Part shown: piece by piece, positions 1 through 24,221 of the stretch
Numbering within the stretch: position 1 is the first letter of the stretch
Layout of the letters: every line of letters begins with the position of its first letter
DNA from: Acidimicrobiaceae bacterium
GTDB lineage: Bacteria > Actinomycetota > Acidimicrobiia > Acidimicrobiales > UBA8190
Length of the DNA stretch: 24,221 bases
Assembly: GCA_003151955.1 (NCBI GenBank)
Contig: PLZB01000060.1
Coordinates: 1-24,221 of the forward strand
Reading direction: 5' to 3'
Made by a program: the position numbers and the translations under genes
Notes under the pieces: generated by a model
What the model was told of the DNA's origin: nothing
The model's input: only the letters and a program-made list of their open reading frames with translations
The model's database searches: none

Positions 1-188
1 CCCCACCTCCGGGTGGGCCACCACCACCTCCTCCGGGTGGGCCACCACCCCCACCTCCGGGTGGGCCACCGCCACCAGGAGGTCCTCCGGGCGGTCCCGG
101 CGGTCCTGGTCCTGGCGGACCTGGGCCGGGCGGACCTGGGCCGGGCGGACCTGGGCCGGGCGGACCTGGGCCGGGGGGACCCGGAGGC
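1..188. repeat. Tandem DNA repeats. About 3 imperfect copies of a ~24-bp unit (ccacctccgggtgggccaccacc) cover 1-75. Four perfect copies of the 15-bp unit ggcggacctgggccg cover 114-173, with degenerate copies on either side.
   Basis: Read directly from the sequence. The + frame starting at position 3 translates the repeats as PPPGGPPPPPPGG...GGPGPGGPGPGGPGP. Confidence 0.85.
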
Positions 189-194
189 TACTGA
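3..194 (+). CDS. 3' end of a gene encoding a Pro/Gly-rich low-complexity C-terminal tail. The 5' end lies outside the window.
   Basis: The + frame starting at position 3 is open from the window edge to TGA at 192-194 and encodes only P/G repeats ending in GGY*. The reverse strand would also read as G/P-rich, so the strand is not certain. A large stem-loop and then the TetR promoter follow. Confidence 0.3.
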   Translation, partial: PPPGGPPPPPPGGPPPPPPGGPPPPGGPPGGPGGPGPGGPGPGGPGPGGPGPGGPGPGGPGGY

Positions 195-198
195 GTCA

Positions 199-270
199 GA
201 GGATCACCCTGCCCTCGTGGGCTGTTCGGCTCGAGTGCGAACCGGGCAGCCGCGAGGGTCGGGGTGATCT
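199..270 (+). terminator. Long imperfect stem-loop immediately after the TGA at 192-194; a possible intrinsic terminator or structured RNA.
   Basis: Three nested pairings: gatcaccc (202-209) with gggtgatc (261-268); ccctcg with cgaggg; ggctg with cagcc. No U-tract follows, which is common in high-GC actinobacteria. Confidence 0.3.
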
Positions 271-355
271 GACGGCGGAGTTTCGATACGGTGGATCCAG
301 GATCAGAGGTGGAGCCGATCCGACTCGGGTCTTTGGGCTCACGAGCTGGAAACAC

Positions 356-394
356 TTAGTTGCATAGTTAATGCAACTACCGTAGGGTTTGGGG
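356..394 (+). promoter_or_regulatory. TetR operator overlapping a promoter. The operator is the inverted repeat TAGTTGCAT-N5-ATGCAACTA (356-378). The promoter is a -35 TTGCAT (359-364), a 17-nt spacer and a -10 TAGGGT (382-387). The predicted transcription start is close to ATG 395, so the transcript would be leaderless.
   Basis: Perfect 9-bp arms with a 5-bp spacer, lying in the only AT-rich patch of the region, 17 bp upstream of the TetR start codon. The -10 fits the TANNNT consensus and no Shine-Dalgarno sequence is present. Confidence 0.5.
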
Positions 395-1042
395 ATGAGC
401 TTGGGGGCGGACGAGGTGACACGCCCGGCGCCTGCTGTCGACGGGAGAACAGCACGCGGTGAACGGACCCGGAGGGCGCTGGCCCAGGCCCTCATCGACC
501 TCCTCGAGGAAGGCGACCCACAGCCAACGGCCCGCCGTGTCGCCGAGCGGGCCGGGGTGTCGCTCCGTTCGGTCTTCCACCACTTCGAGAACCTCGAGAC
601 GCTCCTGGGGGCTGCGGTTGCCATCCAGAGCGAACGACATTGGGGGCTCATCCGGTCGATTCCGGTCAACCTCCCGGTCGAGGTGCGGATCAGCCGGTTG
701 GTGGAGGAGAGGGCCGGGCTCTTCGAGGCGATCTCGCCGGTTCGCCGATACGGGGTCCGTGCCGGGGCAGGGTCGCCGGCGATCGGGAAGATGATCGCCT
801 CGACGAGGCAGGTTCTCCGGCTGAGGGCACAGGCCATCTTCGCCCCTGAGTTCGAGACCCTCCCCGCCGATGAGGTCCTGACCCACCAGGACGCGCTCGA
901 CGTGGCCACATCCTGGGAGACGTGGGAACAACTCCGGCAGTACTCGGGGTGTTCCCCCGAGTCGGCCAGGCGGGCGATGGAACTCCTGCTGACCTCGATC
1001 CTGGCCCCGCTGGCCGCTCCACCGACCGGAGGCAGAGCATGA
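395..1042 (+). CDS. TetR/AcrR-family transcriptional regulator.
   Basis: The N-terminal helix-turn-helix ([15 protein letters not shown]...[25 protein letters not shown]) is the TetR signature. The reading frame starts at TTG 389 and ATG 395 is the likely start. The stop TGA (1040-1042) overlaps the next gene's ATG (ATGA). Confidence 0.85.
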
Positions 1043-1962
1043 AGATCCTGCGGACACCCGAAGAGCGCTTCGAGGGGCTCGCCGGATATCCCTTCGAGCC
1101 CCATTACGTCGAGGTCCCGACCGGGGACGGATCGGGTGACCTCCGGGTCCACTACCTCGACGAGGGGCCCCGGGGCGCCAAGGAGACGGTGCTGCTGCTC
1201 CACGGGGAGCCTTCCTGGAGCTTCCTCTACCGGAAGATGGTCCCCCTCTTCGCCGCCTCGGGGTTCCGGGTCATCGCCCCCGACCTGGTGGGCTTCGGCC
1301 GGTCCGACAAGCCCGGTGAGCGCACGGACTACACCTACGCCCGCCATGTCGAATGGATGCGGAGCGCCCTCTTCGACGGCCTCGACCTGAAGCACCTGAC
1401 GCTCGTCTGCCAGGACTGGGGCGGGCTGGTCGGCCTCCGGCTGGTGGCCGAGCATCCGGACCGGTTCCGGCGGGTGGTGGCGGCCAACACGGGTCTCCCC
1501 ACCGGTGACGCCCACGTGGGGAAGGCCTTCCAGGCCTGGCTCCAGTTCTCCCAGGAGGTCCCCGAGCTCCCGGTCGGTCGGATCGTGGCCGGGGGATGCG
1601 CCCAGCCCGTGGCCGACGACGTGGTGGCAGGCTACGACGCCCCGTTCCCGGACGAGTCCTACAAGGAGGGGGCACGGCAGTTCCCGGTCCTCGTCCCGAT
1701 CACGCCGGAAGACCCCTCCTCGGAGGCCAACCGGAAGGCATGGGAGGTCCTCCGTGAGTTCAACCGGCCCTTCCTCTGCGCCTACAGCGACCAGGACCCC
1801 ATCACCCGGGGGGCCGACGAGCTCTTCCTGACCGACGTCCCGGGGACGACGGGCCAGGGTCACCGGACCATCGAGGGCGGAGGGCACTTCCTCCAGGAGG
1901 ACCAGCCCCACGCCCTGGCCCTGGCCGTGACGGACTTCATCCACCTGAATCCCCTCGGCTGA
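1039..1962 (+). CDS. Haloalkane dehalogenase of the HLD-I subfamily (DhlA-like alpha/beta hydrolase).
   Basis: Aligns along its length with Xanthobacter DhlA. Matching blocks include [17 protein letters not shown] and [16 protein letters not shown]. It carries the nucleophile motif QDWGG (Asp-Trp), the cap-domain Trp (FQAWLQF), a conserved Asp (SDQDPI) and the C-terminal His (GGHFLQED). A GGAGG RBS lies 6 nt upstream of ATG 1039. Confidence 0.85.
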
Positions 1963-1974
1963 GAGCCGGACCCC

Positions 1975-3501
1975 ATGGGCCGGAAGATCCTCTTCGTCAC
2001 CACGGACCAGCAGCGCTTCGACGCTCTGGGGTGCAACGGGGGGACCGTGGCCCGGACCCCGGTCATCGACAGTCTGGCCGCCGGGGGTCTCAACTATCGG
2101 CGGGCGCACAACCAGAACACCGTCTGCATGCCGGCCCGGTCGACCATGATCACCGGCCAGTACCCCCGGACCCACGGGGTGGTCTCCAACGGGATACCGC
2201 TGCCGGTCGAGGCCCCCTCGATCGCCGGCTACCTCCACGAGGAGGCCGGCTACCGGACGGCCCTCCTGGGGAAGGCCCACTTCCAGCCGGGGATGGACCC
2301 GAAGCACCAGTGGACCGAGAACCGGCTGGCCCATCTCGGGTCGACGGGCCCCTACCGGGGGTTCGAGCACGCCGAGCTGGCCATGCACGGCTACCTCTAC
2401 CAGTGGCACTACGACAAGTGGCTGGAGACCAACTGCCCGGAGTGGATCGGCGGCTACTACCCCCTCCTCTCGGCGGCAGGTCTCAACGAAGAGGGCGGGG
2501 GGGACACCGGGGCGCCCGAGGTGAAGCAGAACCCCATCCCCACTGCCATGTACCACACGGCCTGGGTCGCCGACCGGACGATCGCATGGCTCGACAGCCT
2601 CAGCGCCGACGAGGACTGGTTCTGCTGGATGAGCTTCCCCGACCCCCACCACCCCTGGGACCCCCCCTACGAAGAGGTCCGGAACCGGGTCGACTGGCGT
2701 GATCTCGACCTCCCCCCCGGCCATCCGGGGAGCCGGGAGAAGATCGTCGAGGTCCTGGCCCGGAAGCCCCACCACTGGCTCGACTGGTACGAGGGGCGGT
2801 TCCAGAACCGGGAGGGTGGTCCGGCGAAGTTCGTCCCGGCCGCGATGACCGATGACCAGCTCCGGGAGGTCACGGCCATGATCCACGTCGAGAACGAGCT
2901 CATCGACGAGGCCCTGGGCCGGGTCATGACCCGGATCGGGGAACGGGGCTGGGGCCAGGACACCGACGTCCTCTTCAGCACCGACCACGGGGAGCTCCAG
3001 GGGGACTTCGGGCTCCTCTTCAAGGGGCCCTACCACGTCGACGCCCTGATGCGGGTCCCCCTGGTCTGGCGGCCGGCCCCCTCGGCGGGAACGACCCCGG
3101 CCGAGATCGAGGAGCCCGTCGGCCACCTCGACCTGGCCCCCACCTTCTGCGCCATCGCCGGGGTCCCGGTCCCGGACTGGGTCCAGGGGGAGGTCCTCCC
3201 CACCGCCCCCGGCTCCGGGCGGGAACGGGTCATCACCGAGTGGGAGAGCCAGTTCCCCGACATCGGGATGAAGCTCGAGACGATCTACCGGGACGGCTGG
3301 GTCTGTACCAGCTACGGGGCCGGCCCCCTCTACGAGGGCACCGAGGGGGAGCTCTACGACCTGGCCGAGGACCCCCTCCAGTGGGTGAACCTCTGGGACG
3401 ACCCGGCCCACCGGGCCCGCCGGGAGGAGCTCCTCACCGACCTGGCCGACCACCTCCCTGCCCACCGGGAGCCGGCCCTGGCGGTGGAAGCGCCGGTCTG
3501 A
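1975..3501 (+). CDS. Cys-type sulfatase (arylsulfatase family). It has no signal peptide, so it is predicted to be cytoplasmic.
   Basis: It begins with FVTTDQQRFDALGCNG. The formylglycine motif CMPARSTMITG (C-x-P-x-R) is present, as are the sulfatase metal-binding blocks (SFPDPHHPWDPP, STDHGE). Confidence 0.85.
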   Translation: MGRKILFVTTDQQRFDALGCNGGTVARTPVIDSLAAGGLNYRRAHNQNTVCMPARSTMITGQYPRTHGVVSNGIPLPVEAPSIAGYLHEEAGYRTALLGKAHFQPGMDPKHQWTENRLAHLGSTGPYRGFEHAELAMHGYLYQWHYDKWLETNCPEWIGGYYPLLSAAGLNEEGGGDTGAPEVKQNPIPTAMYHTAWVADRTIAWLDSLSADEDWFCWMSFPDPHHPWDPPYEEVRNRVDWRDLDLPPGHPGSREKIVEVLARKPHHWLDWYEGRFQNREGGPAKFVPAAMTDDQLREVTAMIHVENELIDEALGRVMTRIGERGWGQDTDVLFSTDHGELQGDFGLLFKGPYHVDALMRVPLVWRPAPSAGTTPAEIEEPVGHLDLAPTFCAIAGVPVPDWVQGEVLPTAPGSGRERVITEWESQFPDIGMKLETIYRDGWVCTSYGAGPLYEGTEGELYDLAEDPLQWVNLWDDPAHRARREELLTDLADHLPAHREPALAVEAPV

Positions 3502-3968
3502 GCCGAGGACCTGGAACGTTTCCGCGGAAAGACTTCGGCGTTGGCGCCGGACGTTGCAGTGACCAACGACCGCTACGGTGGTGGAGGTGGCGGACAGAAC
3601 GGGCGGACCGGGTGAGCCGATTGGTGACGACGAAGTCCTCACTCAATACGGCTACGACGACGGCTCAGCTCCGGCGTTCAGGTCGGCGCCCCGAGAGAGT
3701 GACACCGACGGGGTGTCGATGATCCGAGGCGCTCTGGTCGCGACCGAAGCCGCCCGGATGGTTCGAAACGGCAGGACCTCCCCCGATCCAACATTCGACC
3801 GCGTCAGGTTGACCAGGGCCGGAACCCTCCGGAAAGCCGGATTCGAGGTGACCCACACGCCGTCCAAGCGCCTTCCCGGCCATGTGAGCGTCAGCCGGTC
3901 CCAAACCTGGGACGGAGACGTGACCGAGGCCTTTCACCTATGCTTTGGCCGTGTCGAAGGAGGTCAAG

Positions 3969-4430
3969 ATGTCTGATCAGATCCTCCTGGTCCGAGGGAT
4001 GCTCCCGTGGACGCCTTCTCCGGGTGCGGAGCTCCTGAAGGTGTACCACCGGTATGACCAGCCGCTCCAGGGCATCCTCGACCAGGATGGGGCTCTCTAC
4101 CTGTTCGAATGCGTCGCGGGCGAGGTGGGGCCCTGGAGCGTCTGGATCTACAGCTATGTCCAGGCATCCGAGGTTGCCGCCCTCGATGAAGCTGAGGGGG
4201 AAGAATTCGAGGCGCTCGTGGCACATAGCCGGGCCGAGCGGCCCTGCAAGCTCGCACTCTCCATGGAAAATGCGGGAATTGTCGTCGTGGCGAACGTCTT
4301 GGACATGCGGGGCGGGTTGAAAGCTGGCTTCGAGGAACTGGTTGCGCTTTTCAACGAGCATCTCGAAGATCTCCGCCGCGCCAGCGTCGAGATCGAACAC
4401 GCCGACTGGACAAAGCTGGCTGCCAGCTGA
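3969..4430 (+). CDS. Hypothetical acidic protein of 153 aa. It is an orphan gene with no recognisable family, sitting in a lower-GC patch.
   Basis: A strong RBS GAAGGAGG (3956-3963) lies 5 nt before ATG 3969. GC at third codon positions is high in this frame. The product reads as globular (MSDQILLVRGMLPWTPSPGAELLKVYHRYDQPL...). Confidence 0.55.
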   Translation: MSDQILLVRGMLPWTPSPGAELLKVYHRYDQPLQGILDQDGALYLFECVAGEVGPWSVWIYSYVQASEVAALDEAEGEEFEALVAHSRAERPCKLALSMENAGIVVVANVLDMRGGLKAGFEELVALFNEHLEDLRRASVEIEHADWTKLAAS

Positions 4431-4439
4431 TCCCGCGGA

Positions 4440-4776
4440 GTCGCTCGGTCAGGGCGTCCCGACCCTCGGCCGCAGAGGTGCAGAGGCCAACGGGGCCGCT
4501 CGCACGGGGACGCATCCGCGAGCTTCGAAGACCGGAGGTCTGGCGCACCCTCCATGCTGTCCCAGATCTCGCGGGGGGCCAGACCGGTCAGTCCAAACGC
4601 CTGGACCCGCTCCACTACGGTCGACGTCATGGAGAACGTTCCGCTCACATCCTCAGGAGTCCCGAAGGCGTGCACCTCGGGGTCGAGGGCCTCGGGACGA
4701 GAGGCGATGTGGGCTGCGTTTTGTCGATCCAGGGCTGGTAGCTCTTGAGGTCGGGGTAGAACTCGTAGATCCTCAT
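4440..4776 (-). pseudogene. Possible frameshifted gene remnant downstream of the dioxygenase gene.
   Basis: An ATG at 4776-4774 (3 nt after the dioxygenase stop) opens MRIYEFYPDLKSYQPWIDKTQPTSPLVPRPS..., which terminates after about 43 codons. A second minus-strand frame continues in protein-like fashion (HAFGTPEDVSGTFSMTSTVVERVQAFGLTGLAPREIWDSMEGAPDL). No intact long ORF remains. Confidence 0.2.
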
Positions 4777-4779
4777 CGG

Positions 4780-6117
4780 CTACGGGGCGTCGGCCACCCA
4801 GTTCCCGTGGAACCCCTCGGGGACCCGCTGGGGGAGCTCGACGGTGGCGACGGGCTCGGCGGTGACATCCGCGGCGTCGAGGACGAAGAGGTCGGAGGTG
4901 TCCCGGGCGGCGTCGTAGGCGAGGAGGAGGACCCAGCCGTCATCCTCGGCGGAAATGGGACTCCGGGGGACGAAGACGGCCTCACCGATGCCGACTCCGG
5001 CCGGGAAGGTCCGGGCCTGGCTGGTCCCGGCCACCAGGTCGTGCTTCAGGAGGGTGTCGGCCCCGTAGAGGGAGCTGTCCCCGGCGGCGAGGCCGACGGA
5101 CCAGCCGTAGCGGTGGCGGCGACCGACGACCCGCTCGTCGACCCGGGGGAACTCCGAGGGCCGGTCGTCGAGCTGCTCGGTGTGGACCTTCCCGGCGGCG
5201 GGGTCGATGGTCCAGCGCCAGAGGGCGGGGTTGCTCCCGTAGGGGCCGGCCGCCCCCCGGTCGAAGATCCGGTCGTGGCGGACGACGTCGACGACGACGG
5301 TCTCCCCCTCGTCGTAGGCGTTCAGGGGATGGAAGACGTAGGAGGGCTCCATCTCGACCCAGACCACCTCCGAGCCGGGAGCCCCGAAGGGGAGGACCCC
5401 GATCCGGTTCCCGTAGTCCGGGTTCCAGGAGTAGGGGAAGGGGGCGCTCGACAGGTCGAAGGTGACGGGCTGGTCGTAGAAGACGGCCCTCGTCCCCGTG
5501 ATCGACATGTCGTGGACCATGGGGGACCCGGGGACGGGGATGGCCTCGTTGCTGACCACCAGCCCGTCGGTCCCGACGACGAGGTACTGGAGGTGGGGGA
5601 GGCCCCAGTAGTAGGCGCAGGCGTGGAGCTCCCCCGTCACCGGGTCCAGCTTGGGGTGGGCCGTGAAGCCGTTCGGGAGGGTTCCCTGGAAGTCGCTTCG
5701 GCGGACCGTCTCGAGATCCCAGCTGAGCTCGATGGGCCGGGCTCCCGCCTCGACCAGGGCCAGGGTCCGGCCGCCGTGCCCGATCACATTGGTGTTGGCG
5801 GAGAAGTCCATCCCCCCGTGGACCTCCCCCGGGGGGTCGGGCTCGCCCCTGGCCTCGGCGATGGCCTGGTTCCGGACCCACCGGTTCCGGTACCACTCGG
5901 CCTTCCCGGCGCGGAGACGGATCCCGTGGACCATGCCGTCGCCGAGGAACCAGTGGTAGGCGGCCGGGTCGGGCGGGACGAGGGGGTTGGGGCCGATCCG
6001 GAGGTACCGACCCGAGAGCTCCTCGGGGAGCCGGCCCCGGACGGGGAGGTTCGTCGCCGTGACCTCCTCGGCCACGGGGGCGAAGTTGCCGGCCAGGTAG
6101 ACGCTCGTCTCGGTCAT
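4780..6117 (-). CDS. Carotenoid / stilbene cleavage oxygenase (CCD / RPE65 / lignostilbene-dioxygenase family).
   Basis: Family-typical blocks include the N-terminal LSGRYLRIGPNP, FDGDGMVHG-like GDGMVHGIR, HPKLDPVTGEL, FHPLNAY, and a C-terminal EGFHGNWV. I call the start at ATG 6117 (MTETSVYLAGNFAPV) rather than the longer ORF starting at 6177, which would run through the PadR start and the palindrome. Confidence 0.8.
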   Translation of the reverse strand: MTETSVYLAGNFAPVAEEVTATNLPVRGRLPEELSGRYLRIGPNPLVPPDPAAYHWFLGDGMVHGIRLRAGKAEWYRNRWVRNQAIAEARGEPDPPGEVHGGMDFSANTNVIGHGGRTLALVEAGARPIELSWDLETVRRSDFQGTLPNGFTAHPKLDPVTGELHACAYYWGLPHLQYLVVGTDGLVVSNEAIPVPGSPMVHDMSITGTRAVFYDQPVTFDLSSAPFPYSWNPDYGNRIGVLPFGAPGSEVVWVEMEPSYVFHPLNAYDEGETVVVDVVRHDRIFDRGAAGPYGSNPALWRWTIDPAAGKVHTEQLDDRPSEFPRVDERVVGRRHRYGWSVGLAAGDSSLYGADTLLKHDLVAGTSQARTFPAGVGIGEAVFVPRSPISAEDDGWVLLLAYDAARDTSDLFVLDAADVTAEPVATVELPQRVPEGFHGNWVADAP

Positions 6118-6130
6118 CCCCCAGTGATAC

Positions 6131-6149
6131 ACTGTCCATAGTGGACAGT
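6131..6149. promoter_or_regulatory. Inverted repeat ACTGTCCA-TAG-TGGACAGT in the 41-bp gap between the divergent oxygenase and PadR genes; a candidate PadR operator.
   Basis: Perfect 8-bp arms with a 3-bp spacer, centred in the divergent region (6118-6158). Both genes must be transcribed with very short or absent leaders. Confidence 0.45.
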
Positions 6150-6158
6150 CAAGGGAGG

Positions 6159-6683
6159 TTGAACGCGACGGCGGCATCGCTCCTCGGGGTCCTCCGGCGC
6201 CACGGGGAGCTCACCGGGGCCGGGCTGGTCCGGGCCACGCTCCTCGAGATCGGGGAGTTCTTCCCCCTGGCCCGGAGCCAGGCCTACCGGGAGCTGACCG
6301 ACCTGGCCGACCACGACCTGGTGGAGGCCGGCCCCCCCGGCCCCCGGTCCTCCCGCCCCCACCGGGTCACCCGGGCCGGCGAGGTGGCGTTCCTGGAGTG
6401 GCTGGCCCAGACCCCGGGGGAGGACTCCGTCCGGTTCCCCCTCCTCCTCACCATCTCCTTCGGGTCCGACCTCCCCCCGGCCCGGCTGGCCGAGCTCGTC
6501 GACGCCCATGAGGCCCGCCACCGGGAGAAGCTGGCCCGGTACCGGGCCCTCCTTCCCCAGGTGGAGGAGCACGCCGACGCCTTCGTGGCCGCCACCCTCC
6601 ATCTCGGGATCCGCTACCAGGAGGCCACCCTGGCCTGGTTCTCCGAGCTCCCCCCCGAGGTCCGGGGACGGATCAGCCGTTGA
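6159..6683 (+). CDS. PadR-family transcriptional regulator.
   Basis: A winged-helix N-terminus (LLGVLRRHGELTGAGLVRATLLEIGEFFPLARSQAYRELTDLADHDLVE) is followed by a C-terminal helical dimerisation region. The start is ambiguous between GTG 6141 and TTG 6159. I chose 6159 so that the palindrome stays outside the coding sequence. Confidence 0.65.
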   Translation: MNATAASLLGVLRRHGELTGAGLVRATLLEIGEFFPLARSQAYRELTDLADHDLVEAGPPGPRSSRPHRVTRAGEVAFLEWLAQTPGEDSVRFPLLLTISFGSDLPPARLAELVDAHEARHREKLARYRALLPQVEEHADAFVAATLHLGIRYQEATLAWFSELPPEVRGRISR

Positions 6684-7248
6684 ACTGGTGGAGGACGGGG
6701 CCGTCGTGGCCCCAGCCGATCCTCGTCACCGAGGCGGTCGAGAGGTGGAGCCGCCAGGCCAGCTCGTCGCCGAGGCCGAGGGCCCAGGCCACGGCGGCCT
6801 TGATGGGCGAGACGTGGCTCACGACCACCACGTCGGTGCCGGCCCGGGCCCCGGCGCCGTCCTCGGCGAAGAGCTCCCGGCAGGCGCCCCGGACCCGCTC
6901 CCCCATCTCGAGGAGGGTCTCCCCCCCGGGGGGCCGGAAGCCGGGATCGGCCCGCCAGGCCTTCCAGAGATCGGCGGGGACGTCGGCGAGCCTCGTCCCG
7001 TCGAGCTCCCCGTAGTCGACCTCGAGCCAACGGTCGTCGAACTCCAGGGGAAGGTCACCGGCCAGGGCCAGGGCCGTCGCCCGGGCCCGACCCAGGGGGC
7101 TCGAGACGACCCGGCCCAGGCTCGGGAACCGGCCGGCCAGGGCGGCGGCCTGGGCCGATCCCGAATCCGTCAGGGGGGACTCCATCCGGCCCAGTAGGAG
7201 CCCGGCCCGGTTCCCAGCCGACTCCCCATGGCGGACGAGGATGAGCAC
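6673..7248 (-). CDS. Histidine phosphatase family protein (phosphoglycerate-mutase-like; CobC / alpha-ribazole-phosphatase-like).
   Basis: The N-terminal LVRHGES motif (catalytic RHG) and the internal His (VSHVSPI) are present. GTG start at 7248, 4 nt after the stop of the preceding gene. The 3' end overlaps PadR by 11 bp (convergent). Confidence 0.8.
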   Translation of the reverse strand: MLILVRHGESAGNRAGLLLGRMESPLTDSGSAQAAALAGRFPSLGRVVSSPLGRARATALALAGDLPLEFDDRWLEVDYGELDGTRLADVPADLWKAWRADPGFRPPGGETLLEMGERVRGACRELFAEDGAGARAGTDVVVVSHVSPIKAAVAWALGLGDELAWRLHLSTASVTRIGWGHDGPVLHQFNG

Positions 7249-7252
7249 GTTC

Positions 7253-7966
7253 CTAGCGGACCAGGATCCGGCCGCACTGGTCGCAGGTCATGACGGCGTC
7301 GGGGGGGGCCTTCCTGATCCGGTCGACCTCCATGGCCGGCAGGACGAGGTGGCAGCCCCCACAGGATCCCCCCACCAGCCGGGCCGCCCCCGTCCCTCCC
7401 AGCCGGGTCCGGAGTGTCTCGTAGCGGGCCAGGAGCTCGGCCGGGACCGACCCGGCCAGGGCGGCCCGCTCCCCGAGGAGCCGGTCCAGGTCGCCCTGGA
7501 GGTCCCCCTCGGCCACGGTGATGGCGGCCCGGAGGGTGCCGGCCTCCTCCTCCAGGGTCGCCGTCTCCGCCGCGGCGACCGTCAGCCGGTCGTCGAGGGG
7601 CTCGAGCTCCTCCATGATCTCGAGCTCCCGGTCCTCGAGCTCCCGCACGTGCTGGCCGAGGTGCCGGACCTCCTCGTCCATGGCCTGGAGCTCCCGGGCC
7701 GCGGTGACCTGGCCCCCGAACATCCGCTTCTCGATCTCCGCCTTCCGGCTCCGGGCCGTCCCGATCTGGTGCTCGAGGGCCTCCTGGCGGGCGCCGAGCT
7801 CGTCCCGCTCCTTCTGGACCGTCGCCATCCGGCTCGAGAGCCCGCTCACCGCGGCCCGGTTGGCAGTCAGGGCGACCCGCTCCGGGAGGCTGGCCAGCCG
7901 GTGCCGGACCTGGTCGACGGCGGTGTCGTGGTCCTGCAGGTCGAGCAGGCTCGTGAATTGGGTCAT
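7253..7966 (-). CDS. COG1579-type coiled-coil protein with a C-terminal C4 zinc ribbon (the family of mycobacterial Rv2229c).
   Basis: A long heptad-rich coiled coil (ELEDRELEIMEELEPLDDRL...) is followed by CGGCHLVLP...MTCDQCGRILV. The ATG start overlaps the NUDIX stop (ATGA at 7963-7966). Confidence 0.75.
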   Translation of the reverse strand: MTQFTSLLDLQDHDTAVDQVRHRLASLPERVALTANRAAVSGLSSRMATVQKERDELGARQEALEHQIGTARSRKAEIEKRMFGGQVTAARELQAMDEEVRHLGQHVRELEDRELEIMEELEPLDDRLTVAAAETATLEEEAGTLRAAITVAEGDLQGDLDRLLGERAALAGSVPAELLARYETLRTRLGGTGAARLVGGSCGGCHLVLPAMEVDRIRKAPPDAVMTCDQCGRILVR

Positions 7967-8535
7967 CCGTTGTCCTCCGGGGTTTCCAGGACCTCCGGCT
8001 GGGCCCGGGCCACCCGGAGGGCTCCGAGGAGCGCCTCGTCGGCCATGGCCATCGCCTCGTCCCAGTCGTACCAGCGGGCCTCCGGGCTCTCCCCGGCCGG
8101 GGGGTCCGGATCCTGGTCGGGCCCCAGAAGGAGGTAGCGGAGGTCGAGATGGGTATGGCCCTGGGCCGCCTCGTGAACGTCGACGTGGAGGAGCCGGGGA
8201 CCGCTACCGGGATGGGCCAGGGCCAGGCCGGTCTCCTCCTCCGACTCCCGGAGGGCGGCCTCGGCCGGGGTCTCCCCGGGATCACAATGGCCTCCGGGCT
8301 GCATCCAGCGACCCAGACGCTTGTGGAGGTGGAGGACCGTTCCCCTCCGGCCCACCACGACGGCGGAGCCGGTCAGGTGGACGGGGTCGGCCCCCTCGTC
8401 GAAGGGGTCGGCCAACCGGTCCAGCTCGGCCAGGATCCGGGCCCGGGCCGCCGCCTCCCGGTCGTCACCGGCTCCGTGGCCGGCCACGACCCGGCGGACC
8501 GTCTCGACCTGGTCCGCCGGTTGGTGATGGGGCAC
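7963..8535 (-). CDS. NUDIX hydrolase.
   Basis: The Nudix box GGHCDPGETPAEAALRESEEETGL (GX5EX7REUXEEXGU) is present. The start is uncertain: GTG at 8535 or 8553. The longer ORF to 8904 would overlap the divergent ATP-grasp gene and reads as low-complexity. Confidence 0.65.
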   Translation of the reverse strand: MPHHQPADQVETVRRVVAGHGAGDDREAAARARILAELDRLADPFDEGADPVHLTGSAVVVGRRGTVLHLHKRLGRWMQPGGHCDPGETPAEAALRESEEETGLALAHPGSGPRLLHVDVHEAAQGHTHLDLRYLLLGPDQDPDPPAGESPEARWYDWDEAMAMADEALLGALRVARAQPEVLETPEDNG

Positions 8536-8592
8536 AGTCCATCGATACCACACGCTGACGGGGCCGGTGCACCGGAGACCTAAGGTGAACGG

Positions 8593-9555
8593 GTGGACAG
8601 CGGGAACGACACGGGGGCGGTGCTCGTCACCGGAGCCGGGGGTCCGGCCGGGGTGGCCGTCCTCCGGGCCGTCGCCGCGTCGGGTCGGACGGTGGTGGCC
8701 GCCGACGCCGATCCCGCCGCCGTCGGCCTCCGGCTGGCCGACCACGCCGGGGTGGTCCCCTCCGGCGACGACGAGGGCTTCGTCCCGGCCCTGGCCGACC
8801 TGGCCCGACGGACGGGGGCGACCGCCCTCGTGGCGACGGTGGCCGAGGAGCTCCCCGAACTCGTCCGCCGGGCCGACCTCCTGACCGCCGCCGGCCTGGC
8901 CCACTGGCTCCCCGACCCGGCCTCGGTGGACCGATGCTCCGACAAGTGGACCTTCTTCGAGACCGCCACCGCCGCCGGCGTCCCCGTGGCCGCCACCGGG
9001 CTGGGATCAGCCGAGGGCATCCCCGGTCCCTGGATCGTGAAGCCCCGCCAGGGCCGGGGGTCCCGCCACGTCATGGCCGTCGACGACCCCACCGACCTCG
9101 TCACCGCCCTCCGGCTCGTCCCCGACCCCATCGTCCAGACCCGGGCCCCCGGCCGGGAGTTCACCGTCGACGCCCTGGTGGGACGGGACGGGGTCATGGC
9201 CGGATGGGCCTCCCGCTGGCGGCTGGAGACGAAGGCGGGGATCTCCACCCGGGGGGAGACCTTCGACGACCCCGATCTCGGGGCCCTGGTCGGGGCCGTC
9301 CTGGCCGCCGTCGACCTCCGGGGCCCCGCCAACGTCCAGGGCTTCGTCGGGCCCGACGGGGCCGTCACCCTCATCGAGGTCAACCCCCGCTTCTCGGGTG
9401 GCCTCCCCCTCTCCCTGGCCGCCGGGGCCGACCTCGTCGGGGAGTACCTCCGGGGTGTGGCCGGCCTCCCCCTCCGGCCCGACCGGCTCCGGGCCCGGCC
9501 CGGGGTCCGGATGTTCCGCTACTTCGAGGAGATCTTCGAGGGGACCGGACCGTGA
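8593..9555 (+). CDS. ATP-grasp domain ligase (carboxylate-amine ligase family; substrate unknown).
   Basis: An N-terminal Rossmann-like segment (LVTGAGGPAGVAVLRAV) is followed by the ATP-grasp motifs WIVKPRQGRGSRHV and LIEVNPRFSGG. GTG start, with AAGGTGA upstream. Confidence 0.7.
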   Translation: MDSGNDTGAVLVTGAGGPAGVAVLRAVAASGRTVVAADADPAAVGLRLADHAGVVPSGDDEGFVPALADLARRTGATALVATVAEELPELVRRADLLTAAGLAHWLPDPASVDRCSDKWTFFETATAAGVPVAATGLGSAEGIPGPWIVKPRQGRGSRHVMAVDDPTDLVTALRLVPDPIVQTRAPGREFTVDALVGRDGVMAGWASRWRLETKAGISTRGETFDDPDLGALVGAVLAAVDLRGPANVQGFVGPDGAVTLIEVNPRFSGGLPLSLAAGADLVGEYLRGVAGLPLRPDRLRARPGVRMFRYFEEIFEGTGP

Positions 9556-10253
9556 CCGCCGCCGGGCTCCGGGCCGTCCTCTTCGACCTCGACGACACCC
9601 TCCTCCCCCAGGGGCCCTGGCTGGCCGGGGCCTTCGCCGCCGTGGCCGTCGAGGTCGCCCACCAGGCCGGGGGTCACCCCGACGCCGGCACGGTCGGGAG
9701 CGCCCTCCTGGCCGAGGCGGCCCGGGGATCGGCCCGGGGGGGGATCATCGACCGGGCCCTCGATGGCCTCGGCCTCGAGCTCCCCGTCGCTCCCCTCGTC
9801 GAGGTCTTCGCCGGCTACCGCCCCAACCAGCTCGACCTCTACCCCGGTGCCCTCGAAGCCCTGGGCCGGATCCGGGAGCGCGTCCCCGTCGGCCTCGTCT
9901 CCGACGGCCGGACCGACGTCCAGGGGGCCAAGCTGGCCGCCGCCGGCCTGATGGAGGCCTTCGACGTCGTCGTCCTCTCCGACGACCTGGGCCGGGCCCA
10001 CCGCAAGCCCGACCCCCTCCCCTACCGGACCGCCCTCGAGGCCCTCGCCGTCGACCCGGCCGAGGCCGCCTTCGTGGGGGACCGGCCCGAGACGGACATG
10101 GTCGGGGCCGACGCCCTCGGGATGGTGACCGTCCGGGTCTCGACCGGGGAGTACTCCGACCGGCCCGACCTCGTCACCCCGTCGGCCCGGGTCGCCGACG
10201 TCGTCGCCGCCGTTGCCTGGCTCGGACCCCGGCTCCGGGTCCGGACCCCGTGA
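9552..10253 (+). CDS. HAD-superfamily hydrolase / phosphatase.
   Basis: Motif I LFDLDDTL (DxDxT), motif II VGLVSDG, and motif III/IV K...FVGDRPETDM are present. GTG start overlapping the upstream TGA (GTGA). Confidence 0.8.
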   Translation: MTAAGLRAVLFDLDDTLLPQGPWLAGAFAAVAVEVAHQAGGHPDAGTVGSALLAEAARGSARGGIIDRALDGLGLELPVAPLVEVFAGYRPNQLDLYPGALEALGRIRERVPVGLVSDGRTDVQGAKLAAAGLMEAFDVVVLSDDLGRAHRKPDPLPYRTALEALAVDPAEAAFVGDRPETDMVGADALGMVTVRVSTGEYSDRPDLVTPSARVADVVAAVAWLGPRLRVRTP

Positions 10254-11395
10254 GGATCCTCGTCCCCCTGGGGACCCGACCCGAGATCGTCAAGCTCGCC
10301 CCCGTGGTGGCCGGCCTCGTCCGCCGGGGCCACGACGTCCGGACCATCGCCACCGGCCAGCACCACGACCCGGCCCTGACGGAGAGCTTCTTCGACGACC
10401 TCGGGCTCCTCCCCGACACCCGCTGGACCCTCCCCGACGGACCGGGGGAGCGCCTCGGGGCCATGCTGGCCCGGGCCGTCGACGACCTGGCCGGCCCCGG
10501 GGACCGCCCCGACCTGGTCCTCCTCCTCGGGGATACCAACACCGTCCCCGTCTTCTCCCTGGCCGCCCGCCGGGCCGGGGTCCCCCTGGCCCATCTCGAG
10601 GCCGGACTCCGGTCCCGCAACGAGACCTCCATCGAGGAGGTCAACCGGAAGGTGGCGGCCGCCTGCGCCTCCCTCCACCTGGCCCCCACCGACCTGGCCG
10701 CCCGATTCCTGGCCGCCGAGGGGATCCCCCCCACGCGGGTCCGGGTTGTCGGCAACCCGGTCCTCGACGTCCTGAGGGACTGGGGCGTGACGGGCCGGCC
10801 GGCCGGGGAGCGGGCCGGGGTGGTGGTGACGGCCCACCGGGCCACCAACGTCGACGACCCCGTCCGGCTGGCCGCCCTCGACCGGATCGTCCGGGGCCTG
10901 GCCGAGCGGGTCGGGCCCGTCAGCTTCCCCGTCCATCCCCGCACCGAGGGCCGCCTCCGCGACGCCGGCCTCTACGACACCCTGGCCGCCACCCCCGGCG
11001 TGGAGCTCACCGCCCCCCTCCCCTACCGGGCCATGCTCGACGCCCTGGCCGGGGCCCGGCTGGTCGTCACCGACTCGGGAGGCCTCCAGGAGGAGGCCTC
11101 CTGGCTCGGGGTCCCCGTCGTCGTCCTCCGCCGGTCGACCCCCCGCTGGGAGGGGGTGGCGGCCGGGACCTCGGTCCTGACCGGCATGGACCCCGACCTG
11201 GCCCTGGCCGCGGCGGAGCGCCTGGCCGACCCTGGGGAGCAGGCCCGGGTGGCCGCCGTCCCCTGCCCCTACGGCGACGGCCGGACGGCCGAGCGGGTGG
11301 CCGATGTCCTCGAAGAGCCCGGCATCACCGACCTCCTGGCCCTGCTCGAGCCGGACTACACCGACGGGACCTGGCCCGACCTTCCCCCGGCCTGA
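10250..11395 (+). CDS. UDP-N-acetylglucosamine 2-epimerase (WecB/MnaA/NeuC fold). Whether it is the hydrolysing or non-hydrolysing type is undetermined.
   Basis: The N-terminal block ILVPLGTRPEIVKLAPVV...TGQHHD and the blocks HLEAGLRS and VVTDSGGLQEEASWLGVPVVVLR are present. GTG start overlapping the HAD stop (GTGA). Confidence 0.8.
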   Translation: MRILVPLGTRPEIVKLAPVVAGLVRRGHDVRTIATGQHHDPALTESFFDDLGLLPDTRWTLPDGPGERLGAMLARAVDDLAGPGDRPDLVLLLGDTNTVPVFSLAARRAGVPLAHLEAGLRSRNETSIEEVNRKVAAACASLHLAPTDLAARFLAAEGIPPTRVRVVGNPVLDVLRDWGVTGRPAGERAGVVVTAHRATNVDDPVRLAALDRIVRGLAERVGPVSFPVHPRTEGRLRDAGLYDTLAATPGVELTAPLPYRAMLDALAGARLVVTDSGGLQEEASWLGVPVVVLRRSTPRWEGVAAGTSVLTGMDPDLALAAAERLADPGEQARVAAVPCPYGDGRTAERVADVLEEPGITDLLALLEPDYTDGTWPDLPPA

Positions 11396-11410
11396 TCACG
11401 GGGGGCCGGA

Positions 11411-12784
11411 CTACTCGGCCGGGCCCCCGTCGAGGAGCTGCTCCCCGATGATGAGCTCCCCGGCGATGGCCGGGGTGTAGGGCCAGGCGTCGGTGGTGGA
11501 ACCGGCGGTGGCCCGGATGGAATCCTCACCGGCGGACGCCGCCGGGGCCGACCCGGTGGTGGCGAGGGCCCAGACCCCGACGGGCCAGTAGTTGGCGGCC
11601 AGGGAGGAGACCACCCCGTTGGCCTCCTGGCGGGCCGACGCCGTGGGCTCGGCCCAGGCCCCCTGGCCGGCGGTGAACCGGGCCAGGAGGTCGGCCGCCC
11701 GGGGCCCGCTGACGAGGCCATAGGCCACGGCCCAGACCTGCTCGAGGCCGTCGGGGTAGAGGAGGGACCAGTCGGTGGTCTGGTGGATGCCGTCCCCGTG
11801 GACGGCCCAGTCGTAGGCCCCGGTGGCGGGGTCCCAGAGGGCGGCCACCCCGGCGGCCAGCCGGCCGGCGTCCGACCCGGCCCGGGTGGCCAGGGCGGGA
11901 TCCCCCAGGGCCCCGGCCAGGGTCACGGCCGCCTCGAGGCCCCCGTAGGTCTCGGCCTGGTCCATCAGGTACTTGACGTGGTAGCTCGGCTTGGCCCAGG
12001 TCAGCCCGTCGCTGTCCTGGGTGGACTCGATCACCGAGACGGCGGCGGCGACGGCCCCGGCCGAGGCGGTCAGCCGGCCCTGGTCACCGCTGGCGAGCCA
12101 GGCGTCCCGGACCGCCAGCAGGAAGGTCCCGGCCGTGGCGTCGGTGGAGTCGACGTCACCGGTGGGGACGGTCCCGCCCCCCGAGACGGTGGCGTTGGTC
12201 ACGACCCCGCCGGGTCCCTGGTTGGCCGCGTACCAGCCGATCTCCCGCCAGGCCTCCCCGGCCAGGGAGGCGTTTCCCGTCATCGAGGCCGCCCGGGCCA
12301 GGCCCATCGCCGCGTAGTTCGACAGGTAGGGCCAGACCTCCCCGCTCCCCGGGTAGGTGGTGATGGCCCCGTCGGCCAGCTGGGCCGACTCGATGAAGGT
12401 CACCTCGGCACCGACCTGGGCGCTCGCCGCCACCTGGGCCCGGTTCCCGGCCACCCCGACCGTCGTCGTCGTGGTGGAGGACGTCGAGGACGACGTGGTG
12501 GTCGAGGTCCCCGGGGGGGAGACGGAGGTCGTGGTGGTGGAGGAGCTCGACGTCGTGGAGGTCGAGCCGCCGGAGACCGCCGTGGGCGTCGGGCCGGCCG
12601 CTGACGGGGACGTCGTGGTCGAGCCGACGAGGCCGACGGCGGCAGCCTGGGTGGTGGTCGGCCCGGTGGAGACGGCCCGTGCCGCCCGGGGGGCGGCGGA
12701 GCTGCCGGCAGTGCCCCCGAGGAGTCCCGACGCGGCGACGATGATCCCGATCACCGCAGCCTGCCGTCCCCGCCTCTCCTGCAC
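11411..12784 (-). CDS. Secreted protein: a Sec signal peptide, a ~90-aa Ser/Thr-rich linker, and a ~330-aa C-terminal domain of unknown function.
   Basis: The signal peptide reads MQERRGRQAAVIGIIVAASGLLGGTAGSSAA. The linker reads TSTTSSSSTTTTSVSPPGTSTTTSSSTSSTTTTT. The C-terminal domain is rich in W, Y, A and G, with no assignable family. GTG start at 12784; an alternative GTG lies 10 codons downstream. Confidence 0.6.
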   Translation of the reverse strand: MQERRGRQAAVIGIIVAASGLLGGTAGSSAAPRAARAVSTGPTTTQAAAVGLVGSTTTSPSAAGPTPTAVSGGSTSTTSSSSTTTTSVSPPGTSTTTSSSTSSTTTTTVGVAGNRAQVAASAQVGAEVTFIESAQLADGAITTYPGSGEVWPYLSNYAAMGLARAASMTGNASLAGEAWREIGWYAANQGPGGVVTNATVSGGGTVPTGDVDSTDATAGTFLLAVRDAWLASGDQGRLTASAGAVAAAVSVIESTQDSDGLTWAKPSYHVKYLMDQAETYGGLEAAVTLAGALGDPALATRAGSDAGRLAAGVAALWDPATGAYDWAVHGDGIHQTTDWSLLYPDGLEQVWAVAYGLVSGPRAADLLARFTAGQGAWAEPTASARQEANGVVSSLAANYWPVGVWALATTGSAPAASAGEDSIRATAGSTTDAWPYTPAIAGELIIGEQLLDGGPAE

Positions 12785-12985
12785 TTTTCAATGATCGGCG
12801 GACGGCCGGCCCCCCCTGAGCCCTCCCCGCTCTTTTCCTTCACAATGGACTCACAACACTACCCTCCACCAGCAATTTCTCGACGCACCGTGGGCGCTCT
12901 CAACACTCCTAGTGGTAGGGCCAAACGCGCCGCGACCCCGAGGAGCGGCGGGAACCTCGAGGTCGCGGCGATCTTGTTGGGTGGA

Positions 12986-14143
12986 TCAGGTGGTGATGCC
13001 CCCGCCCCCACCCTCGGAGCCGTCCCGGCCCCGAAGACCGGCCGGACCGTTGGGGCCCCCGCCGCCGGGTCCACCGAAGGCCCCGGTCGAGCCGGCGGGG
13101 ATGGCGATGATCGAGGTGGCCGTGACGGTCCCGTCTGCCGCCTTGCTGCCCATGACGATGATCCGGTCACCAACGGCAAGGCTGCTGAGGCTTCCCGTTC
13201 CCGAGGGGCTCCGGTAGGTGGTCGACGAGGTGGTGTCCACCGTCGTCGTCCCCCCTCCCGGTGTCGTCACGGTGATCGTCCCCCCGCTGACCGAAGCCAC
13301 CGTTCCCGTCGTCCCCGGCATCCCGGTCATGCCTCCCGGCATGCCCCCGAACCCCCGGTGTCCACCATGGCCGCCGCCGGCGGTCGGACCGCTGGGGCCG
13401 ACGGTGACCGAGGTGGCGTCGAGCTCGGTGTGGTCGGCGTCCACCGTGCCGGTGGCGACGACCCGGGCCCCGACGGTCACTACCGAGGCCGTGGCGGCCG
13501 CTCCCCCCTGGGAGTAGGTGGTCGACGGCGAGGTCTTCACCGTCCGGTAGAGACCCTGGACGTCGGAGAGGGTGATGGCTCCGCCCGTCACCGAGACCAC
13601 CGTCCCCTCGACCCGGGGGGAGACGATGTCGAGCTCGGCCGCCACCGGGGACACCGCCGCCGCCGTGGTCGTCGTCGAGGAGGACGGGCTGTGGGCGGGT
13701 CGGACGACCCGGATGTCGACGAGCTCGCCGACGGCCAGCGCGGACCGGTCCACGGTGGTCCCGTCCCGCTTGTAGATCGTGGCGCCGTCGGTGGACACCG
13801 TCCGGCTCGAGCCCCCCGGTCCGGAGACCGTCACCGTGGTGGCCCCGACCGCGGTCACGGTGGCCTCCCCAGCCGGGCCCCGCCCCCCGCCCGGCAACCC
13901 GGGAAGCCCGTGGGGGAGACCGCCGGGTGCGGTCGACGTGGTCGTCGACGAAGTGCCCCCGGCGGCGGCGGCGACGCCGTAGCCACCGAGTCCCAGCATC
14001 GCCGTCAGGCCCCCGGCGGCGACGGCCCAGCGGATCCCCCGGCCCCGGGTCGGCCCTTCCGGCGCCGGGGCGGGGATCGGATCGATCCAGCTGGCCACGA
14101 CAGGATCCTGGGCAGCTCCGGGCTCGGACTCAGCTGGGCTCAT
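12986..14143 (-). CDS. Membrane-anchored protein (cytoplasmic N-terminus, one TM) with three DUF5666-like beta-repeat domains separated by Gly/Ser/Thr-rich linkers.
   Basis: The TM segment is IRWAVAAGGLTAMLGLGGYGVAAAA. Three ~60-aa repeats follow the pattern GTV..V.G.TITV....G...TV.....T.Y........L..L.VGD.V. The gene lies immediately downstream of the two-component system on the same strand. Confidence 0.65.
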   Translation of the reverse strand: MSPAESEPGAAQDPVVASWIDPIPAPAPEGPTRGRGIRWAVAAGGLTAMLGLGGYGVAAAAGGTSSTTTSTAPGGLPHGLPGLPGGGRGPAGEATVTAVGATTVTVSGPGGSSRTVSTDGATIYKRDGTTVDRSALAVGELVDIRVVRPAHSPSSSTTTTAAAVSPVAAELDIVSPRVEGTVVSVTGGAITLSDVQGLYRTVKTSPSTTYSQGGAAATASVVTVGARVVATGTVDADHTELDATSVTVGPSGPTAGGGHGGHRGFGGMPGGMTGMPGTTGTVASVSGGTITVTTPGGGTTTVDTTSSTTYRSPSGTGSLSSLAVGDRIIVMGSKAADGTVTATSIIAIPAGSTGAFGGPGGGGPNGPAGLRGRDGSEGGGGGITT

Positions 14144-14244
14144 CCACGCTCCTCGGCTCGGCTAGCAAGATCCGCCACGATCAGTATCGGTCCCGATCCT
14201 TTGCGTCACCCCTGAGCAACCTGGGAATCTGCCGTGAATCCGCC

Positions 14245-15720
14245 TCAGCTCTTGACTTCCGCCTCAGGAGCCCCACCAGCCGCTTCCCGGTCCGGGACCT
14301 CGGCTGGGAGCTGGACCCAGAAGACCGACCCGCCACCCTCCCGGGGCACCATCCCGAGCTGTCCCCCGTGGGCCCGGACGATGGCAGAGGTGATGGCCAG
14401 CCCCAGGCCGGCCCCCCCGCTGGCCCGCTGCCGCGACGGGTCGAACCGGTGGAACGCCTCGAAGATCTTCTCCCGTTCCCCCTCCGCCACCCCCGGGCCC
14501 CGATCGGCCACCTCGAGTCGGGCCTCGGGTCCGGCCGCCCCCAACCAGACCTCGATCGGTGTCCCCTCCGGGGTGTACTTGCCGGCATTCGAGAGGAGGT
14601 TGTCGAGGACCTGGCGGAGACGCTCGGCGTCGCCCCGGACCATGACCCGGGGCGGGGACACGATGGTGACCGACCGCCCGGGGGCGGAGACCCCGAAGGC
14701 GTCGACGGCGGCGGCGGCCACCCCGGCCAGGTCGACGGAGCCCTCCTCCAGGGGACGCTCCCGGTCCAGCCGGGCCAGGAGGAGGAGGTCTTCCACCAGG
14801 TGGCCCATCCGGTCCGCCTCGGCCCTGATGTGGTGCATGGCGAGGGCCAGGTCCTCGGGCCGGTCCCGGGCCCCCCGATCGAACATCTCGGCGTAGCCCC
14901 GGATCGATGTCAGCGGGGTCCTGAGCTCGTGGGAGGCGTCGGCAAGGAACCGCCGGAGCCGTTCCTCCGAGGCCGCCCGGGCCGCGAAGGCCACCTCGAT
15001 CTCCCCCAGCATCGAGTTGAGGGCCAGCCCGAGCCGGCCCACCTCGCTTCCCTCCTCCCGGACCTCGACCCGCTGGGAGAGGTCCCCGGCCGCGATCGCC
15101 CCCGCCGTGGTCGCCATCTGGTCCAGGGGCCGCAACCCCCGCCGGACCACCCACCACACCAGGGCCATCAGGCCGAGGAGGACCCCTATCGAGACCAGGA
15201 TCTCGATCCGGAGCAGCCGCCCCAGGGTCTGGTCGACATCGGTCAGGGGAAAGGCGACGATCAGGGTTCCGGCCACCTCCCCGCTGCCATTGTTGTAGAC
15301 CGGCTCGGCCCGGACCCGGTAGGTGACCGGCGACGGCCCGGCACTCTCCGCAACGAAGAGGACGGCCGACACCCCCGGGCCACCCGAGCCGGGCAGATCG
15401 GCGGGGAGGACCGGCGGGGAGAGATTCCCCCCGAAGGGGTCAGGCCCCACCAGGGCCGCCCCCGTCGTGTCCCGCAGCTCCCCGACCGTCCCGATCGGGA
15501 TGAGCGAGGCGTCACCGCTCGACCGGAAACCCCCCGAGGGTCCCACCACCGGGTCCCGGACGAGGTGCTGGAGGACGACCTGGTCCGAGCCGGCCAGCTG
15601 GCTGTCGATCCGGCTCAGGAGGAAGGAGTGGAGGGAGGTGTAGGTGACAACCCCCGACGCCCCCAGCCCGACCGCCACGATCCCGACCAGGAGGGCCAGG
15701 AGCCGGATCCGGAGCGTCAC
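14245..15720 (-). CDS. Sensor histidine kinase with TM1, a ~150-aa extracytoplasmic sensor domain, TM2, and HAMP, HisKA and HATPase_c domains.
   Basis: The H-box reads FLADASHELRTPLTSIRGYAEM. The N-box/G-boxes read LLSNAGKYTP, ADRGPGV and GGAGLGLAI. GTG start at 15720, 8 bp after the response-regulator stop. The listed 745-aa ORF merges this frame with antisense of the response-regulator gene. Confidence 0.85.
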   Translation of the reverse strand: MTLRIRLLALLVGIVAVGLGASGVVTYTSLHSFLLSRIDSQLAGSDQVVLQHLVRDPVVGPSGGFRSSGDASLIPIGTVGELRDTTGAALVGPDPFGGNLSPPVLPADLPGSGGPGVSAVLFVAESAGPSPVTYRVRAEPVYNNGSGEVAGTLIVAFPLTDVDQTLGRLLRIEILVSIGVLLGLMALVWWVVRRGLRPLDQMATTAGAIAAGDLSQRVEVREEGSEVGRLGLALNSMLGEIEVAFAARAASEERLRRFLADASHELRTPLTSIRGYAEMFDRGARDRPEDLALAMHHIRAEADRMGHLVEDLLLLARLDRERPLEEGSVDLAGVAAAAVDAFGVSAPGRSVTIVSPPRVMVRGDAERLRQVLDNLLSNAGKYTPEGTPIEVWLGAAGPEARLEVADRGPGVAEGEREKIFEAFHRFDPSRQRASGGAGLGLAITSAIVRAHGGQLGMVPREGGGSVFWVQLPAEVPDREAAGGAPEAEVKS

Positions 15721-15728
15721 CGCCCCGC

Positions 15729-16463
15729 CTACTCCCCGGGACCCGTCGAACCGGCCTCCGACGGCGGCCGCAGGCTGTAGCCCACCCCCCGGACCGTCTG
15801 GATGAGCCGGGGCCCGAGGGAGTCGACCTTCCGCCGGAGGTAGCTGATGTAGATCTCGACCACGTTGGCGTTCCCGTCGAAGTCGTAATTCCAGACCCGG
15901 TCGAGGATCTGGGCCTTGGAGACGACCCGCCCAGCGTTGAGCAGCAGGTAGTGGAGGAGCTTGAACTCGGTCGGCGTCAGCTCGACGACGACCGGACCCC
16001 GCCGGACGACGTGGCTCTCCTCGTCGAGGACCAGGTCGGCCACCTGGAGCCGTCCCGTGTCCCGCTCCCCCGGGTGGGCCCGACGGAGGATGGCCCGGGC
16101 CCGGACGATGAGCTCCTCCACGCTGAAGGGCTTCGTCATGTAGTCGTCGCCCCCCAGGGTGAACCCCCGGAGCTTGTCCTCCAGGGTGTCCCGGGCCGTC
16201 AGGAAGAGGACCGGGAGGCCCTCCACGATCCGGTCCCCCCCCAACCGCCGGAGGACCTCGAACCCGTCGAGGTCGGGCAGCATCACGTCGAGGACGAGGA
16301 GCTGGGGCCGGAATGTCGGGATGGCCTCGAGGGCCTCCCGGCCGGTGTGGGCGACCTGGACCTCCATCCCCTCGTAGCGCAGTGCCATGGCCACCAGGTC
16401 CGTGATGCCCTTTTCGTCGTCCACCACCAGGACCCGCTGTCCGCTGCCCTCTGCCATCGACAT
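15729..16463 (-). CDS. OmpR/PhoB-family response regulator.
   Basis: The receiver domain is VLVVDDE...LLVLDVMLPDLDGFEV...TARD...K. The winged-helix output domain is LTPTEFKLLHYLLLNAGRVVSKAQILDRVWNYDF...VEIYISYLRRKV. Confidence 0.9.
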   Translation of the reverse strand: MSMAEGSGQRVLVVDDEKGITDLVAMALRYEGMEVQVAHTGREALEAIPTFRPQLLVLDVMLPDLDGFEVLRRLGGDRIVEGLPVLFLTARDTLEDKLRGFTLGGDDYMTKPFSVEELIVRARAILRRAHPGERDTGRLQVADLVLDEESHVVRRGPVVVELTPTEFKLLHYLLLNAGRVVSKAQILDRVWNYDFDGNANVVEIYISYLRRKVDSLGPRLIQTVRGVGYSLRPPSEAGSTGPGE

Positions 16464-16480
16464 CGTCTCCGATCATGCCC

Positions 16481-16533
16481 ACCGAACCTGTGGGTCTCCT
16501 TTGACCCTACCCACAGGTTCCTGCCAGGAACGT
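16481..16533. promoter_or_regulatory. Cluster of palindromes in the divergent response-regulator / ABC promoter region: a 12-bp inverted repeat GAACCTGTGGGT-N13-ACCCACAGGTTC (16481-16517), then GTTCCTG-C-CAGGAAC, and the 10-bp palindrome GGAACGTTCC (16524-16533).
   Basis: Read directly. The 115-bp gap between RR start 16463 and permease ATG 16579 is dominated by these symmetric elements. Confidence 0.5.
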
Positions 16534-16578
16534 TCCCTACCATCCCCGGAGCACCGATCCTCGACCGGAGGGGAACCC

Positions 16579-18465
16579 ATGTTCTCGATCGGCTATCTCT
16601 GGAACGAGCTCCGGCGACGCTGGAGTCGGACCCTCGTCACCGCCGTGGGCCTCGCCGCCGGTGTCGGCCTCGTCATGGCCATCATCGGCGTCTCCGCCGG
16701 CCTGACCGACGCCCAGGGCAAGGCCCTCTCCCCCCTCTCCACGGTCGGGACCGACATCATCGTCACCCGGACCGTGGGTGCCACCACCGCCGCGGCTGCC
16801 TCGACCACGACGACGACGACCGCCCCGACCGGCTTCGGTGGGCCCGGTGCCGGGGGCGGTCCCGGCGGAGGCGGCGGCGGCGGCTTCTTCGGTGGAGGGG
16901 CCCGGGGTCTTGGAGGCACGAGCGCCATCAGCTCCCTCAACTCCACCGACCAGGCCACCCTCCTGAACGCCAACTCCTCGATCCTCACCGACCTCTCCAA
17001 GCTCGGCCCGGCCGGGACCGCATTCACCTACGACTTCTTCGTCCCCGGCACCCTCATCACCTTCCCCGACCAGGCCCTCCAGGTCGTCTCGGCCGTGAAG
17101 GGCGTCCAGTCCGCCGTCCCCGGCCTCTCCCTCCAGGCCCTCCACGAGAGCGGCACCGTCCCCGCCATCTCCGCCTCGATCCAGACCGGGGGCCAGACCA
17201 TCACGGCCACCTCGACCCCGGCTCCCCTCACCGCGGCCGAGCGGACCCAGGTCCGGCAGTGCCTCCAGAACAGCGGGGCCTTCCCCAACTCCACCACCAC
17301 GACAACCCCGGCCGGCTCCGGGCCCCCCACCGCCACCCCCGGCGCCTCGGGCAACCCCACCCGGGGCGGCGGCTTCGGCGGCGGTGGCGGGGGCGCTCTG
17401 GACATCGGTGCCCTCGACAGCCGCTTCGGCTCCGCCTTCACCACCTGCCTCCCGGCCCGCTACCAGCAGTACGAGGCCCAGGTCGTCGTTCCCACCCAGA
17501 CCATCACCCAGGTCCTGAACCCGCCCCAGACCGACACCCAGACCAAGAGCTACACCGTGGCCGGCGTGAACCCCTCGAACACCACCACCGGGCTGATCAC
17601 GAAGGCCCAGCTCGTCTCCGGGTCCTGGTTCGGCTCCTCCCCCGCCGACCAGCTCCTCGTCAACACCGCCTACGCCAGCTCGAATTCCATCAAGGTGGGC
17701 CAGACCCTCACCATCGACAGCACCACCTTCACCGTCGTCGGCCTCGTCAACCCCACCCTGACCGGGAACACCTCCGACCTCTACTTCGACCTCGCCACCC
17801 TCCAGAGCCTGGCCAGCAACGCCGGCCGGGTCAACGAGGTCCTCGTCAAGGTCACCGACGCCAGCCAGGTCGACGCCGTGGCCGCTGCCATCCAGAAGGA
17901 GCTCCCCGGGGCCCAGGTCCTCACCTCGAAGAGCCTGGCCAGCCAGGTCACCGGCAGCCTCTCCCAGGCCCATTCCCTGGCCACCAACCTCGGTGGGGCC
18001 CTGGCCGTCATCGTCCTGTTGGCCGCCTTCCTCATCGCCGCCCTCCTGACCCTGGCCAGCGTGGCCAAGCGGGTCCGGGAGATCGGCACCCTCAGGGCCC
18101 TGGGCTGGTCCAAGGGCCGGGTCGTCCGCCAGATCGTGGCGGAGACAGTCGGCATCGGGCTCCTGGGCGGTGTCATCGGGATCGGCCTCGGCGTGGGGAT
18201 CTGCGCCCTCATCACCCACCTGGGCCCGACCCTGACCTCCACCTCGACCGGCACCGCCGTCGGGGCCTCCACGGCCGGGAGCGTCTTCCACCAGGCCACC
18301 ACGGCCGCGGCGAGCACGAGCGTCCGCCTGACCGCTCCCATCAAGCTCTCCACGGTGGGGCTGGGGCTCCTCTTCGGCGGCCTGGGTGGCTTCCTGTCCG
18401 GCGGGGCCGGCGGCTGGCGGGCGGCCCGGCTCCCACCGGCCTCGGCCATGCGGGACCTGGGATGA
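16579..18465 (+). CDS. ABC transporter permease, FtsX/MacB-type. It has one N-terminal TM, a very large (~480-aa) extracytoplasmic domain with Gly-rich inserts, and three C-terminal TMs.
   Basis: A GGAGGGG RBS lies 5 nt before ATG 16579. The C-terminal FtsX core is AVIVLLAAFLIAALLTLASVAKRVREIGTLRALGWSKGRVVRQIVAE...GIGLLGG. The Gly-runs are GFGGPGAGGGPGGGGGGGFFGGGARGLGG and RGGGFGGGGGGALDIG. Confidence 0.8.
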   Translation: MFSIGYLWNELRRRWSRTLVTAVGLAAGVGLVMAIIGVSAGLTDAQGKALSPLSTVGTDIIVTRTVGATTAAAASTTTTTTAPTGFGGPGAGGGPGGGGGGGFFGGGARGLGGTSAISSLNSTDQATLLNANSSILTDLSKLGPAGTAFTYDFFVPGTLITFPDQALQVVSAVKGVQSAVPGLSLQALHESGTVPAISASIQTGGQTITATSTPAPLTAAERTQVRQCLQNSGAFPNSTTTTTPAGSGPPTATPGASGNPTRGGGFGGGGGGALDIGALDSRFGSAFTTCLPARYQQYEAQVVVPTQTITQVLNPPQTDTQTKSYTVAGVNPSNTTTGLITKAQLVSGSWFGSSPADQLLVNTAYASSNSIKVGQTLTIDSTTFTVVGLVNPTLTGNTSDLYFDLATLQSLASNAGRVNEVLVKVTDASQVDAVAAAIQKELPGAQVLTSKSLASQVTGSLSQAHSLATNLGGALAVIVLLAAFLIAALLTLASVAKRVREIGTLRALGWSKGRVVRQIVAETVGIGLLGGVIGIGLGVGICALITHLGPTLTSTSTGTAVGASTAGSVFHQATTAAASTSVRLTAPIKLSTVGLGLLFGGLGGFLSGGAGGWRAARLPPASAMRDLG

Positions 18466-19310
18466 GCCCGGTGGAGAACGATCCGAGTGACCCCGAGAGG
18501 AGCGAGACCATGACCGACGAGGAACTCGAGACCGACAGGGAGCTCGACACCGACGGCGAGCTCCGGGGACCGGAGACGACCGGGACCGGGGCGGCCCAGC
18601 CGCCCGCCACGTTCGACCCGCCCGGGATCCTCTACGAGCTCAGGCAGATCGAGCGTCGCTACCAGCGGGGCAGCACCCCGGTCCTGGCCCTGAAGTCGCT
18701 CGACCTCGACATCCGGGCCGGCGAGTTCCTCTCGATCGAGGGACCGAGCGGCTCGGGCAAGAGCACCCTCCTCCAGCTCCTCGGCGGCCTCGACGTGGCC
18801 ACGGCCGGGACCATCCGGCTCGACGGCCAGGAGCTGGGATCCTGCCGGGACAAGAGCCTGACCGCCATCCGGAGCCAGCAGATCGGCTTCGTCTTCCAGC
18901 AGTTCAACCTGATCCCCACCCTGACCGCCCTCGAGAACGTCGCCATCGCCATGGTCCCCCACCACGTCCGCCGGGCCGACCGGGTGGCCCGGGCCACCGA
19001 GCTCCTCGAAGGTGTCGGCCTGGGCCAGCGCCTCGACCACCTCCCCTCCCGGCTCTCCGGGGGGGAGCAGCAGCGGGTGGCCATCGCCCGGGCCCTGGCC
19101 AACCGGCCCCGGGTCATCATCGCCGACGAGCCCACCGGGAACCTCGACTCCGAGAGCGCCAACGACGTCCTCGGTCTCCTCGAGGAGCTCCAGACCGGCG
19201 ACCAGCCCGTGACGATCATCGTGGCCACCCACGACCCCGAGGTGGCCGGCCGGGCCCGCCGCCGGGTCAGGCTCCGAGACGGCGCCGTCGTCGAGGACGT
19301 GGCGGCCTGA
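18462..19310 (+). CDS. ABC transporter ATP-binding protein (MacB/LolD-like) with an acidic N-terminal extension.
   Basis: Walker A GPSGSGKST, Q-loop, signature LSGGEQQRVAIARAL, Walker B VIIADEPTGNLD, and H-loop ATHD are present. ATG 18462 overlaps the permease stop (ATGA). An alternative start at ATG 18510 has a GAGAGGAG RBS. Either way, at least ~45 D/E/T-rich residues precede the ATPase core. Confidence 0.85.
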   Translation: MSPVENDPSDPERSETMTDEELETDRELDTDGELRGPETTGTGAAQPPATFDPPGILYELRQIERRYQRGSTPVLALKSLDLDIRAGEFLSIEGPSGSGKSTLLQLLGGLDVATAGTIRLDGQELGSCRDKSLTAIRSQQIGFVFQQFNLIPTLTALENVAIAMVPHHVRRADRVARATELLEGVGLGQRLDHLPSRLSGGEQQRVAIARALANRPRVIIADEPTGNLDSESANDVLGLLEELQTGDQPVTIIVATHDPEVAGRARRRVRLRDGAVVEDVAA

Positions 19311-19330
19311 GCCCGAGATCCCACTCGGGC
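19311..19330 (+). terminator. GC-rich hairpin GCCCGAG-atccca-CTCGGGC directly after the ABC ATPase stop.
   Basis: A 7-bp perfect stem with a 6-nt loop, starting 1 nt after the TGA. No U-tract follows. Confidence 0.3.
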
Positions 19331-19336
19331 GAGTTG

Positions 19337-19774
19337 ATGGCCCTCGACCCGGACGTCGTCGAGGTCGCCGGAGCCCTCCGGGTGGGCGTCGGCCTTCTCC
19401 GGCGACGGCTCCGCCAGCTCCAGGCCGACGACGGGCTCACCCTGCCCGAGACCTCGGCCCTGGCCTGGCTCGACCGGGTCGGGCCGTCCACGGCCAGCGG
19501 GCTGGCCCGGCTGGAGCAGATCAGCCCCCAGTCCATGGGGGCCACCCTGGCCGGCCTCGAGGCCCGGGGCCTCGTCGAGCGGCGCCCGGACCCCGGGGAC
19601 GGCCGCCAGTCGGTGCTGACGTTGACCGGGGCCGGTCTCGACGAGCTCCGCAGCAGGCGGGACGCCCTGACCCGGCAGCTGGCCAAGGCCCTCTCGACGT
19701 CGTTCTCCCCGACGGAGCTCCGACAGCTGGCCGCAGCCACCCCGCTGCTCGAGCGCCTGGCCCAGACCATCTGA
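19337..19774 (+). CDS. MarR-family transcriptional regulator.
   Basis: The winged-helix region reads LTLPETSALAWLDRVGPSTASGLARLEQISPQSMGATLAGLEARGLVERRPDPGDGRQSVLTLTGAG. The stop overlaps the MFS start (TGATG at 19772-19776). Confidence 0.85.
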   Translation: MALDPDVVEVAGALRVGVGLLRRRLRQLQADDGLTLPETSALAWLDRVGPSTASGLARLEQISPQSMGATLAGLEARGLVERRPDPGDGRQSVLTLTGAGLDELRSRRDALTRQLAKALSTSFSPTELRQLAAATPLLERLAQTI

Positions 19775-21492
19775 TGCCGTCGGCCGGGTCGCTCCAGCAG
19801 GTGGCCCGGGCCGACGACCGCCACAAGTGGGTGGCCCTCTCGATCACGACCCTCGGGGGGCTCATGGCCTCCATCGACGGCTCGATCATGCTGATCGCCA
19901 TGCCCGACATCTTCCGGGGCATCCACCTCGATCCCCTCCGGCCCGGCAACAGCTTCTACCTGCTCTGGATGATCCTGGGCTTCCTCATCGTCACCAGTGT
20001 CCTCGTCCTGAGCCTGGGCCGACTCGGCGACATCTACGGACGGGTCCGCGTCTACAACCTCGGCTTCGCCACCTTCACCTTCTTCTCCCTCCTCCTCTCC
20101 GTCACCTGGATGTCCGGTTCGGCGGCGGGAATCTGGCTCATCGTGATCCGGATCTTCCAGGGGGTGGGCGCGGCCATGCTGCTGGCCCAGTCGGCCGCCA
20201 TCCTCACCGACGCCTTCCCCGAGCACCAGCGGGGTCTGGCCCTGGGCATCAACCAGACGGCCAACATCAGCGGCCTCTTCATCGGCCTGGTCCTGGGAGG
20301 CCTGCTGGCCCCGATCAACTGGCGGCTGATCTTTCTGGTCTCGGTCCCGATCGGCCTCTTCGCCACCATCTACGGCTACCGGGCCCTCCGGGAGGTGGGT
20401 GTCTCCCAGCGGGCCGGGATCGACTGGGCCGGCAACGCCACCTTCGCCGCCGGCCTGGTCCTGACCCTGGTCGGGATCACCAGCGGCATCCAGCCCTACG
20501 CCGGCGACGCCATGGGGTGGACCAACCCCGTCGTCCTGGCCGAGCTGGCCGGCGGAGCCGCTCTCCTCGTGGCGTTCTGCCTCATCGAGTCCAAGGTAGA
20601 CGAACCAATGTTCCGTCTCCCCCTCTTTCGGATCCGGGCCTTCACCGCCGGCGTCCTGGCCAGCTTCCTGGCCGCTCTGGGCCGCGGCGGCCTCATGTTC
20701 ATGCTCGTCATCTGGCTCCAGGGGATCTGGTTGCCCCTCCATGGCTACAGCTTCGCCGTGACCCCCCTCTGGGCCGGCGTCGCCATGCTGCCACTCACGG
20801 CCGGGTTCCTCATCGCCGGCCCACTCTCGGGAGTCCTGTCGGACCACTTCGGGGCCCGGCCCTTCGCCACGGCCGGCATGCTCGGATCGGCCGCCTGCTT
20901 CGCCCTGCTCGAGACCCTGCCCATCGACTTCCCCTACTGGACCTTCGGGCTCCTCCTCCTGGCCATGGGCCTGGCCATGGGCGGGTTCTCCTCACCGAAC
21001 CGGGCCGGCGTGATGAACTCCCTCCCGGCATCCGACCGGGGGGCCGGATCCGGGATGAACACCACCTTCCAGAACTCGGCCCAGGTCCTCTCCATCGGGA
21101 TCTTCTTCACCCTGATGATCGTCGGTCTGGCCTCGACCCTGCCGACAAGCCTGGCCCAGGGCCTCGCCGACCACGGGGTCCCGCCGACCACCGCGGTCCG
21201 GGTCTCCCACCTACCTCCCGTCTCGACCCTCTTCGCCGCTTTCCTGGGCTACAACCCGATACAGCACCTACTGGGCCCATCGGTCCTGGCCCACCTCACC
21301 GGGGCCCAACGTCGGGTCCTCCTGGGCCGTGAGTTCTTCCCGTCCCTCGTCTCCGGTCCCTTCAGGGCCGGTCTCCACGTGGCCTTCGACTTCTCCGTCC
21401 TGGCCTGCCTGGCCGCGGCCGCGGCAAGCTGGACCCGGGGCAGGAACCCCGCCGACCCAGCTCGGGCTACCCGGCGGCTCCGGGCTCCGTAG
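19774..21492 (+). CDS. MFS transporter, DHA2-like (~14 TMS) drug:H+ antiporter family (EmrB/QacA-like).
   Basis: It is 572 aa and hydrophobic throughout, with MFS motifs (GRLGDIYGRVRVY, motif A-like; GPLSGVLSDHFGARP). It is translationally coupled to MarR. Confidence 0.85.
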   Translation: MPSAGSLQQVARADDRHKWVALSITTLGGLMASIDGSIMLIAMPDIFRGIHLDPLRPGNSFYLLWMILGFLIVTSVLVLSLGRLGDIYGRVRVYNLGFATFTFFSLLLSVTWMSGSAAGIWLIVIRIFQGVGAAMLLAQSAAILTDAFPEHQRGLALGINQTANISGLFIGLVLGGLLAPINWRLIFLVSVPIGLFATIYGYRALREVGVSQRAGIDWAGNATFAAGLVLTLVGITSGIQPYAGDAMGWTNPVVLAELAGGAALLVAFCLIESKVDEPMFRLPLFRIRAFTAGVLASFLAALGRGGLMFMLVIWLQGIWLPLHGYSFAVTPLWAGVAMLPLTAGFLIAGPLSGVLSDHFGARPFATAGMLGSAACFALLETLPIDFPYWTFGLLLLAMGLAMGGFSSPNRAGVMNSLPASDRGAGSGMNTTFQNSAQVLSIGIFFTLMIVGLASTLPTSLAQGLADHGVPPTTAVRVSHLPPVSTLFAAFLGYNPIQHLLGPSVLAHLTGAQRRVLLGREFFPSLVSGPFRAGLHVAFDFSVLACLAAAAASWTRGRNPADPARATRRLRAP

Positions 21493-22903
21493 GTCCGGCC
21501 CCGAGGGGGGCGGGCTGGCTGCTCCCGTCCCCCAGGTGGTTGTCGGTCGTACCGGCGCCATTGCCGGTACCCGCCCCGTTCGATGCCGCCCCACCGACGA
21601 CGATGGCCTTGCGGAGCGCCTCGTAGATGGTCATGCCCTGGCCGACGACCCCGGCCACCATCTGATTGACGCCCTCACTCCCGTTGATGACGGTGAGGTT
21701 CGATCCCTCGATGCCCTTGGCGGCCGCCTCGACCAGCGACGGGAGGACGTCGATCAGCTTGTTGGCCGCGATCAGGGCCTGGTTCCCCCCGGCCAGGGCC
21801 GCGGCCCGGACGTTGATGGCGTCGGCGTCGGCGGCGGCCACAGCCCGGCGGGCATAGCTCTCGCCGTCGGCCTCGTGCTTCTTGGCCTCGGCGTCGGCCG
21901 CGGCCCGGACCTTCTCCGCCTCGGCCTCCGCTGACGCGATGGCCCGACGCCGGTTGGCCTCGGCCTCGGTGTTGAATCCCACCGTGTCCCGGTTGGCCTC
22001 GGCCAGGGTCCGCTGCCGGAAGGCCTCCGCCTCGGTCTCCGCCTTCGTCTTGTCCCGGGCCGCGTCGGCCAGGGTCCGCGTCTTGTAGGCCTCGGCGTCC
22101 GCCGGTCGCCGCACCTCGGACTCGAGCCGCTTGTCGGTCAGGTCGGCGGCCCGCTCGGCCAGGGCCGTTTGTTGCTCGATGACCTCCTGGGAGGCCTGGG
22201 CCTCGGCCAGCGGCCCGGCCTGGGCCGCCCGGGCCTTGGCCTGCTCCACCTCGGCCGCGAAACCGGCCTGCTTGATCTGGGTGTCCCGGGTGTACTGCCC
22301 CTTCAGGGCGGCAGCCTCCTGCTCTCGCTGGGTGGCCTCCTCGTCGGCCTTGGCCGCCGCGATCCGGGCCATCGAGGCCACGGCTGCAGCGTGGGGGGCG
22401 GCGATGTTGTTGATGTATCCGGTGGCGTCCTCGATCTCCTGGATCTGGAGGGCGTCGACGACGATCCCGAGCTTCTCCATCTCCCCGTGGCTCCCGTCCT
22501 TCACCTCCTGGGCCAGCCGGTCCCGCTCCCTGATGATCTCCTCGACGGTCAGGCTCCCGATGATGGACCGGAGGTGGCCGGCGAAGATCCGCCCCACCAG
22601 GTCCTCCATCCGGTTCTGCTCCGCCAGGAACCGCCGGGCCGCATTGTTGATCGACCCCTGGTCGTCCCCGATCTTGAAGGCGGCGATAGCCCGGATCCGG
22701 AGCCGGATCCCCTGGGTGGTGATGCACTCCTCGGCGATCTCGGCCTCCTGGAGCGAGAGCGACAGGATCCGGGCCTTCTGCTTGATGGGGAGGACGAAGC
22801 AGCCGTGACCGGTGACGATCCGGAACTGGGTGTCGGGCGCCTTGCTCCTCGAACCGGAGATCAGCAGGGCCTCGTTCGGTGCTGGGACATGCCAGAAGAA
22901 CAT
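21467..22903 (-). CDS. floT: Flotillin (SPFH/band-7) protein, FloT/YuaG-like, that starts directly at the SPFH domain and lacks the usual N-terminal hydrophobic hairpin.
   Basis: It aligns with B. subtilis FloT from NEALLISGS (FloT has PDEALIVTGS), through GHGCFVLPI (FloT GGGTFVLPV), through GHLRSIIGSLTVEEIIRERD (FloT GHLRSILGSMTVEEIYKNRE), then an Ala/Glu-rich flotillin coiled coil. A strong AAGGAG RBS lies 5 nt before ATG 22903, with an in-frame TAA four codons upstream. The 3' end overlaps the MFS gene by 26 bp (convergent). Confidence 0.85.
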   Translation of the reverse strand: MFFWHVPAPNEALLISGSRSKAPDTQFRIVTGHGCFVLPIKQKARILSLSLQEAEIAEECITTQGIRLRIRAIAAFKIGDDQGSINNAARRFLAEQNRMEDLVGRIFAGHLRSIIGSLTVEEIIRERDRLAQEVKDGSHGEMEKLGIVVDALQIQEIEDATGYINNIAAPHAAAVASMARIAAAKADEEATQREQEAAALKGQYTRDTQIKQAGFAAEVEQAKARAAQAGPLAEAQASQEVIEQQTALAERAADLTDKRLESEVRRPADAEAYKTRTLADAARDKTKAETEAEAFRQRTLAEANRDTVGFNTEAEANRRRAIASAEAEAEKVRAAADAEAKKHEADGESYARRAVAAADADAINVRAAALAGGNQALIAANKLIDVLPSLVEAAAKGIEGSNLTVINGSEGVNQMVAGVVGQGMTIYEALRKAIVVGGAASNGAGTGNGAGTTDNHLGDGSSQPAPLGAGPTEPGAAG

Positions 22904-23130
22904 CGTCTCTCCTTAGGCCGGCCGGAATGATGGAAGCCGGGGCGGGGGAACCGGATCCCCACCTCGGCCGGGACACCTGGACATCGGGACAAGCGATCGG
23001 GGCCTTCCGCCCCCCTGACCCTCAGCCGGGCCCTTCGCCACCGCGACCTCCGTCGTTCTCATCGCCGACTTCGACTCTATGGGCTCAGCAGCACTGGCCG
23101 GTCCGCCCGGCCAGACCGCCTCTCCGACCC

Positions 23131-23457
23131 TCAGGCCGGCGTCAGCCCAGCCGTCGCCCCCTCGGCCGCGGCCGCCGCGGCCGCCAGCTGCTTCCGGGCC
23201 CGTCGCCGGCCCCGGATCGGCCCGTACTTCCCGAGCATGAACCCGATGACCGAGCCGCAAACGGTCATGACGATCGAGGGGATGAGATTCTTGTAGGAGG
23301 CGATCGAGAAGATCACCATCAACACGTTGGTCCCGATCCCGATCAGGATCCCGAAGAGGATCCCCCTGATGGGATGCCGCTTGACGACCATCGTCCCGAC
23401 CTCGGCATCGGCCGCGGCGGGCTCGGCCACCGGTGAGGAACTCGGGCTCATCGTCAT
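23131..23457 (-). CDS. Small membrane protein (~108 aa): a central two-helix hydrophobic hairpin and a basic, Ala-rich C-terminus.
   Basis: The hydrophobic stretch ILFGILIGIGTNVLMVIFSIASYKNLIPSIVMTVCGSVIGFMLG is followed by KYGPIRGRRRARKQLAAAAAAA. ATG 23457 overlaps the upstream gene's stop (ATGA). The longer ORF running to 23922 has an implausible N-terminal part. Confidence 0.5.
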   Translation of the reverse strand: MTMSPSSSPVAEPAAADAEVGTMVVKRHPIRGILFGILIGIGTNVLMVIFSIASYKNLIPSIVMTVCGSVIGFMLGKYGPIRGRRRARKQLAAAAAAAEGATAGLTPA

Positions 23458-24221
23458 GGCTGGGGCGTCTTCATTCGGAACTGCTGCTTCGGGAAGGCCA
23501 TCACCACACCGATCGCTCCTACCAGCACCGTCGCACTCCCAACGTAGAACGGGATCGTCGACGTCGGGCTCCCGACCACCTTGACCCACAACGACCCCGT
23601 GCAGCCTGTCCCGTCCGACCCCACGATCGTCCCGTGGAGGTAGAACAGGCCCGTCACCCCCACTGGGAGGAGCTGGTGCACCGACTGCTGACCTGACGTC
23701 GTCTGTTGCAGCCCCGCGTTGGGCTGTCCCCCGGTCTTGGCCGTGATGCTCGAGATCGACAGCGACCAGTGATGGTTCGTGATCACGCTCTTCGTGGTCC
23801 CCGCGTACTGGACGTAGCCGTGTGGATCGACCAGGAACGGGTGCGATTCCGATGCCGGCTGTGAGACCAGGAGGCCGATCTTCCGACCGCTCTGGTCGAA
23901 CGACCCCGCCGTGCCCGCGCACTCGGCCGACCCCGTCAGCGTTCCGTAGCCAACGACGGGCGGATCCGACGGACCCGGTGCGCTCACCGAGCTCGCCCCC
24001 GTCAGGTCACCGAGCGCCTTGAAGGTGACGATCGGCGCCGCCGCGAACACCACGACCACGAGCCAGACGATCCACTGAGACAGGCCTCCGGTCAGACCGC
24101 TCACCACCGGACCCGTGACCGGGGTGACACCACCCAACGAAGGCGGCGGGGAGAGTGTCGGCGTCGGTGGCGGAGGCAACGTCGGCGTGGGGGTCGGCGT
24201 CGACGTCGGCGTCGGCGTCGG
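23454..24221 (-). CDS. Membrane protein, 5'-partial. It has a Pro/Thr-repeat N-terminal region, a TM, a ~190-aa extracytoplasmic domain containing 3 Cys, and a C-terminal TM.
   Basis: The frame is open to the window edge. The sequence reads (PT)n...LSQWIVWLVVVVFAAAPIV...domain...IPFYVGSATVLVGAIGVVMAF. The 6-bp DNA repeat gtcggc at 24180-24221 encodes the PT repeats. Confidence 0.55.
   Translation of the reverse strand, partial: PTPTPTSTPTPTPTLPPPPTPTLSPPPSLGGVTPVTGPVVSGLTGGLSQWIVWLVVVVFAAAPIVTFKALGDLTGASSVSAPGPSDPPVVGYGTLTGSAECAGTAGSFDQSGRKIGLLVSQPASESHPFLVDPHGYVQYAGTTKSVITNHHWSLSISSITAKTGGQPNAGLQQTTSGQQSVHQLLPVGVTGLFYLHGTIVGSDGTGCTGSLWVKVVGSPTSTIPFYVGSATVLVGAIGVVMAFPKQQFRMKTPQP

What the first reader, a model, noticed from the sequence alone, without database searches (positions are those of the whole stretch)
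356..3501. TetR-controlled, apparently leaderless operon pairing a DhlA-like haloalkane dehalogenase with a cytoplasmic Cys-type sulfatase
A 9-bp-arm palindrome, TAGTTGCAT-N5-ATGCAACTA, overlaps a -35 TTGCAT / -10 TAGGGT promoter whose predicted transcription start falls at the TetR ATG. TetR, the dehalogenase and the sulfatase are then coupled (ATGA overlap, followed by a 12-bp gap). HLD-I enzymes with all DhlA catalytic residues (Asp nucleophile, two Trp, His, Asp) are uncommon. Co-regulation with an organosulfate esterase suggests a module for detoxifying or scavenging halo- and sulfo-organics, with the ligand sensed by the TetR. The sulfatase needs formylglycine formation, but no FGE gene is in the window.
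Basis: partly seen in the sequence, partly recalled or inferred. Interest (0 to 1): 0.55.

Follow-up and report, generated by a model that had tools for sequence, protein, structure and literature searches.

The report
TetR-controlled dehalogenase–sulfatase operon, conserved operator
A soil or wood actinobacterium (Acidimicrobiales) carries a three-gene unit (repressor, haloalkane dehalogenase, cytoplasmic sulfatase) whose promoter, repressor-binding site and gene pairing recur in related uncultured bacteria; each part is a familiar type, but the repeated dehalogenase–sulfatase pairing is a modest new clue to what these enzymes do in nature.

Summary
It overlaps a TTGCAT-17 bp-TAGGGT promoter-like pair that ends 6 nt before the ATG at 395. 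TetR (395-1042), an HLD-I haloalkane dehalogenase (1039-1962, ATGA overlap) and a signal-less Cys-type S1 sulfatase (1975-3501, 12-bp gap) follow.

The dehalogenase is a clear HLD-I member. It scores 467 bits on NF002043 against a cutoff of 265, has the full Asp-Trp-Trp-Asp-His pentad, and is 61-62% identical to DpcA and DmrA but only 39% to DhlA.

Comparative data support the regulatory reading:
- 16 of 17 TetR orthologues (40% identity or more) carry TTGCA-N7-TG(C/T)AA just upstream.
- Twelve relatives also keep the -35 / -10 / start-codon spacing expected of a leaderless transcript.

TetR-HLD-sulfatase recurs in at least 8 other contigs. The same TetR type also sits with the HLD alone or the sulfatase alone.

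This HLD-I type is not uncommon (more than 580 relatives among species-representative genomes). The absence of an FGE gene in 24 kb says nothing.

The substrate and inducer remain unknown. This is a new variant of a known kind, of moderate interest.

The parts
207..263 (+). Imperfect GC-rich inverted repeat downstream of the upstream Pro/Gly-rich ORF. It may be the terminator that separates the operon from the upstream gene.
   Evidence: pair I2: 14-nt arms, 79% complementary, 29 nt apart. There is no T-run, and the terminator scan did not call it. Weak evidence.
357..379 (.). Operator: perfect palindrome TAGTTGCAT-N5-ATGCAACTA, with conserved core TTGCA-N7-TGCAA at 360-376.
   Evidence: one copy, 0.03 expected. 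The same motif lies upstream of 16 of 17 TetR orthologues of 40% identity or more. Positions not used in the search are also conserved: A 17/18 and T 16/18.
360..365 (+). -35-like hexamer TTGCAT, which is also the left half-site of the operator.
   Evidence: TTGCA(C/T) lies 17-18 bp upstream of a TANNNT-type hexamer in 9 relatives, and TTGTAT in 2 more.
383..388 (+). -10-like hexamer TAGGGT (TANNNT), 6 nt upstream of the ATG.
   Evidence: The composite layout, with an in-frame start 5-8 nt after the hexamer, occurs in 12 of 27 TetR relatives. Background is 0.018 per kb.
395..1042 (+). TetR-family regulator, 215 aa, probably translated from a leaderless mRNA.
   Evidence: Pfam TetR_N at residues 36-73. 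PDB TetR-family hits. The gene caller uses the same start. There is no room for a Shine-Dalgarno sequence between the -10 hexamer and the ATG.
1028..1032 (+). GGAGG Shine-Dalgarno sequence for the dehalogenase, inside the end of the TetR gene, 6 nt before ATG 1039.
   Evidence: Read directly from the sequence.
1039..1962 (+). HLD-I haloalkane dehalogenase, 307 aa. Pentad: D126 (nucleophile), W127, W167, D253, H283.
   Evidence: NF002043 467 bits against a cutoff of 265. PDB: 6f9o E=6e-125, 4mj3, 5esr, 2xt0, 7avr, DhlA 1edb E=2.5e-53, against HLD-II at about 1e-28. Alignment A1, with the DhlA sequence verified.
1975..3501 (+). Cys-type S1 sulfatase (alkaline-phosphatase superfamily), 508 aa, no signal peptide. 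Residues: D11, Q12, C51 (formylglycine site), R55, K100, H102, H225/H226, D337, H338, K350.
   Evidence: Pfam Sulfatase 110 bits, with the match starting at residue 5. Best structures are SpAS1 4upi, 7oz8, SpAS2 4upl and the PMHs.

Best explanation
This is a self-repressed, three-gene operon of an Acidimicrobiales bacterium.

Regulation. A TetR-family dimer binds the palindrome TTGCA-N7-TGCAA. The palindrome covers the -35 hexamer and the spacer of the only promoter, so bound repressor blocks RNA polymerase. When a small ligand, still unidentified, binds the repressor, transcription starts at or next to the A of the TetR ATG, giving a leaderless mRNA.

Translation. Ribosomes read TetR. They then reinitiate on the dehalogenase through the ATGA overlap, helped by a GGAGG sequence, and continue to the sulfatase 12 bp further on.

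Enzymes. Both are cytoplasmic hydrolases that remove an inorganic anion and leave an alcohol.
- The HLD-I enzyme displaces halide from an alkyl carbon by SN2 attack of Asp126.
- The S1 sulfatase cleaves sulfate esters with a formylglycine made from Cys51 by an enzyme encoded elsewhere.

Likely role: inducible clean-up or use of halogenated and sulfated organic compounds that have entered the cell.

Shown here: the sequence anatomy, the family memberships, the catalytic residues, and the conservation of the operator, the promoter layout and the gene linkage. Inferred: repression, the leaderless start, co-transcription, the ligand and the substrates.
For: Anatomy.

Operator: 16 of 17 TetR orthologues of 40% identity or more have TTGCA-N7-TG(C/T)AA (at least 7 of 8 core bases) within about 100 nt of the start of the aligned coding region, or 234 nt in L087. 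The genomic background is 0.38 such sites per kb. Unselected, symmetry-related positions are also conserved.

Promoter and leaderless layout: TTG[CT]AN-16..18-T[AT]NNNT-5..8-start codon, in frame, occurs in 12 of 27 relatives. Background is 0.018 per kb. The operator always overlaps the -35 hexamer or the spacer.

Tight coupling: the TetR stop and the HLD start overlap or abut in L001, L020, L030 and L050.

Linkage:
- TetR-HLD-sulfatase, in the same order, occurs in L001, L030, L082-L085 and L087, and partly in L107. HLD-sulfatase occurs in L089-L092.
- The HLD is also linked to a sulfatase in other arrangements: L019 (divergent), L079, and the 35%-identity paralogues in L008, L012 and L034.
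- The same TetR type sits directly upstream of the HLD alone (L020, L021, L050) or of the sulfatase alone (L095, L099, L103, L108, L111, L116).

Enzymes: for the HLD; for the sulfatase.
Against: - There are no experimental data of any kind.
- The hexamers are poor matches to the sigma-70 consensus (3+3 of 12), and the consensus scan found no promoter.
- The TetR_N Pfam score is only just above threshold (24.6 against 24).
- In-frame alternative starts exist at TTG 389 and GTG 416.
- No terminator is visible after 3501, so the 3' end of the transcript is undefined.
- Most close sulfatase relatives (58-68% identity) have no HLD nearby, and most HLD-I relatives (about 65 of 80) have no sulfatase nearby. 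The pairing is therefore clade-restricted and could be historical rather than functional.
- The Shine-Dalgarno sequence before the sulfatase is weak.
Confidence: 0.7

Rival explanations
1. The TetR controls a general stress or xenobiotic response, and the two enzymes have unrelated substrates. On this view the dehalogenase was simply inserted between an older TetR-sulfatase pair (or the sulfatase was added to a TetR-HLD pair), and the order persisted by descent within one Acidimicrobiia lineage.
For: - TetR-sulfatase(-GST-like) operons without an HLD, and TetR-HLD pairs without a sulfatase, both exist with the same operator.
- Most relatives of either enzyme lack the partner.
- The co-directional triads cluster in one part of the sulfatase tree.
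Against: The HLD is linked to sulfatases in several different geometries and with distant sulfatase paralogues of 35% identity (L008, L012, L019, L034, L079, L155). Simple inheritance of one arrangement does not explain that.
Confidence: 0.2
2. The two enzymes act in sequence on one class of bifunctional natural products that carry both alkyl halide and sulfate ester groups, for example chlorosulfolipid-type polychlorinated alkyl sulfates or halogenated, sulfated phenolic or alkyl metabolites. The TetR would sense that compound.
For: - Recurrent HLD-sulfatase linkage in different arrangements.
- Both enzymes are cytoplasmic and are translated from one message.
- In sister clades the sulfatase sits beside a Zn-dependent alcohol dehydrogenase or a GST-like protein, which fits an alcohol product or an electrophile theme.
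Against: - No transporter, and no further catabolic gene for such a compound, lies in the operon.
- Nothing identifies the substrate.
- The papers found that mention both enzyme types do not report them as a gene pair, and two further searches found no paper linking them.
- The existence of such compounds rests on general knowledge, not on any test made here.
Confidence: 0.1
3. The 'sulfatase' is really a phosphonate-monoester or phosphodiester hydrolase of the arylsulfatase/PMH branch. The module would then concern organophosphorus rather than organosulfur compounds.
For: - The nearest solved structures include phosphonate monoester hydrolases (4upk, 2w8s, 2vqr) as well as arylsulfatases.
- NCBIfam PehA (phosphoric/sulfuric ester hydrolase) scores 134 bits, well below its cutoff of 900.
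- The protein passes no equivalog model.
Against: The best hits are the arylsulfatases SpAS1 and SpAS2 and a chain named choline-sulfatase. The residues aligned to SpAS1's active site are all conserved. Enzymes of this branch are promiscuous, so sequence alone cannot decide.
Confidence: 0.1

Closest known systems
HLD-I haloalkane dehalogenases DpcA (Psychrobacter cryohalolentis, PDB 6f9o) and DmrA (Mycobacterium rhodesiae JS60, PDB 4mj3)
   Same: 61-62% identity over the full length, the same Asp-Trp-Trp-Asp-His pentad and the same cap length.
   Different: The genomic setting differs. The entry names come from the PDB table, and the organism names are from my own knowledge. No TetR or sulfatase context for those genes was examined here.
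   Same: Same subfamily and same five catalytic positions: D124, W125, W175, D260, H289 in DhlA, and D126, W127, W167, D253, H283 here.
   Different: Only 39% identity. DhlA has a 10-residue insertion in the cap that this protein lacks.
TetR-type repressor next to a haloalkane dehalogenase: dhaR-dhaA of Rhodococcus (from my own knowledge), and ZGAL_235/ZGAL_234 of Zobellia galactanivorans (PMC5613140)
   Same: A TetR-family regulator is adjacent to a haloalkane dehalogenase. In Zobellia the pair is induced on kappa-carrageenan, a sulfated polysaccharide, according to the paper.
   Different: Those dehalogenases are of the DhaA/DbjA type (HLD-II), not HLD-I. No sulfatase is in those units. The operator and the leaderless layout described here were not reported there.
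Cytoplasmic arylsulfatase/PMH branch of the alkaline-phosphatase superfamily: SpAS1 4upi, SpAS2 4upl, choline sulfatase, RlPMH 2vqr
   Same: [quoted passage not shown] There is no signal peptide (PMC5870055).
   Different: The match to these structures is distant (best E=6e-33). The protein falls below every NCBIfam equivalog cutoff. The substrate is unknown.

Membership tests
Haloalkane dehalogenase subfamily HLD-I | Scores above the curated cutoff of the HLD-I-type model and better than the other HLD models | tested here: met
   NF002043 scores 467.1 bits against a cutoff of 265. NF002938 scores 132.7 and NF002873 scores 94.6, both below their cutoffs. That NF002043 corresponds to the DhmA/DhlA type is my own knowledge, but the PDB ranking is consistent with it.
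Haloalkane dehalogenase subfamily HLD-I | Catalytic pentad Asp (nucleophile), His (base) and Asp (acid), plus two halide-stabilising Trp residues | tested here: met
   D126, H283, D253, W127 and W167 align with DhlA D124, H289, D260, W125 and W175. These columns are invariant in alignment A1. The HGEP motif (E57) is also shared with DhlA, DpcA and DmrA.
Haloalkane dehalogenase subfamily HLD-I | Closest relatives are characterised HLD-I enzymes rather than HLD-II or HLD-III enzymes or epoxide hydrolases | tested here: met
   PDB ranking: 6f9o, 4mj3, 5esr, 2xt0, 7avr and DhlA score E=1e-125 to 1e-53. DhaA, DmmA and HaloTag score about 1e-28. No formal tree with HLD-II/III references was built.
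Haloalkane dehalogenase subfamily HLD-I | Hydrolytic dehalogenation activity | not testable with these tools
   Needs an enzyme assay.
Type I (formylglycine-dependent, Cys-type) sulfatase | Sulfatase domain of the alkaline-phosphatase superfamily | tested here: met
   PF00884 scores 110 bits against a cutoff of 25, over residues 5-397. The SGSH_C C-terminal domain also matches.
Type I (formylglycine-dependent, Cys-type) sulfatase | C-X-P-X-R maturation motif with Cys at the nucleophile position | tested here: met
   C51-M-P-A-R55, followed by STMITG. It aligns with the formylglycine position of SpAS1.
Type I (formylglycine-dependent, Cys-type) sulfatase | Conserved metal ligands and catalytic Lys/His residues | tested here: met
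   D11, Q12, K100, H102, H225, D337, H338 and K350 align with identical residues of SpAS1.
Type I (formylglycine-dependent, Cys-type) sulfatase | A maturation enzyme (FGE or anSME) is present in the genome | not testable with these tools
   None is found in the 24-kb window. The rest of the genome is not available. Linkage is not required (PMC5870055).
Type I (formylglycine-dependent, Cys-type) sulfatase | Cytoplasmic location (no signal peptide) | tested here: met
   The Pfam match begins at residue 5 (model position 3), and the metal-binding Asp is residue 11. That leaves no room for a Sec or Tat leader. No dedicated signal-peptide predictor was run.
TetR-family repressor with a palindromic operator | N-terminal TetR-type helix-turn-helix domain | tested here: met
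   PF00440 scores 24.6 bits against a cutoff of 24, at residues 36-73. PDB TetR-family hits go down to E=4.5e-5. This is a marginal pass.
TetR-family repressor with a palindromic operator | An inverted-repeat operator overlaps the promoter of the regulated genes | tested here: met
   The palindrome at 357-379 overlaps the -35 hexamer and the spacer. It is conserved upstream of orthologues. Binding itself is not testable here.
Leaderless transcript (actinobacterial type) | A TANNNT -10 hexamer lies 5-8 nt upstream of the start codon, with no Shine-Dalgarno sequence | tested here: met
   TAGGGT is followed by 6 nt and then the ATG. The same layout occurs in 11 other TetR relatives. The actual 5' end cannot be tested with these tools.

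The most novel reading that the evidence does not exclude
The recurrent coupling of an HLD-I dehalogenase with a cytoplasmic S1 sulfatase under one TetR reflects a shared natural substrate class in Acidimicrobiia. There are two forms of this idea:
- The substrates are halogenated organosulfates, such as chlorosulfolipid-like or halogenated, sulfated phenolic or alkyl metabolites of algae or fungi.
- Or the enzymes attack organosulfates in complementary ways, the HLD at carbon and the sulfatase at sulfur.

Either form would be a genomic lead to the native function of HLD-I enzymes, most of which have been characterised only on synthetic haloalkanes (my own knowledge of the field).
Probability: 0.15. 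Interest if true: 0.7.

Novelty: new variant of a known kind. Interest (0 to 1): 0.4.

Why it matters
As far as I know, haloalkane dehalogenases are widely used in biotechnology, yet their natural substrates in non-degrader bacteria are mostly unknown. Here an HLD-I gene sits in a conserved operon with a cytoplasmic sulfatase, under a repressor with a defined, conserved operator. That makes the question testable, because the TetR can serve as a ligand sensor to screen for the natural inducer.

The comparative data also give a ready-made operator consensus (T-N2-TTGCA-N7-TGCAA) and a set of leaderless promoters for Acidimicrobiia, a class with, as far as I know, few cultured members and little promoter information.

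The individual genes are ordinary members of large families, so the value lies in the pairing and its regulation.

Tried and rejected
- The E. coli-type promoter and intrinsic-terminator scan of 1-5000 found nothing. The promoter assignment therefore rests on the actinobacterial TANNNT form and on conservation, not on consensus strength.
- Folding 3490-3640 showed no structure better than shuffled sequence (z=0.24), so no terminator could be assigned.
- Rfam found no RNA family in the window.
- A second exact operator-core match in L030 (1334-1350) is GC-rich and 3 kb upstream of the TetR operator. I judged it a chance match, although the ORF listing did not establish what it lies in. The other scattered exact matches in low-GC genomes were not followed.
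- The DNA alignment used wrong coordinates for three loci and is uninformative. The operator table replaces it.
- NCBIfam gave no specific name for the GST-like, DUF1330 or 153-aa neighbours.
- Literature searches for HLD plus sulfatase, Acidimicrobiia plus both enzymes, and chlorosulfolipid degradation found no description of this pairing. A 'TetR' word-start search was swamped by 'tetramer'.
- The DpcA structure paper (PMC6497103) is not held.
- The 1148-aa antisense ORF at 196-3642 was rejected as a high-GC artefact. The third-position GC pattern and all domain hits favour the + strand.
Full report
**1. What is in the sequence**

The window is 72% G+C. It is identical to part of a 24.5-kb metagenome scaffold, ENA ERZ28653421, 'WOOD18-1' scaffold_14507. 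The closest genomic relatives of its genes are Acidimicrobiales metagenome-assembled genomes.

The palindrome is real. TAGTTGCAT and ATGCAACTA occupy 357-365 and 371-379 and are perfectly complementary, with 5 nt between them. The core TTGC-N9-GCAA occurs once in the 24,221 bases, against 0.03 expected from dinucleotide shuffles.

The promoter-like elements are laid out as follows:
- TTGCAT at 360-365
- a 17-bp spacer
- TAGGGT at 383-388
- 6 nt, then ATG at 395

The remaining gene junctions are also as described:
- The TetR ORF ends at 1042.
- The next ATG is at 1039, giving the ATGA overlap. It is preceded by GGAGG at 1028-1032.
- That ORF ends at 1962.
- The third ORF starts at 1975, a 12-bp gap, and ends at 3501.

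An independent gene call on the source scaffold gives exactly these three genes, including the 215-aa TetR start.

The two hexamers match the E. coli sigma-70 consensus poorly (3 of 6 each), and a consensus scan called nothing in 1-5000. On its own, the promoter reading is weak.

**2. The proteins**

*TetR.* TetR_N matches residues 36-73 at 24.6 bits against a cutoff of 24. There are weak but consistent matches to solved TetR-family regulators.

*Dehalogenase.*
- NCBIfam NF002043 'haloalkane dehalogenase' scores 467 bits against a cutoff of 265. The two other HLD models stay far below their cutoffs.
- The best solved structures are 6f9o, 4mj3, 5esr, 2xt0, 7avr and then DhlA, at E=1e-125 to 1e-53. 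DhaA, DmmA and HaloTag-type enzymes score only about 1e-28.
- I aligned it with DhlA (my remembered sequence was verified as identical to 1edb), DpcA and DmrA. The pentad columns are invariant: D126, W127, W167, D253 and H283 correspond to DhlA D124, W125, W175, D260 and H289.
- Identity is 39% to DhlA and 61-62% to DpcA and DmrA. DhlA's 10-residue cap insertion is absent.
- It is therefore a bona fide HLD-I enzyme of the DpcA/DmrA type.

*Sulfatase.*
- Pfam Sulfatase scores 110 bits, starting at residue 5. That leaves no room for a signal peptide.
- The motif C51-M-P-A-R55 is present.
- D11, Q12, K100, H102, H225, D337, H338 and K350 align with identical residues of the arylsulfatase SpAS1, 4upi.
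- It passes no NCBIfam equivalog cutoff, so its substrate cannot be named.
- Its nearest structural relatives are the cytoplasmic arylsulfatase / choline-sulfatase / phosphonate-monoester-hydrolase branch (PMC5870055).

**3. Is the HLD type rare, and does the missing FGE matter?**

Of these, 582 were confirmed as relatives. The 80 kept are 59-73% identical and come from Acidimicrobiia, Chloroflexota, Binatia, Gamma- and Deltaproteobacteria and others. This HLD-I type is widespread, not uncommon.

No FGE-like domain was found in any sizeable ORF of the window. That carries little weight: the motif is the FGE target wherever the FGE gene lies, and E. coli matures such enzymes with an unidentified endogenous activity (PMC5870055).

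**4. Comparative evidence for the operator and a leaderless promoter**

I collected TetR relatives next to HLD genes (loci) and next to sulfatase genes (loci). I then examined about 260 nt upstream of each.

*Operator.*
- Sixteen of the 17 relatives that are at least 40% identical to the window's TetR and have upstream DNA carry TTGC-N9-GCAA with at most one core mismatch, directly upstream of the gene.
- L001 and L083 have two adjacent copies. L116 has a more degenerate copy.
- The genomic background for such matches in the 1.37 Mb of fetched loci is 0.38 per kb.
- Positions I did not select on are also conserved and symmetric: A after TTGC in 17 of 18 distinct sites, T before GCAA in 16 of 18, and T three bases upstream in 15 of 18.
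- The resulting consensus is T-N2-TTGCA-N7-TGCAA.

*Promoter and start codon.*
- The composite layout is TTG(C/T)AN, 16-18 nt, T(A/T)NNNT, 5-8 nt, then a start codon in frame with the TetR. It is found in 12 of 27 relatives.
- Examples: TTGCAT-17-TAGGAT-6-ATG in L085, TTGCAC-17-TATGGT-7-ATG in L021, and TTGTAT-17-TATCTT-7-ATG in L095.
- The same composite occurs only 0.018 times per kb elsewhere.
- The operator always overlaps the -35 hexamer or the spacer.

This is what one expects for a self-repressed, leaderless TetR promoter. It turns a weak single-sequence argument into a reasonably strong comparative one. Binding and the 5' end remain untested.

**5. Is the gene pairing conserved?**

*From the HLD side.*
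- TetR-HLD-sulfatase in the same order occurs in L001 (48/73/76% identity) and L030 (46/64/66%).
- A 62%-identical sulfatase lies divergently next to the HLD in L019.
- L079 has the TetR and a 60%-identical sulfatase 1-3 kb away.
- L008, L012 and L034 have a 35%-identical sulfatase paralogue beside the HLD.
- L020, L021 and L050 have the TetR directly upstream of the HLD with no sulfatase.
- All of these are Acidimicrobiia or unclassified Actinomycetota.

*From the sulfatase side.*
- Ten of the 12 relatives of at least 72% identity that have upstream DNA have the HLD immediately upstream (L082-L085, L087, L089-L092, L107). The exceptions are L119 and L130.
- Five of these show the complete triad, and L107 shows a partial TetR.
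- Sulfatases of 64-68% identity often have the same TetR type directly upstream but no HLD (L095, L099, L103, L108, L111, L116). A GST-like gene follows in L095, L099, L103 and L111.
- Another clade has a divergent Zn-dependent dehydrogenase or a DUF1330 gene.

A rough neighbour-joining tree of 85 sulfatases places the triads in one region. The TetR-sulfatase clade sits next to it, and the other HLD-linked cases lie elsewhere.

Three things follow:
- The TetR and its operator travel with either enzyme.
- The triad is a stable arrangement in one lineage.
- HLD-sulfatase proximity has arisen or persisted in several geometries.

That argues for a functional connection, although descent within one lineage explains part of it.

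**6. How it most likely works**

See the best explanation for the full statement. In brief:
- The repressor binds the operator over the promoter.
- An unknown ligand releases it.
- A leaderless tricistronic mRNA is made.
- TetR and the HLD are translationally coupled.
- Two cytoplasmic hydrolases each release an anion (halide or sulfate) and an alcohol.

The neighbours of sulfatase orthologues elsewhere (alcohol dehydrogenase, GST-like protein) fit an 'alcohol-forming / electrophile-handling' theme but do not identify a substrate.

**7. Comparison with what is known**

- TetR-type regulators next to haloalkane dehalogenases are known. Examples are dhaR-dhaA in Rhodococcus (my own knowledge) and ZGAL_235/234 in Zobellia, which is induced on a sulfated polysaccharide (PMC5613140). 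Those involve HLD-II enzymes and no sulfatase.
- I found no paper describing an HLD-sulfatase operon.
- The parts are ordinary members of large families. The conserved combination, with its defined operator, is a new variant of the familiar TetR-repressed catabolic or detoxification operon.

**8. Verdict**

- Interest is moderate (0.4).
- The main value is as a testable lead to the natural role of HLD-I enzymes and as a source of Acidimicrobiia promoter and operator information.

Noticed in passing
window 1-192 (+), tandem repeats at 3-77 and 99-181: The upstream ORF runs off the left end of the window. It ends in a Pro/Gly-only tail encoded by tandem DNA repeats of period 24 (3.1 copies) and period 15 (5.5 copies). 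It has no Pfam hit. The public gene call on the source scaffold instead places a gene on the opposite strand here.
   Followed up: partly
window 3501-6683: In relatives L084-L088 a histidine-phosphatase gene lies convergently about 25 bp after the sulfatase. In the window the corresponding gene is at 6673-7248 (-). About 3.1 kb lies in between, holding a 153-aa ORF with no family hit (3969-4430), a carotenoid-cleavage-type dioxygenase (4780-6177, -; NF052295 524 bits, below its cutoff of 675) and a PadR-like regulator (6141-6683). This looks like a lineage-specific insertion.
   Followed up: partly
window 3750-4650: G+C drops to 62-64% against 69-76% on either side. The only ORF called here (3969-4430, 153 aa) matches nothing in Pfam or NCBIfam.
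   Followed up: partly
L095, L099, L101, L103, L111 (downstream of the sulfatase): In these loci a gene for a roughly 345-aa GST-like protein (GST_N_3 / GST_C_2) follows the sulfatase. Four of them (L095, L099, L103, L111) are TetR-sulfatase operons that lack the dehalogenase. The GST-like gene may be a functional stand-in for the HLD. It has no NCBIfam name.
   Followed up: partly
L042, L064, L068, L069 (Ilumatobacteraceae): The same TetR type lies about 3.1 kb upstream of the HLD. Weak sulfatase-family matches (24-27% identity) lie between them in L042, L064 and L069, and about 1.5 kb downstream of the HLD in all four. This suggests a larger, different cluster around the HLD in that family. 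Its operator was not found with the TTGC-N9-GCAA pattern.
   Followed up: no
window 196-3642 (-): An 1148-aa open frame runs antisense across all three genes. It is a high-GC artefact rather than a gene. The third-position GC pattern and the domain hits favour the + strand.
   Followed up: yes
window 11411-12784 (-) and 12986-14143 (-): A 447-457-aa ORF has no family match, and next to it lies a DUF5666 protein. Both are of unknown function and unrelated to the finding.
   Followed up: no

Follow-up and report, generated by a model that had tools for sequence, protein, structure and literature searches.

What is the piece of low-GC DNA that lies between two convergent genes of a GC-rich actinobacterial contig, and what might the genes on it do? 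The stretch analyzed here (24,221 nt of an Acidimicrobiaceae contig; hereafter, the window) comes from an actinobacterium with a GC content of about 72%. Its gene order runs from a TetR regulator through an alpha/beta hydrolase and a sulfatase to region 3502-4779, and continues with a carotenoid-oxygenase of the RPE65 family (below, the dioxygenase) and a PadR-like regulator; the sulfatase and the dioxygenase are convergent, with region 3502-4779 between them (Table 1). The window makes up nearly the whole of a 24.5-kb metagenome scaffold, WOOD18-1_SAMN07125042_METAG-scaffold_14507. An earlier note on this DNA, made from the sequence alone, had remarked on a drop in GC across this region, and the drop was borne out at the same coordinates: the region has 64.6% GC, compared with 72.4% over the remainder of the contig, and the 1278-nt segment with the lowest GC on the whole contig starts at position 3501 (median, 72%). 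Third codon positions point the same way, as the two genes found in the region (T and A, below) have GC3 values of 0.72 and 0.76, well below the 0.92-0.98 of the neighbouring host genes, among which the TetR gene is an exception at 0.83.

Table 1. Coordinates of the genes, signals and motif copies in and around region 3502-4779 (positions counted from the first nucleotide of the window)
Feature	Position	Strand	Remarks
Sulfatase	1975-3501	+	
Leader/promoter region, 76 nt	3502-3577	+	Sulfatase stop to T start; contains motif copy 1
Motif copy 1, GAACGTTTCCGC	3514-3525		In the leader; overlaps the perfect 12-nt palindrome TTTCCGCGGAAA (3519-3530)
Gene T, 132 aa, putative toxin/enzyme	3578-3976	+	GTG start, without Shine-Dalgarno
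Shine-Dalgarno of A, GAAGGAGG	3956-3963	+	Within the 3' part of T; separated by 5 nt from the start codon of A
Gene A, 153 aa, putative antitoxin/neutralizer	3969-4430	+	ATG start, pI 4.5
Spacer, 349 nt	4431-4779	-	A stop to dioxygenase stop; coding-like, frame-broken signal
Motif copy 2, GAACGTTCCGC	4634-4644		In the 349-nt spacer, coding-like stretch
Dioxygenase, carotenoid-type (RPE65-family)	4780-6177	-	
Motif copy 3, GGAACGTTCC	16527-16536		

The surroundings of the region were compared with those of related genes. The closest relatives of the dioxygenase, at 54% identity at best, come from Acidimicrobiia genomes assembled from metagenomes; when contigs were scanned with the dioxygenase, a sulfatase adjoined it in 0 of 24 loci (all at 54% identity or less), and no relative of the sulfatase with at least 90% identity was present among 15 billion proteins. 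No tRNA genes were found in the window, no Rfam matches in region 3502-4779, and a repeat search detected no repeats at the edges of the insert. In the leader, a consensus scan found neither a sigma-70-like promoter nor an intrinsic terminator, and its predicted RNA folding was not above that of shuffled sequences (z = -0.37).

The earlier note had placed a 466-bp gene-free stretch ahead of a single orphan gene. That stretch contains an intact gene of 132 codons, here called T, with homologues at 34-51% identity, clear ones among them having E-values from 1e-28 to 3e-14, 42-51% identity and 84-89% coverage. Against a profile of 14 family members, the intact ORFs of 12 other loci reach 124-162 bits. 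T was missed by the depositor's gene caller, and its homologues are likewise uncalled in L044/L045 and L046 (labels of this type denote the loci that were compared). The second gene, here called A, is the acidic 153-aa ORF that had already been noticed together with its ribosome-binding site, and both of these were recovered as described, with AAGGAGG located 5 nt before the ATG. The label "orphan" was wrong: an exhaustive HMMER search retrieved 345 representative clusters (counted at 50% identity) at E <= 1e-3 and 152 at E <= 1e-10, a family that was found by this search after a word-indexed search had returned A alone.

T and A are closely linked. The TGA stop codon of T (3974-3976) overlaps the ATG of A (3969-3971) by 8 nt, within ATGTCTGA, and across 13 loci the spacing of the two genes ranges from -8 to +19 nt. 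Their translation signals differ in these same 13 loci: T starts with GTG in 9 and has a Shine-Dalgarno-like site in about 2, and A has such a site in about 10, usually of the GGAGG type. The pairing was found from both directions. Among the loci sampled with A as the query (L030, L034, L041, L042, L044, L046 and L047, one of which carries an A only ~28% identical to that of the window), each of the 7 has T, or what is left of it, immediately before A; among those sampled with T as the query (L026, L027, L028, L035, L036, L037 and L040), each of the 7 has A, or a protein distantly resembling it, immediately after T. Altogether, the pair occurs in about 14 independent loci, in mobile DNA of soil actinobacteria. 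In two of them T has decayed next to an intact partner: L040 carries a frameshift in T, and in L034 all that is left of T is a remnant scoring 21 bits. Both defects could also reflect assembly errors. No third conserved gene emerged from an all-against-all comparison of the flanking ORFs, in which only integrases and IS1595 elements recur. As judged from this recurrence and spacing, T and A form a conserved, translationally coupled operon of two uncharacterized families, and in the window both genes are intact.

The genomic neighbourhoods of these pairs bear on how the region was acquired. Next to the pair we found tyrosine (phage-type) integrases, a resolvase, HTH_17 excisionase-like genes, TraG/VirD4 and a fragment of an rve integrase, as well as PemK, HipA, AbiEi, WhiB and transposases of the IS1595 family. 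The GC content of the T–A loci ranges from 57 to 71%, and on three long contigs the pair lies 6-10 GC points below its flanks (0.594 vs 0.66 in L042, 0.616 vs 0.70-0.73 in L044, and 0.57 vs 0.65 in L046). Based on the deviation in GC and GC3, and on the presence of homologous pairs in DNA of 57-67% GC beside integrases and insertion sequences, region 3502-4779 fits a small piece of horizontally acquired DNA that was placed between two convergent host genes and has the T–A operon as its core. The earlier note had suggested an acquired cassette with att-like repeats; the acquisition part of this suggestion is upheld by the composition and by the mobile contexts, and the repeats themselves do not rise above chance level (see below).

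At three independent loci an IS1595 transposase borders the pair immediately, on one side or the other. We considered T–A as cargo of these elements and rejected this option, as no terminal inverted repeats were found that enclose both the transposase and the pair. A role of IS1595 as the carrier was rejected as well: beginning 40 nt upstream of T and onward, loci L030 and L031 share 99.9% identity, and what sets them apart is just the insertion sequence next to this segment, which is therefore a variable neighbour of the pair, not its carrier.

To the right of A, the minus strand of the spacer gives a coding-like signal, with a GC3 of 0.86 for 4776-4645 (with an ATG at 4776) and of about 0.80 for ~4675-4500, and with a switch of frame near a run of four A residues at ~4716-4720. 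The frame-repaired product of 117 aa had no homologue in a word-indexed search and no Pfam or NCBIfam match, and tblastx of the minus-strand spacer, run against the window, every locus and the stretches that follow A homologues, returned low-complexity noise only. No notable RNA structure was found in 4431-4779. The signal could be a decayed host or donor gene, an assembly indel, or plain non-coding DNA.

Neither T nor A matched any entry in Pfam, NCBIfam, PADLOC, PHROGs or the sequences of the PDB. For PADLOC 2.0 and PHROGs, the search covered T, A and eight homologues, and isolated weak matches with E-values of 0.003 or worse were all that it gave. Neither gene occurs in the plasmid and phage collections searched, and a pattern scan of IMG/VR gave no match; the aligned A sequences were too diverse to yield a pattern.

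Every homologue of T is a separate protein, 121-142 aa long, that begins at a start codon of its own; an N-terminal trafficking, Rhs, WXG or LXG region is lacking in all of them, as is a recombination-prone pre-toxin segment. T is not basic, with a median pI of 5.3. Thirteen residues are invariant in the family (T22, G25, F34, P38, S47, G51, R77, L84, P95, H102, W111, F119 and F123), the polar ones among them being T22, S47, R77 and H102, and another four are nearly so (E19, which is Ala in L041, Q23, Y24 and R39). The model of T, which was made from a shallow alignment and has a pLDDT of 81, weakly resembles ADP-ribosyltransferase (ART)-fold toxins, each individual score being modest. Its structural neighbours include Tse2 (PDB 5ako), TreX, Tne2 and Rhs toxins, and many of them are toxins that are paired with an immunity protein or an antitoxin. 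Foldseek of the model against the PDB gave nothing significant, with KptA at rank 2. A link between T and the ADP-ribosyltransferases at the sequence level was rejected, as a profile search of the PDB returned noise only and hhalign against E. coli KptA was negative (probability, 0.4%); T had no Pfam or NCBIfam match at E 0.1-1 or better. None of the canonical ART triads, defined as H-Y-E, R-S-E and H-H-h (PMC8120803), could be found among the conserved residues of T. If the strands are equated in order, Q-Y-G would end strand 1, S47 would fall in strand 2 and H102 would open strand 5; on this ordering, the Q/Y–S–H of T might sit where canonical ARTs carry their triad. Taken together, T is probably enzyme-like, with a predicted fold that weakly resembles that of ADP-ribosyltransferases.

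For A, the earlier note had proposed a structure prediction as a check. A confident model was indeed obtained (pLDDT 95.9), consisting of a six-strand antiparallel sheet, two short helices and a C-terminal helix of 30 residues, but no clear relative of this fold was found. The conserved positions of A (P13, W14, P16, P32, G35, F46, C48, G51, W59 and Y61) look structural rather than catalytic. Across the family, invariance is confined to P, W, G, F and Y residues, the C-terminal helices vary, and the median pI is 4.5 (99 members); by these sequence features, A looks like a binder. There are no conserved polar pocket residues in A, and no recognizable DNA-binding domain, which most type II antitoxins possess.

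Considering these observations, we lean towards T–A being a type II-like toxin–antitoxin or abortive-infection module, a reading that we hold with modest confidence and in which all functional claims are computational. The earlier note had guessed that the 153-aa protein might be antitoxin- or immunity-like, and this remains the best current reading of it, now on the ground that a conserved, translationally coupled partner gene, which that note had missed, always precedes it. As in type II systems, two small, co-oriented, adjacent genes are kept as a pair, in DNA that is mobile, rich in defence genes and atypical in composition; the DNA-binding domain through which an antitoxin would autoregulate its operon was not found in A. 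In the proposed mechanism, T would be a small enzyme with an ADP-ribosyltransferase-like fold that probably modifies or depletes a cellular target using NAD+. It would be made at a low level, given its GTG start and the lack of a Shine-Dalgarno site, and A, its acidic, non-enzymatic partner, would be made in excess from its ATG and strong Shine-Dalgarno site. A would bind and neutralize T; once A is lost or degraded, T would be set free and arrest the cell, and this arrest would serve either to stabilize the mobile element or to abort infection by a phage. We counted the decay of T in L040 and L034 in the presence of an intact partner, and the many toxins with a partner protein among the structural neighbours of T, in favour of a toxin–antitoxin pair, and counted against it the missing canonical triad, the lack of a DNA-binding domain in A, the non-basic character of T, the blank PADLOC and PHROGs results and the TIR fusion in L041 (see below).

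One locus suggests a different wiring. In L041, the protein P0095 consists of the A domain followed by a C-terminal TIR domain of the CAP12/Pycsar type (PF10137, E 3e-16), and the gene before it is a homologue of T (39% identity, E 4e-22) that overlaps it by 8 nt, just as T overlaps A in the window. The fusion was seen once among the 150 members of the A family listed. Such a fusion, placed after a T homologue, links the module to NAD+-centred defence, and thereby keeps a sensor–effector or NAD+-centred defence reading in play. The arrangement in L041 fits the logic of a sensor and an effector better than that of a plain antitoxin. In a sensor–effector defence module, A would sense a ligand or a protein, possibly with a helix-grip/START-like domain, T would be an NAD+-using enzyme that makes a signal or is an effector under the control of A, and A would in some lineages recruit a second effector through fusion to a TIR NADase. 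Besides P0095, the neighbourhoods rich in defence and toxin–antitoxin genes speak for this explanation; its support from fusions is limited to that single case, A lacks the conserved polar residues of a pocket and PADLOC is blank, and we regard it as unlikely. The same applies to a bolder combination, which we would not put higher: T–A might be an unrecognized NAD+-centred conflict system of actinobacterial mobile elements, in which an atypical, minimal ART-fold enzyme whose active site (S47/R77/H102) departs from the canonical ones is joined to a new-fold sensor or gatekeeper that can be wired to a TIR NADase; the pair would then be a new family of defence or addiction systems.

It is similarly doubtful that the pair is a non-toxic accessory of mobile elements, with a regulatory, anti-defence or metabolic role, and that the likeness of T to ARTs reflects convergence of folds or an artefact of modelling. 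Such an explanation would accommodate the absence of a canonical catalytic triad, the non-significant Foldseek and hhalign results, and the lack of any annotation for the family in the databases searched. It does not sit well with a pairing that is obligate, with translational coupling and asymmetric translation signals, with the decay of T while A stays intact, or with the position of the pair beside other toxin–antitoxin genes.

Orphan toxin–immunity cassettes have been described for polymorphic toxin systems (PMC3482391). On this model, T would be the detached C-terminal toxin domain of a secreted toxin and A its immunity protein, kept as protection against neighbours. The toxin-first gene order and the acidic downstream protein agree with it, as do the immunity partners of the structural neighbours of T (Tse2, TreX, Tne2 and Rhs toxins). 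However, the T homologues are free-standing throughout their size range and devoid of trafficking or pre-toxin regions, and no full-length parent toxin or secretion genes lie nearby, where integrases, insertion sequences and one TraG-type gene are found instead, which makes this model decidedly unlikely.

The last explanation concerns the DNA rather than the proteins. The earlier note had drawn attention to three copies of a GAACGTT(T)CCGC motif, and these do exist; the position of the first (3514-3525) was right, and the other two had been misplaced slightly, at 4633-4643 and 16524-16533. All that the three copies have in common is GAACGTT plus (T)CC. Such a motif had been thought to be expected well under once. 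An exact 7-mer common to the left (76 nt) and right (349 nt) flanks is found in 81% of shuffles, however, and a gapped 7+4 match in 2-10% of shuffles, for a pattern that was defined post hoc; in addition, 46 other 9-mers with an expectation of 0.06 or less recur in the window. GAACGTT by itself has 5 strand-matches against 0.65 expected, a number reached by 1 of 100 shuffles, and copies 1 and 3 lie between genes, in each case overlapping a palindrome. As att-like repeats, the copies are at chance level: copy 2 sits 146 nt in from the right edge, and there is no tRNA gene and no integrase, none being called in the first 14.6 kb of the window. As the site of a shared regulator they fare no better, given that GGAACGTT is absent near the T–A pair in all other loci, and that the regions upstream of T homologues have neither a common palindrome nor an equivalent motif. 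The version in which the copies act as att-like repeats, or in which one regulator links the cassette to the response-regulator/ABC promoter, is thus highly improbable: the three copies, their intergenic palindromes and the excess of GAACGTT are outweighed by the shuffles, by the 46 other 9-mers that are no less improbable, by the location of copy 2 in a coding-like stretch, by the missing integrase and tRNA gene, and by the absence of the motif from other T–A pairs. The motif is treated as chance and is given no part in the mechanism. The earlier note is in this way partly confirmed, having seen a real compositional island and a plausible role for A, while missing the partner T and reading too much into a chance motif.

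Returning to the toxin–antitoxin reading, we compared T–A with known systems. Its logic is closest to that of Tse2–Tsi2 and of the ART-fold toxin–antitoxin systems DarTG, ParST, MbcTA and RES–Xre (PMC6436930, PMC7758455, PMC8120803). T has no detectable sequence similarity to Tse2 and does not match the Pfam model ADPRTs_Tse2; moreover, Tse2 is secreted as a substrate of the T6SS in a proteobacterium (Pseudomonas aeruginosa), whereas T–A is a stand-alone pair in actinobacterial mobile DNA. The partners differ as well, Tsi2 being a short all-helical protein and A having a six-strand sheet plus helices. In contrast to the antitoxins of DarTG and of the RES–Xre systems (ParST, MbcTA), A is neither a macrodomain hydrolase like DarG nor an Xre helix-turn-helix protein, and S47, R77 and H102 of T match neither the R-E-S nor the DarT motifs; the Pfam models RES and DarT gave no match. 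Neither the N-terminal winged-helix lobe nor the R-H-R-R tetrad of the RNA 2'-phosphotransferase Tpt1/KptA is present in T; with respect to the minimal H-H-h ARTs, which comprise Tpt1/KptA and DUF952/CC0527, an H-x-S/T is found in only 9 of 14 members of the T family, and the order of strands is different. Finally, TIR effectors of the CBASS Cap12 or Pycsar PF10137 type share their TIR domain with one member of the A family, but the A of the window has no TIR domain, and neither a cyclase nor a cyclic-nucleotide-binding domain is present. As T–A falls outside all compared systems in sequence, motif and type of partner, we take it to be a new toxin–antitoxin-like family pair, without it being new in a categorical sense.

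For the contig itself, the outcome is that the annotation can be corrected and a DNA motif set aside. Beyond it, the locus is a case of annotation blindness towards genes of atypical composition that start with GTG and lack a Shine-Dalgarno site in high-GC genomes: T is uncalled here and in at least 2 other independent public loci, so that A looks like an isolated "hypothetical protein", and, if the reading as a conflict system is true, gene callers systematically miss the enzymatic half of the family. A minimal ART-like protein without a canonical triad would widen the known range of NAD+-using toxins, and the one TIR fusion found points to a possible connection with NAD+-depletion immunity. 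If our preferred reading holds, T–A would be a new toxin–antitoxin or defence family that is absent from Pfam, NCBIfam, PADLOC and PHROGs, and one whose A component is widespread, as its clusters indicate.

The 132-aa gene T, which starts with GTG and encodes a putative toxin or enzyme, has an intact reading frame and yet is not called by gene predictors, either in the window or, for its family, in three or more further independent contigs from public data. Because the upstream T is uncalled, the putative antitoxin or neutraliser A, which the earlier note had described as an orphan, appears to be an isolated hypothetical protein. For the same reason, a word-indexed protein search returned only 5 T homologues, versus 345 A clusters.

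Upstream of T, a perfect 12-nt palindrome, TTTCCGCGGAAA, overlaps the first copy of the GAACGTT(T)CCGC motif and is the sole candidate operator for the window cassette; no conserved counterpart of it was found upstream of T homologues. At L042, another public locus carrying the family, CGAACACTCGTTCG precedes T and fits the actinobacterial LexA (SOS) box in its GAAC-N4-GTTC form. This locus also has a TraG-like gene along with split genes for a DnaE-type polymerase, and SOS control of its T–A copy is possible. The divergent promoter between the response regulator and the ABC-type permease is rich in symmetry, with a perfect inverted repeat (ACCTGTGGGT/ACCCACAGGT) followed by a palindrome (GGAACGTTCC). 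This is a likely operator of the neighbouring two-component regulator, unconnected with the T–A cassette.

Elsewhere in the window, the left contig end holds two tandem arrays within a partial minus-strand gene, and a second, milder GC dip (0.65–0.69, positions 151–900) spans a TetR-family gene whose GC3 of 0.83 is the lowest among the host genes measured. Antisense inside the sulfatase gene (2125–2171, minus strand), the Rfam model of the Mycobacterium sRNA Ms_AS-5 gives a weak match, which is probably due to chance (E 0.047; 30.5 bits, where the gathering score is 46).

Coordinates of features in the window and in other public loci with T and/or A homologues (L numbers)
Feature	Sequence	Position	Strand	Remark
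Uncalled T	window	3578-3976	+	
Uncalled T family	L044	9623-9988		
Uncalled T family	L045	~259-627		
Uncalled T family	L046	9628-10014		
12-nt palindrome TTTCCGCGGAAA	window	3519-3530		18 nt past sulfatase stop, 48 nt before T start
CGAACACTCGTTCG	L042	~9572-9585		~52 nt upstream of T start (9624)
Response regulator	window	15729-16463	-	
Divergent promoter	window	16464-16579		intergenic
10-nt inverted repeat	window	16486-16495, 16509-16518		13-nt spacer
10-nt palindrome GGAACGTTCC	window	16527-16536		
ABC-type permease	window	start 16580	+	
Tandem array	window	3-77		24-nt unit x3.1, 90% matches
Tandem array	window	99-181		15-nt unit x5.5, 94% matches
IS1595-family transposase	L026	5319-6326	-	adjoins T–A
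IS1595-family transposase	L031	856-1854	+	adjoins T–A
IS1595-family transposase	L047	1918-2544	-	adjoins T–A
A–TIR fusion and T homologue	L041	3825-5160		JGI 3300076620, Ga0643737_0004261
Divergent partner of T homologue	L028	858-1322		
Divergent partner of T homologue	L040	~770-1205		

In three independent loci, IS1595-family transposases with pairwise identities of 51–61% lie 0–10 nt from the T–A pair, on either side. One of these loci, L031, is 99.9% identical to L030, starting 40 nt upstream of T, and the IS1595-family element is the sole difference between them.

At L041, a T homologue with Ala in place of the near-invariant E19 lies directly upstream of P0095, a 322-aa protein in which an A-family domain is joined to a CAP12/Pycsar-type TIR domain. 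At L028 and L040, the latter with its T homologue broken across two frames, the genes downstream of T share only ~20% identity with A and match the A profile at no better than E 0.008–0.05. The far greater divergence of these partners suggests partner swapping within the family.

Follow-up and report, generated by a model that had tools for sequence, protein, structure and literature searches.

A predicted PadR repressor-operator module shared with a divergent carotenoid-type cleavage oxygenase gene

Described PadR systems and cleavage oxygenases

The PadR protein of Bacillus subtilis is reportedly a repressor that is released by its ligand, and its target gene encodes a phenolic acid decarboxylase. 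LmrR of the Lactococcus LmrR-LmrCD system and LadR of Listeria are PadR-type exporter repressors of the short subfamily 2, and the operator motif of PadR and LmrR has been reported as ATGT-N8-ACAT. Here we describe a regulator gene and a divergent oxygenase gene in a window of 24,221 nucleotides (by window we mean the whole stretch of DNA that was analysed). The regulator has the same two-domain build as B. subtilis PadR (PDB ID 5x11) and Vibrio cholerae AphA (PDB ID 1yg2), namely a winged helix-turn-helix at the N-terminus followed by a helical dimerisation domain (Vir_act_alpha_C), and similar to PadR subfamily-1 systems it has a palindrome in its own upstream region and a divergent gene as its likely target. 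However, in contrast to PadR and AphA its probable start codon falls within the operator and its PF03551 match falls below the Pfam cut-off, the operator core TCCA-N3-TGGA with GAC/GTC flanks is unlike the motif of PadR and LmrR, and the presumed target is an oxygenase rather than a decarboxylase. The locus also resembles those of LmrR and LadR in having a single repressor, an adjacent gene and a palindrome that overlaps the promoter (in the window, a predicted one), but the gene that would be controlled encodes a cytoplasmic oxygenase and not an exporter, which sets it apart both from these systems and from the homologous loci L016, L022 and L063.

On the enzyme side, Rv0654 of Mycobacterium tuberculosis (MtCCO), the type protein of the NCBIfam model NF052295, has the four-histidine site in common with the window oxygenase and provides its best-scoring model end to end, although the score stays under the equivalog cut-off. 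Apocarotenals and C40 carotenoids are both substrates of MtCCO, which cuts at C13-C14 and C15-C15' (PMC5133782). The lignostilbene-alpha,beta-dioxygenases LSD, NOV1 and CAO1 likewise share the fold and the four-histidine site. Pairs of a similar kind occur in four Streptomyces genomes. Their regulators are of the window PadR clade (47-52% identity) and lie divergently from an RPE65-family gene, with an operator of the class seen here between the two; the oxygenases, however, carry an EFATDPCRS insertion and belong to a different subfamily (27-32% identity). In the one Streptomyces pair whose intergenic region was measured (L167, 84 bp) a second operator lies about 34 bp from the first and both genes have Shine-Dalgarno leaders, and the pair in L036 has the same two-operator layout.

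The regulator, the oxygenase and their predicted operator

The features of the locus are as follows.

4780-6117, minus strand: oxygenase gene, ATG 6117, 445 aa, identical to the public gene call P0121
6141-6683, plus strand: PadR regulator gene, 180 aa from the probable start GTG 6141 (174 aa from the alternative TTG 6159)
6124-6129, minus strand: putative oxygenase -10, TATCAC, 6 nt before ATG 6117, final T absent
6125-6133, plus strand: putative padR extended -10, TGaTACACT, 7 nt before GTG 6141
6131-6149, no strand: predicted operator, perfect palindrome ACTGTCCA-TAG-TGGACAGT (8 + 3 + 8 bases)
6147-6152, minus strand: putative oxygenase -35, TTGACT, inside padR codons 3-4
6151-6158, plus strand: Shine-Dalgarno-like AAGGGAGG, abutting TTG 6159 (spacing 0)

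The regulator belongs to the PadR family, subfamily 1, as judged from domain and profile matches. PF10400 (Vir_act_alpha_C) matches residues 98-169 with 48.3 bits against a cut-off of 22.4 (E 1.7e-12), and PF03551, the winged-helix domain, reaches 14.7 bits in the window protein alone, below its gathering score of 27; the listed homologues of about 50% identity all carry both domains. A family profile built from alignment A1, with the window protein as its first row, matches AphA (1e-21) and B. subtilis PadR (2.2e-20) at full length over positions 12-176, and the recognition helix SQ(V/A)YREL is kept in the window regulator. The oxygenase matches PF03055 (RPE65) over residues 12-441, corresponding to profile positions 1-468 of 469 (E 2.1e-111). 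The first-pass annotation of this DNA had asked for an alignment check of the four-histidine iron site, and all four ligands are present: His154, His202, His263 and His437 lie in the motifs FTAHPK, MVHDM, VFHPLNAY and GFHGNW, which align with the matching motifs of plant CCD1 (PDB ID 9luz) and of LSD (PDB ID 6ojw). Alignment A3, whose members extend to oxygenases of about 30% identity, shows no variation at these histidines, nor at Glu123, Glu322 and Glu379, three residues that from the family motifs we take to be the second shell. We therefore propose that the protein is a catalytically competent member of the non-haem-iron carotenoid-cleavage-oxygenase family.

The two open reading frames lie on opposite strands, in keeping with the divergent arrangement described earlier, and the oxygenase gene is predicted to be monocistronic because the gene at its 3' end is convergent. 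The distance between the two genes depends on where the regulator begins, and the public gene callers differ on its length (ENA 180 aa, JGI 174 aa). The open reading frame ends at 6683 and offers GTG 6141 and TTG 6159 as candidate starts. Homologue N-termini of the form MxxRxLNATAAS favour GTG 6141, and an in-frame (A/G)TG-GAY-AGT lies within the operator in L016, L019, L022 and L063. Moreover, L016 and L022 have CTG where the window has TTG 6159, so that the sole canonical start there is the operator-embedded one. We infer from this comparison that the regulator starts at GTG 6141, inside the right half-site of the palindrome, which would leave a gap of 23 bp (6118-6140); the figure of about 41 bp given previously holds if TTG 6159 is used (6118-6158).

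A palindrome at 6131-6149 between the two starts had already been reported, and we find it in the sequence exactly as described. With up to three mismatches allowed, no second match to it, and hence no extra operator copy, was found in the window (shuffles expect 0.04), and two other matches to the core, at 5645 and 18349, are without the conserved flanks. Perfect palindromes with arms of 8 bp or longer and a spacer no longer than 6 are not rare in this GC-rich sequence: the window contains 16 and shuffles average 8, which puts the chance of finding one in this gap at about 0.03-0.04. What makes the operator convincing is thus the comparative evidence across homologous loci and not the palindrome by itself. 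Among the 80 PadR-side loci listed of at least 592 GTDB matches, the core YCCA-N3-TGGR is found upstream of 41 regulator genes, the window included, and its density of 3.47 per kb upstream of PadR homologues is 56-fold higher than the background of 0.062 per kb. A position matrix built from 51 sites yields the consensus tTGAC(c/a)tTCCAC(t/a)GTGGA(a/c)tGTCAAGG, in which the flanks, including AGTCAA, are conserved, and the family-consensus operator is 21 bp long and spans 6130-6150 in the window. Across these sites CCA/TGG is invariant, position -9 is A in all and forms an A/T pair with +9 in 48, and in four loci the operator sits at an offset identical to that in the window. Position -7 is often non-pairing, and over the sites G-T and A-C mismatches are equally common. 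Upstream of genes, a large number of the sites come as tandem copies 33-38 bp from each other. Such position-specific conservation and symmetric mismatches are more in keeping with a DNA site than with an RNA stem. The regulator very probably uses the palindrome as its own operator, and the suggestion that it serves both genes in common gains from the strong enrichment of its class upstream of PadR homologues.

Promoter geometry and alternative readings

The elements that we assign to the two promoters recur with a fixed geometry. On the minus strand, TTGACT, 17 nt, a -10 hexamer, 6-8 nt and a start codon follow one another in the window and in L016, L022 and L063 (the counterparts of the oxygenase -10 at homologous loci are TACGTT, TAGCGT and TACCTT), and on the plus strand of these loci TACACT or TACATT occupies -13 to -8 relative to the operator-embedded start, an in-frame (A/G)TG that follows after 7 nt. 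In the window the padR extended -10 shares bases with the oxygenase -10 and with the operator's left arm. A consensus promoter and terminator scan of 5900-6400 gave no match, with a scanner that demands T at the last -10 position together with 9/12 matches and which, through the T required at hexamer position 6, is blind to the elements proposed here. When compared with the leaderless pattern TANNNT 6-8 nt before ATG or GTG, padR fits (TACACT, 7 nt, GTG) and the oxygenase is missing the final T (TATCAC, 6 nt, ATG). GGGGG abuts ATG 6117, and neither gene has a usable Shine-Dalgarno sequence. From the positions of the two interleaved promoters relative to the starts, both mRNAs are probably leaderless, and leadered transcripts from promoters within the neighbouring coding regions are unlikely; the earlier wording that both transcripts must be leaderless was too strong, while the probability of it is upheld by a geometry kept in the window and three other genomes. 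The AAGGGAGG motif is found after the operator and 5-8 nt before the start codon in L046, L033, L019 and L167, and is degenerate in L016 and L063; in the window it is probably a relic of a leader used by family members with longer intergenic regions.

Taken together these observations suggest a self-contained two-gene module made up of a PadR repressor, a shared operator, interleaved promoters and a carotenoid-type oxygenase, a reading to which we give a probability of roughly 0.6. In this mechanism a regulator dimer would bind the 19-21 bp palindrome at 6130-6150, and this single operator would overlap two interleaved divergent promoters. That of the oxygenase would run from TTGACT (6152-6147) through 17 nt filled by the operator to TATCAC (6129-6124) and, after 6 nt, ATG 6117, and that of padR from TGaTACACT (6125-6133) across 7 nt to GTG 6141, so that the first codons of padR, GTG GAC AGT CAA, would double as the right half-site and the oxygenase -35. 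The bound repressor would silence both genes until a small, probably hydrophobic ligand freed it from the operator.

Several other explanations have to be set against this one. That the palindrome is a functionless chance feature of a GC-rich genome might be argued from the number of such palindromes in the window, about twice that in shuffles, but the presence of core and flanks upstream of 41/80 listed regulator homologues, the position matrix and the shared offset in four loci effectively refute it. Alternatively the promoters could lie inside the neighbouring coding regions and give overlapping leadered mRNAs, with TTG 6159 used together with AAGGGAGG and the palindrome acting as a hairpin that modulates translation. 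The palindrome can indeed fold as an 8-bp hairpin (-10 kcal/mol), AAGGGAGG is a strong Shine-Dalgarno-like sequence and the JGI start is TTG 6159; however, no spacing separates AAGGGAGG from TTG, CTG replaces that codon in L016 and L022, many of the sites are tandem ones upstream of genes, and base-specific conservation, the frequent lack of complementarity at position -7 and mismatch types whose symmetry is unexpected for an RNA stem speak against folding. We have rejected the hairpin on these last grounds and regard this arrangement of transcripts as improbable. It is also conceivable, if unlikely, that the palindrome autoregulates padR only and that the oxygenase is incidental, being constitutive or otherwise controlled. 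None of the 80 metagenome loci examined that hold orthologous oxygenases has a PadR of the window clade or its operator, and some have instead a TetR regulator directly upstream, where the window has a PadR, or an adjacent acyl-CoA synthetase; the neighbours of the PadR relatives are heterogeneous and the oxygenase -10 is imperfect. Against this, the same bidirectional operator cassette recurs ahead of divergent ABC-2 exporter genes in L016, L022 and L063, and divergent PadR-oxygenase pairs with intergenic operators are found in four Streptomyces genomes (L033, L036, L046 and L167) whose flanking gene contexts are unrelated. Furthermore, the two genes are 23-41 bp apart, too close for an oxygenase promoter within the gap to avoid the operator.

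The locus had previously been read as a switch for the catabolism of phenolic alkenes, in which a phenolic-sensing PadR controls an oxygenase of the lignostilbene or isoeugenol type. Some characterised PadR proteins do answer phenolic acids and the B. subtilis PadR structure matches the regulator profile (2e-20), LSD is the fourth-best solved-structure match to the oxygenase (1.8e-55), and the sample was named WOOD18-1, which may point to lignocellulose as the habitat. Yet the operator differs from that of the phenolic-acid PadR, and relatives within the clade adjoin genes for ABC-2 exporters, small membrane proteins and an MMPL transporter, among other unrelated ones, and not those of aromatic catabolism, which led us to reject the clade as a specific phenolic sensor. 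Nor do the enzyme comparisons favour it, since the top solved-structure match is plant CCD1, and the lignostilbene models NF053778 and NF053780 give 210 and 172 bits, far under their cut-offs of 800 and 650, as against 524.4 bits, end to end, for the apocarotenoid model NF052295 (equivalog cut-off 675, not reached). In LSD, Tyr-101 and Lys-134 hydrogen-bond the substrate 4-hydroxyl and Phe-59 stacks (PMC8191317). In the HMMER alignment to LSD the equivalent of Phe-59 is conserved (Phe57), but Lys-134 corresponds to Val122 and Tyr-101 to a gap, the alignment near Tyr-101 being less certain in a variable loop. Lacking the Tyr/Lys pair and scoring best with the Rv0654-type model, the enzyme offers no support for a phenolic-alkene substrate, and we consider such a switch quite unlikely.

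Lineage-specific pairing, substrate class and significance

Returning to the two-gene module, its pairing of PadR and oxygenase is lineage-specific. From the regulator's side an oxygenase neighbour occurs in 3/80 of the genome loci listed of at least 592 GTDB matches, all three in Streptomyces, and the three closest PadR relatives among the matches listed have other neighbours. Because the pairing is not conserved, the case for control of the oxygenase is built on geometry and analogy. This PadR clade has been joined to RPE65-family oxygenases at least twice, independently, in an Acidimicrobiia-like genome and in Streptomyces.

Our best guess from these comparisons places the enzyme closest to Rv0654-type (apo)carotenoid oxygenases, not to those acting on 4-hydroxystilbenes; this assignment of substrate class stays a best guess because the NF052295 score falls under the cut-off. 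A survey of the genes in the whole window found none for carotenoid synthesis or rhodopsin. More speculatively, the PadR might sense the substrate or product of the oxygenase itself, for example an apocarotenoid, a retinoid or another polyene, a tentative idea that draws support from the repeated joining of this PadR clade to this oxygenase family. If true, the locus would constitute a ligand-gated transcriptional switch for bacterial carotenoid cleavage and a ready, compact biosensor with one 19-bp operator and two leaderless promoters, with the first four codons of the regulator doubling as operator half-site and target -35.

The locus leaves the understanding of repressor-operator systems unchanged and represents a bacterial repressor-target pair of an ordinary kind, whose pairing with a carotenoid-type oxygenase has not been described previously. 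A search of the literature on PadR with carotenoid cleavage found no paper linking a PadR regulator to a carotenoid-cleavage oxygenase, and searches on PadR with Vir_act_alpha_C, on mycobacterial PadR-like genes and on Streptomyces PadR operators returned nothing on the operator of this clade or on an oxygenase as a target. The consensus tTGACnTTCCACnGTGGAAnGTCAA now supplies an operator for an actinobacterial PadR clade that is widespread and, it seems, uncharacterised, and the proposed overlap of the regulator's start and first codons with an operator half-site and the -35 of a divergent promoter would be an example of dense dual coding. Little is known of how bacterial carotenoid-cleavage oxygenases are regulated, and the present locus and its Streptomyces counterparts provide a simple regulator-operator-enzyme unit in which the inducer would point to the physiological substrate of the enzyme.

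A candidate operator of the PadR clade

The DNA comes from a metagenome scaffold of 24.5 kb (ENA ERZ28653421, WOOD18-1) whose genes have their best relatives in Acidimicrobiales. In the sequence ...GGTCATCCCCCAGTGATACACTGTCCATAGTGGACAGTCAAGGGAGGTTGAAC... at the junction of the PadR-type regulator gene (padR) and the divergent carotenoid-cleavage-type oxygenase gene lies a perfect palindrome of 8 + 3 + 8 bases, ACTGTCCA-TAG-TGGACAGT at 6131-6149, exactly where and as the first-pass annotation had placed it. No second copy was found in the window with up to three mismatches allowed (0.04 expected). Palindromes with 8-bp arms are common in this GC-rich window (16 versus about 8 in shuffles), so that by itself one at the gap is only mildly improbable (~0.03-0.04).

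We fetched 80 genome loci encoding PadR homologues, mostly from Actinomycetota with some from Chloroflexia, and a palindrome search found the same half-sites recurring upstream of the homologues, for example as ACTGTCCAC-a-GTGGACAGT in a Jiangellales MAG. The 14.4 kb of upstream DNA contains 50 copies of the YCCA-N3-TGGR core (41/80 loci) and the other 595 kb only 37, a 56-fold difference in density (3.47 vs 0.062 per kb). Aligning 51 sites yields tTGAC(c/a)tTCCAC(t/a)GTGGA(a/c)tGTCAAGG as the consensus. Since the motif accompanies the regulator gene whatever the neighbour, the simplest reading is that the palindrome is this PadR clade's own operator, which we predict with high confidence. Its TCCA-N3-TGGA core with GAC/GTC flanks differs from ATGT-N8-ACAT, the operator reported for PadR and LmrR. 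Sites are paired 33-38 bp apart in nine loci (L002, L006, L018, L019, L023, L030, L045, L053 and L075), and likewise in L167, where GTCAAGG(A/G)GG, at once a Shine-Dalgarno sequence and a -35-like element, follows only the padR-proximal operator; the window has a compressed layout with a single operator.

Two alternative origins of the palindrome can be weighed against these data. Chance, which the abundance of such palindromes in the window might invite, is hardly credible beside the recurrence of these half-sites upstream of the homologues. Leadered, overlapping transcripts carrying an RNA hairpin at the palindrome are also improbable: CCA/TGG is invariant, A stands at -9 in 51/51 sites and is paired with T at +9 in 48/51, position -7 is frequently non-complementary, and G-T and A-C mismatches are equally common. 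This base-specific pattern is at odds with an RNA stem and fits contacts by a dimeric protein.

Elsewhere in the window, a further palindrome precedes a regulator gene of another family:

357-379: AT-rich perfect palindrome with 9-bp arms, TAGTTGCAT-agtta-ATGCAACTA, 10-16 bp upstream of the TetR-family gene
about 389/395-1042, plus strand: TetR-family gene, with co-oriented alpha/beta-hydrolase and sulfatase genes downstream

This palindrome is probably a TetR operator. The long ORFs at 196-3642 (minus strand, 1148 aa) and 4342-6141 (plus strand, 599 aa) are antisense to real genes and were rejected as high-GC artefacts.

The padR start codon and promoter geometry

In the regulator, the C-terminal domain associated with PadR proteins is recognised by PF10400 (48 bits), and the N-terminal PadR domain, at only 14.7 bits, falls short of the 27-bit cut-off. 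Based on the presence of both domains in more than 100 homologues (44-53% identity), full-length matches of a 28-homologue profile headed by the window protein to AphA (1e-21) and B. subtilis PadR (2e-20), and retention of the SQ(V/A)YREL recognition-helix motif, we place it in PadR subfamily 1 as a divergent member. The family profile also matches PDB 8jxk (1.7e-16), a 182-aa PadR-like protein of the same two-domain layout; a preprint on the mycobacterial nucleoid-associated protein NapM mentions this accession once. If 8jxk is NapM, some proteins with the PadR two-domain architecture may bind DNA broadly, beyond one operator.

The regulator ORF ends at 6683 and could start at GTG 6141 (the ENA call) or TTG 6159 (the JGI call). 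Family N-termini read MxxRxLNATAAS, and a start is therefore expected about five codons ahead of LNAT. The operator has the same offset in four homologue loci (L016, L019, L022 and L063) as in the window, each with an in-frame (A/G)TG-GAY-AGT within the right half-site, and in L016 and L022 the codon matching 6159 is CTG, leaving the operator-embedded codon as the sole canonical start. These observations make GTG 6141 the reasonably likely start, and would give an extremely compact layout in which the operator contains the start codon of the regulator it serves. The intergenic gap, for which the first-pass annotation gave ~41 bp, has that length with TTG 6159 and shrinks to 23 bp with the favoured GTG. 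Directly abutting TTG 6159 with zero spacing is AAGGGAGG (6151-6158), a motif that is a normally spaced Shine-Dalgarno sequence in longer-intergenic family members and looks like a relic here. The regulator gene is monocistronic, and its stop shares 11 bp (6673-6683) with a histidine-phosphatase gene that converges on it from the minus strand (6673-7248); a scan of 5900-6400, which takes in part of padR, showed nothing resembling a terminator.

The minus-strand order in the window is TTGACT, 17 nt, TATCAC, 6 nt, ATG, the -10 candidate TATCAC being without the canonical final T, and in L016, L022 and L063 it is TTGACT, 17 nt, TACGTT, TAGCGT or TACCTT, then 7-8 nt to the start codon. The plus strands of all four carry TACA(C/T)T 7 nt ahead of the embedded start codon, with a TG at the extended -10 position in the window. 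A consensus promoter scanner found no promoter, but its rules exclude these hexamers. This conserved geometry suggests two interleaved promoters with start sites ~24 bp apart, and slightly favours leaderless mRNAs on both sides. For the oxygenase promoter the operator would fill the spacer between -35 and -10, for the padR promoter it would cover positions -10 to +10, and the first four padR codons (GTG GAC AGT CAA) would double as operator half-site and oxygenase -35.

The oxygenase and its substrate

The oxygenase ORF (ATG 6117 to 4780, minus strand, 445 aa) is identical to a public gene call, monocistronic (the next gene beyond it is convergent), and matches PF03055 (RPE65/carotenoid oxygenase) end to end (E 2e-111). 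The four-His iron site, singled out earlier for verification, is present: His154, His202, His263 and His437 sit in FTAHPK, MVHDM, VFHPLNAY and GFHGNW, and together with Glu123, Glu322 and Glu379 do not vary in an alignment reaching down to oxygenases only ~30% identical. The enzyme should therefore be catalytic.

The NCBIfam model for the Rv0654-type 8'-apo-carotenoid 13,14-dioxygenase matches it over its full length with 524 bits (below the cut-off of 675), and a plant CCD1 is its best solved relative. The M. tuberculosis enzyme (MtCCO, Rv0654) cuts its apocarotenal and C40 carotenoid substrates at C13-C14 and C15-C15' (PMC5133782). The first-pass annotation had proposed a switch for phenolic alkenes. 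In lignostilbene dioxygenase, Tyr-101 and Lys-134 form hydrogen bonds to the 4-hydroxyl of the substrate and Phe-59 has a stacking role (PMC8191317). We consider the phenolic-alkene switch quite unlikely, as in the alignment to that enzyme (PDB 6ojw) Tyr-101 falls in a gap, Lys-134 is replaced by Val122 and only Phe-59 is retained, and the two lignostilbene models score 210 and 172 bits. Taken together these data make a substrate of (apo)carotenoid or polyene type somewhat likelier than a 4-hydroxystilbene. No carotenoid-synthesis or rhodopsin genes were found in the window.

Control of the oxygenase by PadR

Our best explanation, to which we give a probability of about 0.6, is that a PadR dimer bound at the single operator would shut both interleaved leaderless promoters until relieved by a probably hydrophobic ligand. 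The divergent pair and palindrome of the first-pass annotation stand, and its substrate assignment finds no support. The arrangement is of a classical type, an autoregulated repressor that has a palindromic operator and a divergent target, as in PadR, LmrR, LadR and many TetR systems. Its particular feature is the target, an oxygenase; our literature search returned no paper connecting a PadR regulator to one.

It is also conceivable, if unlikely, that the palindrome autoregulates padR only, with the oxygenase an incidental neighbour. Neither this PadR nor its operator was found in 80 metagenome loci with oxygenase orthologues (46-58% identity), the three closest PadR relatives have other neighbours, and divergent neighbours across the homologues are mixed, among them DUF1707, 2TM, DUF4386 and DUF2306 proteins, an MMPL transporter and ABC transporters. 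Against this reading, the identical compressed cassette precedes ABC-2 exporter operons in L016, L022 and L063. At least eight of the orthologous oxygenase loci (L082-L161) have a TetR-family regulator immediately upstream (six divergent), a place that PadR occupies in the window. About 20 have an adjoining AMP-binding acyl-CoA synthetase, which hints that cleavage products are activated to CoA esters.

Additional support for control of the oxygenase by this PadR, which we hold probable, comes from Streptomyces. Divergent PadR-RPE65 pairs with the operator in the intergenic region occur in 3/80 PadR loci, all Streptomyces (L033, L036 and L046), and in Streptomyces sp. IB201691-2A2 (L167), where the 84-bp gap holds two operators (3929-3981) spaced ~34 bp and each gene has an ordinary leader with a Shine-Dalgarno sequence. 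The oxygenases of these pairs belong to a different subfamily (27-32% identity) with an EFATDPCRS(L/V)FAR insertion, and the genes around the pairs differ in each genome and are unrelated. The Streptomyces regulator cluster (P0019) holds 90 member sequences, and the module may be common in the genus. This PadR clade has thus been coupled to oxygenases of this family at least twice; such a recurrence would hardly arise by chance and speaks for a functional coupling.

What the first reader, a model, noticed from the sequence alone, without database searches (positions are those of the whole stretch)
8593..11395. Translationally coupled ATP-grasp ligase / HAD phosphatase / UDP-GlcNAc 2-epimerase operon: a candidate undescribed amino-sugar modification pathway
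Two consecutive junctions are GTGA overlaps (9552-9555 and 10250-10253), implying 1:1:1 co-translation. A 2-epimerase acting on UDP-GlcNAc (WecB/NeuC fold) would produce UDP-ManNAc or free ManNAc. A HAD enzyme is a typical sugar-phosphate phosphatase, as in nonulosonic-acid pathways. An ATP-grasp enzyme would ligate a carboxylate to an amine or amino acid. I do not recognise this trio as any known pathway (mycothiol, teichuronic acid, or sialic/legionaminic acid). The convergent neighbour is a secreted protein with a Ser/Thr-rich linker, which suggests a cell-envelope glycoconjugate.
Basis: inference. Interest (0 to 1): 0.65.

Follow-up and report, generated by a model that had tools for sequence, protein, structure and literature searches.

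The report
Conserved actinobacterial sugar-remodelling three-gene operon
The three overlapping genes are real. They form a widely conserved but uncharacterised module (ATP-grasp ligase, phosphatase, UDP-GlcNAc 2-epimerase) that in most related Actinomycetota sits inside a larger, unnamed surface-polysaccharide locus, and it most likely puts an unusual acyl group on an amino sugar.

Summary
There are three + strand genes: an ATP-grasp (8593-9555), a HAD phosphatase (9552-10253) and a WecB-type epimerase (10250-11395). They are joined by two GTGA overlaps.

The trio is not an orphan. In 80 related species loci the ATP-grasp lies next to:
- a PgaC-like multi-TM GT2 synthase (72 loci)
- WecB (67)
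- a small exosortase-family protein (65)
- HAD (64)
- a PIG-L de-N-acetylase (59)

Natural fusions exist for ATP-grasp-WecB, ATP-grasp-HAD, ATP-grasp-PIG-L and WecB-HAD. Distant ATP-grasp homologues in Bacillota, Proteobacteria and haloarchaea also sit beside a homologous HAD inside glycan loci. Where HAD is missing, a PHP or LMW-PTP phosphatase is there instead.

The window's lineage carries only the trio plus a convergent secreted protein. I model that protein as an (alpha/alpha)6 glycoside-hydrolase-like barrel.

Best reading (inferred): WecB makes UDP-ManNAc, a deacetylase frees the amine, the ATP-grasp ligates a phosphorylated acid to it, and HAD removes the phosphate. The result is a new N-acyl sugar for a surface polymer.

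The nearest known analogues are C. jejuni Cj1438/Cj1435, B. cereus Pyl and Neisseria PglB2. No curated family or paper names this system. It is a new variant of a known kind, and the interest is moderate.

The parts
8593..9555 (+). Stand-alone ATP-grasp ligase (320 aa). Signature is PF15632/PF02655/PF21360, and it falls in the 'PRK12767 CPSase-like' family of unknown function. It lacks the N-terminal TM+HEAT extension that most orthologues carry.
   Evidence: invariant K150, E262, N264, R266 and the GRGSR loop; 2pn1, E 2.7e-38; AF2 pLDDT 92.3; 2pn1 TM 0.80/0.83; 225 clusters at E<=1e-30.
9552..10253 (+). HAD-IA family phosphatase (233 aa) with complete catalytic motifs: D12-x-D14-x-T16, K152, G176-D177-x4-D182.
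   Evidence: motifs conserved in 50/51 orthologues and distant AG-linked HADs; homologous to the HADs next to distant ATP-grasp homologues.
10250..11395 (+). WecB-type (non-hydrolysing class) UDP-GlcNAc 2-epimerase (381 aa).
   Evidence: TIGR00236 241 bits > 210; NeuC 37 bits < 236. (best PDB match 4neq; WbpI-type 8sxy close behind). (E. coli WecB R10, K15, D95, E117, E131, R135, H213, S290, G291, E296 invariant in the window protein and 50 orthologues; reference sequence checked against 1f6d).
9552..9555 (+). GTGA start/stop overlap between the ATP-grasp and HAD genes.
   Evidence: conservation of such overlaps.
10250..10253 (+). GTGA start/stop overlap between the HAD and WecB genes.
11411..12784 (-). 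Convergent secreted protein: N-terminal signal/anchor helix, Ser/Thr-rich linker, then a ~330-aa (alpha/alpha)6 glycoside-hydrolase-like barrel. It is a probable accessory hydrolase of the same glycopolymer system. The public gene call starts at 12754. Its stop codon lies only 15 nt from the WecB stop.
   Evidence: No Pfam or NCBIfam hit. Family members are annotated 'hypothetical', and some carry PG_binding_1 or CW_binding_2. AF2 domain pLDDT >90. Foldseek top hit is MmpH polysaccharide hydrolase 7qsj (E 2e-8), then GH15/63/78/125-type barrels. Homologues lie within 9 kb of the ATP-grasp in 14 related species loci and in L083.
7963..8487 (-). Divergent NUDIX hydrolase. It keeps this position in the three genomes that share the window's arrangement. 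Its involvement is uncertain, and it may simply be conserved housekeeping synteny with the CT398 and His_Phos_1 genes.
   Evidence: L028; L083.

Best explanation
The trio is the sugar-remodelling arm of a cell-surface glycopolymer pathway that is conserved across Actinomycetota and has not been characterised.

Shown:
- WecB is a catalytically intact non-hydrolysing-class 2-epimerase.
- The ATP-grasp and the HAD are intact enzymes.
- The three genes are co-inherited, tightly coupled and occasionally fused to each other.
- In most relatives they are flanked by a processive multi-TM GT2 synthase (DAD/TED/QxxRW motifs), a PIG-L de-N-acetylase and an exosortase-family protein with C-terminally anchored secreted proteins.

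Inferred mechanism:
1. WecB converts UDP-GlcNAc to UDP-ManNAc.
2. A PIG-L-type deacetylase exposes the 2-amino group. It is not in this window and is presumably encoded elsewhere in this genome.
3. The ATP-grasp activates the carboxylate of a phosphorylated small acid as an acyl-phosphate and ligates it to that amine. Candidate acids are 3-phosphoglycerate, O-phosphoserine and phosphoglycolate.
4. The HAD removes the phosphate, leaving an unusual N-acyl hexosamine.
5. The GT2 synthase polymerises or incorporates that sugar.
6. The secreted (alpha/alpha)6 protein trims or releases the polymer outside the cell.
For: Conservation: in 80 species loci the ATP-grasp has GT2 within 9 kb in 72, WecB in 67, exosortase-like in 65, HAD in 64 and PIG-L in 59.

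Fusions: AG-Epimerase_2 (P0409; P0416 = RefSeq WP_127011516 of Microbacterium oxydans), AG-HAD (P0373, P0492), AG-PIG-L (P0496), AG-PHP (P0508) and WecB-HAD (L038).

M. oxydans locus: [AG-WecB]-HAD facing GT2-PIG-L-surface proteins.

The phosphatase step recurs in three unrelated folds. HAD is usual. PHP appears in the HAD-less subclade. LMW-PTP appears in Streptomyces plasmid loci.

Distant homologues: 6 of 9 annotated plasmid loci (Priestia, Halorussus, Haloarcula, Ensifer, Leisingera, Palleronia) have AG next to a HAD that is homologous to the window's HAD. All nine are glycan loci with sugar aminotransferases, dehydratases, glycosyltransferases and flippases.

Amine rather than carboxylate on the sugar: amine generators (PIG-L or DegT) are the constant companions, and no nucleotide-sugar dehydrogenase homologue was found in any actinobacterial locus.

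Enzymes intact.

Precedents: ATP-grasp N-acylation of UDP-4-amino sugars (Pyl; Hwang 2014, cited in PMC11626204 and PMC8987622); PglB2 makes a glyceramido sugar (PMC11130364); ATP-grasp amidation with a phosphorylated partner followed by a HAD phosphatase (Cj1438/Cj1435; PMC11800379).

The GT2 motifs can be read in the L004 sequence.
Against: No PIG-L, GT2 or exosortase lies in the 24-kb window, or within 10 kb in the two closest relatives. In this lineage the amine-generating step and the polymerase are therefore assumed, not seen.

The acyl donor is unknown, and nothing here identifies it.

The direction of ligation (sugar amine + acid, or sugar acid + amine) is inferred from gene context only. 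One haloarchaeal locus pairs AG-HAD with wecB and a nucleotide-sugar dehydrogenase, which fits the opposite direction.

Homology of this ATP-grasp to Pyl or PglB2 could not be tested because I had no sequences.

WecB's second-best PDB matches are WbpI-type epimerases, so a substrate other than UDP-GlcNAc is possible.

Gene calls in the related loci are my own heuristic.
Confidence: 0.5

Rival explanations
1. Same module, opposite chemistry. WecB plus an unlinked UDP-ManNAc dehydrogenase gives ManNAcA. The ATP-grasp activates the sugar's C6 carboxylate and amidates it with a phosphorylated amine (ethanolamine-P, serinol-P, phosphoserine or phosphothreonine). HAD then dephosphorylates. This is exactly how C. 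jejuni Cj1438C/Cj1435 work, and it would give ManNAcA-6-amides like those in Methanococcus N-glycans.
For: The Cj1438 (GT2 + ATP-grasp) / Cj1435 (HAD) precedent is demonstrated biochemically (PMC11800379). The Haloarcula GH36 plasmid has GT-AG-HAD next to a nucleotide-sugar dehydrogenase and wecB. ManNAcA amide-linked to threonine exists in archaeal glycans (PMC11407970). GT2 adjacency in 72/80 loci mirrors the Cj1438 fusion.
Against: No nucleotide-sugar dehydrogenase homologue was found in any of the 85 actinobacterial loci, and none appeared among the 25 Pfam families shown for the recurrent neighbour families. The constant companions are amine generators (PIG-L in 59/80 loci; an AG-PIG-L fusion). 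The ATP-grasp is not TupA-like: PF14305 is absent from the Pfam hits.
Confidence: 0.15
2. The enzymes belong to one pathway but with other chemistry. For example, the ATP-grasp forms an ester (O-acylation of the sugar or polymer) or modifies a peptide or protein substrate such as the exosortase targets. Alternatively, the HAD acts on a sugar phosphate or nucleotide (UMP or sugar-P) rather than on the ligase product.
For: ATP-grasp enzymes are chemically versatile. Most orthologues carry an N-terminal TM+HEAT extension and sit directly after the exosortase gene. The HAD's weak NCBIfam similarities include pyrimidine nucleotidases and phosphoglycolate phosphatases.
Against: AG-PIG-L and AG-WecB fusions tie the ligase to amino-sugar chemistry. 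The ligase is also found in loci with no exosortase at all (the PIG-L-GT2-AG subclade, M. oxydans and the plasmid loci). Substitution by three unrelated phosphatase folds argues that the phosphatase serves the ligase step.
Confidence: 0.2
3. A cytoplasmic small-molecule pathway built on the mycothiol/bacillithiol logic (glycosyl transfer, phosphatase, PIG-L deacetylase, ATP-dependent ligase). It would make a new low-molecular-weight amino-sugar conjugate rather than a polymer.
For: The PIG-L partner's best NCBIfam hit is BshB1 (89.7 bits). The enzyme set (phosphatase + deacetylase + ligase) parallels MshA2/MshB/MshC. The window's trio stands alone beside housekeeping genes.
Against: BshB1, MshB and Mca cut-offs are not reached. 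There is no MshA/BshA-type GT4 and no MshC/BshC. The partner glycosyltransferase is a multi-TM processive-type GT2 with TED and QxxRW motifs. Secreted hydrolase-like, sorted surface proteins and exosortase genes co-localise.
Confidence: 0.07
4. Coincidental operon. WecB is just the housekeeping MnaA-type epimerase that supplies UDP-ManNAc for a wall-polymer linkage unit, and the ATP-grasp and HAD are functionally unrelated neighbours.
For: WecB passes the generic wecB equivalog model. In many Actinomycetes the locus lies near wecA and the atp operon.
Against: Pairwise fusions occur among all three genes. The trio is conserved in both gene orders across classes. No TagA/WecG-type ManNAc transferase turned up in the loci.
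Confidence: 0.03

Closest known systems
C. jejuni HS:2 capsule amidoligase/phosphatase pair: Cj1438 (GT2 domain + TupA-like ATP-grasp) and Cj1435 (HAD)
   Same: A GT2 glycosyltransferase, an ATP-grasp ligase and a HAD phosphatase work together on a growing surface polysaccharide. The ligase uses a phosphorylated co-substrate and the HAD removes the phosphate afterwards (PMC11800379). The gene triad GT2 + ATP-grasp + HAD recurs in the relatives of this window.
   Different: This ATP-grasp is not TupA-like (no PF14305 hit). There is no uronic-acid-forming dehydrogenase in the loci. The partner here is a multi-TM synthase-type GT2, with PIG-L and WecB. The likely nucleophile is a sugar amine rather than serinol-P or ethanolamine-P.
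[quoted passage not shown]
   Same: These are ATP-grasp enzymes that N-acylate an amino sugar during glycan precursor synthesis. Distant homologues of the window's ATP-grasp sit between a 4,6-dehydratase and a DegT aminotransferase, or next to a PglC-like sugar transferase.
   Different: In those systems the amine comes from a dehydratase/aminotransferase route at C4. Here it would come from de-N-acetylation at C2 of a ManNAc/GlcNAc unit. No phosphatase partner is described for Pyl or PglB2. Sequence relationship to the window protein was not tested.
PDB 2pn1 / NCBIfam PRK12767 'carbamoyl phosphate synthase-like protein'
   Same: This is the closest solved structure and the closest curated models. 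The match is full-length (E 2.7e-38; TM 0.80-0.83; PRK12767.1-4 aligned over 3-314 of 320).
   Different: 2pn1 is a structural-genomics entry with no assigned function. All PRK12767 equivalog cut-offs are missed (161 vs 390 bits). The name is a historical mis-annotation, not a function.
Nod-factor logic (NodC synthase, NodB de-N-acetylase, NodA N-acyltransferase) and the PNAG systems (PgaC/IcaA)
   Same: A processive GT2 HexNAc synthase is paired with a de-N-acetylase and then an N-acylating enzyme. The GT2's best NCBIfam hits are PgaC_IcaA (128 bits), with NodC weaker (56 bits).
   Different: The cut-offs are far from met (422 and 550 bits). The deacetylase is PIG-L fold, not CE4. Acylation would be ATP-grasp-dependent. 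An epimerase and a phosphatase are added.
Exosortase/PEP-CTERM-type protein-sorting systems linked to EPS loci (XrtA, XrtG, XrtP, XrtS ...)
   Same: In 65/80 related loci a small exosortase-family protein with the Cys/Arg/His signature lies directly upstream of the ATP-grasp. Secreted proteins ending in a motif + TM + Arg-rich tail are nearby, one of them a 'choice-of-anchor P' protein.
   Different: No named Xrt subfamily cut-off is reached (best is XrtS at 51 vs 145 bits). The window itself has no exosortase. ATP-grasp/WecB/HAD partners are not described for any named exosortase system that I could find.

Membership tests
Non-hydrolysing UDP-GlcNAc 2-epimerase (WecB/MnaA, TIGR00236) | Score above the curated equivalog cut-off | tested here: met
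   241 bits vs cut-off 210.15; Pfam Epimerase_2 271 bits.
Non-hydrolysing UDP-GlcNAc 2-epimerase (WecB/MnaA, TIGR00236) | Catalytic and UDP-binding residues of E. coli WecB (R10, K15, D95, E117, E131, R135, H213, S290, G291, E296) | tested here: met
   All are identical in the window protein and invariant in 50 orthologues. The reference sequence was verified as PDB 1f6d. The roles of these residues are from my own knowledge of the WecB literature.
Non-hydrolysing UDP-GlcNAc 2-epimerase (WecB/MnaA, TIGR00236) | Reversible UDP-GlcNAc to UDP-ManNAc activity without hydrolysis | not testable with these tools
   Needs an enzyme assay. WbpI-type epimerases score nearly as well in the PDB search.
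Hydrolysing epimerase NeuC/SiaA and sialic/legionaminic acid pathways | NeuC_NnaA model above cut-off, with NeuB-type synthase in the neighbourhood | tested here: not met
   37 bits vs 235.9. No NeuB-family gene is on the contig (Pfam list).
HAD superfamily phosphatase (subfamily IA) | Motifs I-IV (DxDxT, S/T, K, GDxxxD) and Pfam HAD models above gathering score | tested here: met
   Hydrolase 83.8 bits, HAD_2 68.6 bits. D12, D14, T16, K152, D177 and D182 are conserved in 50/51 sequences.
TIGR02253 (CTE7) HAD subfamily, phosphoglycolate phosphatase, YjjG nucleotidase | Score above the curated cut-off | tested here: not met
   102 vs 169.75; 54 vs 180; 66 vs 159.9.
ATP-grasp superfamily | Three-domain ATP-grasp fold with the ATP-binding Lys and the Mg-binding E-x-N | tested here: met
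   PF15632 51.4 > 29.1 and PF02655 42.4 > 23.2. K150, E262 and N264 are invariant. AF2 pLDDT 92, and the top 50 Foldseek hits shown are all ATP-grasp enzymes.
PRK12767 'CPSase-like' equivalogs (NCBIfam NF009402-NF009406) | Score above the curated cut-off | tested here: not met
   The best is 161.5 vs 390 bits, although it aligns end to end.
   Scores are 13-28 bits against cut-offs of 686-1027. The protein is a complete 320-aa enzyme matching the 331-aa 2pn1 over its whole length.
PylC (3-methylornithine-lysine ligase) | TIGR03909 above cut-off | tested here: not met
   There is no hit at E<=0.01 for the window protein. The orthologue in L004 scores 24 vs 248 bits. Only the N-terminal PylC-like_N Pfam domain matches, marginally (27.6 vs 27).
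TupA-like ATP-grasp amidoligase (Cj1438 C-terminal domain) | Match to the TupA-like ATP-grasp Pfam model | tested here: not met
   It is not among the Pfam hits at E<=0.01. This assumes that PF14305 is in the library copy.
Ter-operon-associated nucleoside-like metabolite pathway (origin of the PF15632 name) | Linkage to TerD/PRTase/TIM-barrel lyase genes | tested here: not met
   None is on the contig, and none is among the 25 Pfam families shown for the recurrent neighbour families of 80 loci.
Pyl / PglB2 type amino-sugar N-acylating ATP-grasp | Sequence homology to Pyl or to the PglB2 C-terminal domain; ligation of an acid to a UDP-amino sugar | not tested
Only the gene context of distant homologues resembles these systems.
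Named exosortase systems (XrtA-XrtX) with associated EPS genes | Exosortase present and above a named subfamily cut-off | tested here: not met
   The window has no exosortase within 24 kb. In relatives, the generic TIGR04178 signature passes in 5 of 6 tested, but the best named subfamily hit is XrtS at 51 vs 145 bits.
PNAG synthase system (PgaC/IcaA) | GT2 above the PgaC_IcaA cut-off, with a CE4 deacetylase partner | tested here: not met
   The relatives' GT2 scores 127.7 vs 422.3, and the deacetylase is PIG-L fold. Neither gene is present in the window.
Mycothiol / bacillithiol biosynthesis | MshA/BshA GT4, MshB/BshB above cut-off, MshC/BshC ligase | tested here: not met
   BshB1 89.7 vs 182.5 and MshB 17.9 vs 224. 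No GT4 and no Cys ligase were seen in the loci.

The most novel reading that the evidence does not exclude
The trio is one arm of a previously undescribed, Actinomycetota-wide surface system. A PIG-L deacetylase and the ATP-grasp/phosphatase pair would swap the N-acetyl group of a ManNAc/GlcNAc unit for a new acyl group (glyceroyl, glycolyl or aminoacyl). A processive GT2 would export the polymer. This modified glycan, possibly through a free amine or hydroxyl on the new acyl group, would be the acceptor to which an unnamed Gram-positive exosortase attaches its C-terminally tagged surface proteins. The membrane-tethered HEAT-ATP-grasp would act at the synthase. That would give bacterial exosortases a chemically defined acceptor for the first time.
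Probability: 0.15. Interest if true: 0.8.

Novelty: new variant of a known kind. Interest (0 to 1): 0.55.

Why it matters
ATP-grasp + phosphatase pairs of this family are common. The pairs occur in glycan loci of Actinomycetota, Bacillota, Proteobacteria and haloarchaea. Yet they are annotated only as 'ATP-grasp domain-containing protein' or wrongly as 'carbamoyl-phosphate synthase large subunit'.

Assigning their chemistry would explain how many bacteria and archaea install non-acetyl N-acyl groups (or amides) on surface sugars. Those groups determine antigenicity, phage and immune recognition, and biofilm properties.

In Actinomycetota the module is welded to an unnamed exosortase/GT2 locus. 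Solving it could also show what Gram-positive exosortases attach their substrates to.

Cultured, sequenced hosts carry the locus and make this testable: Microbacterium oxydans, Pseudonocardia, Catenulispora, Amycolatopsis pigmentata, Klenkia marina and Aciditerrimonas ferrireducens.

Tried and rejected
- **Sialic/legionaminic-type pathway** (NeuC + HAD). Rejected: the NeuC model scores 37 vs 236 bits and no NeuB is on the contig.
- **Carboxylase or purine-enzyme fragment.** Rejected: it is a complete ATP-grasp and all those models score far below cut-off.
- **Ter-operon metabolite pathway** suggested by the Pfam name. Rejected: no Ter genes anywhere.
- **Mycothiol/bacillithiol-like thiol pathway.** Kept only as a low-probability rival.
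- **Uronic-acid route.** A tblastn with a nucleotide-sugar dehydrogenase found nothing in 85 actinobacterial loci.
- **Rfam scan of the window.** No RNA family; no riboswitch upstream of the operon.
- **Sigma-70 promoter and intrinsic terminator scan, 8300-11600.** Nothing found, which is uninformative in 76% GC DNA.
- **PDB sequence search with the secreted neighbour.** Only noise; the fold search was needed.
- **Literature.** 'ATP-grasp' + 'UDP-N-acetylglucosamine 2-epimerase' + 'HAD' returned 0 papers. 'Exosortase' + 'ATP-grasp' returned one irrelevant paper. AglU/MMP1084, my recollection of a threonine-adding enzyme in M. maripaludis, could not be verified.
- **Papers not held.** Chamot-Rooke 2007 and Hwang 2014 were not available.
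- **Search seeded from a proteobacterial homologue, to reach PglB2-like fusions.** It returned only unnamed 'ATP-grasp domain-containing protein' entries.
- **Could not determine** whether this organism has GT2, PIG-L or exosortase genes elsewhere.

Full report
**Observation**

The window is 69-77% GC. The ORF listing and direct reading show three co-directional genes:
- 8593-9555 (320 aa)
- 9552-10253 (233 aa)
- 10250-11395 (381 aa)

GTGA is present at 9552-9555 and at 10250-10253, so each GTG start overlaps the previous TGA stop. An exact-match look-up found the source, a 24.5-kb metagenome scaffold (WOOD18-1, ENA ERZ28653421). The same three genes are called there.

- Gene 1 is an ATP-grasp (ATPgrasp_Ter, ATP-grasp_3, PylC-like_N).
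- Gene 2 is a HAD-IA hydrolase.
- Gene 3 is Epimerase_2, and passes the NCBIfam wecB equivalog model (241 vs 210 bits). The NeuC model scores only 37 bits.

**State of the three enzymes**

- WecB: the E. coli residues R10, K15, D95, E117, E131, R135, H213, S290, G291 and E296 are identical in the window protein and invariant in 50 orthologues. I checked my reference sequence against PDB 1f6d.
- HAD: it has DxDxT, the motif-III Lys and GDxxxxD, conserved in 50 of 51 sequences.
- ATP-grasp: it keeps the ATP-binding Lys and the E-x-N Mg site. It models with pLDDT 92 and superposes end to end on PDB 2pn1 (TM 0.80/0.83), an unannotated structural-genomics protein. Biotin carboxylases, PurK and L-amino-acid ligases follow at lower scores.

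The ATP-grasp is therefore a complete enzyme of the unnamed 'PRK12767' group. It is not a carboxylase fragment, and it misses every curated equivalog cut-off.

**Conservation and context**

A scan of one genome per species returned at least 537 relatives, and 80 loci were kept. All are Actinomycetota: Acidimicrobiia, Solirubrobacteraceae, Pseudonocardia, Catenulispora, Amycolatopsis, Klenkia and Acidothermaceae.

Counts within 9 kb of the ATP-grasp, from tblastn and an ad hoc gene call with clustering:

| Neighbour | Loci (of 80) |
|---|---|
| GT2 | 72 |
| WecB | 67 |
| Exosortase-family protein | 65 |
| HAD | 64 |
| N-terminal TM+HEAT extension on the ATP-grasp | 61 |
| PIG-L | 59 |

- The usual order is: small secreted proteins, PIG-L, GT2, exosortase-like, ATP-grasp, WecB, HAD. 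In many Actinomycetes this block sits between rho and prfA-prmC-sua5-glyA-wecA-atp.
- The GT2 is multi-TM. It carries DAD, TED and QRYRW motifs (sequence), and its best hit is PgaC/IcaA, far below cut-off.
- The small membrane protein has the exosortase Cys/Arg/His signature. It passes the generic TIGR04178 model but no named Xrt subfamily.
- Nearby secreted proteins end in a short motif, a TM helix and an Arg-rich tail. One is a 'choice-of-anchor P' protein.
- Junction overlaps of 4 or 1 nt occur in about two-thirds of the loci, whichever gene order is used.

**The window's own lineage**

The window, contig L083 (71% identical ATP-grasp) and L028 share a reduced arrangement: His_Phos_1, CT398 and NUDIX on one side, then ATP-grasp-HAD-WecB, then a convergent secreted protein. 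No GT2, PIG-L or exosortase lies within 10 kb.

In a rough NJ tree this lineage nests among exosortase-linked loci. It sits next to Aciditerrimonas ferrireducens, which has the same AG-HAD-WecB order with an exosortase directly upstream and GT2/PIG-L 6-7 kb away.

The convergent protein has no Pfam, NCBIfam or PDB sequence match. Its AF2 model (domain pLDDT >90) is an (alpha/alpha)6 barrel. The best Foldseek hit is the mycobacterial methylmannose-polysaccharide hydrolase MmpH, followed by GH15/63/78/125-type enzymes. Homologues recur beside the full locus in 14 species, and some carry peptidoglycan- or cell-wall-binding domains.

**Evidence that the genes act together**

An exhaustive search found 225 representative clusters at E<=1e-30. 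Among them are natural fusions:
- ATP-grasp-Epimerase_2
- ATP-grasp-HAD
- ATP-grasp-PIG-L
- ATP-grasp-PHP
- WecB-HAD, seen in L038

The ATP-grasp-WecB fusion is a multi-species RefSeq protein of Microbacterium. In the complete M. oxydans genome it is followed by HAD with a 4-nt overlap. It faces GT2-PIG-L and repeat-rich surface proteins.

**The ATP-grasp/phosphatase pair is older than the trio**

On annotated plasmids, homologues at 26-40% identity always lie in glycan loci. In 6 of 9 cases the next gene is a HAD hydrolase that is itself homologous to the window's HAD. The six are Priestia, Halorussus, Haloarcula, Ensifer, Leisingera and Palleronia.

Three actinobacterial plasmids instead show rfbB, ATP-grasp, DegT aminotransferase, with a low-molecular-weight phosphatase in two of them.

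The actinobacterial subclade that lacks HAD and WecB (PIG-L, GT2, ATP-grasp; for example L085, whose ATP-grasp is 68% identical to the window's) has a PHP-domain phosphoesterase beside the ligase in five loci.

So a phosphatase step supplied by three unrelated folds is an intrinsic part of what this ligase does.

**Mechanism**

Shown: the enzymes are intact, they are genetically linked, and the context is glycan and envelope biosynthesis.

Inferred: the ligase joins a sugar amine to a phosphorylated acid, and the phosphatase finishes the product. Three points favour the amine being on the sugar:
- The constant companions are amine generators: PIG-L in 59/80 loci, an AG-PIG-L fusion, and DegT aminotransferases in distant loci.
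- No nucleotide-sugar dehydrogenase homologue occurs in any actinobacterial locus.
- There are precedents. B. cereus Pyl ligates 2-oxoglutarate to a UDP-4-amino sugar. Neisseria PglB2, an ATP-grasp/phosphoglycosyltransferase, makes a glyceramido sugar.

The use of a phosphorylated partner followed by a HAD phosphatase is demonstrated for C. jejuni Cj1438/Cj1435, where the chemistry runs the other way: a sugar carboxylate plus serinol-P or ethanolamine-P. That opposite direction is the main rival. A Haloarcula locus pairs AG-HAD with wecB and a sugar dehydrogenase, and Methanococcus glycans contain ManNAcA-threonine amides.

WecB most simply supplies the manno configuration at the nucleotide-sugar level, and the AG-WecB and WecB-HAD fusions suggest channelling there.

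**What remains open**

- The acyl donor is unknown.
- The direction of ligation is inferred from context only.
- It is unknown whether this lineage has PIG-L or GT2 genes elsewhere.
- It is unknown whether the exosortase uses the modified glycan.
- No NCBIfam model, Pfam family or paper that I could find names the system.

**Verdict**

However, the trio is a module of a larger conserved system, not a stand-alone pathway. Its logic has known analogues (Cj1438/Cj1435, Pyl, PglB2). I rate it a new variant of a known kind, with moderate interest. It would rise to high interest if the link between the modified glycan and exosortase-mediated protein anchoring proved true.

Noticed in passing
Related loci, e.g. 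L004:8862-9395 (+), L072:8750-9325 (+), L080:8985-9551 (+): There is an unnamed subfamily of small (~175-195 aa) exosortase-family proteins in Actinomycetota with conserved Cys / GNxxR / LFHxW motifs. It passes the generic exosortase/archaeosortase signature but no named Xrt model (best is XrtS at 51 vs 145 bits). It sits directly upstream of the ATP-grasp in 65 of 80 loci.
   Followed up: partly
Related loci, e.g. L004:5680-6216 and 6216-6752; L072:5588-6460 (-); L033:5810-6499: Small secreted proteins next to the locus end in a short Pro/Gly motif (for example VPTGAVGG or KPVPQVG), one TM helix and an Arg-rich tail. They were seen in 30 loci and look like a new C-terminal sorting signal. One of them is a 'choice-of-anchor P' family protein.
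   Followed up: partly
Orthologues of the ATP-grasp, e.g. L004:9431-10924; stand-alone version at L082:9363-9995: Most orthologues carry a ~170-aa N-terminal extension with one TM helix and HEAT_2 repeats. The window's protein lacks it, and in a few genomes it is a separate gene. This suggests the ligase is tethered at the membrane near the synthase or exosortase.
   Followed up: partly
L037:6447-7538, L079:6262-7128, L085:7116-8225: There are response-regulator receiver domain-PIG-L deacetylase fusion proteins in the PIG-L-(PHP)-GT2-ATP-grasp subclade. This hints that the deacetylation step is controlled by phosphorylation.
   Followed up: no
window 11396-11410: Only 15 nt separate the WecB stop (11395) from the stop of the convergent secreted-protein gene (11411). 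No terminator-like hairpin was detected there. The same convergent pairing is kept in L083 and L028.
   Followed up: partly
window 7963-8904 (-): The NUDIX reading frame stays open for 313 codons and would overlap the ATP-grasp start on the opposite strand. The public gene call and homology support a shorter 174-aa protein ending near 8487. That leaves a ~105-nt divergent intergenic region, which presumably holds both promoters.
   Followed up: partly
window 6673-7966 (-): His_Phos_1 and CT398-type zinc-ribbon/coiled-coil genes lie upstream. From memory, this is the actinobacterial housekeeping pair known from the M. tuberculosis Rv2228c/Rv2229c region. In this lineage the trio has been inserted beside housekeeping genes rather than in an EPS island.
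   Followed up: no
window 12986-16463 (-) and 16579-19310 (+): A Gly/Thr-rich DUF5666 secreted protein, a HAMP/HisKA sensor kinase with an OmpR-type regulator, and a divergent MacB/FtsX-type ABC transporter lie downstream. They are not conserved next to the trio in L083, so they are probably unrelated.
   Followed up: no
Annotated plasmid loci L089 (Ensifer) and L094 (Palleronia): A sugar formyltransferase-like gene directly precedes the ATP-grasp-HAD pair in two alphaproteobacterial polysaccharide loci. A Neisseria oralis pgl locus is reported to contain a HAD hydrolase and a formyltransferase (PMC6959607). This may be the same module.
   Followed up: no

Follow-up and report, generated by a model that had tools for sequence, protein, structure and literature searches.

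A two-component system (TCS) lying back to back with an ABC transporter can be read either as a drug-sensing module, in which the transporter itself informs the kinase, or as a regulator next to its target promoters. We examined which of the two fits a locus in the window (the whole stretch of 24,221 nucleotides that was analysed), for which a likeness to BceRS-BceAB had originally been predicted. We consider it fairly probable that the locus consists of a PhoPR-type TCS and three promoters that are most likely under its direct control, a reading that comes from sequence comparison and from analogy to known systems.

Gene content and organization of the locus

The genes are as follows:

12986-14143, minus strand: DUF5666 protein, 385 aa, three tandem DUF5666 (OB-fold) domains with Gly-rich linkers, exported or anchored
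14245-15720, minus strand: histidine kinase (HK), 491 aa, with HAMP, HisKA and HATPase_c domains; GTG start 8 bp past the stop of the response regulator
15729-16463, minus strand: response regulator (RR) of the OmpR/PhoB family, 244 aa, Pfam Response_reg and Trans_reg_C
16579-18465, plus strand: permease of a type VII (MacB/FtsX-fold) ABC transporter, 628 aa, Pfam FtsX and the C-terminal two thirds of MacB_PCD
18462-19310, plus strand: MacB/LolD-type ATPase, 282 aa, ATGA-coupled to the permease

All genes of the original prediction were found at their coordinates, its spacings (8 bp from RR to HK, 115 bp between the divergent genes and an ATGA shared by permease and ATPase) are exact, and domain searches matched DUF5666, FtsX and MacB_PCD as it had proposed. 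The assignment of the three minus-strand genes to one operon is unproven, because the DUF5666 gene begins 101 bp past the HK stop and has a predicted promoter of its own. A MarR gene lies immediately 3' of the transporter genes.

The three DUF5666 repeats are real: scanned separately they scored 28.8, 20.0 and 45.5 bits, the whole protein matched DUF5666 (PF18914) at 66.5 bits, above the gathering score, and its AlphaFold model consists of three confident OB-fold barrels. Regarding the proposed single TM helix, an N-terminal hydrophobic stretch is present but weak, no 19-residue Kyte-Doolittle window reaching 1.6; since it ends in AAAA, the N-terminus may be a cleavable signal peptide instead of an anchor. 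The suggestion that this protein is a partner of the kinase is not supported, as its nearest homologues adjoin no TCS and its promoter carries a box of the target type. In the long loci that carry the closest TCS orthologues (L089, the syntenic L091, L093 and L100) the gene is missing, and it is largely not conserved next to the TCS elsewhere, the exception being one lineage (L105, L106 and L108) in which it follows HK and a similar box element lies 76-97 nt before its start.

Relation of the two-component system to PhoP-PhoR

Compared with solved structures in the PDB, the RR matched Mycobacterium tuberculosis (Mtb) PhoP best (256 bits), PrrA scoring 158 bits and RegX3 and MtrA that or less; RR and PhoP are 56.5% identical over 223 aa. 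Measured against the DNA-contact residues of Mtb PhoP (PMC4832192), RR keeps N212, V213, E215, Y217 and Y220 as well as the wing residue R237, that is, five of six recognition-helix contacts plus the wing Arg, the one difference being Ser216, which is Ile here; the DNA-recognition helix is otherwise nearly identical. HK has two TM helices, at residues 1-30 and 166-196, with an extracytoplasmic loop of ~135 aa between them and HAMP thereafter. This topology fits that of Mtb PhoR, in which two TM helices stand on either side of a ~120-aa sensor loop and are followed by C-terminal cytosolic phosphotransfer domains (PMC4620462). The HK N-terminus, (V/M)TLR(I/L)RLL, is common to the orthologues in L014, L027 and L091. 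Mtb PhoR is 485 aa long, against 491 aa for HK. Judged by sequence, the TCS closely resembles tuberculosis PhoPR (Rv0757/Rv0758), PhoP being the closest regulator among solved structures.

The setting differs from that of Mtb. The host is an uncultured bacterium of the Acidimicrobiales type from soil or wood, and the TCS has as neighbouring predicted targets a MacB-type ABC transporter and a DUF5666 protein, neither of which, to our knowledge, is in the described Mtb PhoP regulon (pks2, pks3, espACD, aprABC, mcr7). PhoPR of the Mtb type responds to acidic pH, chloride or Mg2+ and controls envelope lipid genes; no pks or mmpL genes were found in the window.

Predicted PhoP-type boxes and their conservation

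The upstream regions of RR genes from TCS orthologues share yTCACAG-N4-yTCACAG, which by sequence comparison equals the published PhoP consensus, TCACAG(N5)TCACAG or TCACAGC(N4)TCACAGC, a direct repeat with a strict 4-bp spacer. A matrix was trained on the RR-gene upstream regions of related loci, with the window left out. Its three highest-scoring matches among 48,000 window positions each face a gene, namely that for RR, the permease or the DUF5666 protein, and lie upstream of it in the intergenic stretches of 101 bp and 115 bp on either side of the TCS. A box before the regulator's own gene is a feature shared with Mtb PhoP. The literature consensus at two mismatches or fewer matched the window solely in the intergenic gaps of this cluster. 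The motif was also present in loci outside the training set (L094, L096-98, L105, L106, L108, L112 and L115; scores 14.7-19.9). The predicted elements are:

14196-14238, minus strand: DUF5666-side box, four tandem 7-bp half-sites with an 11-bp period (TTCACGG, TTCCCAG, CTCAGGG, CGCAAAG)
14183-14188, minus strand: -10 hexamer GATACT of the DUF5666 promoter, 10-nt spacer after the box
16485-16505, minus strand: RR-side PhoP-box-like direct repeat GTCAAAGGAGACCCACAGGTT, facing the RR gene
16472-16477, minus strand: -10 hexamer CATGAT of the RR promoter, 10-nt spacer after the box
16510-16530, plus strand: permease-side PhoP-box-like direct repeat CCCACAGGTTCCTGCCAGGAA, starting 69 nt before the permease ATG
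16538-16543, plus strand: -10 hexamer TACCAT of the permease promoter, 10-nt spacer after the box
12840-12856, plus strand: weak box-like site TCACAATGGACTCACAA, intergenic, past the stop codon of the DUF5666 gene and before the neighbouring gene

The DUF5666-side box has the highest matrix score in the whole window (18.8), includes match number 4 (7.1) as well and fits the literature consensus at two mismatches or fewer. The RR-side repeat is the second-best matrix match (17.2) and likewise a consensus match; the RR mRNA is probably leaderless. The permease-side repeat, third-best, is the weakest of the three (10.0) and has CTGCCAG as its second half-site, a variant of which, TTGCCAG, is conserved in the permease-side boxes of L003, L069 and L076. 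All three sites have the same layout of box, 10 nt and -10 hexamer, whereas TCACAATGGACTCACAA (matrix score 7.1, consensus match) differs from them in orientation and -10 geometry.

This layout is that of the E. coli PhoB pho-box promoters, in which a pair of 7-bp direct repeats, 4 bp apart, lies 10 nt before the -10 hexamer and takes the place of a -35; the pho-box half-site, however, is CTGTCAT, as opposed to TCACAG here, and PhoB is a relative at the family level only. The geometry, together with PhoB being the top NCBIfam match of RR (205 bits, below the 296-bit cutoff) and with the GTTCAC core of actinomycete PHO boxes, could mean that the TCS is the phosphate-limitation PhoRP of the Streptomyces type and that the transporter and the OB-fold protein belong to a phosphate-starvation regulon. 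We regard this as unlikely: the half-site TCACAG is the exact Mtb PhoP consensus, HK resembles Mtb PhoR in its large outer loop and HAMP, while E. coli-type PhoR lacks a sensing loop, and none of the genes identified as neighbours of the TCS, in the window or in L091, is a Pho-associated one (pst, phoU or a phosphatase gene). As to the regulator that occupies the boxes, related RRs such as MtrA recognise similar half-sites, so that a paralogous regulator could bind them; comparative genomics and analogy to Mtb PhoP point to RR.

The permease-side box was found at a score of at least 10 in 23 of 61 related loci, 41-111 nt before the permease start and on the permease strand with one exception (L012), compared with 1.3% of 775 other upstream regions (Fisher p=5e-21) and 1.4% of random 320-nt pieces; the loci include many related genomes, and these counts are not fully independent. 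In about 19 of the 23 box-bearing loci, neither an RR nor an HK is encoded within 9 kb. When the window was aligned with L001, L003, L012, L069 and L076, five of the permease loci closest to it, conservation was confined to the box, TACCAT, the ribosome-binding site and the ATG. The remaining 38 of the 61 loci scored below 10 and one permease subgroup carries a different upstream repeat, indicating that control by RR is not universal for the family. The TCS lies within 9 kb of the permease in 5 of 80 permease loci, and the transporter occurs in none of four long orthologous TCS loci. Where TCS and this type of transporter are adjacent, three gene orders are seen (L012; L014, L027 and L116; L041).

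This rarity of adjacency would be expected if the juxtaposition were incidental, the repeats being promoter elements or chance matches and the transporter being regulated independently, for example by the downstream MarR. The weak permease-side box, the occurrence of the consensus at the chance rate in the window when three mismatches are allowed, and the resemblance of a second half-site TTGACA to a -35 hexamer agree with such an arrangement. Against it stand the enrichment before permeases at fixed orientation and distance and the retention of both half-sites at an 11-bp period across subgroups whose flanks have diverged. Moreover, the box is 10 nt, not 17, from the -10 hexamer and the second half-site therefore cannot be a normal -35, and a MarR-MFS pair beside the transporter is not conserved across related loci. 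We hold an incidental juxtaposition to be quite improbable, slightly more so than a phosphate regulon. The functional connection of TCS and transporter originally proposed is supported by the RR-type direct repeat, which is conserved ahead of the transporter genes both in the window and across many related genomes.

The transporter and the proposed mode of regulation

The permease has four TM helices and, between TM1 and TM2, an outer domain (residues ~46-463) of ~420 aa rather than the ~480 aa first estimated. Pfam scores were 51 bits for FtsX and 41 bits for MacB_PCD. In a Foldseek search its AF2 model matched MacB, LolCDE, the S. pneumoniae non-canonical ABC transporter 5xu1, HrtBA and YtrEF at the top, with a probability of 1.00 for MacB and LolCDE. 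With a 4-TM core of the FtsX kind, Porter and Sabre subdomains outside the membrane and a cognate LolD/MacB-type ATPase, it belongs to the MacB/FtsX (type VII ABC) superfamily. As in MacB, LolCDE, HrtBA, YtrEF and Spr0694-0695, four TM helices are combined with an outer domain between TM1 and TM2, the Sabre and Porter portion fits MacB_PCD, and a LolD/MacB-like ATPase is encoded by a gene of its own with translational coupling to that of the permease; the best PDB structural matches are of this type. In contrast to these, the outer domain is about twice as long, a beta-hairpin loop is added between TM3 and TM4 and no MacA-like adaptor gene adjoins the transporter. A canonical MacB, LolC/E or FtsX equivalog was rejected, since every NCBIfam model stayed below its cutoff (lolCE 48/362, MacB 19/966 and FtsX_actino 19/250 bits) and the outer domain is ~420 aa, not ~200 aa. 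The outer domain includes:

16771-17481, plus strand: family-specific insertion in the permease outer domain, residues 65-301 (alignments A1 and A2)

This insertion of ~240 aa, which lies outside the MacB_PCD profile, comprises a Thr/Gly linker 1 (65-120), a folded core (~120-235), a Thr/Pro/Gly linker 2 (236-275) and two helices. Both low-complexity linkers are disordered (pLDDT <50 at residues 65-120 and 239-275) and contain the poly-Gly runs that had been noticed (residues 92-107 and 263-273). The folded core is conserved and Phe103 in linker 1 is invariant; Cys228 and Cys290, which flank linker 2, are invariant among 14 sequences, and among 75 sequences this still holds for Cys290, while Cys228 is kept in at least 90%. 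A search with the insertion found no more than 140 cluster representatives; the long ones (480-680 aa) all matched near residues ~55-300, the others being shorter proteins or fragments. The Gly-rich, oversized outer domain is nothing unusual, as the Gly/Thr-rich form is the norm in a family of >1,700 detected homologues, spread over uncultured Acidimicrobiia, other Actinomycetota, Dormibacterota and Chloroflexota. The ATPase matches LolD and MacB at 224-229 bits. Its acidic N-terminal tail is present (56 residues before the ABC core, 18462-18629, with 16 Asp/Glu and 3 Lys/Arg) but does not define the group, being variable among homologues with a median extension of 18 aa over 65 loci.

These topologies bear on the proposal that the transporter is itself the detector of peptide antibiotics, informs the kinase through direct contact and clears the drug, with the DUF5666 protein as accessory sensor. 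As in BceRS-BceAB, a TCS here adjoins an FtsX-fold ABC transporter whose promoter it is predicted to control from a common regulatory region, and BceAB is among the distant fold matches of the permease (rank 43-44). Bce permeases, however, are built of 10 TM helices and have their outer domain, of 200-250 aa, inserted between TM7 and TM8, their kinases have no outer domain but a short linker between two TM helices, and transporter and kinase genes are co-located in the vast majority of genomes (PMC11009047). Here the permease has four helices with its outer domain between the first two, the ~135-aa outer loop and HAMP of HK are not those of an intramembrane-sensing kinase, co-location is as rare as counted above, and DUF5666 is missing beside the closest orthologous TCS. 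BceRS-BceAB is, besides, a system of Firmicutes, and the organisms here are of the Actinomycetota type. A Bce-like module is therefore very unlikely, the least probable of the readings considered. Given predicted RR sites in the promoters of RR, the transporter and the DUF5666 gene, the locus would be an ordinary unit of a regulator and its targets, not a Bce-type one.

In such a PhoPR-type unit, HK would sense an extracytoplasmic cue through its outer loop and phosphorylate the PhoP-like RR, which would bind in tandem as a dimer (at the DUF5666 promoter, a tetramer) to pairs of 7-bp direct repeats with a 4-bp spacer located 10 nt before the -10 hexamer, the box standing in for a -35 in the manner of a pho box. 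Binding would, we infer, activate rather than repress its own operon, the DUF5666 gene and the divergent permease-ATPase operon. The latter would encode a type VII 'mechanotransmission' ABC system of a large and uncharacterised permease family which, by analogy to MacB, LolCDE, HrtBA and FtsEX, probably works on a target within the membrane or beyond it instead of importing a solute.

Gene content and a PhoPR-type regulator

We listed the ORFs of the window (GC ~72%), inspected their start codons and scanned them against Pfam and NCBIfam, which confirmed every gene named in the original prediction.

Genes of the cluster (coordinates, strand, product, basis)
12986-14143, minus, DUF5666 protein; ORF and Pfam
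14245-15720, minus, histidine kinase (HK); HAMP, HisKA and HATPase_c domains
15729-16463, minus, OmpR-type response regulator (RR); ORF and Pfam/NCBIfam scans
16579-18465, plus, permease, FtsX/MacB_PCD; Pfam
18462-19310, plus, ABC ATPase; ORF and Pfam/NCBIfam scans

The DUF5666 gene, which had been assigned to the RR-HK operon, is indeed on the same strand but starts 101 bp beyond the HK stop, and the N-terminus of its product, described originally as a single-TM protein, has only a weakly hydrophobic stretch, possibly a signal peptide. Scanning positions 12700-19500 for standard sigma-70 promoters and intrinsic terminators yielded no matches; while uninformative on operon boundaries, the lack of a sigma-70 match fits activator-dependent promoters. 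Downstream of the transporter, on the same strand, a MarR regulator gene begins 24 bp past the ATPase stop with no terminator predicted in between, and overlaps an MFS transporter gene by one base (19334-21492, plus); this pair is not kept beside the transporter in other loci.

Comparison of RR with solved structures revealed Mycobacterium tuberculosis PhoP as its best relative (256 bits, 56.5% identity), followed by PrrA (158 bits). The PhoP contacts Asn212, Val213, Glu215, Tyr217, Tyr220 and Arg237 are conserved in RR and Ser216 is replaced by Ile. In HK, as in M. tuberculosis PhoR (PMC4620462), two TM helices enclose a sensor loop. Because no NCBIfam equivalog model reached its cutoff for the pair, we label the two-component system (TCS), as judged from its sequence, PhoPR-type instead of a proven orthologue. 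In M. tuberculosis, PhoPR is a master regulator of virulence; as regards the signal, the pair described here may, with low probability, be of the phosphate-responsive PhoRP type.

A copper or CusF-like function was considered on the grounds that the top NCBIfam match of HK is a heavy-metal sensor family, that some DUF5666 homologues have precomputed CusF_Ec matches and that the DUF5666 protein of the window contains a His/Met-rich stretch. We set this reading aside: the HK score is under the cutoff and the His/Met-rich stretch was found in none of the 11 aligned homologues. This stretch, HGGHRGFGGMPGGMTGMPG (residues 259-277; 13315-13371, minus), is located between OB repeats 2 and 3 and resembles copper-binding motifs, a likeness with no other support. 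Searches of the literature on DUF5666, or on PhoPR in combination with MacB or FtsX, returned nothing relevant to this family.

PhoP-like boxes in the intergenic gaps

Inspection of the sequence ahead of orthologous RR genes showed a direct repeat, yTCACAG-N4-yTCACAG, with an 11-bp period, a motif identical to the PhoP consensus published for M. tuberculosis (PMC4620462, PMC4832192). A weight matrix was built from 13 such RR-promoter sites, leaving out those of the window, and when both strands of the 24 kb were searched with it, the three best matches all fell in the gaps of this cluster.

Predicted boxes (coordinates, strand, matrix score, position)
14218-14238, minus, 18.8; box 1, directly past the HK stop, facing the DUF5666 gene
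16485-16505, minus, 17.2; box 2, facing the RR gene
16510-16530, plus, 10.0; box 3, facing the permease gene

Each box is followed, after 10 nt, by a -10-like hexamer (GATACT for DUF5666, CATGAT for RR and TACCAT for the permease), and the DUF5666 promoter carries four half-sites in tandem. Transcription would accordingly start near 16550 (plus) for the permease, at 16463-16465 (minus) for RR and at ~14176 (minus) for DUF5666. TCS loci outside the training set likewise have a box upstream of RR. Searching with the literature consensus at up to two mismatches also gave three window matches, all in the gaps of this cluster; the count is not significant (1.07 expected), the placement is, and at three mismatches the consensus occurs in the window at chance rate.

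Analysis of the permease promoters in 61 loci revealed a box scoring at least 10 in 23 and lower scores in the other 38. The boxes are positioned 41-111 nt before the start codon on the permease strand, with one exception (L012, a locus with a divergent TCS). A score of at least 10 was reached by 1.3% of the 775 other upstream regions from these loci (Fisher p=5e-21, for genomes that are related to one another) and by 1.4% of random 320-nt segments. In most box-positive permease loci, such as L017, L069 and L076, no TCS is present nearby. Aligning the window with five of its closest permease loci left the box, TACCAT, the ribosome-binding site and ATG as the sole conserved blocks; the permease-side box is weak, yet its variant is conserved in the closest relatives.

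The most probable reading, with some reserve, is a circuit in which HK and the PhoP-like RR would drive three predicted box-dependent promoters of pho-box geometry, those of RR, DUF5666 and the permease; the transporter and the OB-fold DUF5666 protein would be outputs of the TCS. Related regulators can share half-sites. That the TCS and the transporter lie side by side by pure coincidence is unlikely, because the boxes are conserved, oriented and fixed in position.

Together, the two boxes between the divergent genes make up a perfect inverted repeat of 11 bp, AACCTGTGGGT ... ACCCACAGGTT (16485-16520). The same arrangement is found upstream of the RR gene in the permease locus L048; L003, L012, L069 and L076 have weaker copies, even in cases without a divergent RR gene. 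A subgroup of peat and bog Acidimicrobiaceae (L026, L029, L033, L034 and L042-L057) lacks the TCACAG box and carries, ~40-140 nt before the permease, a TAAGAC-N5-TAAGRC repeat, TAATAAT and the palindrome GGTCAAAnnnTTTGACC, elements that suggest control by another OmpR-type regulator and a dimeric repressor.

Gene neighborhoods of the transporter and the two-component system

A survey of 80 genomic loci holding the permease showed that the ATPase almost always comes next, that clustering of neighboring ORFs reveals no other conserved partner, and that DUF5666 is detected in none. A related RR and HK were found within 9 kb in only five of them, being divergent in L012, downstream in L014 and L027, and also present in L041 and L048. 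The reverse survey covered 36 metagenomic loci retrieved with HK. In the four long loci with the closest orthologues (L089, L091, L093, L100), RR-HK is present and the transporter and DUF5666 are both absent; L091 shares synteny with the far side of the window, but other genes take the place of DUF5666. The order HK-DUF5666 was seen solely in a lineage of greater distance (L105, L106, L108), and the three closest DUF5666 homologues examined reside in unrelated gene contexts. With the ATPase as the only conserved neighbor and DUF5666 homologues elsewhere, synteny was rejected as proof of a TCS-transporter-DUF5666 module.

These surveys bear on the Bce-like module of the original prediction, a TCS paired with its transporter and a DUF5666 accessory by analogy to BceRS-BceAB. 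By published criteria (PMC11009047) both the permease topology and the HK architecture contradict it, as does the rare co-location of TCS and transporter, and we consider it very improbable. The original observation stands and its interpretation does so only in part: overall, the locus is a conventional regulator-plus-targets arrangement from known families, in which a PhoPR-like regulator is combined with an uncharacterized variant of the type VII ABC transporters. A regulatory link may be stronger than the rarity of gene adjacency suggests, and promoter motifs expose it here.

An HtrA/MprAB-like envelope-stress system was also rejected, as an HtrA-like gene is present only in L041 and in no other orthologous locus. 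There, a protease with Trypsin_2 and PDZ domains (11526-12659) is encoded between the ATPase and RR-HK on one strand, an arrangement that recalls MprAB-PepD-type loci. On one metagenomic contig, L110 (1712-8443), a single strand encodes an ABC ATPase, a MacB-type permease of ordinary size, a DUF5666 protein, and then RR and HK (39% identical to the window HK); the parts list is equal and the transporter different. Beside the window cluster, a gene at 11411-12784 (minus) encodes a protein of 457 aa that has a hydrophobic segment at its N-terminus, a Ser/Thr-rich linker and no Pfam match; a weak box-like site (12840-12856) is located in the gap upstream of it. Since L091 has a homologue with 63% identity at a distance of 3 kb from its orthologous TCS, this gene marks the ancestral neighborhood.

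The permease family and its outer-domain insertion

Of 1,736 permease homologues detected, the best 120 share at least 59% identity and have lengths of about 590-650 aa; where a source is named, it is a MAG of Acidimicrobiales, Dormibacterota, Chloroflexota or Saccharimonadales. When 14 and 75 members were aligned, a common layout emerged: TM1, the first Porter strand, a Thr/Gly-rich linker 1 with an invariant Phe103, a conserved ~115-aa core, a Thr/Pro/Gly-rich linker 2, two helices, the MacB_PCD-matched part and three further TM helices. On either side of linker 2 are Cys228 and Cys290, both invariant in the 14-sequence alignment; among the 75 members, Cys290 is invariant and Cys228 conserved in at least 90%. 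In the AlphaFold model (mean pLDDT 68.7) both linkers are predicted to be disordered and the remainder folded, and Foldseek groups the model with MacB, LolCDE, S. pneumoniae 5xu1, HrtBA and YtrEF. The TM3-TM4 outer loop holds another family-specific feature, a ~35-aa beta-hairpin insertion outside the FtsX profile (residues 551-583; 18229-18327, plus) with an invariant His571.

A phmmer search with residues 110-305 retrieved only 140 cluster representatives among 1.84 billion proteins; matches of 480-680 aa all align near residues ~55-300, the others being shorter proteins or fragments. As far as sequence searches reach, the outer-domain insertion (residues 65-301) is confined to this permease family, and it is missing from all solved type VII ABC transporters. 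The outer domain, put at ~480 aa originally, measures about 420 aa, and its Gly-rich, oversized character, taken as unusual, is a trait of the whole family. Nor is the acidic ATPase N-terminus distinctive: in 65 loci the extension measures 18 aa at the median, being long and acidic in some close relatives only. High GC is insufficient to explain the poly-Gly runs, as the relative L008, at 39% GC, retains the Gly run; composition bias is not the whole explanation. Another relative, L016, has lost the run and retained the invariant FF.

Thr-rich sequence like that of the linkers is of the kind that actinobacteria O-mannosylate. Four of the closest permease relatives carry PMT_2 (GT-C) glycosyltransferase genes flanking the transporter (L003:7483-8832 and 11781-13145; L021; L069:11692-13002 and 13189-14529; L076:11633-12928); the window contains none.

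The transporter clade is large, unstudied and found across several phyla of uncultured soil bacteria, and its outer-domain insertion would merit study of both structure and function. We tentatively raise a broader idea, which we regard as doubtful at present, that the insertion-bearing transporter is a conserved, ancient core PhoPR target in uncultured Acidimicrobiia and related soil bacteria, with PhoPR ancestrally serving envelope homeostasis and the linkers and disulfide-pinned insertion forming a new module. If so, the ancestral PhoPR circuit would have served envelope homeostasis by driving a mechanotransmission machine with extracytoplasmic action, and the disordered Thr/Gly/Pro linkers and insertion may act, for example, as a glycosylated tether or partner-docking arm. 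The environmental relatives have a small predicted regulon recognizable by sequence, i.e. the TCS, the ABC transporter and sometimes an OB-fold protein, and would offer a simpler setting for asking what a PhoR-kind kinase senses.

What the first reader, a model, noticed from the sequence alone, without database searches (positions are those of the whole stretch)
16464..16578. Dense palindrome array in the shared response-regulator / ABC promoter region
Within 53 bp there are three symmetric elements. The first is a perfect 12-bp inverted repeat, GAACCTGTGGGT-N13-ACCCACAGGTTC (16481-16517). The second is GTTCCTG-C-CAGGAAC (16514-16528). The third is GGAACGTTCC (16524-16533), the same core that flanks the lower-GC insert at 3514 and 4633. 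OmpR-family regulators usually bind direct repeats, so these inverted repeats may belong to a second regulator, or the 12-bp inverted repeat may form a cruciform or attenuator hairpin. The sharing of half-sites between elements (GGTTCC / GGAACC) suggests competing binding registers.
Basis: seen in the sequence. Interest (0 to 1): 0.5.

Follow-up and report, generated by a model that had tools for sequence, protein, structure and literature searches.

The report
Back-to-back PhoP-type regulator binding sites
The "palindromes" between a response-regulator gene and an ABC-exporter operon are best read as two oppositely facing pairs of direct-repeat binding sites for the neighbouring PhoP-like regulator, forming an ordinary bidirectional regulator-dependent promoter rather than a hairpin or a second regulator's operator.

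Summary
The three symmetric elements exist, 3 bp to the right of the stated coordinates. The perfect 12-bp inverted repeat is at 16484-16495 / 16509-16520. GTTCCTG-C-CAGGAAC is at 16517-16531 and GGAACGTTCC at 16527-16536.

Thirteen of 15 related permease loci from Acidimicrobiales MAGs share a different conserved unit: yyCACAGs-N3-TTGmCAGs, then 9-10 nt, then a TAnnnT-like hexamer. That is two 8-bp half-sites in direct repeat at 11-bp phase, placed where a -35 element would be.

The window carries this unit on the + strand in front of the ABC permease. A mirror copy on the - strand lies 9 nt from CATGAT and 8 nt from the regulator's ATG. The 12-bp inverted repeat is one half-site unit (ACCCACAGGTTC) from each pair. 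The two short palindromes are not conserved and look like by-products.

The regulator is 56% identical to M. tuberculosis PhoP, which binds TCACAGC-N4-TCACAGC. Among 77 homologous regulator loci, the motif lies upstream of the gene in 27 of 50 with a PhoP-like recognition helix and 1 of 27 without.

Verdict: a new member of a known kind. Binding and transcription start sites are inferred, not shown.

The parts
16464..16578 (.). 115-bp divergent intergenic region between the response-regulator gene and the ABC permease gene
   Evidence: ORF map and Pfam. The public gene call on the source contig gives the same map.
16510..16517 (+). Half-site A1 (CCCACAGG), promoter-distal unit of the ABC-operon box. 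With its flanks (16509-16520) it is the right arm of IR1.
   Evidence: CACAG is invariant in 14/14 aligned promoters. It scores 6.2 bits with a PWM trained without the window.
16521..16528 (+). Half-site A2 (CTGCCAGG), promoter-proximal unit, 11 bp from A1. It is the core of palindrome 2.
   Evidence: Aligns with TTGCCAGG/TTGACAGC in 13 related loci. Scores 7.5 bits, and the pair scores 13.7 bits.
16538..16543 (+). Inferred -10 hexamer TACCAT of the ABC-operon promoter, 9 nt after A2
   Evidence: The same column (offset +28..+33) reads TACCAT/TAGCAT/TATCGT in 10 of the 13 related loci. L005, L007 and L006 have CATCAT/AATGAT one base further on, and L010 has the imperfect TACAAC. The nAnnnT pattern has a 2% background frequency per position.
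16568..16574 (+). Shine-Dalgarno-like GGAGGGG, 4 nt before the permease ATG at 16579
   Evidence: Read from the sequence. A conserved CCGGAGGTG sits at the same place in related loci.
16498..16505 (-). Half-site B1 (GTCAAAGG on the minus strand), promoter-distal unit of the regulator-gene box. It lies in the 'loop' of IR1.
   Evidence: Scores 4.9 bits. The same CCTTTGAG word is paired with CCTGTGAG in L008, L009 and L014.
16487..16494 (-). Half-site B2 (CCCACAGG on the minus strand), promoter-proximal unit, 11 bp from B1. With its flanks (16484-16495) it is the left arm of IR1.
   Evidence: Scores 6.2 bits and the pair scores 11.0 bits. Pairs of 11 bits or more are expected 0.004 times per 115 bp.
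16472..16477 (-). Inferred -10 hexamer CATGAT (minus strand) of the regulator-gene promoter, 9 nt after B2 and 8 nt before the ATG at 16463
   Evidence: The layout of pair, 9 nt, nAnnnT, 6-8 nt, ATG (offset 40-42) recurs in at least 10 homologous regulator loci.
16517..16531 (.). Palindrome 2, GTTCCTG-C-CAGGAAC: the 3' flank of A1, then A2, then the 3' flank of A2
   Evidence: 7/7 pairs here and 1-5/7 in the 13 related promoters.
16527..16536 (.). Palindrome 3, GGAACGTTCC, in the spacer between A2 and the -10 hexamer
   Evidence: 5/5 pairs here and 0-4/5 elsewhere. This type of palindrome occurs 154 times in the window.
15729..16463 (-). PhoP-like OmpR/PhoB-family response regulator (244 aa from the ATG at 16463; the public call uses the ATG at 16457)
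   Evidence: Pfam Response_reg plus Trans_reg_C. The best solved relative is M. tuberculosis PhoP, E = 3e-75, 56% identity.
14245..15720 (-). Cognate histidine kinase (HAMP, HisKA, HATPase_c)
   Evidence: Pfam.
16579..18465 (+). MacB-type FtsX permease, first gene of the divergent ABC operon
   Evidence: Pfam MacB_PCD plus FtsX. 15 relatives in Acidimicrobiales MAGs.
18462..19310 (+). ABC ATPase whose start overlaps the permease stop
   Evidence: Pfam ABC_tran.
14183..14238 (-). Third box cluster upstream of the DUF5666 gene, read on the minus strand: TTCACGGC (14238-14231), TTCCCAGG (14227-14220), weak CTCAGGGG and CGCAAAGG in phase, 9 nt, then GATACT (14188-14183)
   Evidence: The distal pair scores 18.0 bits, the best in the window, and only 2.3% of shuffles reach it.

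Best explanation
The intergenic region is a bidirectional promoter that depends on the response regulator encoded next to it. That regulator is an OmpR/PhoB-family protein of the M. tuberculosis PhoP type.

It most likely binds as tandem (head-to-tail) dimers to pairs of 8-bp half-sites (consensus yTCACAGG). The half-sites are direct repeats with an 11-bp period, that is, a 7-bp core plus a 4-bp spacer.

- One pair (16510-16528, + strand) lies 9 nt upstream of TACCAT. It replaces a -35 element and would activate the MacB-type ABC operon.
- A second pair in the opposite orientation (16505-16487, - strand) lies 9 nt upstream of CATGAT. It would drive a leaderless or nearly leaderless mRNA for the regulator-kinase operon, giving autoregulation.

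The perfect 12-bp inverted repeat is simply the identical unit ACCCACAGGTTC used once in each pair. The two shorter palindromes are by-products of A/T-containing spacers (GTTC, AAC) around the CCTGCCAGG half-site.

Shown: sequence conservation, geometry, and homology of the regulator. Inferred: binding, the transcription start sites, and the direction of regulation.
For: 1. Conserved unit. In 13 of 15 related permease loci (58-76% protein identity) the upstream region holds yyCACAGs-N3-TTGmCAGs at -65 to -98 from the start codon. A TAnnnT-like hexamer follows at a fixed +28. CACAG is invariant in 14/14 sequences, while the flanking DNA is not alignable.
2. Independent scan. A half-site PWM trained without the window finds only three tandem pairs of 11 bits or more in 24 kb on both strands. 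Shuffles give 0.83. All three lie in this gene cluster: 16510-16528(+), 16487-16505(-) and 14220-14238(-).
3. Shared geometry. All three are followed, 9 nt after a phased half-site, by an nAnnnT hexamer, which has a 2% background frequency per position.
4. Identity of the regulator. The best solved relative is M. tuberculosis PhoP, 256 bits against 158 for the next family, at 56% identity. PhoP binds TCACAGC-N4-TCACAGC as a tandem dimer (PMC4832192). Five of its six base-contacting residues and the wing arginine are identical here: N200, V201, E203, Y205, Y208 and R225, with Ser216 replaced by Ile204.
5. Autoregulation in the family. Tandem pairs lie on the gene's strand 24-120 bp upstream of homologous regulator genes. 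In at least 10 loci the layout is pair, 9 nt, -10, 6-8 nt, ATG.
6. Specificity. The pair is present in 27/50 loci with a PhoP-like recognition helix and in 1/27 with other helices (Fisher p = 4.5e-6).
7. Covariation. The residue equivalent to Asn212 tracks the centre of the half-site. With Asn, 21/26 half-sites start CAC. With Gly, Arg or Ser, 7/30 do (p = 4e-5).
8. Other divergent loci. L018, L097, L041, L049 and L052 also have a regulator gene facing an ABC operon. All have two opposed pairs, at variable distances from each other.
9. Mechanistic precedent. Cryo-EM structures of Mtb PhoP activation complexes show tandem dimers on boxes that overlap and replace the -35 element (PMC11825685).
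10. No alternative promoter. No sigma-70-type -35/-10 pair is present in the region.
Against: - No binding, footprint or transcription-start data exist for this uncultured organism.
- The window's half-sites are weaker than the family consensus: 4.9-7.5 bits each, CC instead of TT at positions 1-2, and GTCAAAGG as the weakest.
- CATGAT is 8 nt from the ATG rather than the 6-7 nt seen in the clearest leaderless relatives. A GGAG at 16466-16469 would instead suit the second ATG (16457) chosen by the public gene call.
- In L008, L009, L011, L013, L014 and L015 a reversed upstream pair exists although the upstream gene is co-directional and no -10 follows it. The reversed pair may therefore be an ancestral auxiliary site of the ABC promoter rather than a dedicated promoter for the regulator gene.
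- The 12/12 identity of the two units exceeds what the half-site consensus requires and is not explained.
- Two related loci (L002, L004) lack the motif.
- The loci are phylogenetically related, so the Fisher tests overstate independence.
Confidence: 0.78

Rival explanations
1. The reversed pair (16487-16505) is not a promoter element for the regulator gene. It is an upstream auxiliary binding site of the ABC promoter, as in relatives that have it without a divergent gene. The regulator operon would then be transcribed from another, unrecognised promoter.
For: A reversed pair 37-48 bp upstream of the core box is present in L003, L008, L009, L011, L013 and L014 (5.0-17.4 bits), with a weak one (1.1 bits) in L015, although the upstream gene runs in the same direction. 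By my reading of the sequences, no nAnnnT hexamer follows 9 nt after it in L003, L008, L011 and L014. Mtb PhoP promoters are reported to use a third repeat at variable distance (PMC3413638).
Against: In the window the pair sits 15 bp closer to the core box than in those loci. It also has exactly the pair, 9 nt, nAnnnT, ATG layout seen upstream of many homologous regulator genes. The two roles are not mutually exclusive.
Confidence: 0.12
2. IR1 and/or palindromes 2-3 are the operator of a second, dyad-symmetric regulator. One candidate is the MarR-family protein encoded downstream of the ABC genes at 19334-19774. It would overlap and modulate the regulator-dependent promoters.
For: Palindromes 2 and 3 are symmetric only in this window. 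A MarR-MFS pair after the ABC ATPase was not found in the related loci; only L006 shows a weak MFS match. The 12/12 identity of the IR1 arms exceeds the half-site requirement. A 7-bp-arm palindrome is expected only 0.045 times per 115 bp.
Against: Every arm is accounted for by half-sites and spacers of the conserved box. GGAAC and GGTTC flanks after the AGG of a half-site are common in the family. No similar palindrome lies near the MarR gene, which has a different small inverted repeat directly upstream (GCCCGAG-N6-CTCGGGC, 19311-19330). 5-bp-arm palindromes are at chance level. The 25-bp centre-to-centre arm spacing of IR1 is unusual for a simple dimer (general knowledge).
Confidence: 0.06
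3. IR1 acts as nucleic-acid structure, either an RNA hairpin in a 5' leader (attenuator or stability element) or a DNA cruciform.
For: The 12-bp stem is predicted to form in both strand-specific folds.
Against: The fold z-scores are only -1.9 and -1.7. There is no T-run or terminator pattern and no Rfam match. RNAalifold finds no conserved pair in 8 related upstream regions. Four relatives (L003, L011, L013, L015) carry CTGAGA in place of CTGTGA, which breaks the stem but keeps a half-site variant (TCTCAG) that is common in the family. The arms lie upstream of both inferred transcription starts. A 13-nt loop disfavours cruciform extrusion (general knowledge).
Confidence: 0.03

Closest known systems
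M. tuberculosis PhoP (Rv0757) and its direct-repeat box TCACAGC-N4-TCACAGC (PDB 5ED4; PhoP activation complexes 9JI3-9JI5)
   Same: The regulator is 56% identical, with the same receiver and winged-helix architecture. Five of six base-contacting residues and the wing arginine are identical. The half-site core is TCACAG. The period is 11 bp. The box sits where the -35 element would be. Repeats lie in front of the regulator's own gene, as in Mtb.
   Different: The host is an uncultured Acidimicrobiales bacterium. Ser216 is replaced by Ile. The targets here are a MacB-type ABC exporter and a DUF5666 protein, not Mtb lipid or ESX genes. Two boxes are placed head-to-head 4 bp apart. Orthology with Rv0757 was not established.
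E. coli PhoB pho box, and PHO boxes of Streptomyces PhoP
   Same: Two 7-bp direct repeats with a 4-bp spacer, ending about 10 bp upstream of the -10 hexamer and substituting for the -35 element. Activation is by a tandem dimer (established knowledge; PMC11825685).
   Different: The half-site sequence differs: CTGTCAT in E. coli and GTTCACC in Streptomyces (from memory). There is no link to phosphate genes in this window. NCBIfam PhoB models score below their cut-offs.
TorR tor boxes in the E. coli torR-torCAD divergent region
   Same: A response-regulator gene transcribed divergently from its target operon, with the regulator's decameric repeats in the shared intergenic region serving both target control and autoregulation (from memory, not checked here).
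   Different: TorR represses its own gene through boxes that overlap its promoter. Here the geometry suggests activation in both directions. The sequences are unrelated.

Membership tests
OmpR/PhoB-family response regulator, M. tuberculosis PhoP-like subgroup | N-terminal receiver domain plus C-terminal winged-helix (Trans_reg_C) domain | tested here: met
   Pfam PF00072 (E = 1.2e-25) and PF00486 (E = 8.6e-28).
OmpR/PhoB-family response regulator, M. tuberculosis PhoP-like subgroup | Closer to Mtb PhoP than to other characterised family members | tested here: met
   256 bits (E = 3e-75) to PhoP against 158 bits to PrrA, the next best. 56% identity over 224 residues. Reciprocal-best orthology was not tested.
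OmpR/PhoB-family response regulator, M. tuberculosis PhoP-like subgroup | Recognition-helix residues that read the TCACAGC motif (Asn212, Val213, Glu215, Ser216, Tyr217, Tyr220) and the wing residue Arg237 | tested here: met
   N200, V201, E203, Y205, Y208 and R225 are identical. Ser216 corresponds to Ile204 (alignment; residue list from PMC4832192).
PhoP/PhoB-type direct-repeat box | Two similar 7-8 bp half-sites in the same orientation with a strict 4-bp spacer (11-bp period) | tested here: met
   16510/16521 (+), 16505/16494 (-) and 14238/14227 (-). The same spacing holds in 13 related permease promoters and about 30 regulator-gene promoters.
PhoP/PhoB-type direct-repeat box | The box overlaps or replaces the -35 element, about 10 bp upstream of the -10 hexamer | tested here: inconclusive
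   An nAnnnT hexamer lies 9 nt after the proximal half-site in all three window promoters and in the aligned relatives. No sigma-70 -35/-10 pair was found. No transcription start has been mapped.
PhoP/PhoB-type direct-repeat box | Bound by the phosphorylated cognate regulator | not testable with these tools
   The only support is indirect: the motif co-occurs with a PhoP-like recognition helix (27/50 against 1/27), and helix residue 200 covaries with the half-site centre.
Palindromic operator of a dyad-symmetric repressor | Dyad symmetry conserved in orthologous regulatory regions | tested here: not met
   Palindromes 2 and 3 keep 1-5/7 and 0-4/5 pairs in the 13 relatives. An IR1 equivalent occurs in only 3 loci, with 7-9 bp arms and a 21-nt spacer.
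Attenuator, terminator or structured-leader hairpin | Conserved base pairing with compensatory changes, a T-run or known RNA family, and a location inside a transcript | tested here: not met
   RNAalifold predicts 0 pairs. There is no terminator pattern and no Rfam hit. The stem is broken in L003, L011, L013 and L015. Whether it lies inside a transcript is only inferred.

The most novel reading that the evidence does not exclude
The two tandem boxes sit head-to-head only 4 bp apart and share an identical 12-bp unit. In several relatives a reversed upstream pair persists without any divergent gene. The inverted arrangement itself might therefore be functional. A head-to-head tetramer of a PhoP-type regulator could couple or toggle the two divergent promoters, or bend the DNA as an obligatory upstream element of the ABC promoter. 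Such an architecture is not described for OmpR/PhoB regulators, which are known for same-orientation arrays.
Probability: 0.1. Interest if true: 0.45.

Novelty: new member of a known kind. Interest (0 to 1): 0.25.

Why it matters
The result replaces a puzzling "palindrome array" with a simple, testable reading and gives exact coordinates for the half-sites and -10 elements.

It also assigns a likely recognition motif (yTCACAGG at 11-bp phase) to a widespread family of PhoP-like two-component systems in uncultured Actinomycetota. It gives them a likely local regulon: their own operon, a MacB-type ABC exporter and a DUF5666 secreted protein.

The covariation between the Asn212-equivalent residue and the centre of the half-site is a small natural experiment on how this regulator family reads DNA.

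None of this overturns current understanding.

Tried and rejected
- **Hairpin or attenuator.** RNA folds of both strands give only z = -1.9 and -1.7. The alignment fold gives no pairs. Rfam gives nothing. The terminator scan gives nothing.
- **Sigma-70 promoter scan.** No hit. This is uninformative for activator-dependent actinobacterial promoters.
- **First 19-bp tandem PWM, including the window.** It missed the minus-strand pair because the A1 and A2 columns differ. It was replaced by a half-site PWM trained without the window.
- **Repeated or mobile element.** The arms do not recur in the window; only CCCACAGG recurs, at 7358.
- **The "same core" at 3514 and 4633.** Only AACGTT and GAACGTTC are shared, and no tandem half-site pair lies there.
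- **A box right after the kinase stop codon as a general family feature.** Found in only 3 of 47 loci by an automated check. The stop-codon detection in that check was imperfect.
- **Source-contig look-up by exact regulator protein.** It failed with the ATG at 16463 and succeeded with the ATG at 16457. It returned only the same contig, so no strain-level variation was available.
- **NCBIfam.** No equivalog reached its cut-off for any of the five proteins.
- **MarR hypothesis.** I ran no further search on MarR homologues, so this is argued only from local sequence.

Full report
**1. Observation**

The window has 72% G+C. The interval 16464-16578 is the 115-bp gap between two divergent operons.
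- On the minus strand: an OmpR-family response regulator (15729-16463), a HAMP/HisKA kinase (14245-15720) and a DUF5666 protein (12986-14143).
- On the plus strand: a MacB/FtsX permease (16579-18465) and an ABC ATPase (18462-19310), followed by MarR and MFS genes.

The public gene call on the source contig gives the same map. That contig is ENA ERZ28653421, WOOD18-1 scaffold_14507. The only difference is that it starts the regulator at the second ATG, 16457.

All three symmetric elements are present but shifted by +3 relative to the finding.
- IR1: GAACCTGTGGGT 16484-16495 / ACCCACAGGTTC 16509-16520.
- Palindrome 2: 16517-16531.
- Palindrome 3: 16527-16536.

IR1 is the only perfect inverted repeat of 12 bp or more in the window. 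Shuffles give 0.42 per 24 kb, about 0.002 per 115 bp. Palindrome 2 is mildly unusual, at 0.045 expected per 115 bp. Palindrome 3 is at chance level: 154 palindromes of that type occur in the window.

**2. What is conserved in relatives**

Fifteen loci encoding relatives of the permease (58-76% identity) were found, all in Acidimicrobiales/Actinomycetes MAGs. Most have no regulator gene upstream. In L005 and L007 the regulator and kinase follow the ATPase on the same strand.

In 13 of the 15 loci the DNA upstream of the permease contains one conserved block.
- It reads yyCACAGs-N3-TTGmCAGs, 65-98 bp before the start codon.
- After 9-10 nt comes TACCAT, TAGCAT, TATCGT or CATCAT.
- Then comes a short leader with CCGGAGG.
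- CACAG is invariant in 14/14 sequences, while the surrounding DNA is not alignable.

This is a pair of direct repeats with an 11-bp period. It ends about 10 bp from a -10 hexamer, and no -35 hexamer sits at a usable distance.

In the window the block is CCCACAGG (16510-16517), CTGCCAGG (16521-16528) and TACCAT (16538-16543).

**3. The mirror copy**

I built a half-site weight matrix from the 13 related promoters, leaving the window out. It finds only three tandem pairs of 11 bits or more in the whole window on both strands, against 0.83 in shuffles.
- 16510-16528 (+), 13.7 bits.
- 16487-16505 (-), 11.0 bits, reading GTCAAAGG-AGA-CCCACAGG.
- 14220-14238 (-), 18.0 bits, six bases after the kinase stop codon and upstream of the DUF5666 gene.

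On the minus strand the second pair is followed by 9 nt, then CATGAT (16477-16472), then 8 nt, then the regulator's ATG at 16463.

The third site has two further weak units in phase, then 9 nt, then GATACT (14188-14183).

An nAnnnT hexamer occurs at only 2% of positions in this DNA. Its presence at the same distance in all three cases is therefore meaningful.

IR1 is thus the 12-bp unit ACCCACAGGTTC used once in each oppositely oriented pair. Its "loop" contains the fourth half-site.

**4. Who binds**

The regulator's closest solved relative by a wide margin is M. tuberculosis PhoP: 256 bits against 158 for PrrA, and 56% identity.

PhoP binds TCACAGC-N4-TCACAGC as a tandem dimer. It has a strict 4-bp spacer and reads the bases through Asn212, Val213, Glu215, Ser216, Tyr217 and Tyr220, with Arg237 of the wing in the minor groove (PMC4832192). 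Here all of these are identical except Ser216, which is Ile204.

Cryo-EM structures show PhoP dimers on boxes that overlap and replace the -35 element (PMC11825685). PhoP also binds repeats in its own promoter (PMC3413638).

**5. Independent test on the regulator family**

Eighty metagenomic loci encoding relatives of the regulator (41-81% identity) were fetched. Tandem pairs lie on the gene's strand 24-120 bp upstream of the gene in about 30 of them.

In at least 10 loci the layout is pair, 9 nt, nAnnnT, 6-8 nt, ATG. That is a leaderless autoregulated promoter. The window, with an offset of 42, fits this layout.

Motif presence tracks the recognition helix. It is found in 27/50 loci with Glu203/Tyr205/Tyr208 and in 1/27 with other helices (p = 4.5e-6).

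The residue equivalent to Asn212 covaries with the centre of the half-site. Asn goes with CACAG (21/26 half-sites). Gly, Arg or Ser goes with CTCAG, CCCAG or CATAG (CAC in 7/30; p = 4e-5). The loci are related to one another, so these p-values are optimistic.

Five other loci (L018, L097, L041, L049, L052) have a regulator gene facing an ABC-type operon. All have two opposed pairs, at differing distances from each other.

**6. Rival readings**

*Structure.* The folds are unremarkable. There is no conserved pairing and no Rfam or terminator signal. Relatives carry stem-breaking changes (CTGAGA) that are nevertheless common half-site variants.

*Second regulator.* Palindromes 2 and 3 are symmetric only here. 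They are built entirely from box half-sites and the A/T-containing spacers typical of the family. The local MarR gene has a different small inverted repeat directly upstream. This reading is unlikely but not excluded.

*Auxiliary site.* In six relatives a reversed pair sits about 38 bp upstream of the core box, with no divergent gene and no -10. The reversed pair may therefore be older than the present gene arrangement and may also, or instead, serve the ABC promoter. This remains unexplained.

**7. Verdict**

This is an ordinary, well-precedented architecture: PhoP/PhoB-type direct-repeat boxes in a bidirectional promoter with autoregulation, in a new lineage and with new target genes.

Binding, transcription starts and the sign of regulation are inferred. 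Which ATG the regulator uses, and how the two head-to-head dimers interact, remain open.

Noticed in passing
window 14183-14238 (minus strand): This is the best-scoring tandem half-site pair in the window (TTCACGGC-AGA-TTCCCAGG, 18 bits). It starts 6 nt after the kinase stop codon. Two weak phased units, 9 nt and GATACT follow it, upstream of the DUF5666 gene. The DUF5666 gene may therefore have its own regulator-dependent promoter with four repeat units.
   Followed up: partly
L008 3018-3040, L009, L011, L013, L014, L015 (about -38 from the core box); L003 (-48): A reversed tandem pair (for example CCTTTGAGgtcCCTGTGAG) lies upstream of the ABC promoter. The upstream gene there is a co-directional membrane-protein gene, and no -10-like hexamer follows the pair. 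Its role is unexplained.
   Followed up: partly
L018-L097, upstream of the regulator genes: Many PhoP-like regulator genes in metagenomic Actinomycetota have the layout box, 9 nt, -10, 6-8 nt, ATG. This implies leaderless, autoregulated mRNAs. The residue equivalent to Mtb PhoP Asn212 covaries with the central bases of the half-site (CACAG against CTCAG, CCCAG or CATAG).
   Followed up: partly
window 12839-12857 (+): A weaker tandem pair, TTCACAAT-GGA-CTCACAAC (10.3 bits), lies in the 200-bp gap between two minus-strand genes. No -10 follows at the usual distance and no plus-strand gene lies downstream. It is probably chance, since 1.26 such hits are expected per window.
   Followed up: no
window 3578-4700: This is a lower-GC stretch (63-67% against 72%). 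It carries an ORF at about 3970-4432 (+) that I did not run against any family library. There is no tRNA or Rfam hit anywhere in the window. The GGAACGTT-like words at 3512 and 4633 share only 6-9 bases with 16527-16536.
   Followed up: partly
window 19311-19330: A small inverted repeat, GCCCGAG-N6-CTCGGGC, fills the 23-bp gap between the ABC ATPase stop and the MarR start. It could be a MarR operator or a small stem-loop. The tight spacing suggests that MarR and MFS may be co-transcribed with the ABC genes.
   Followed up: no
L005 and L007 (regulator at about 6600-7300); L018 603-3243: Gene order around this regulator family is fluid. In L005 and L007 the regulator-kinase pair follows the ABC ATPase on the same strand yet keeps its own box in front. 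In L018 the divergent operon encodes a Gly/Ser/Thr-rich secreted protein, a long Ser/Thr-rich protein that I take to be a membrane-fusion adaptor from reading its sequence (no family search run), and an ABC ATPase, instead of a MacB-type permease.
   Followed up: partly
window 16579-18465 and relatives: The MacB-type permease carries long Thr/Gly-rich low-complexity inserts in its extracytoplasmic domain. These inserts split the tblastn matches in several relatives.
   Followed up: no
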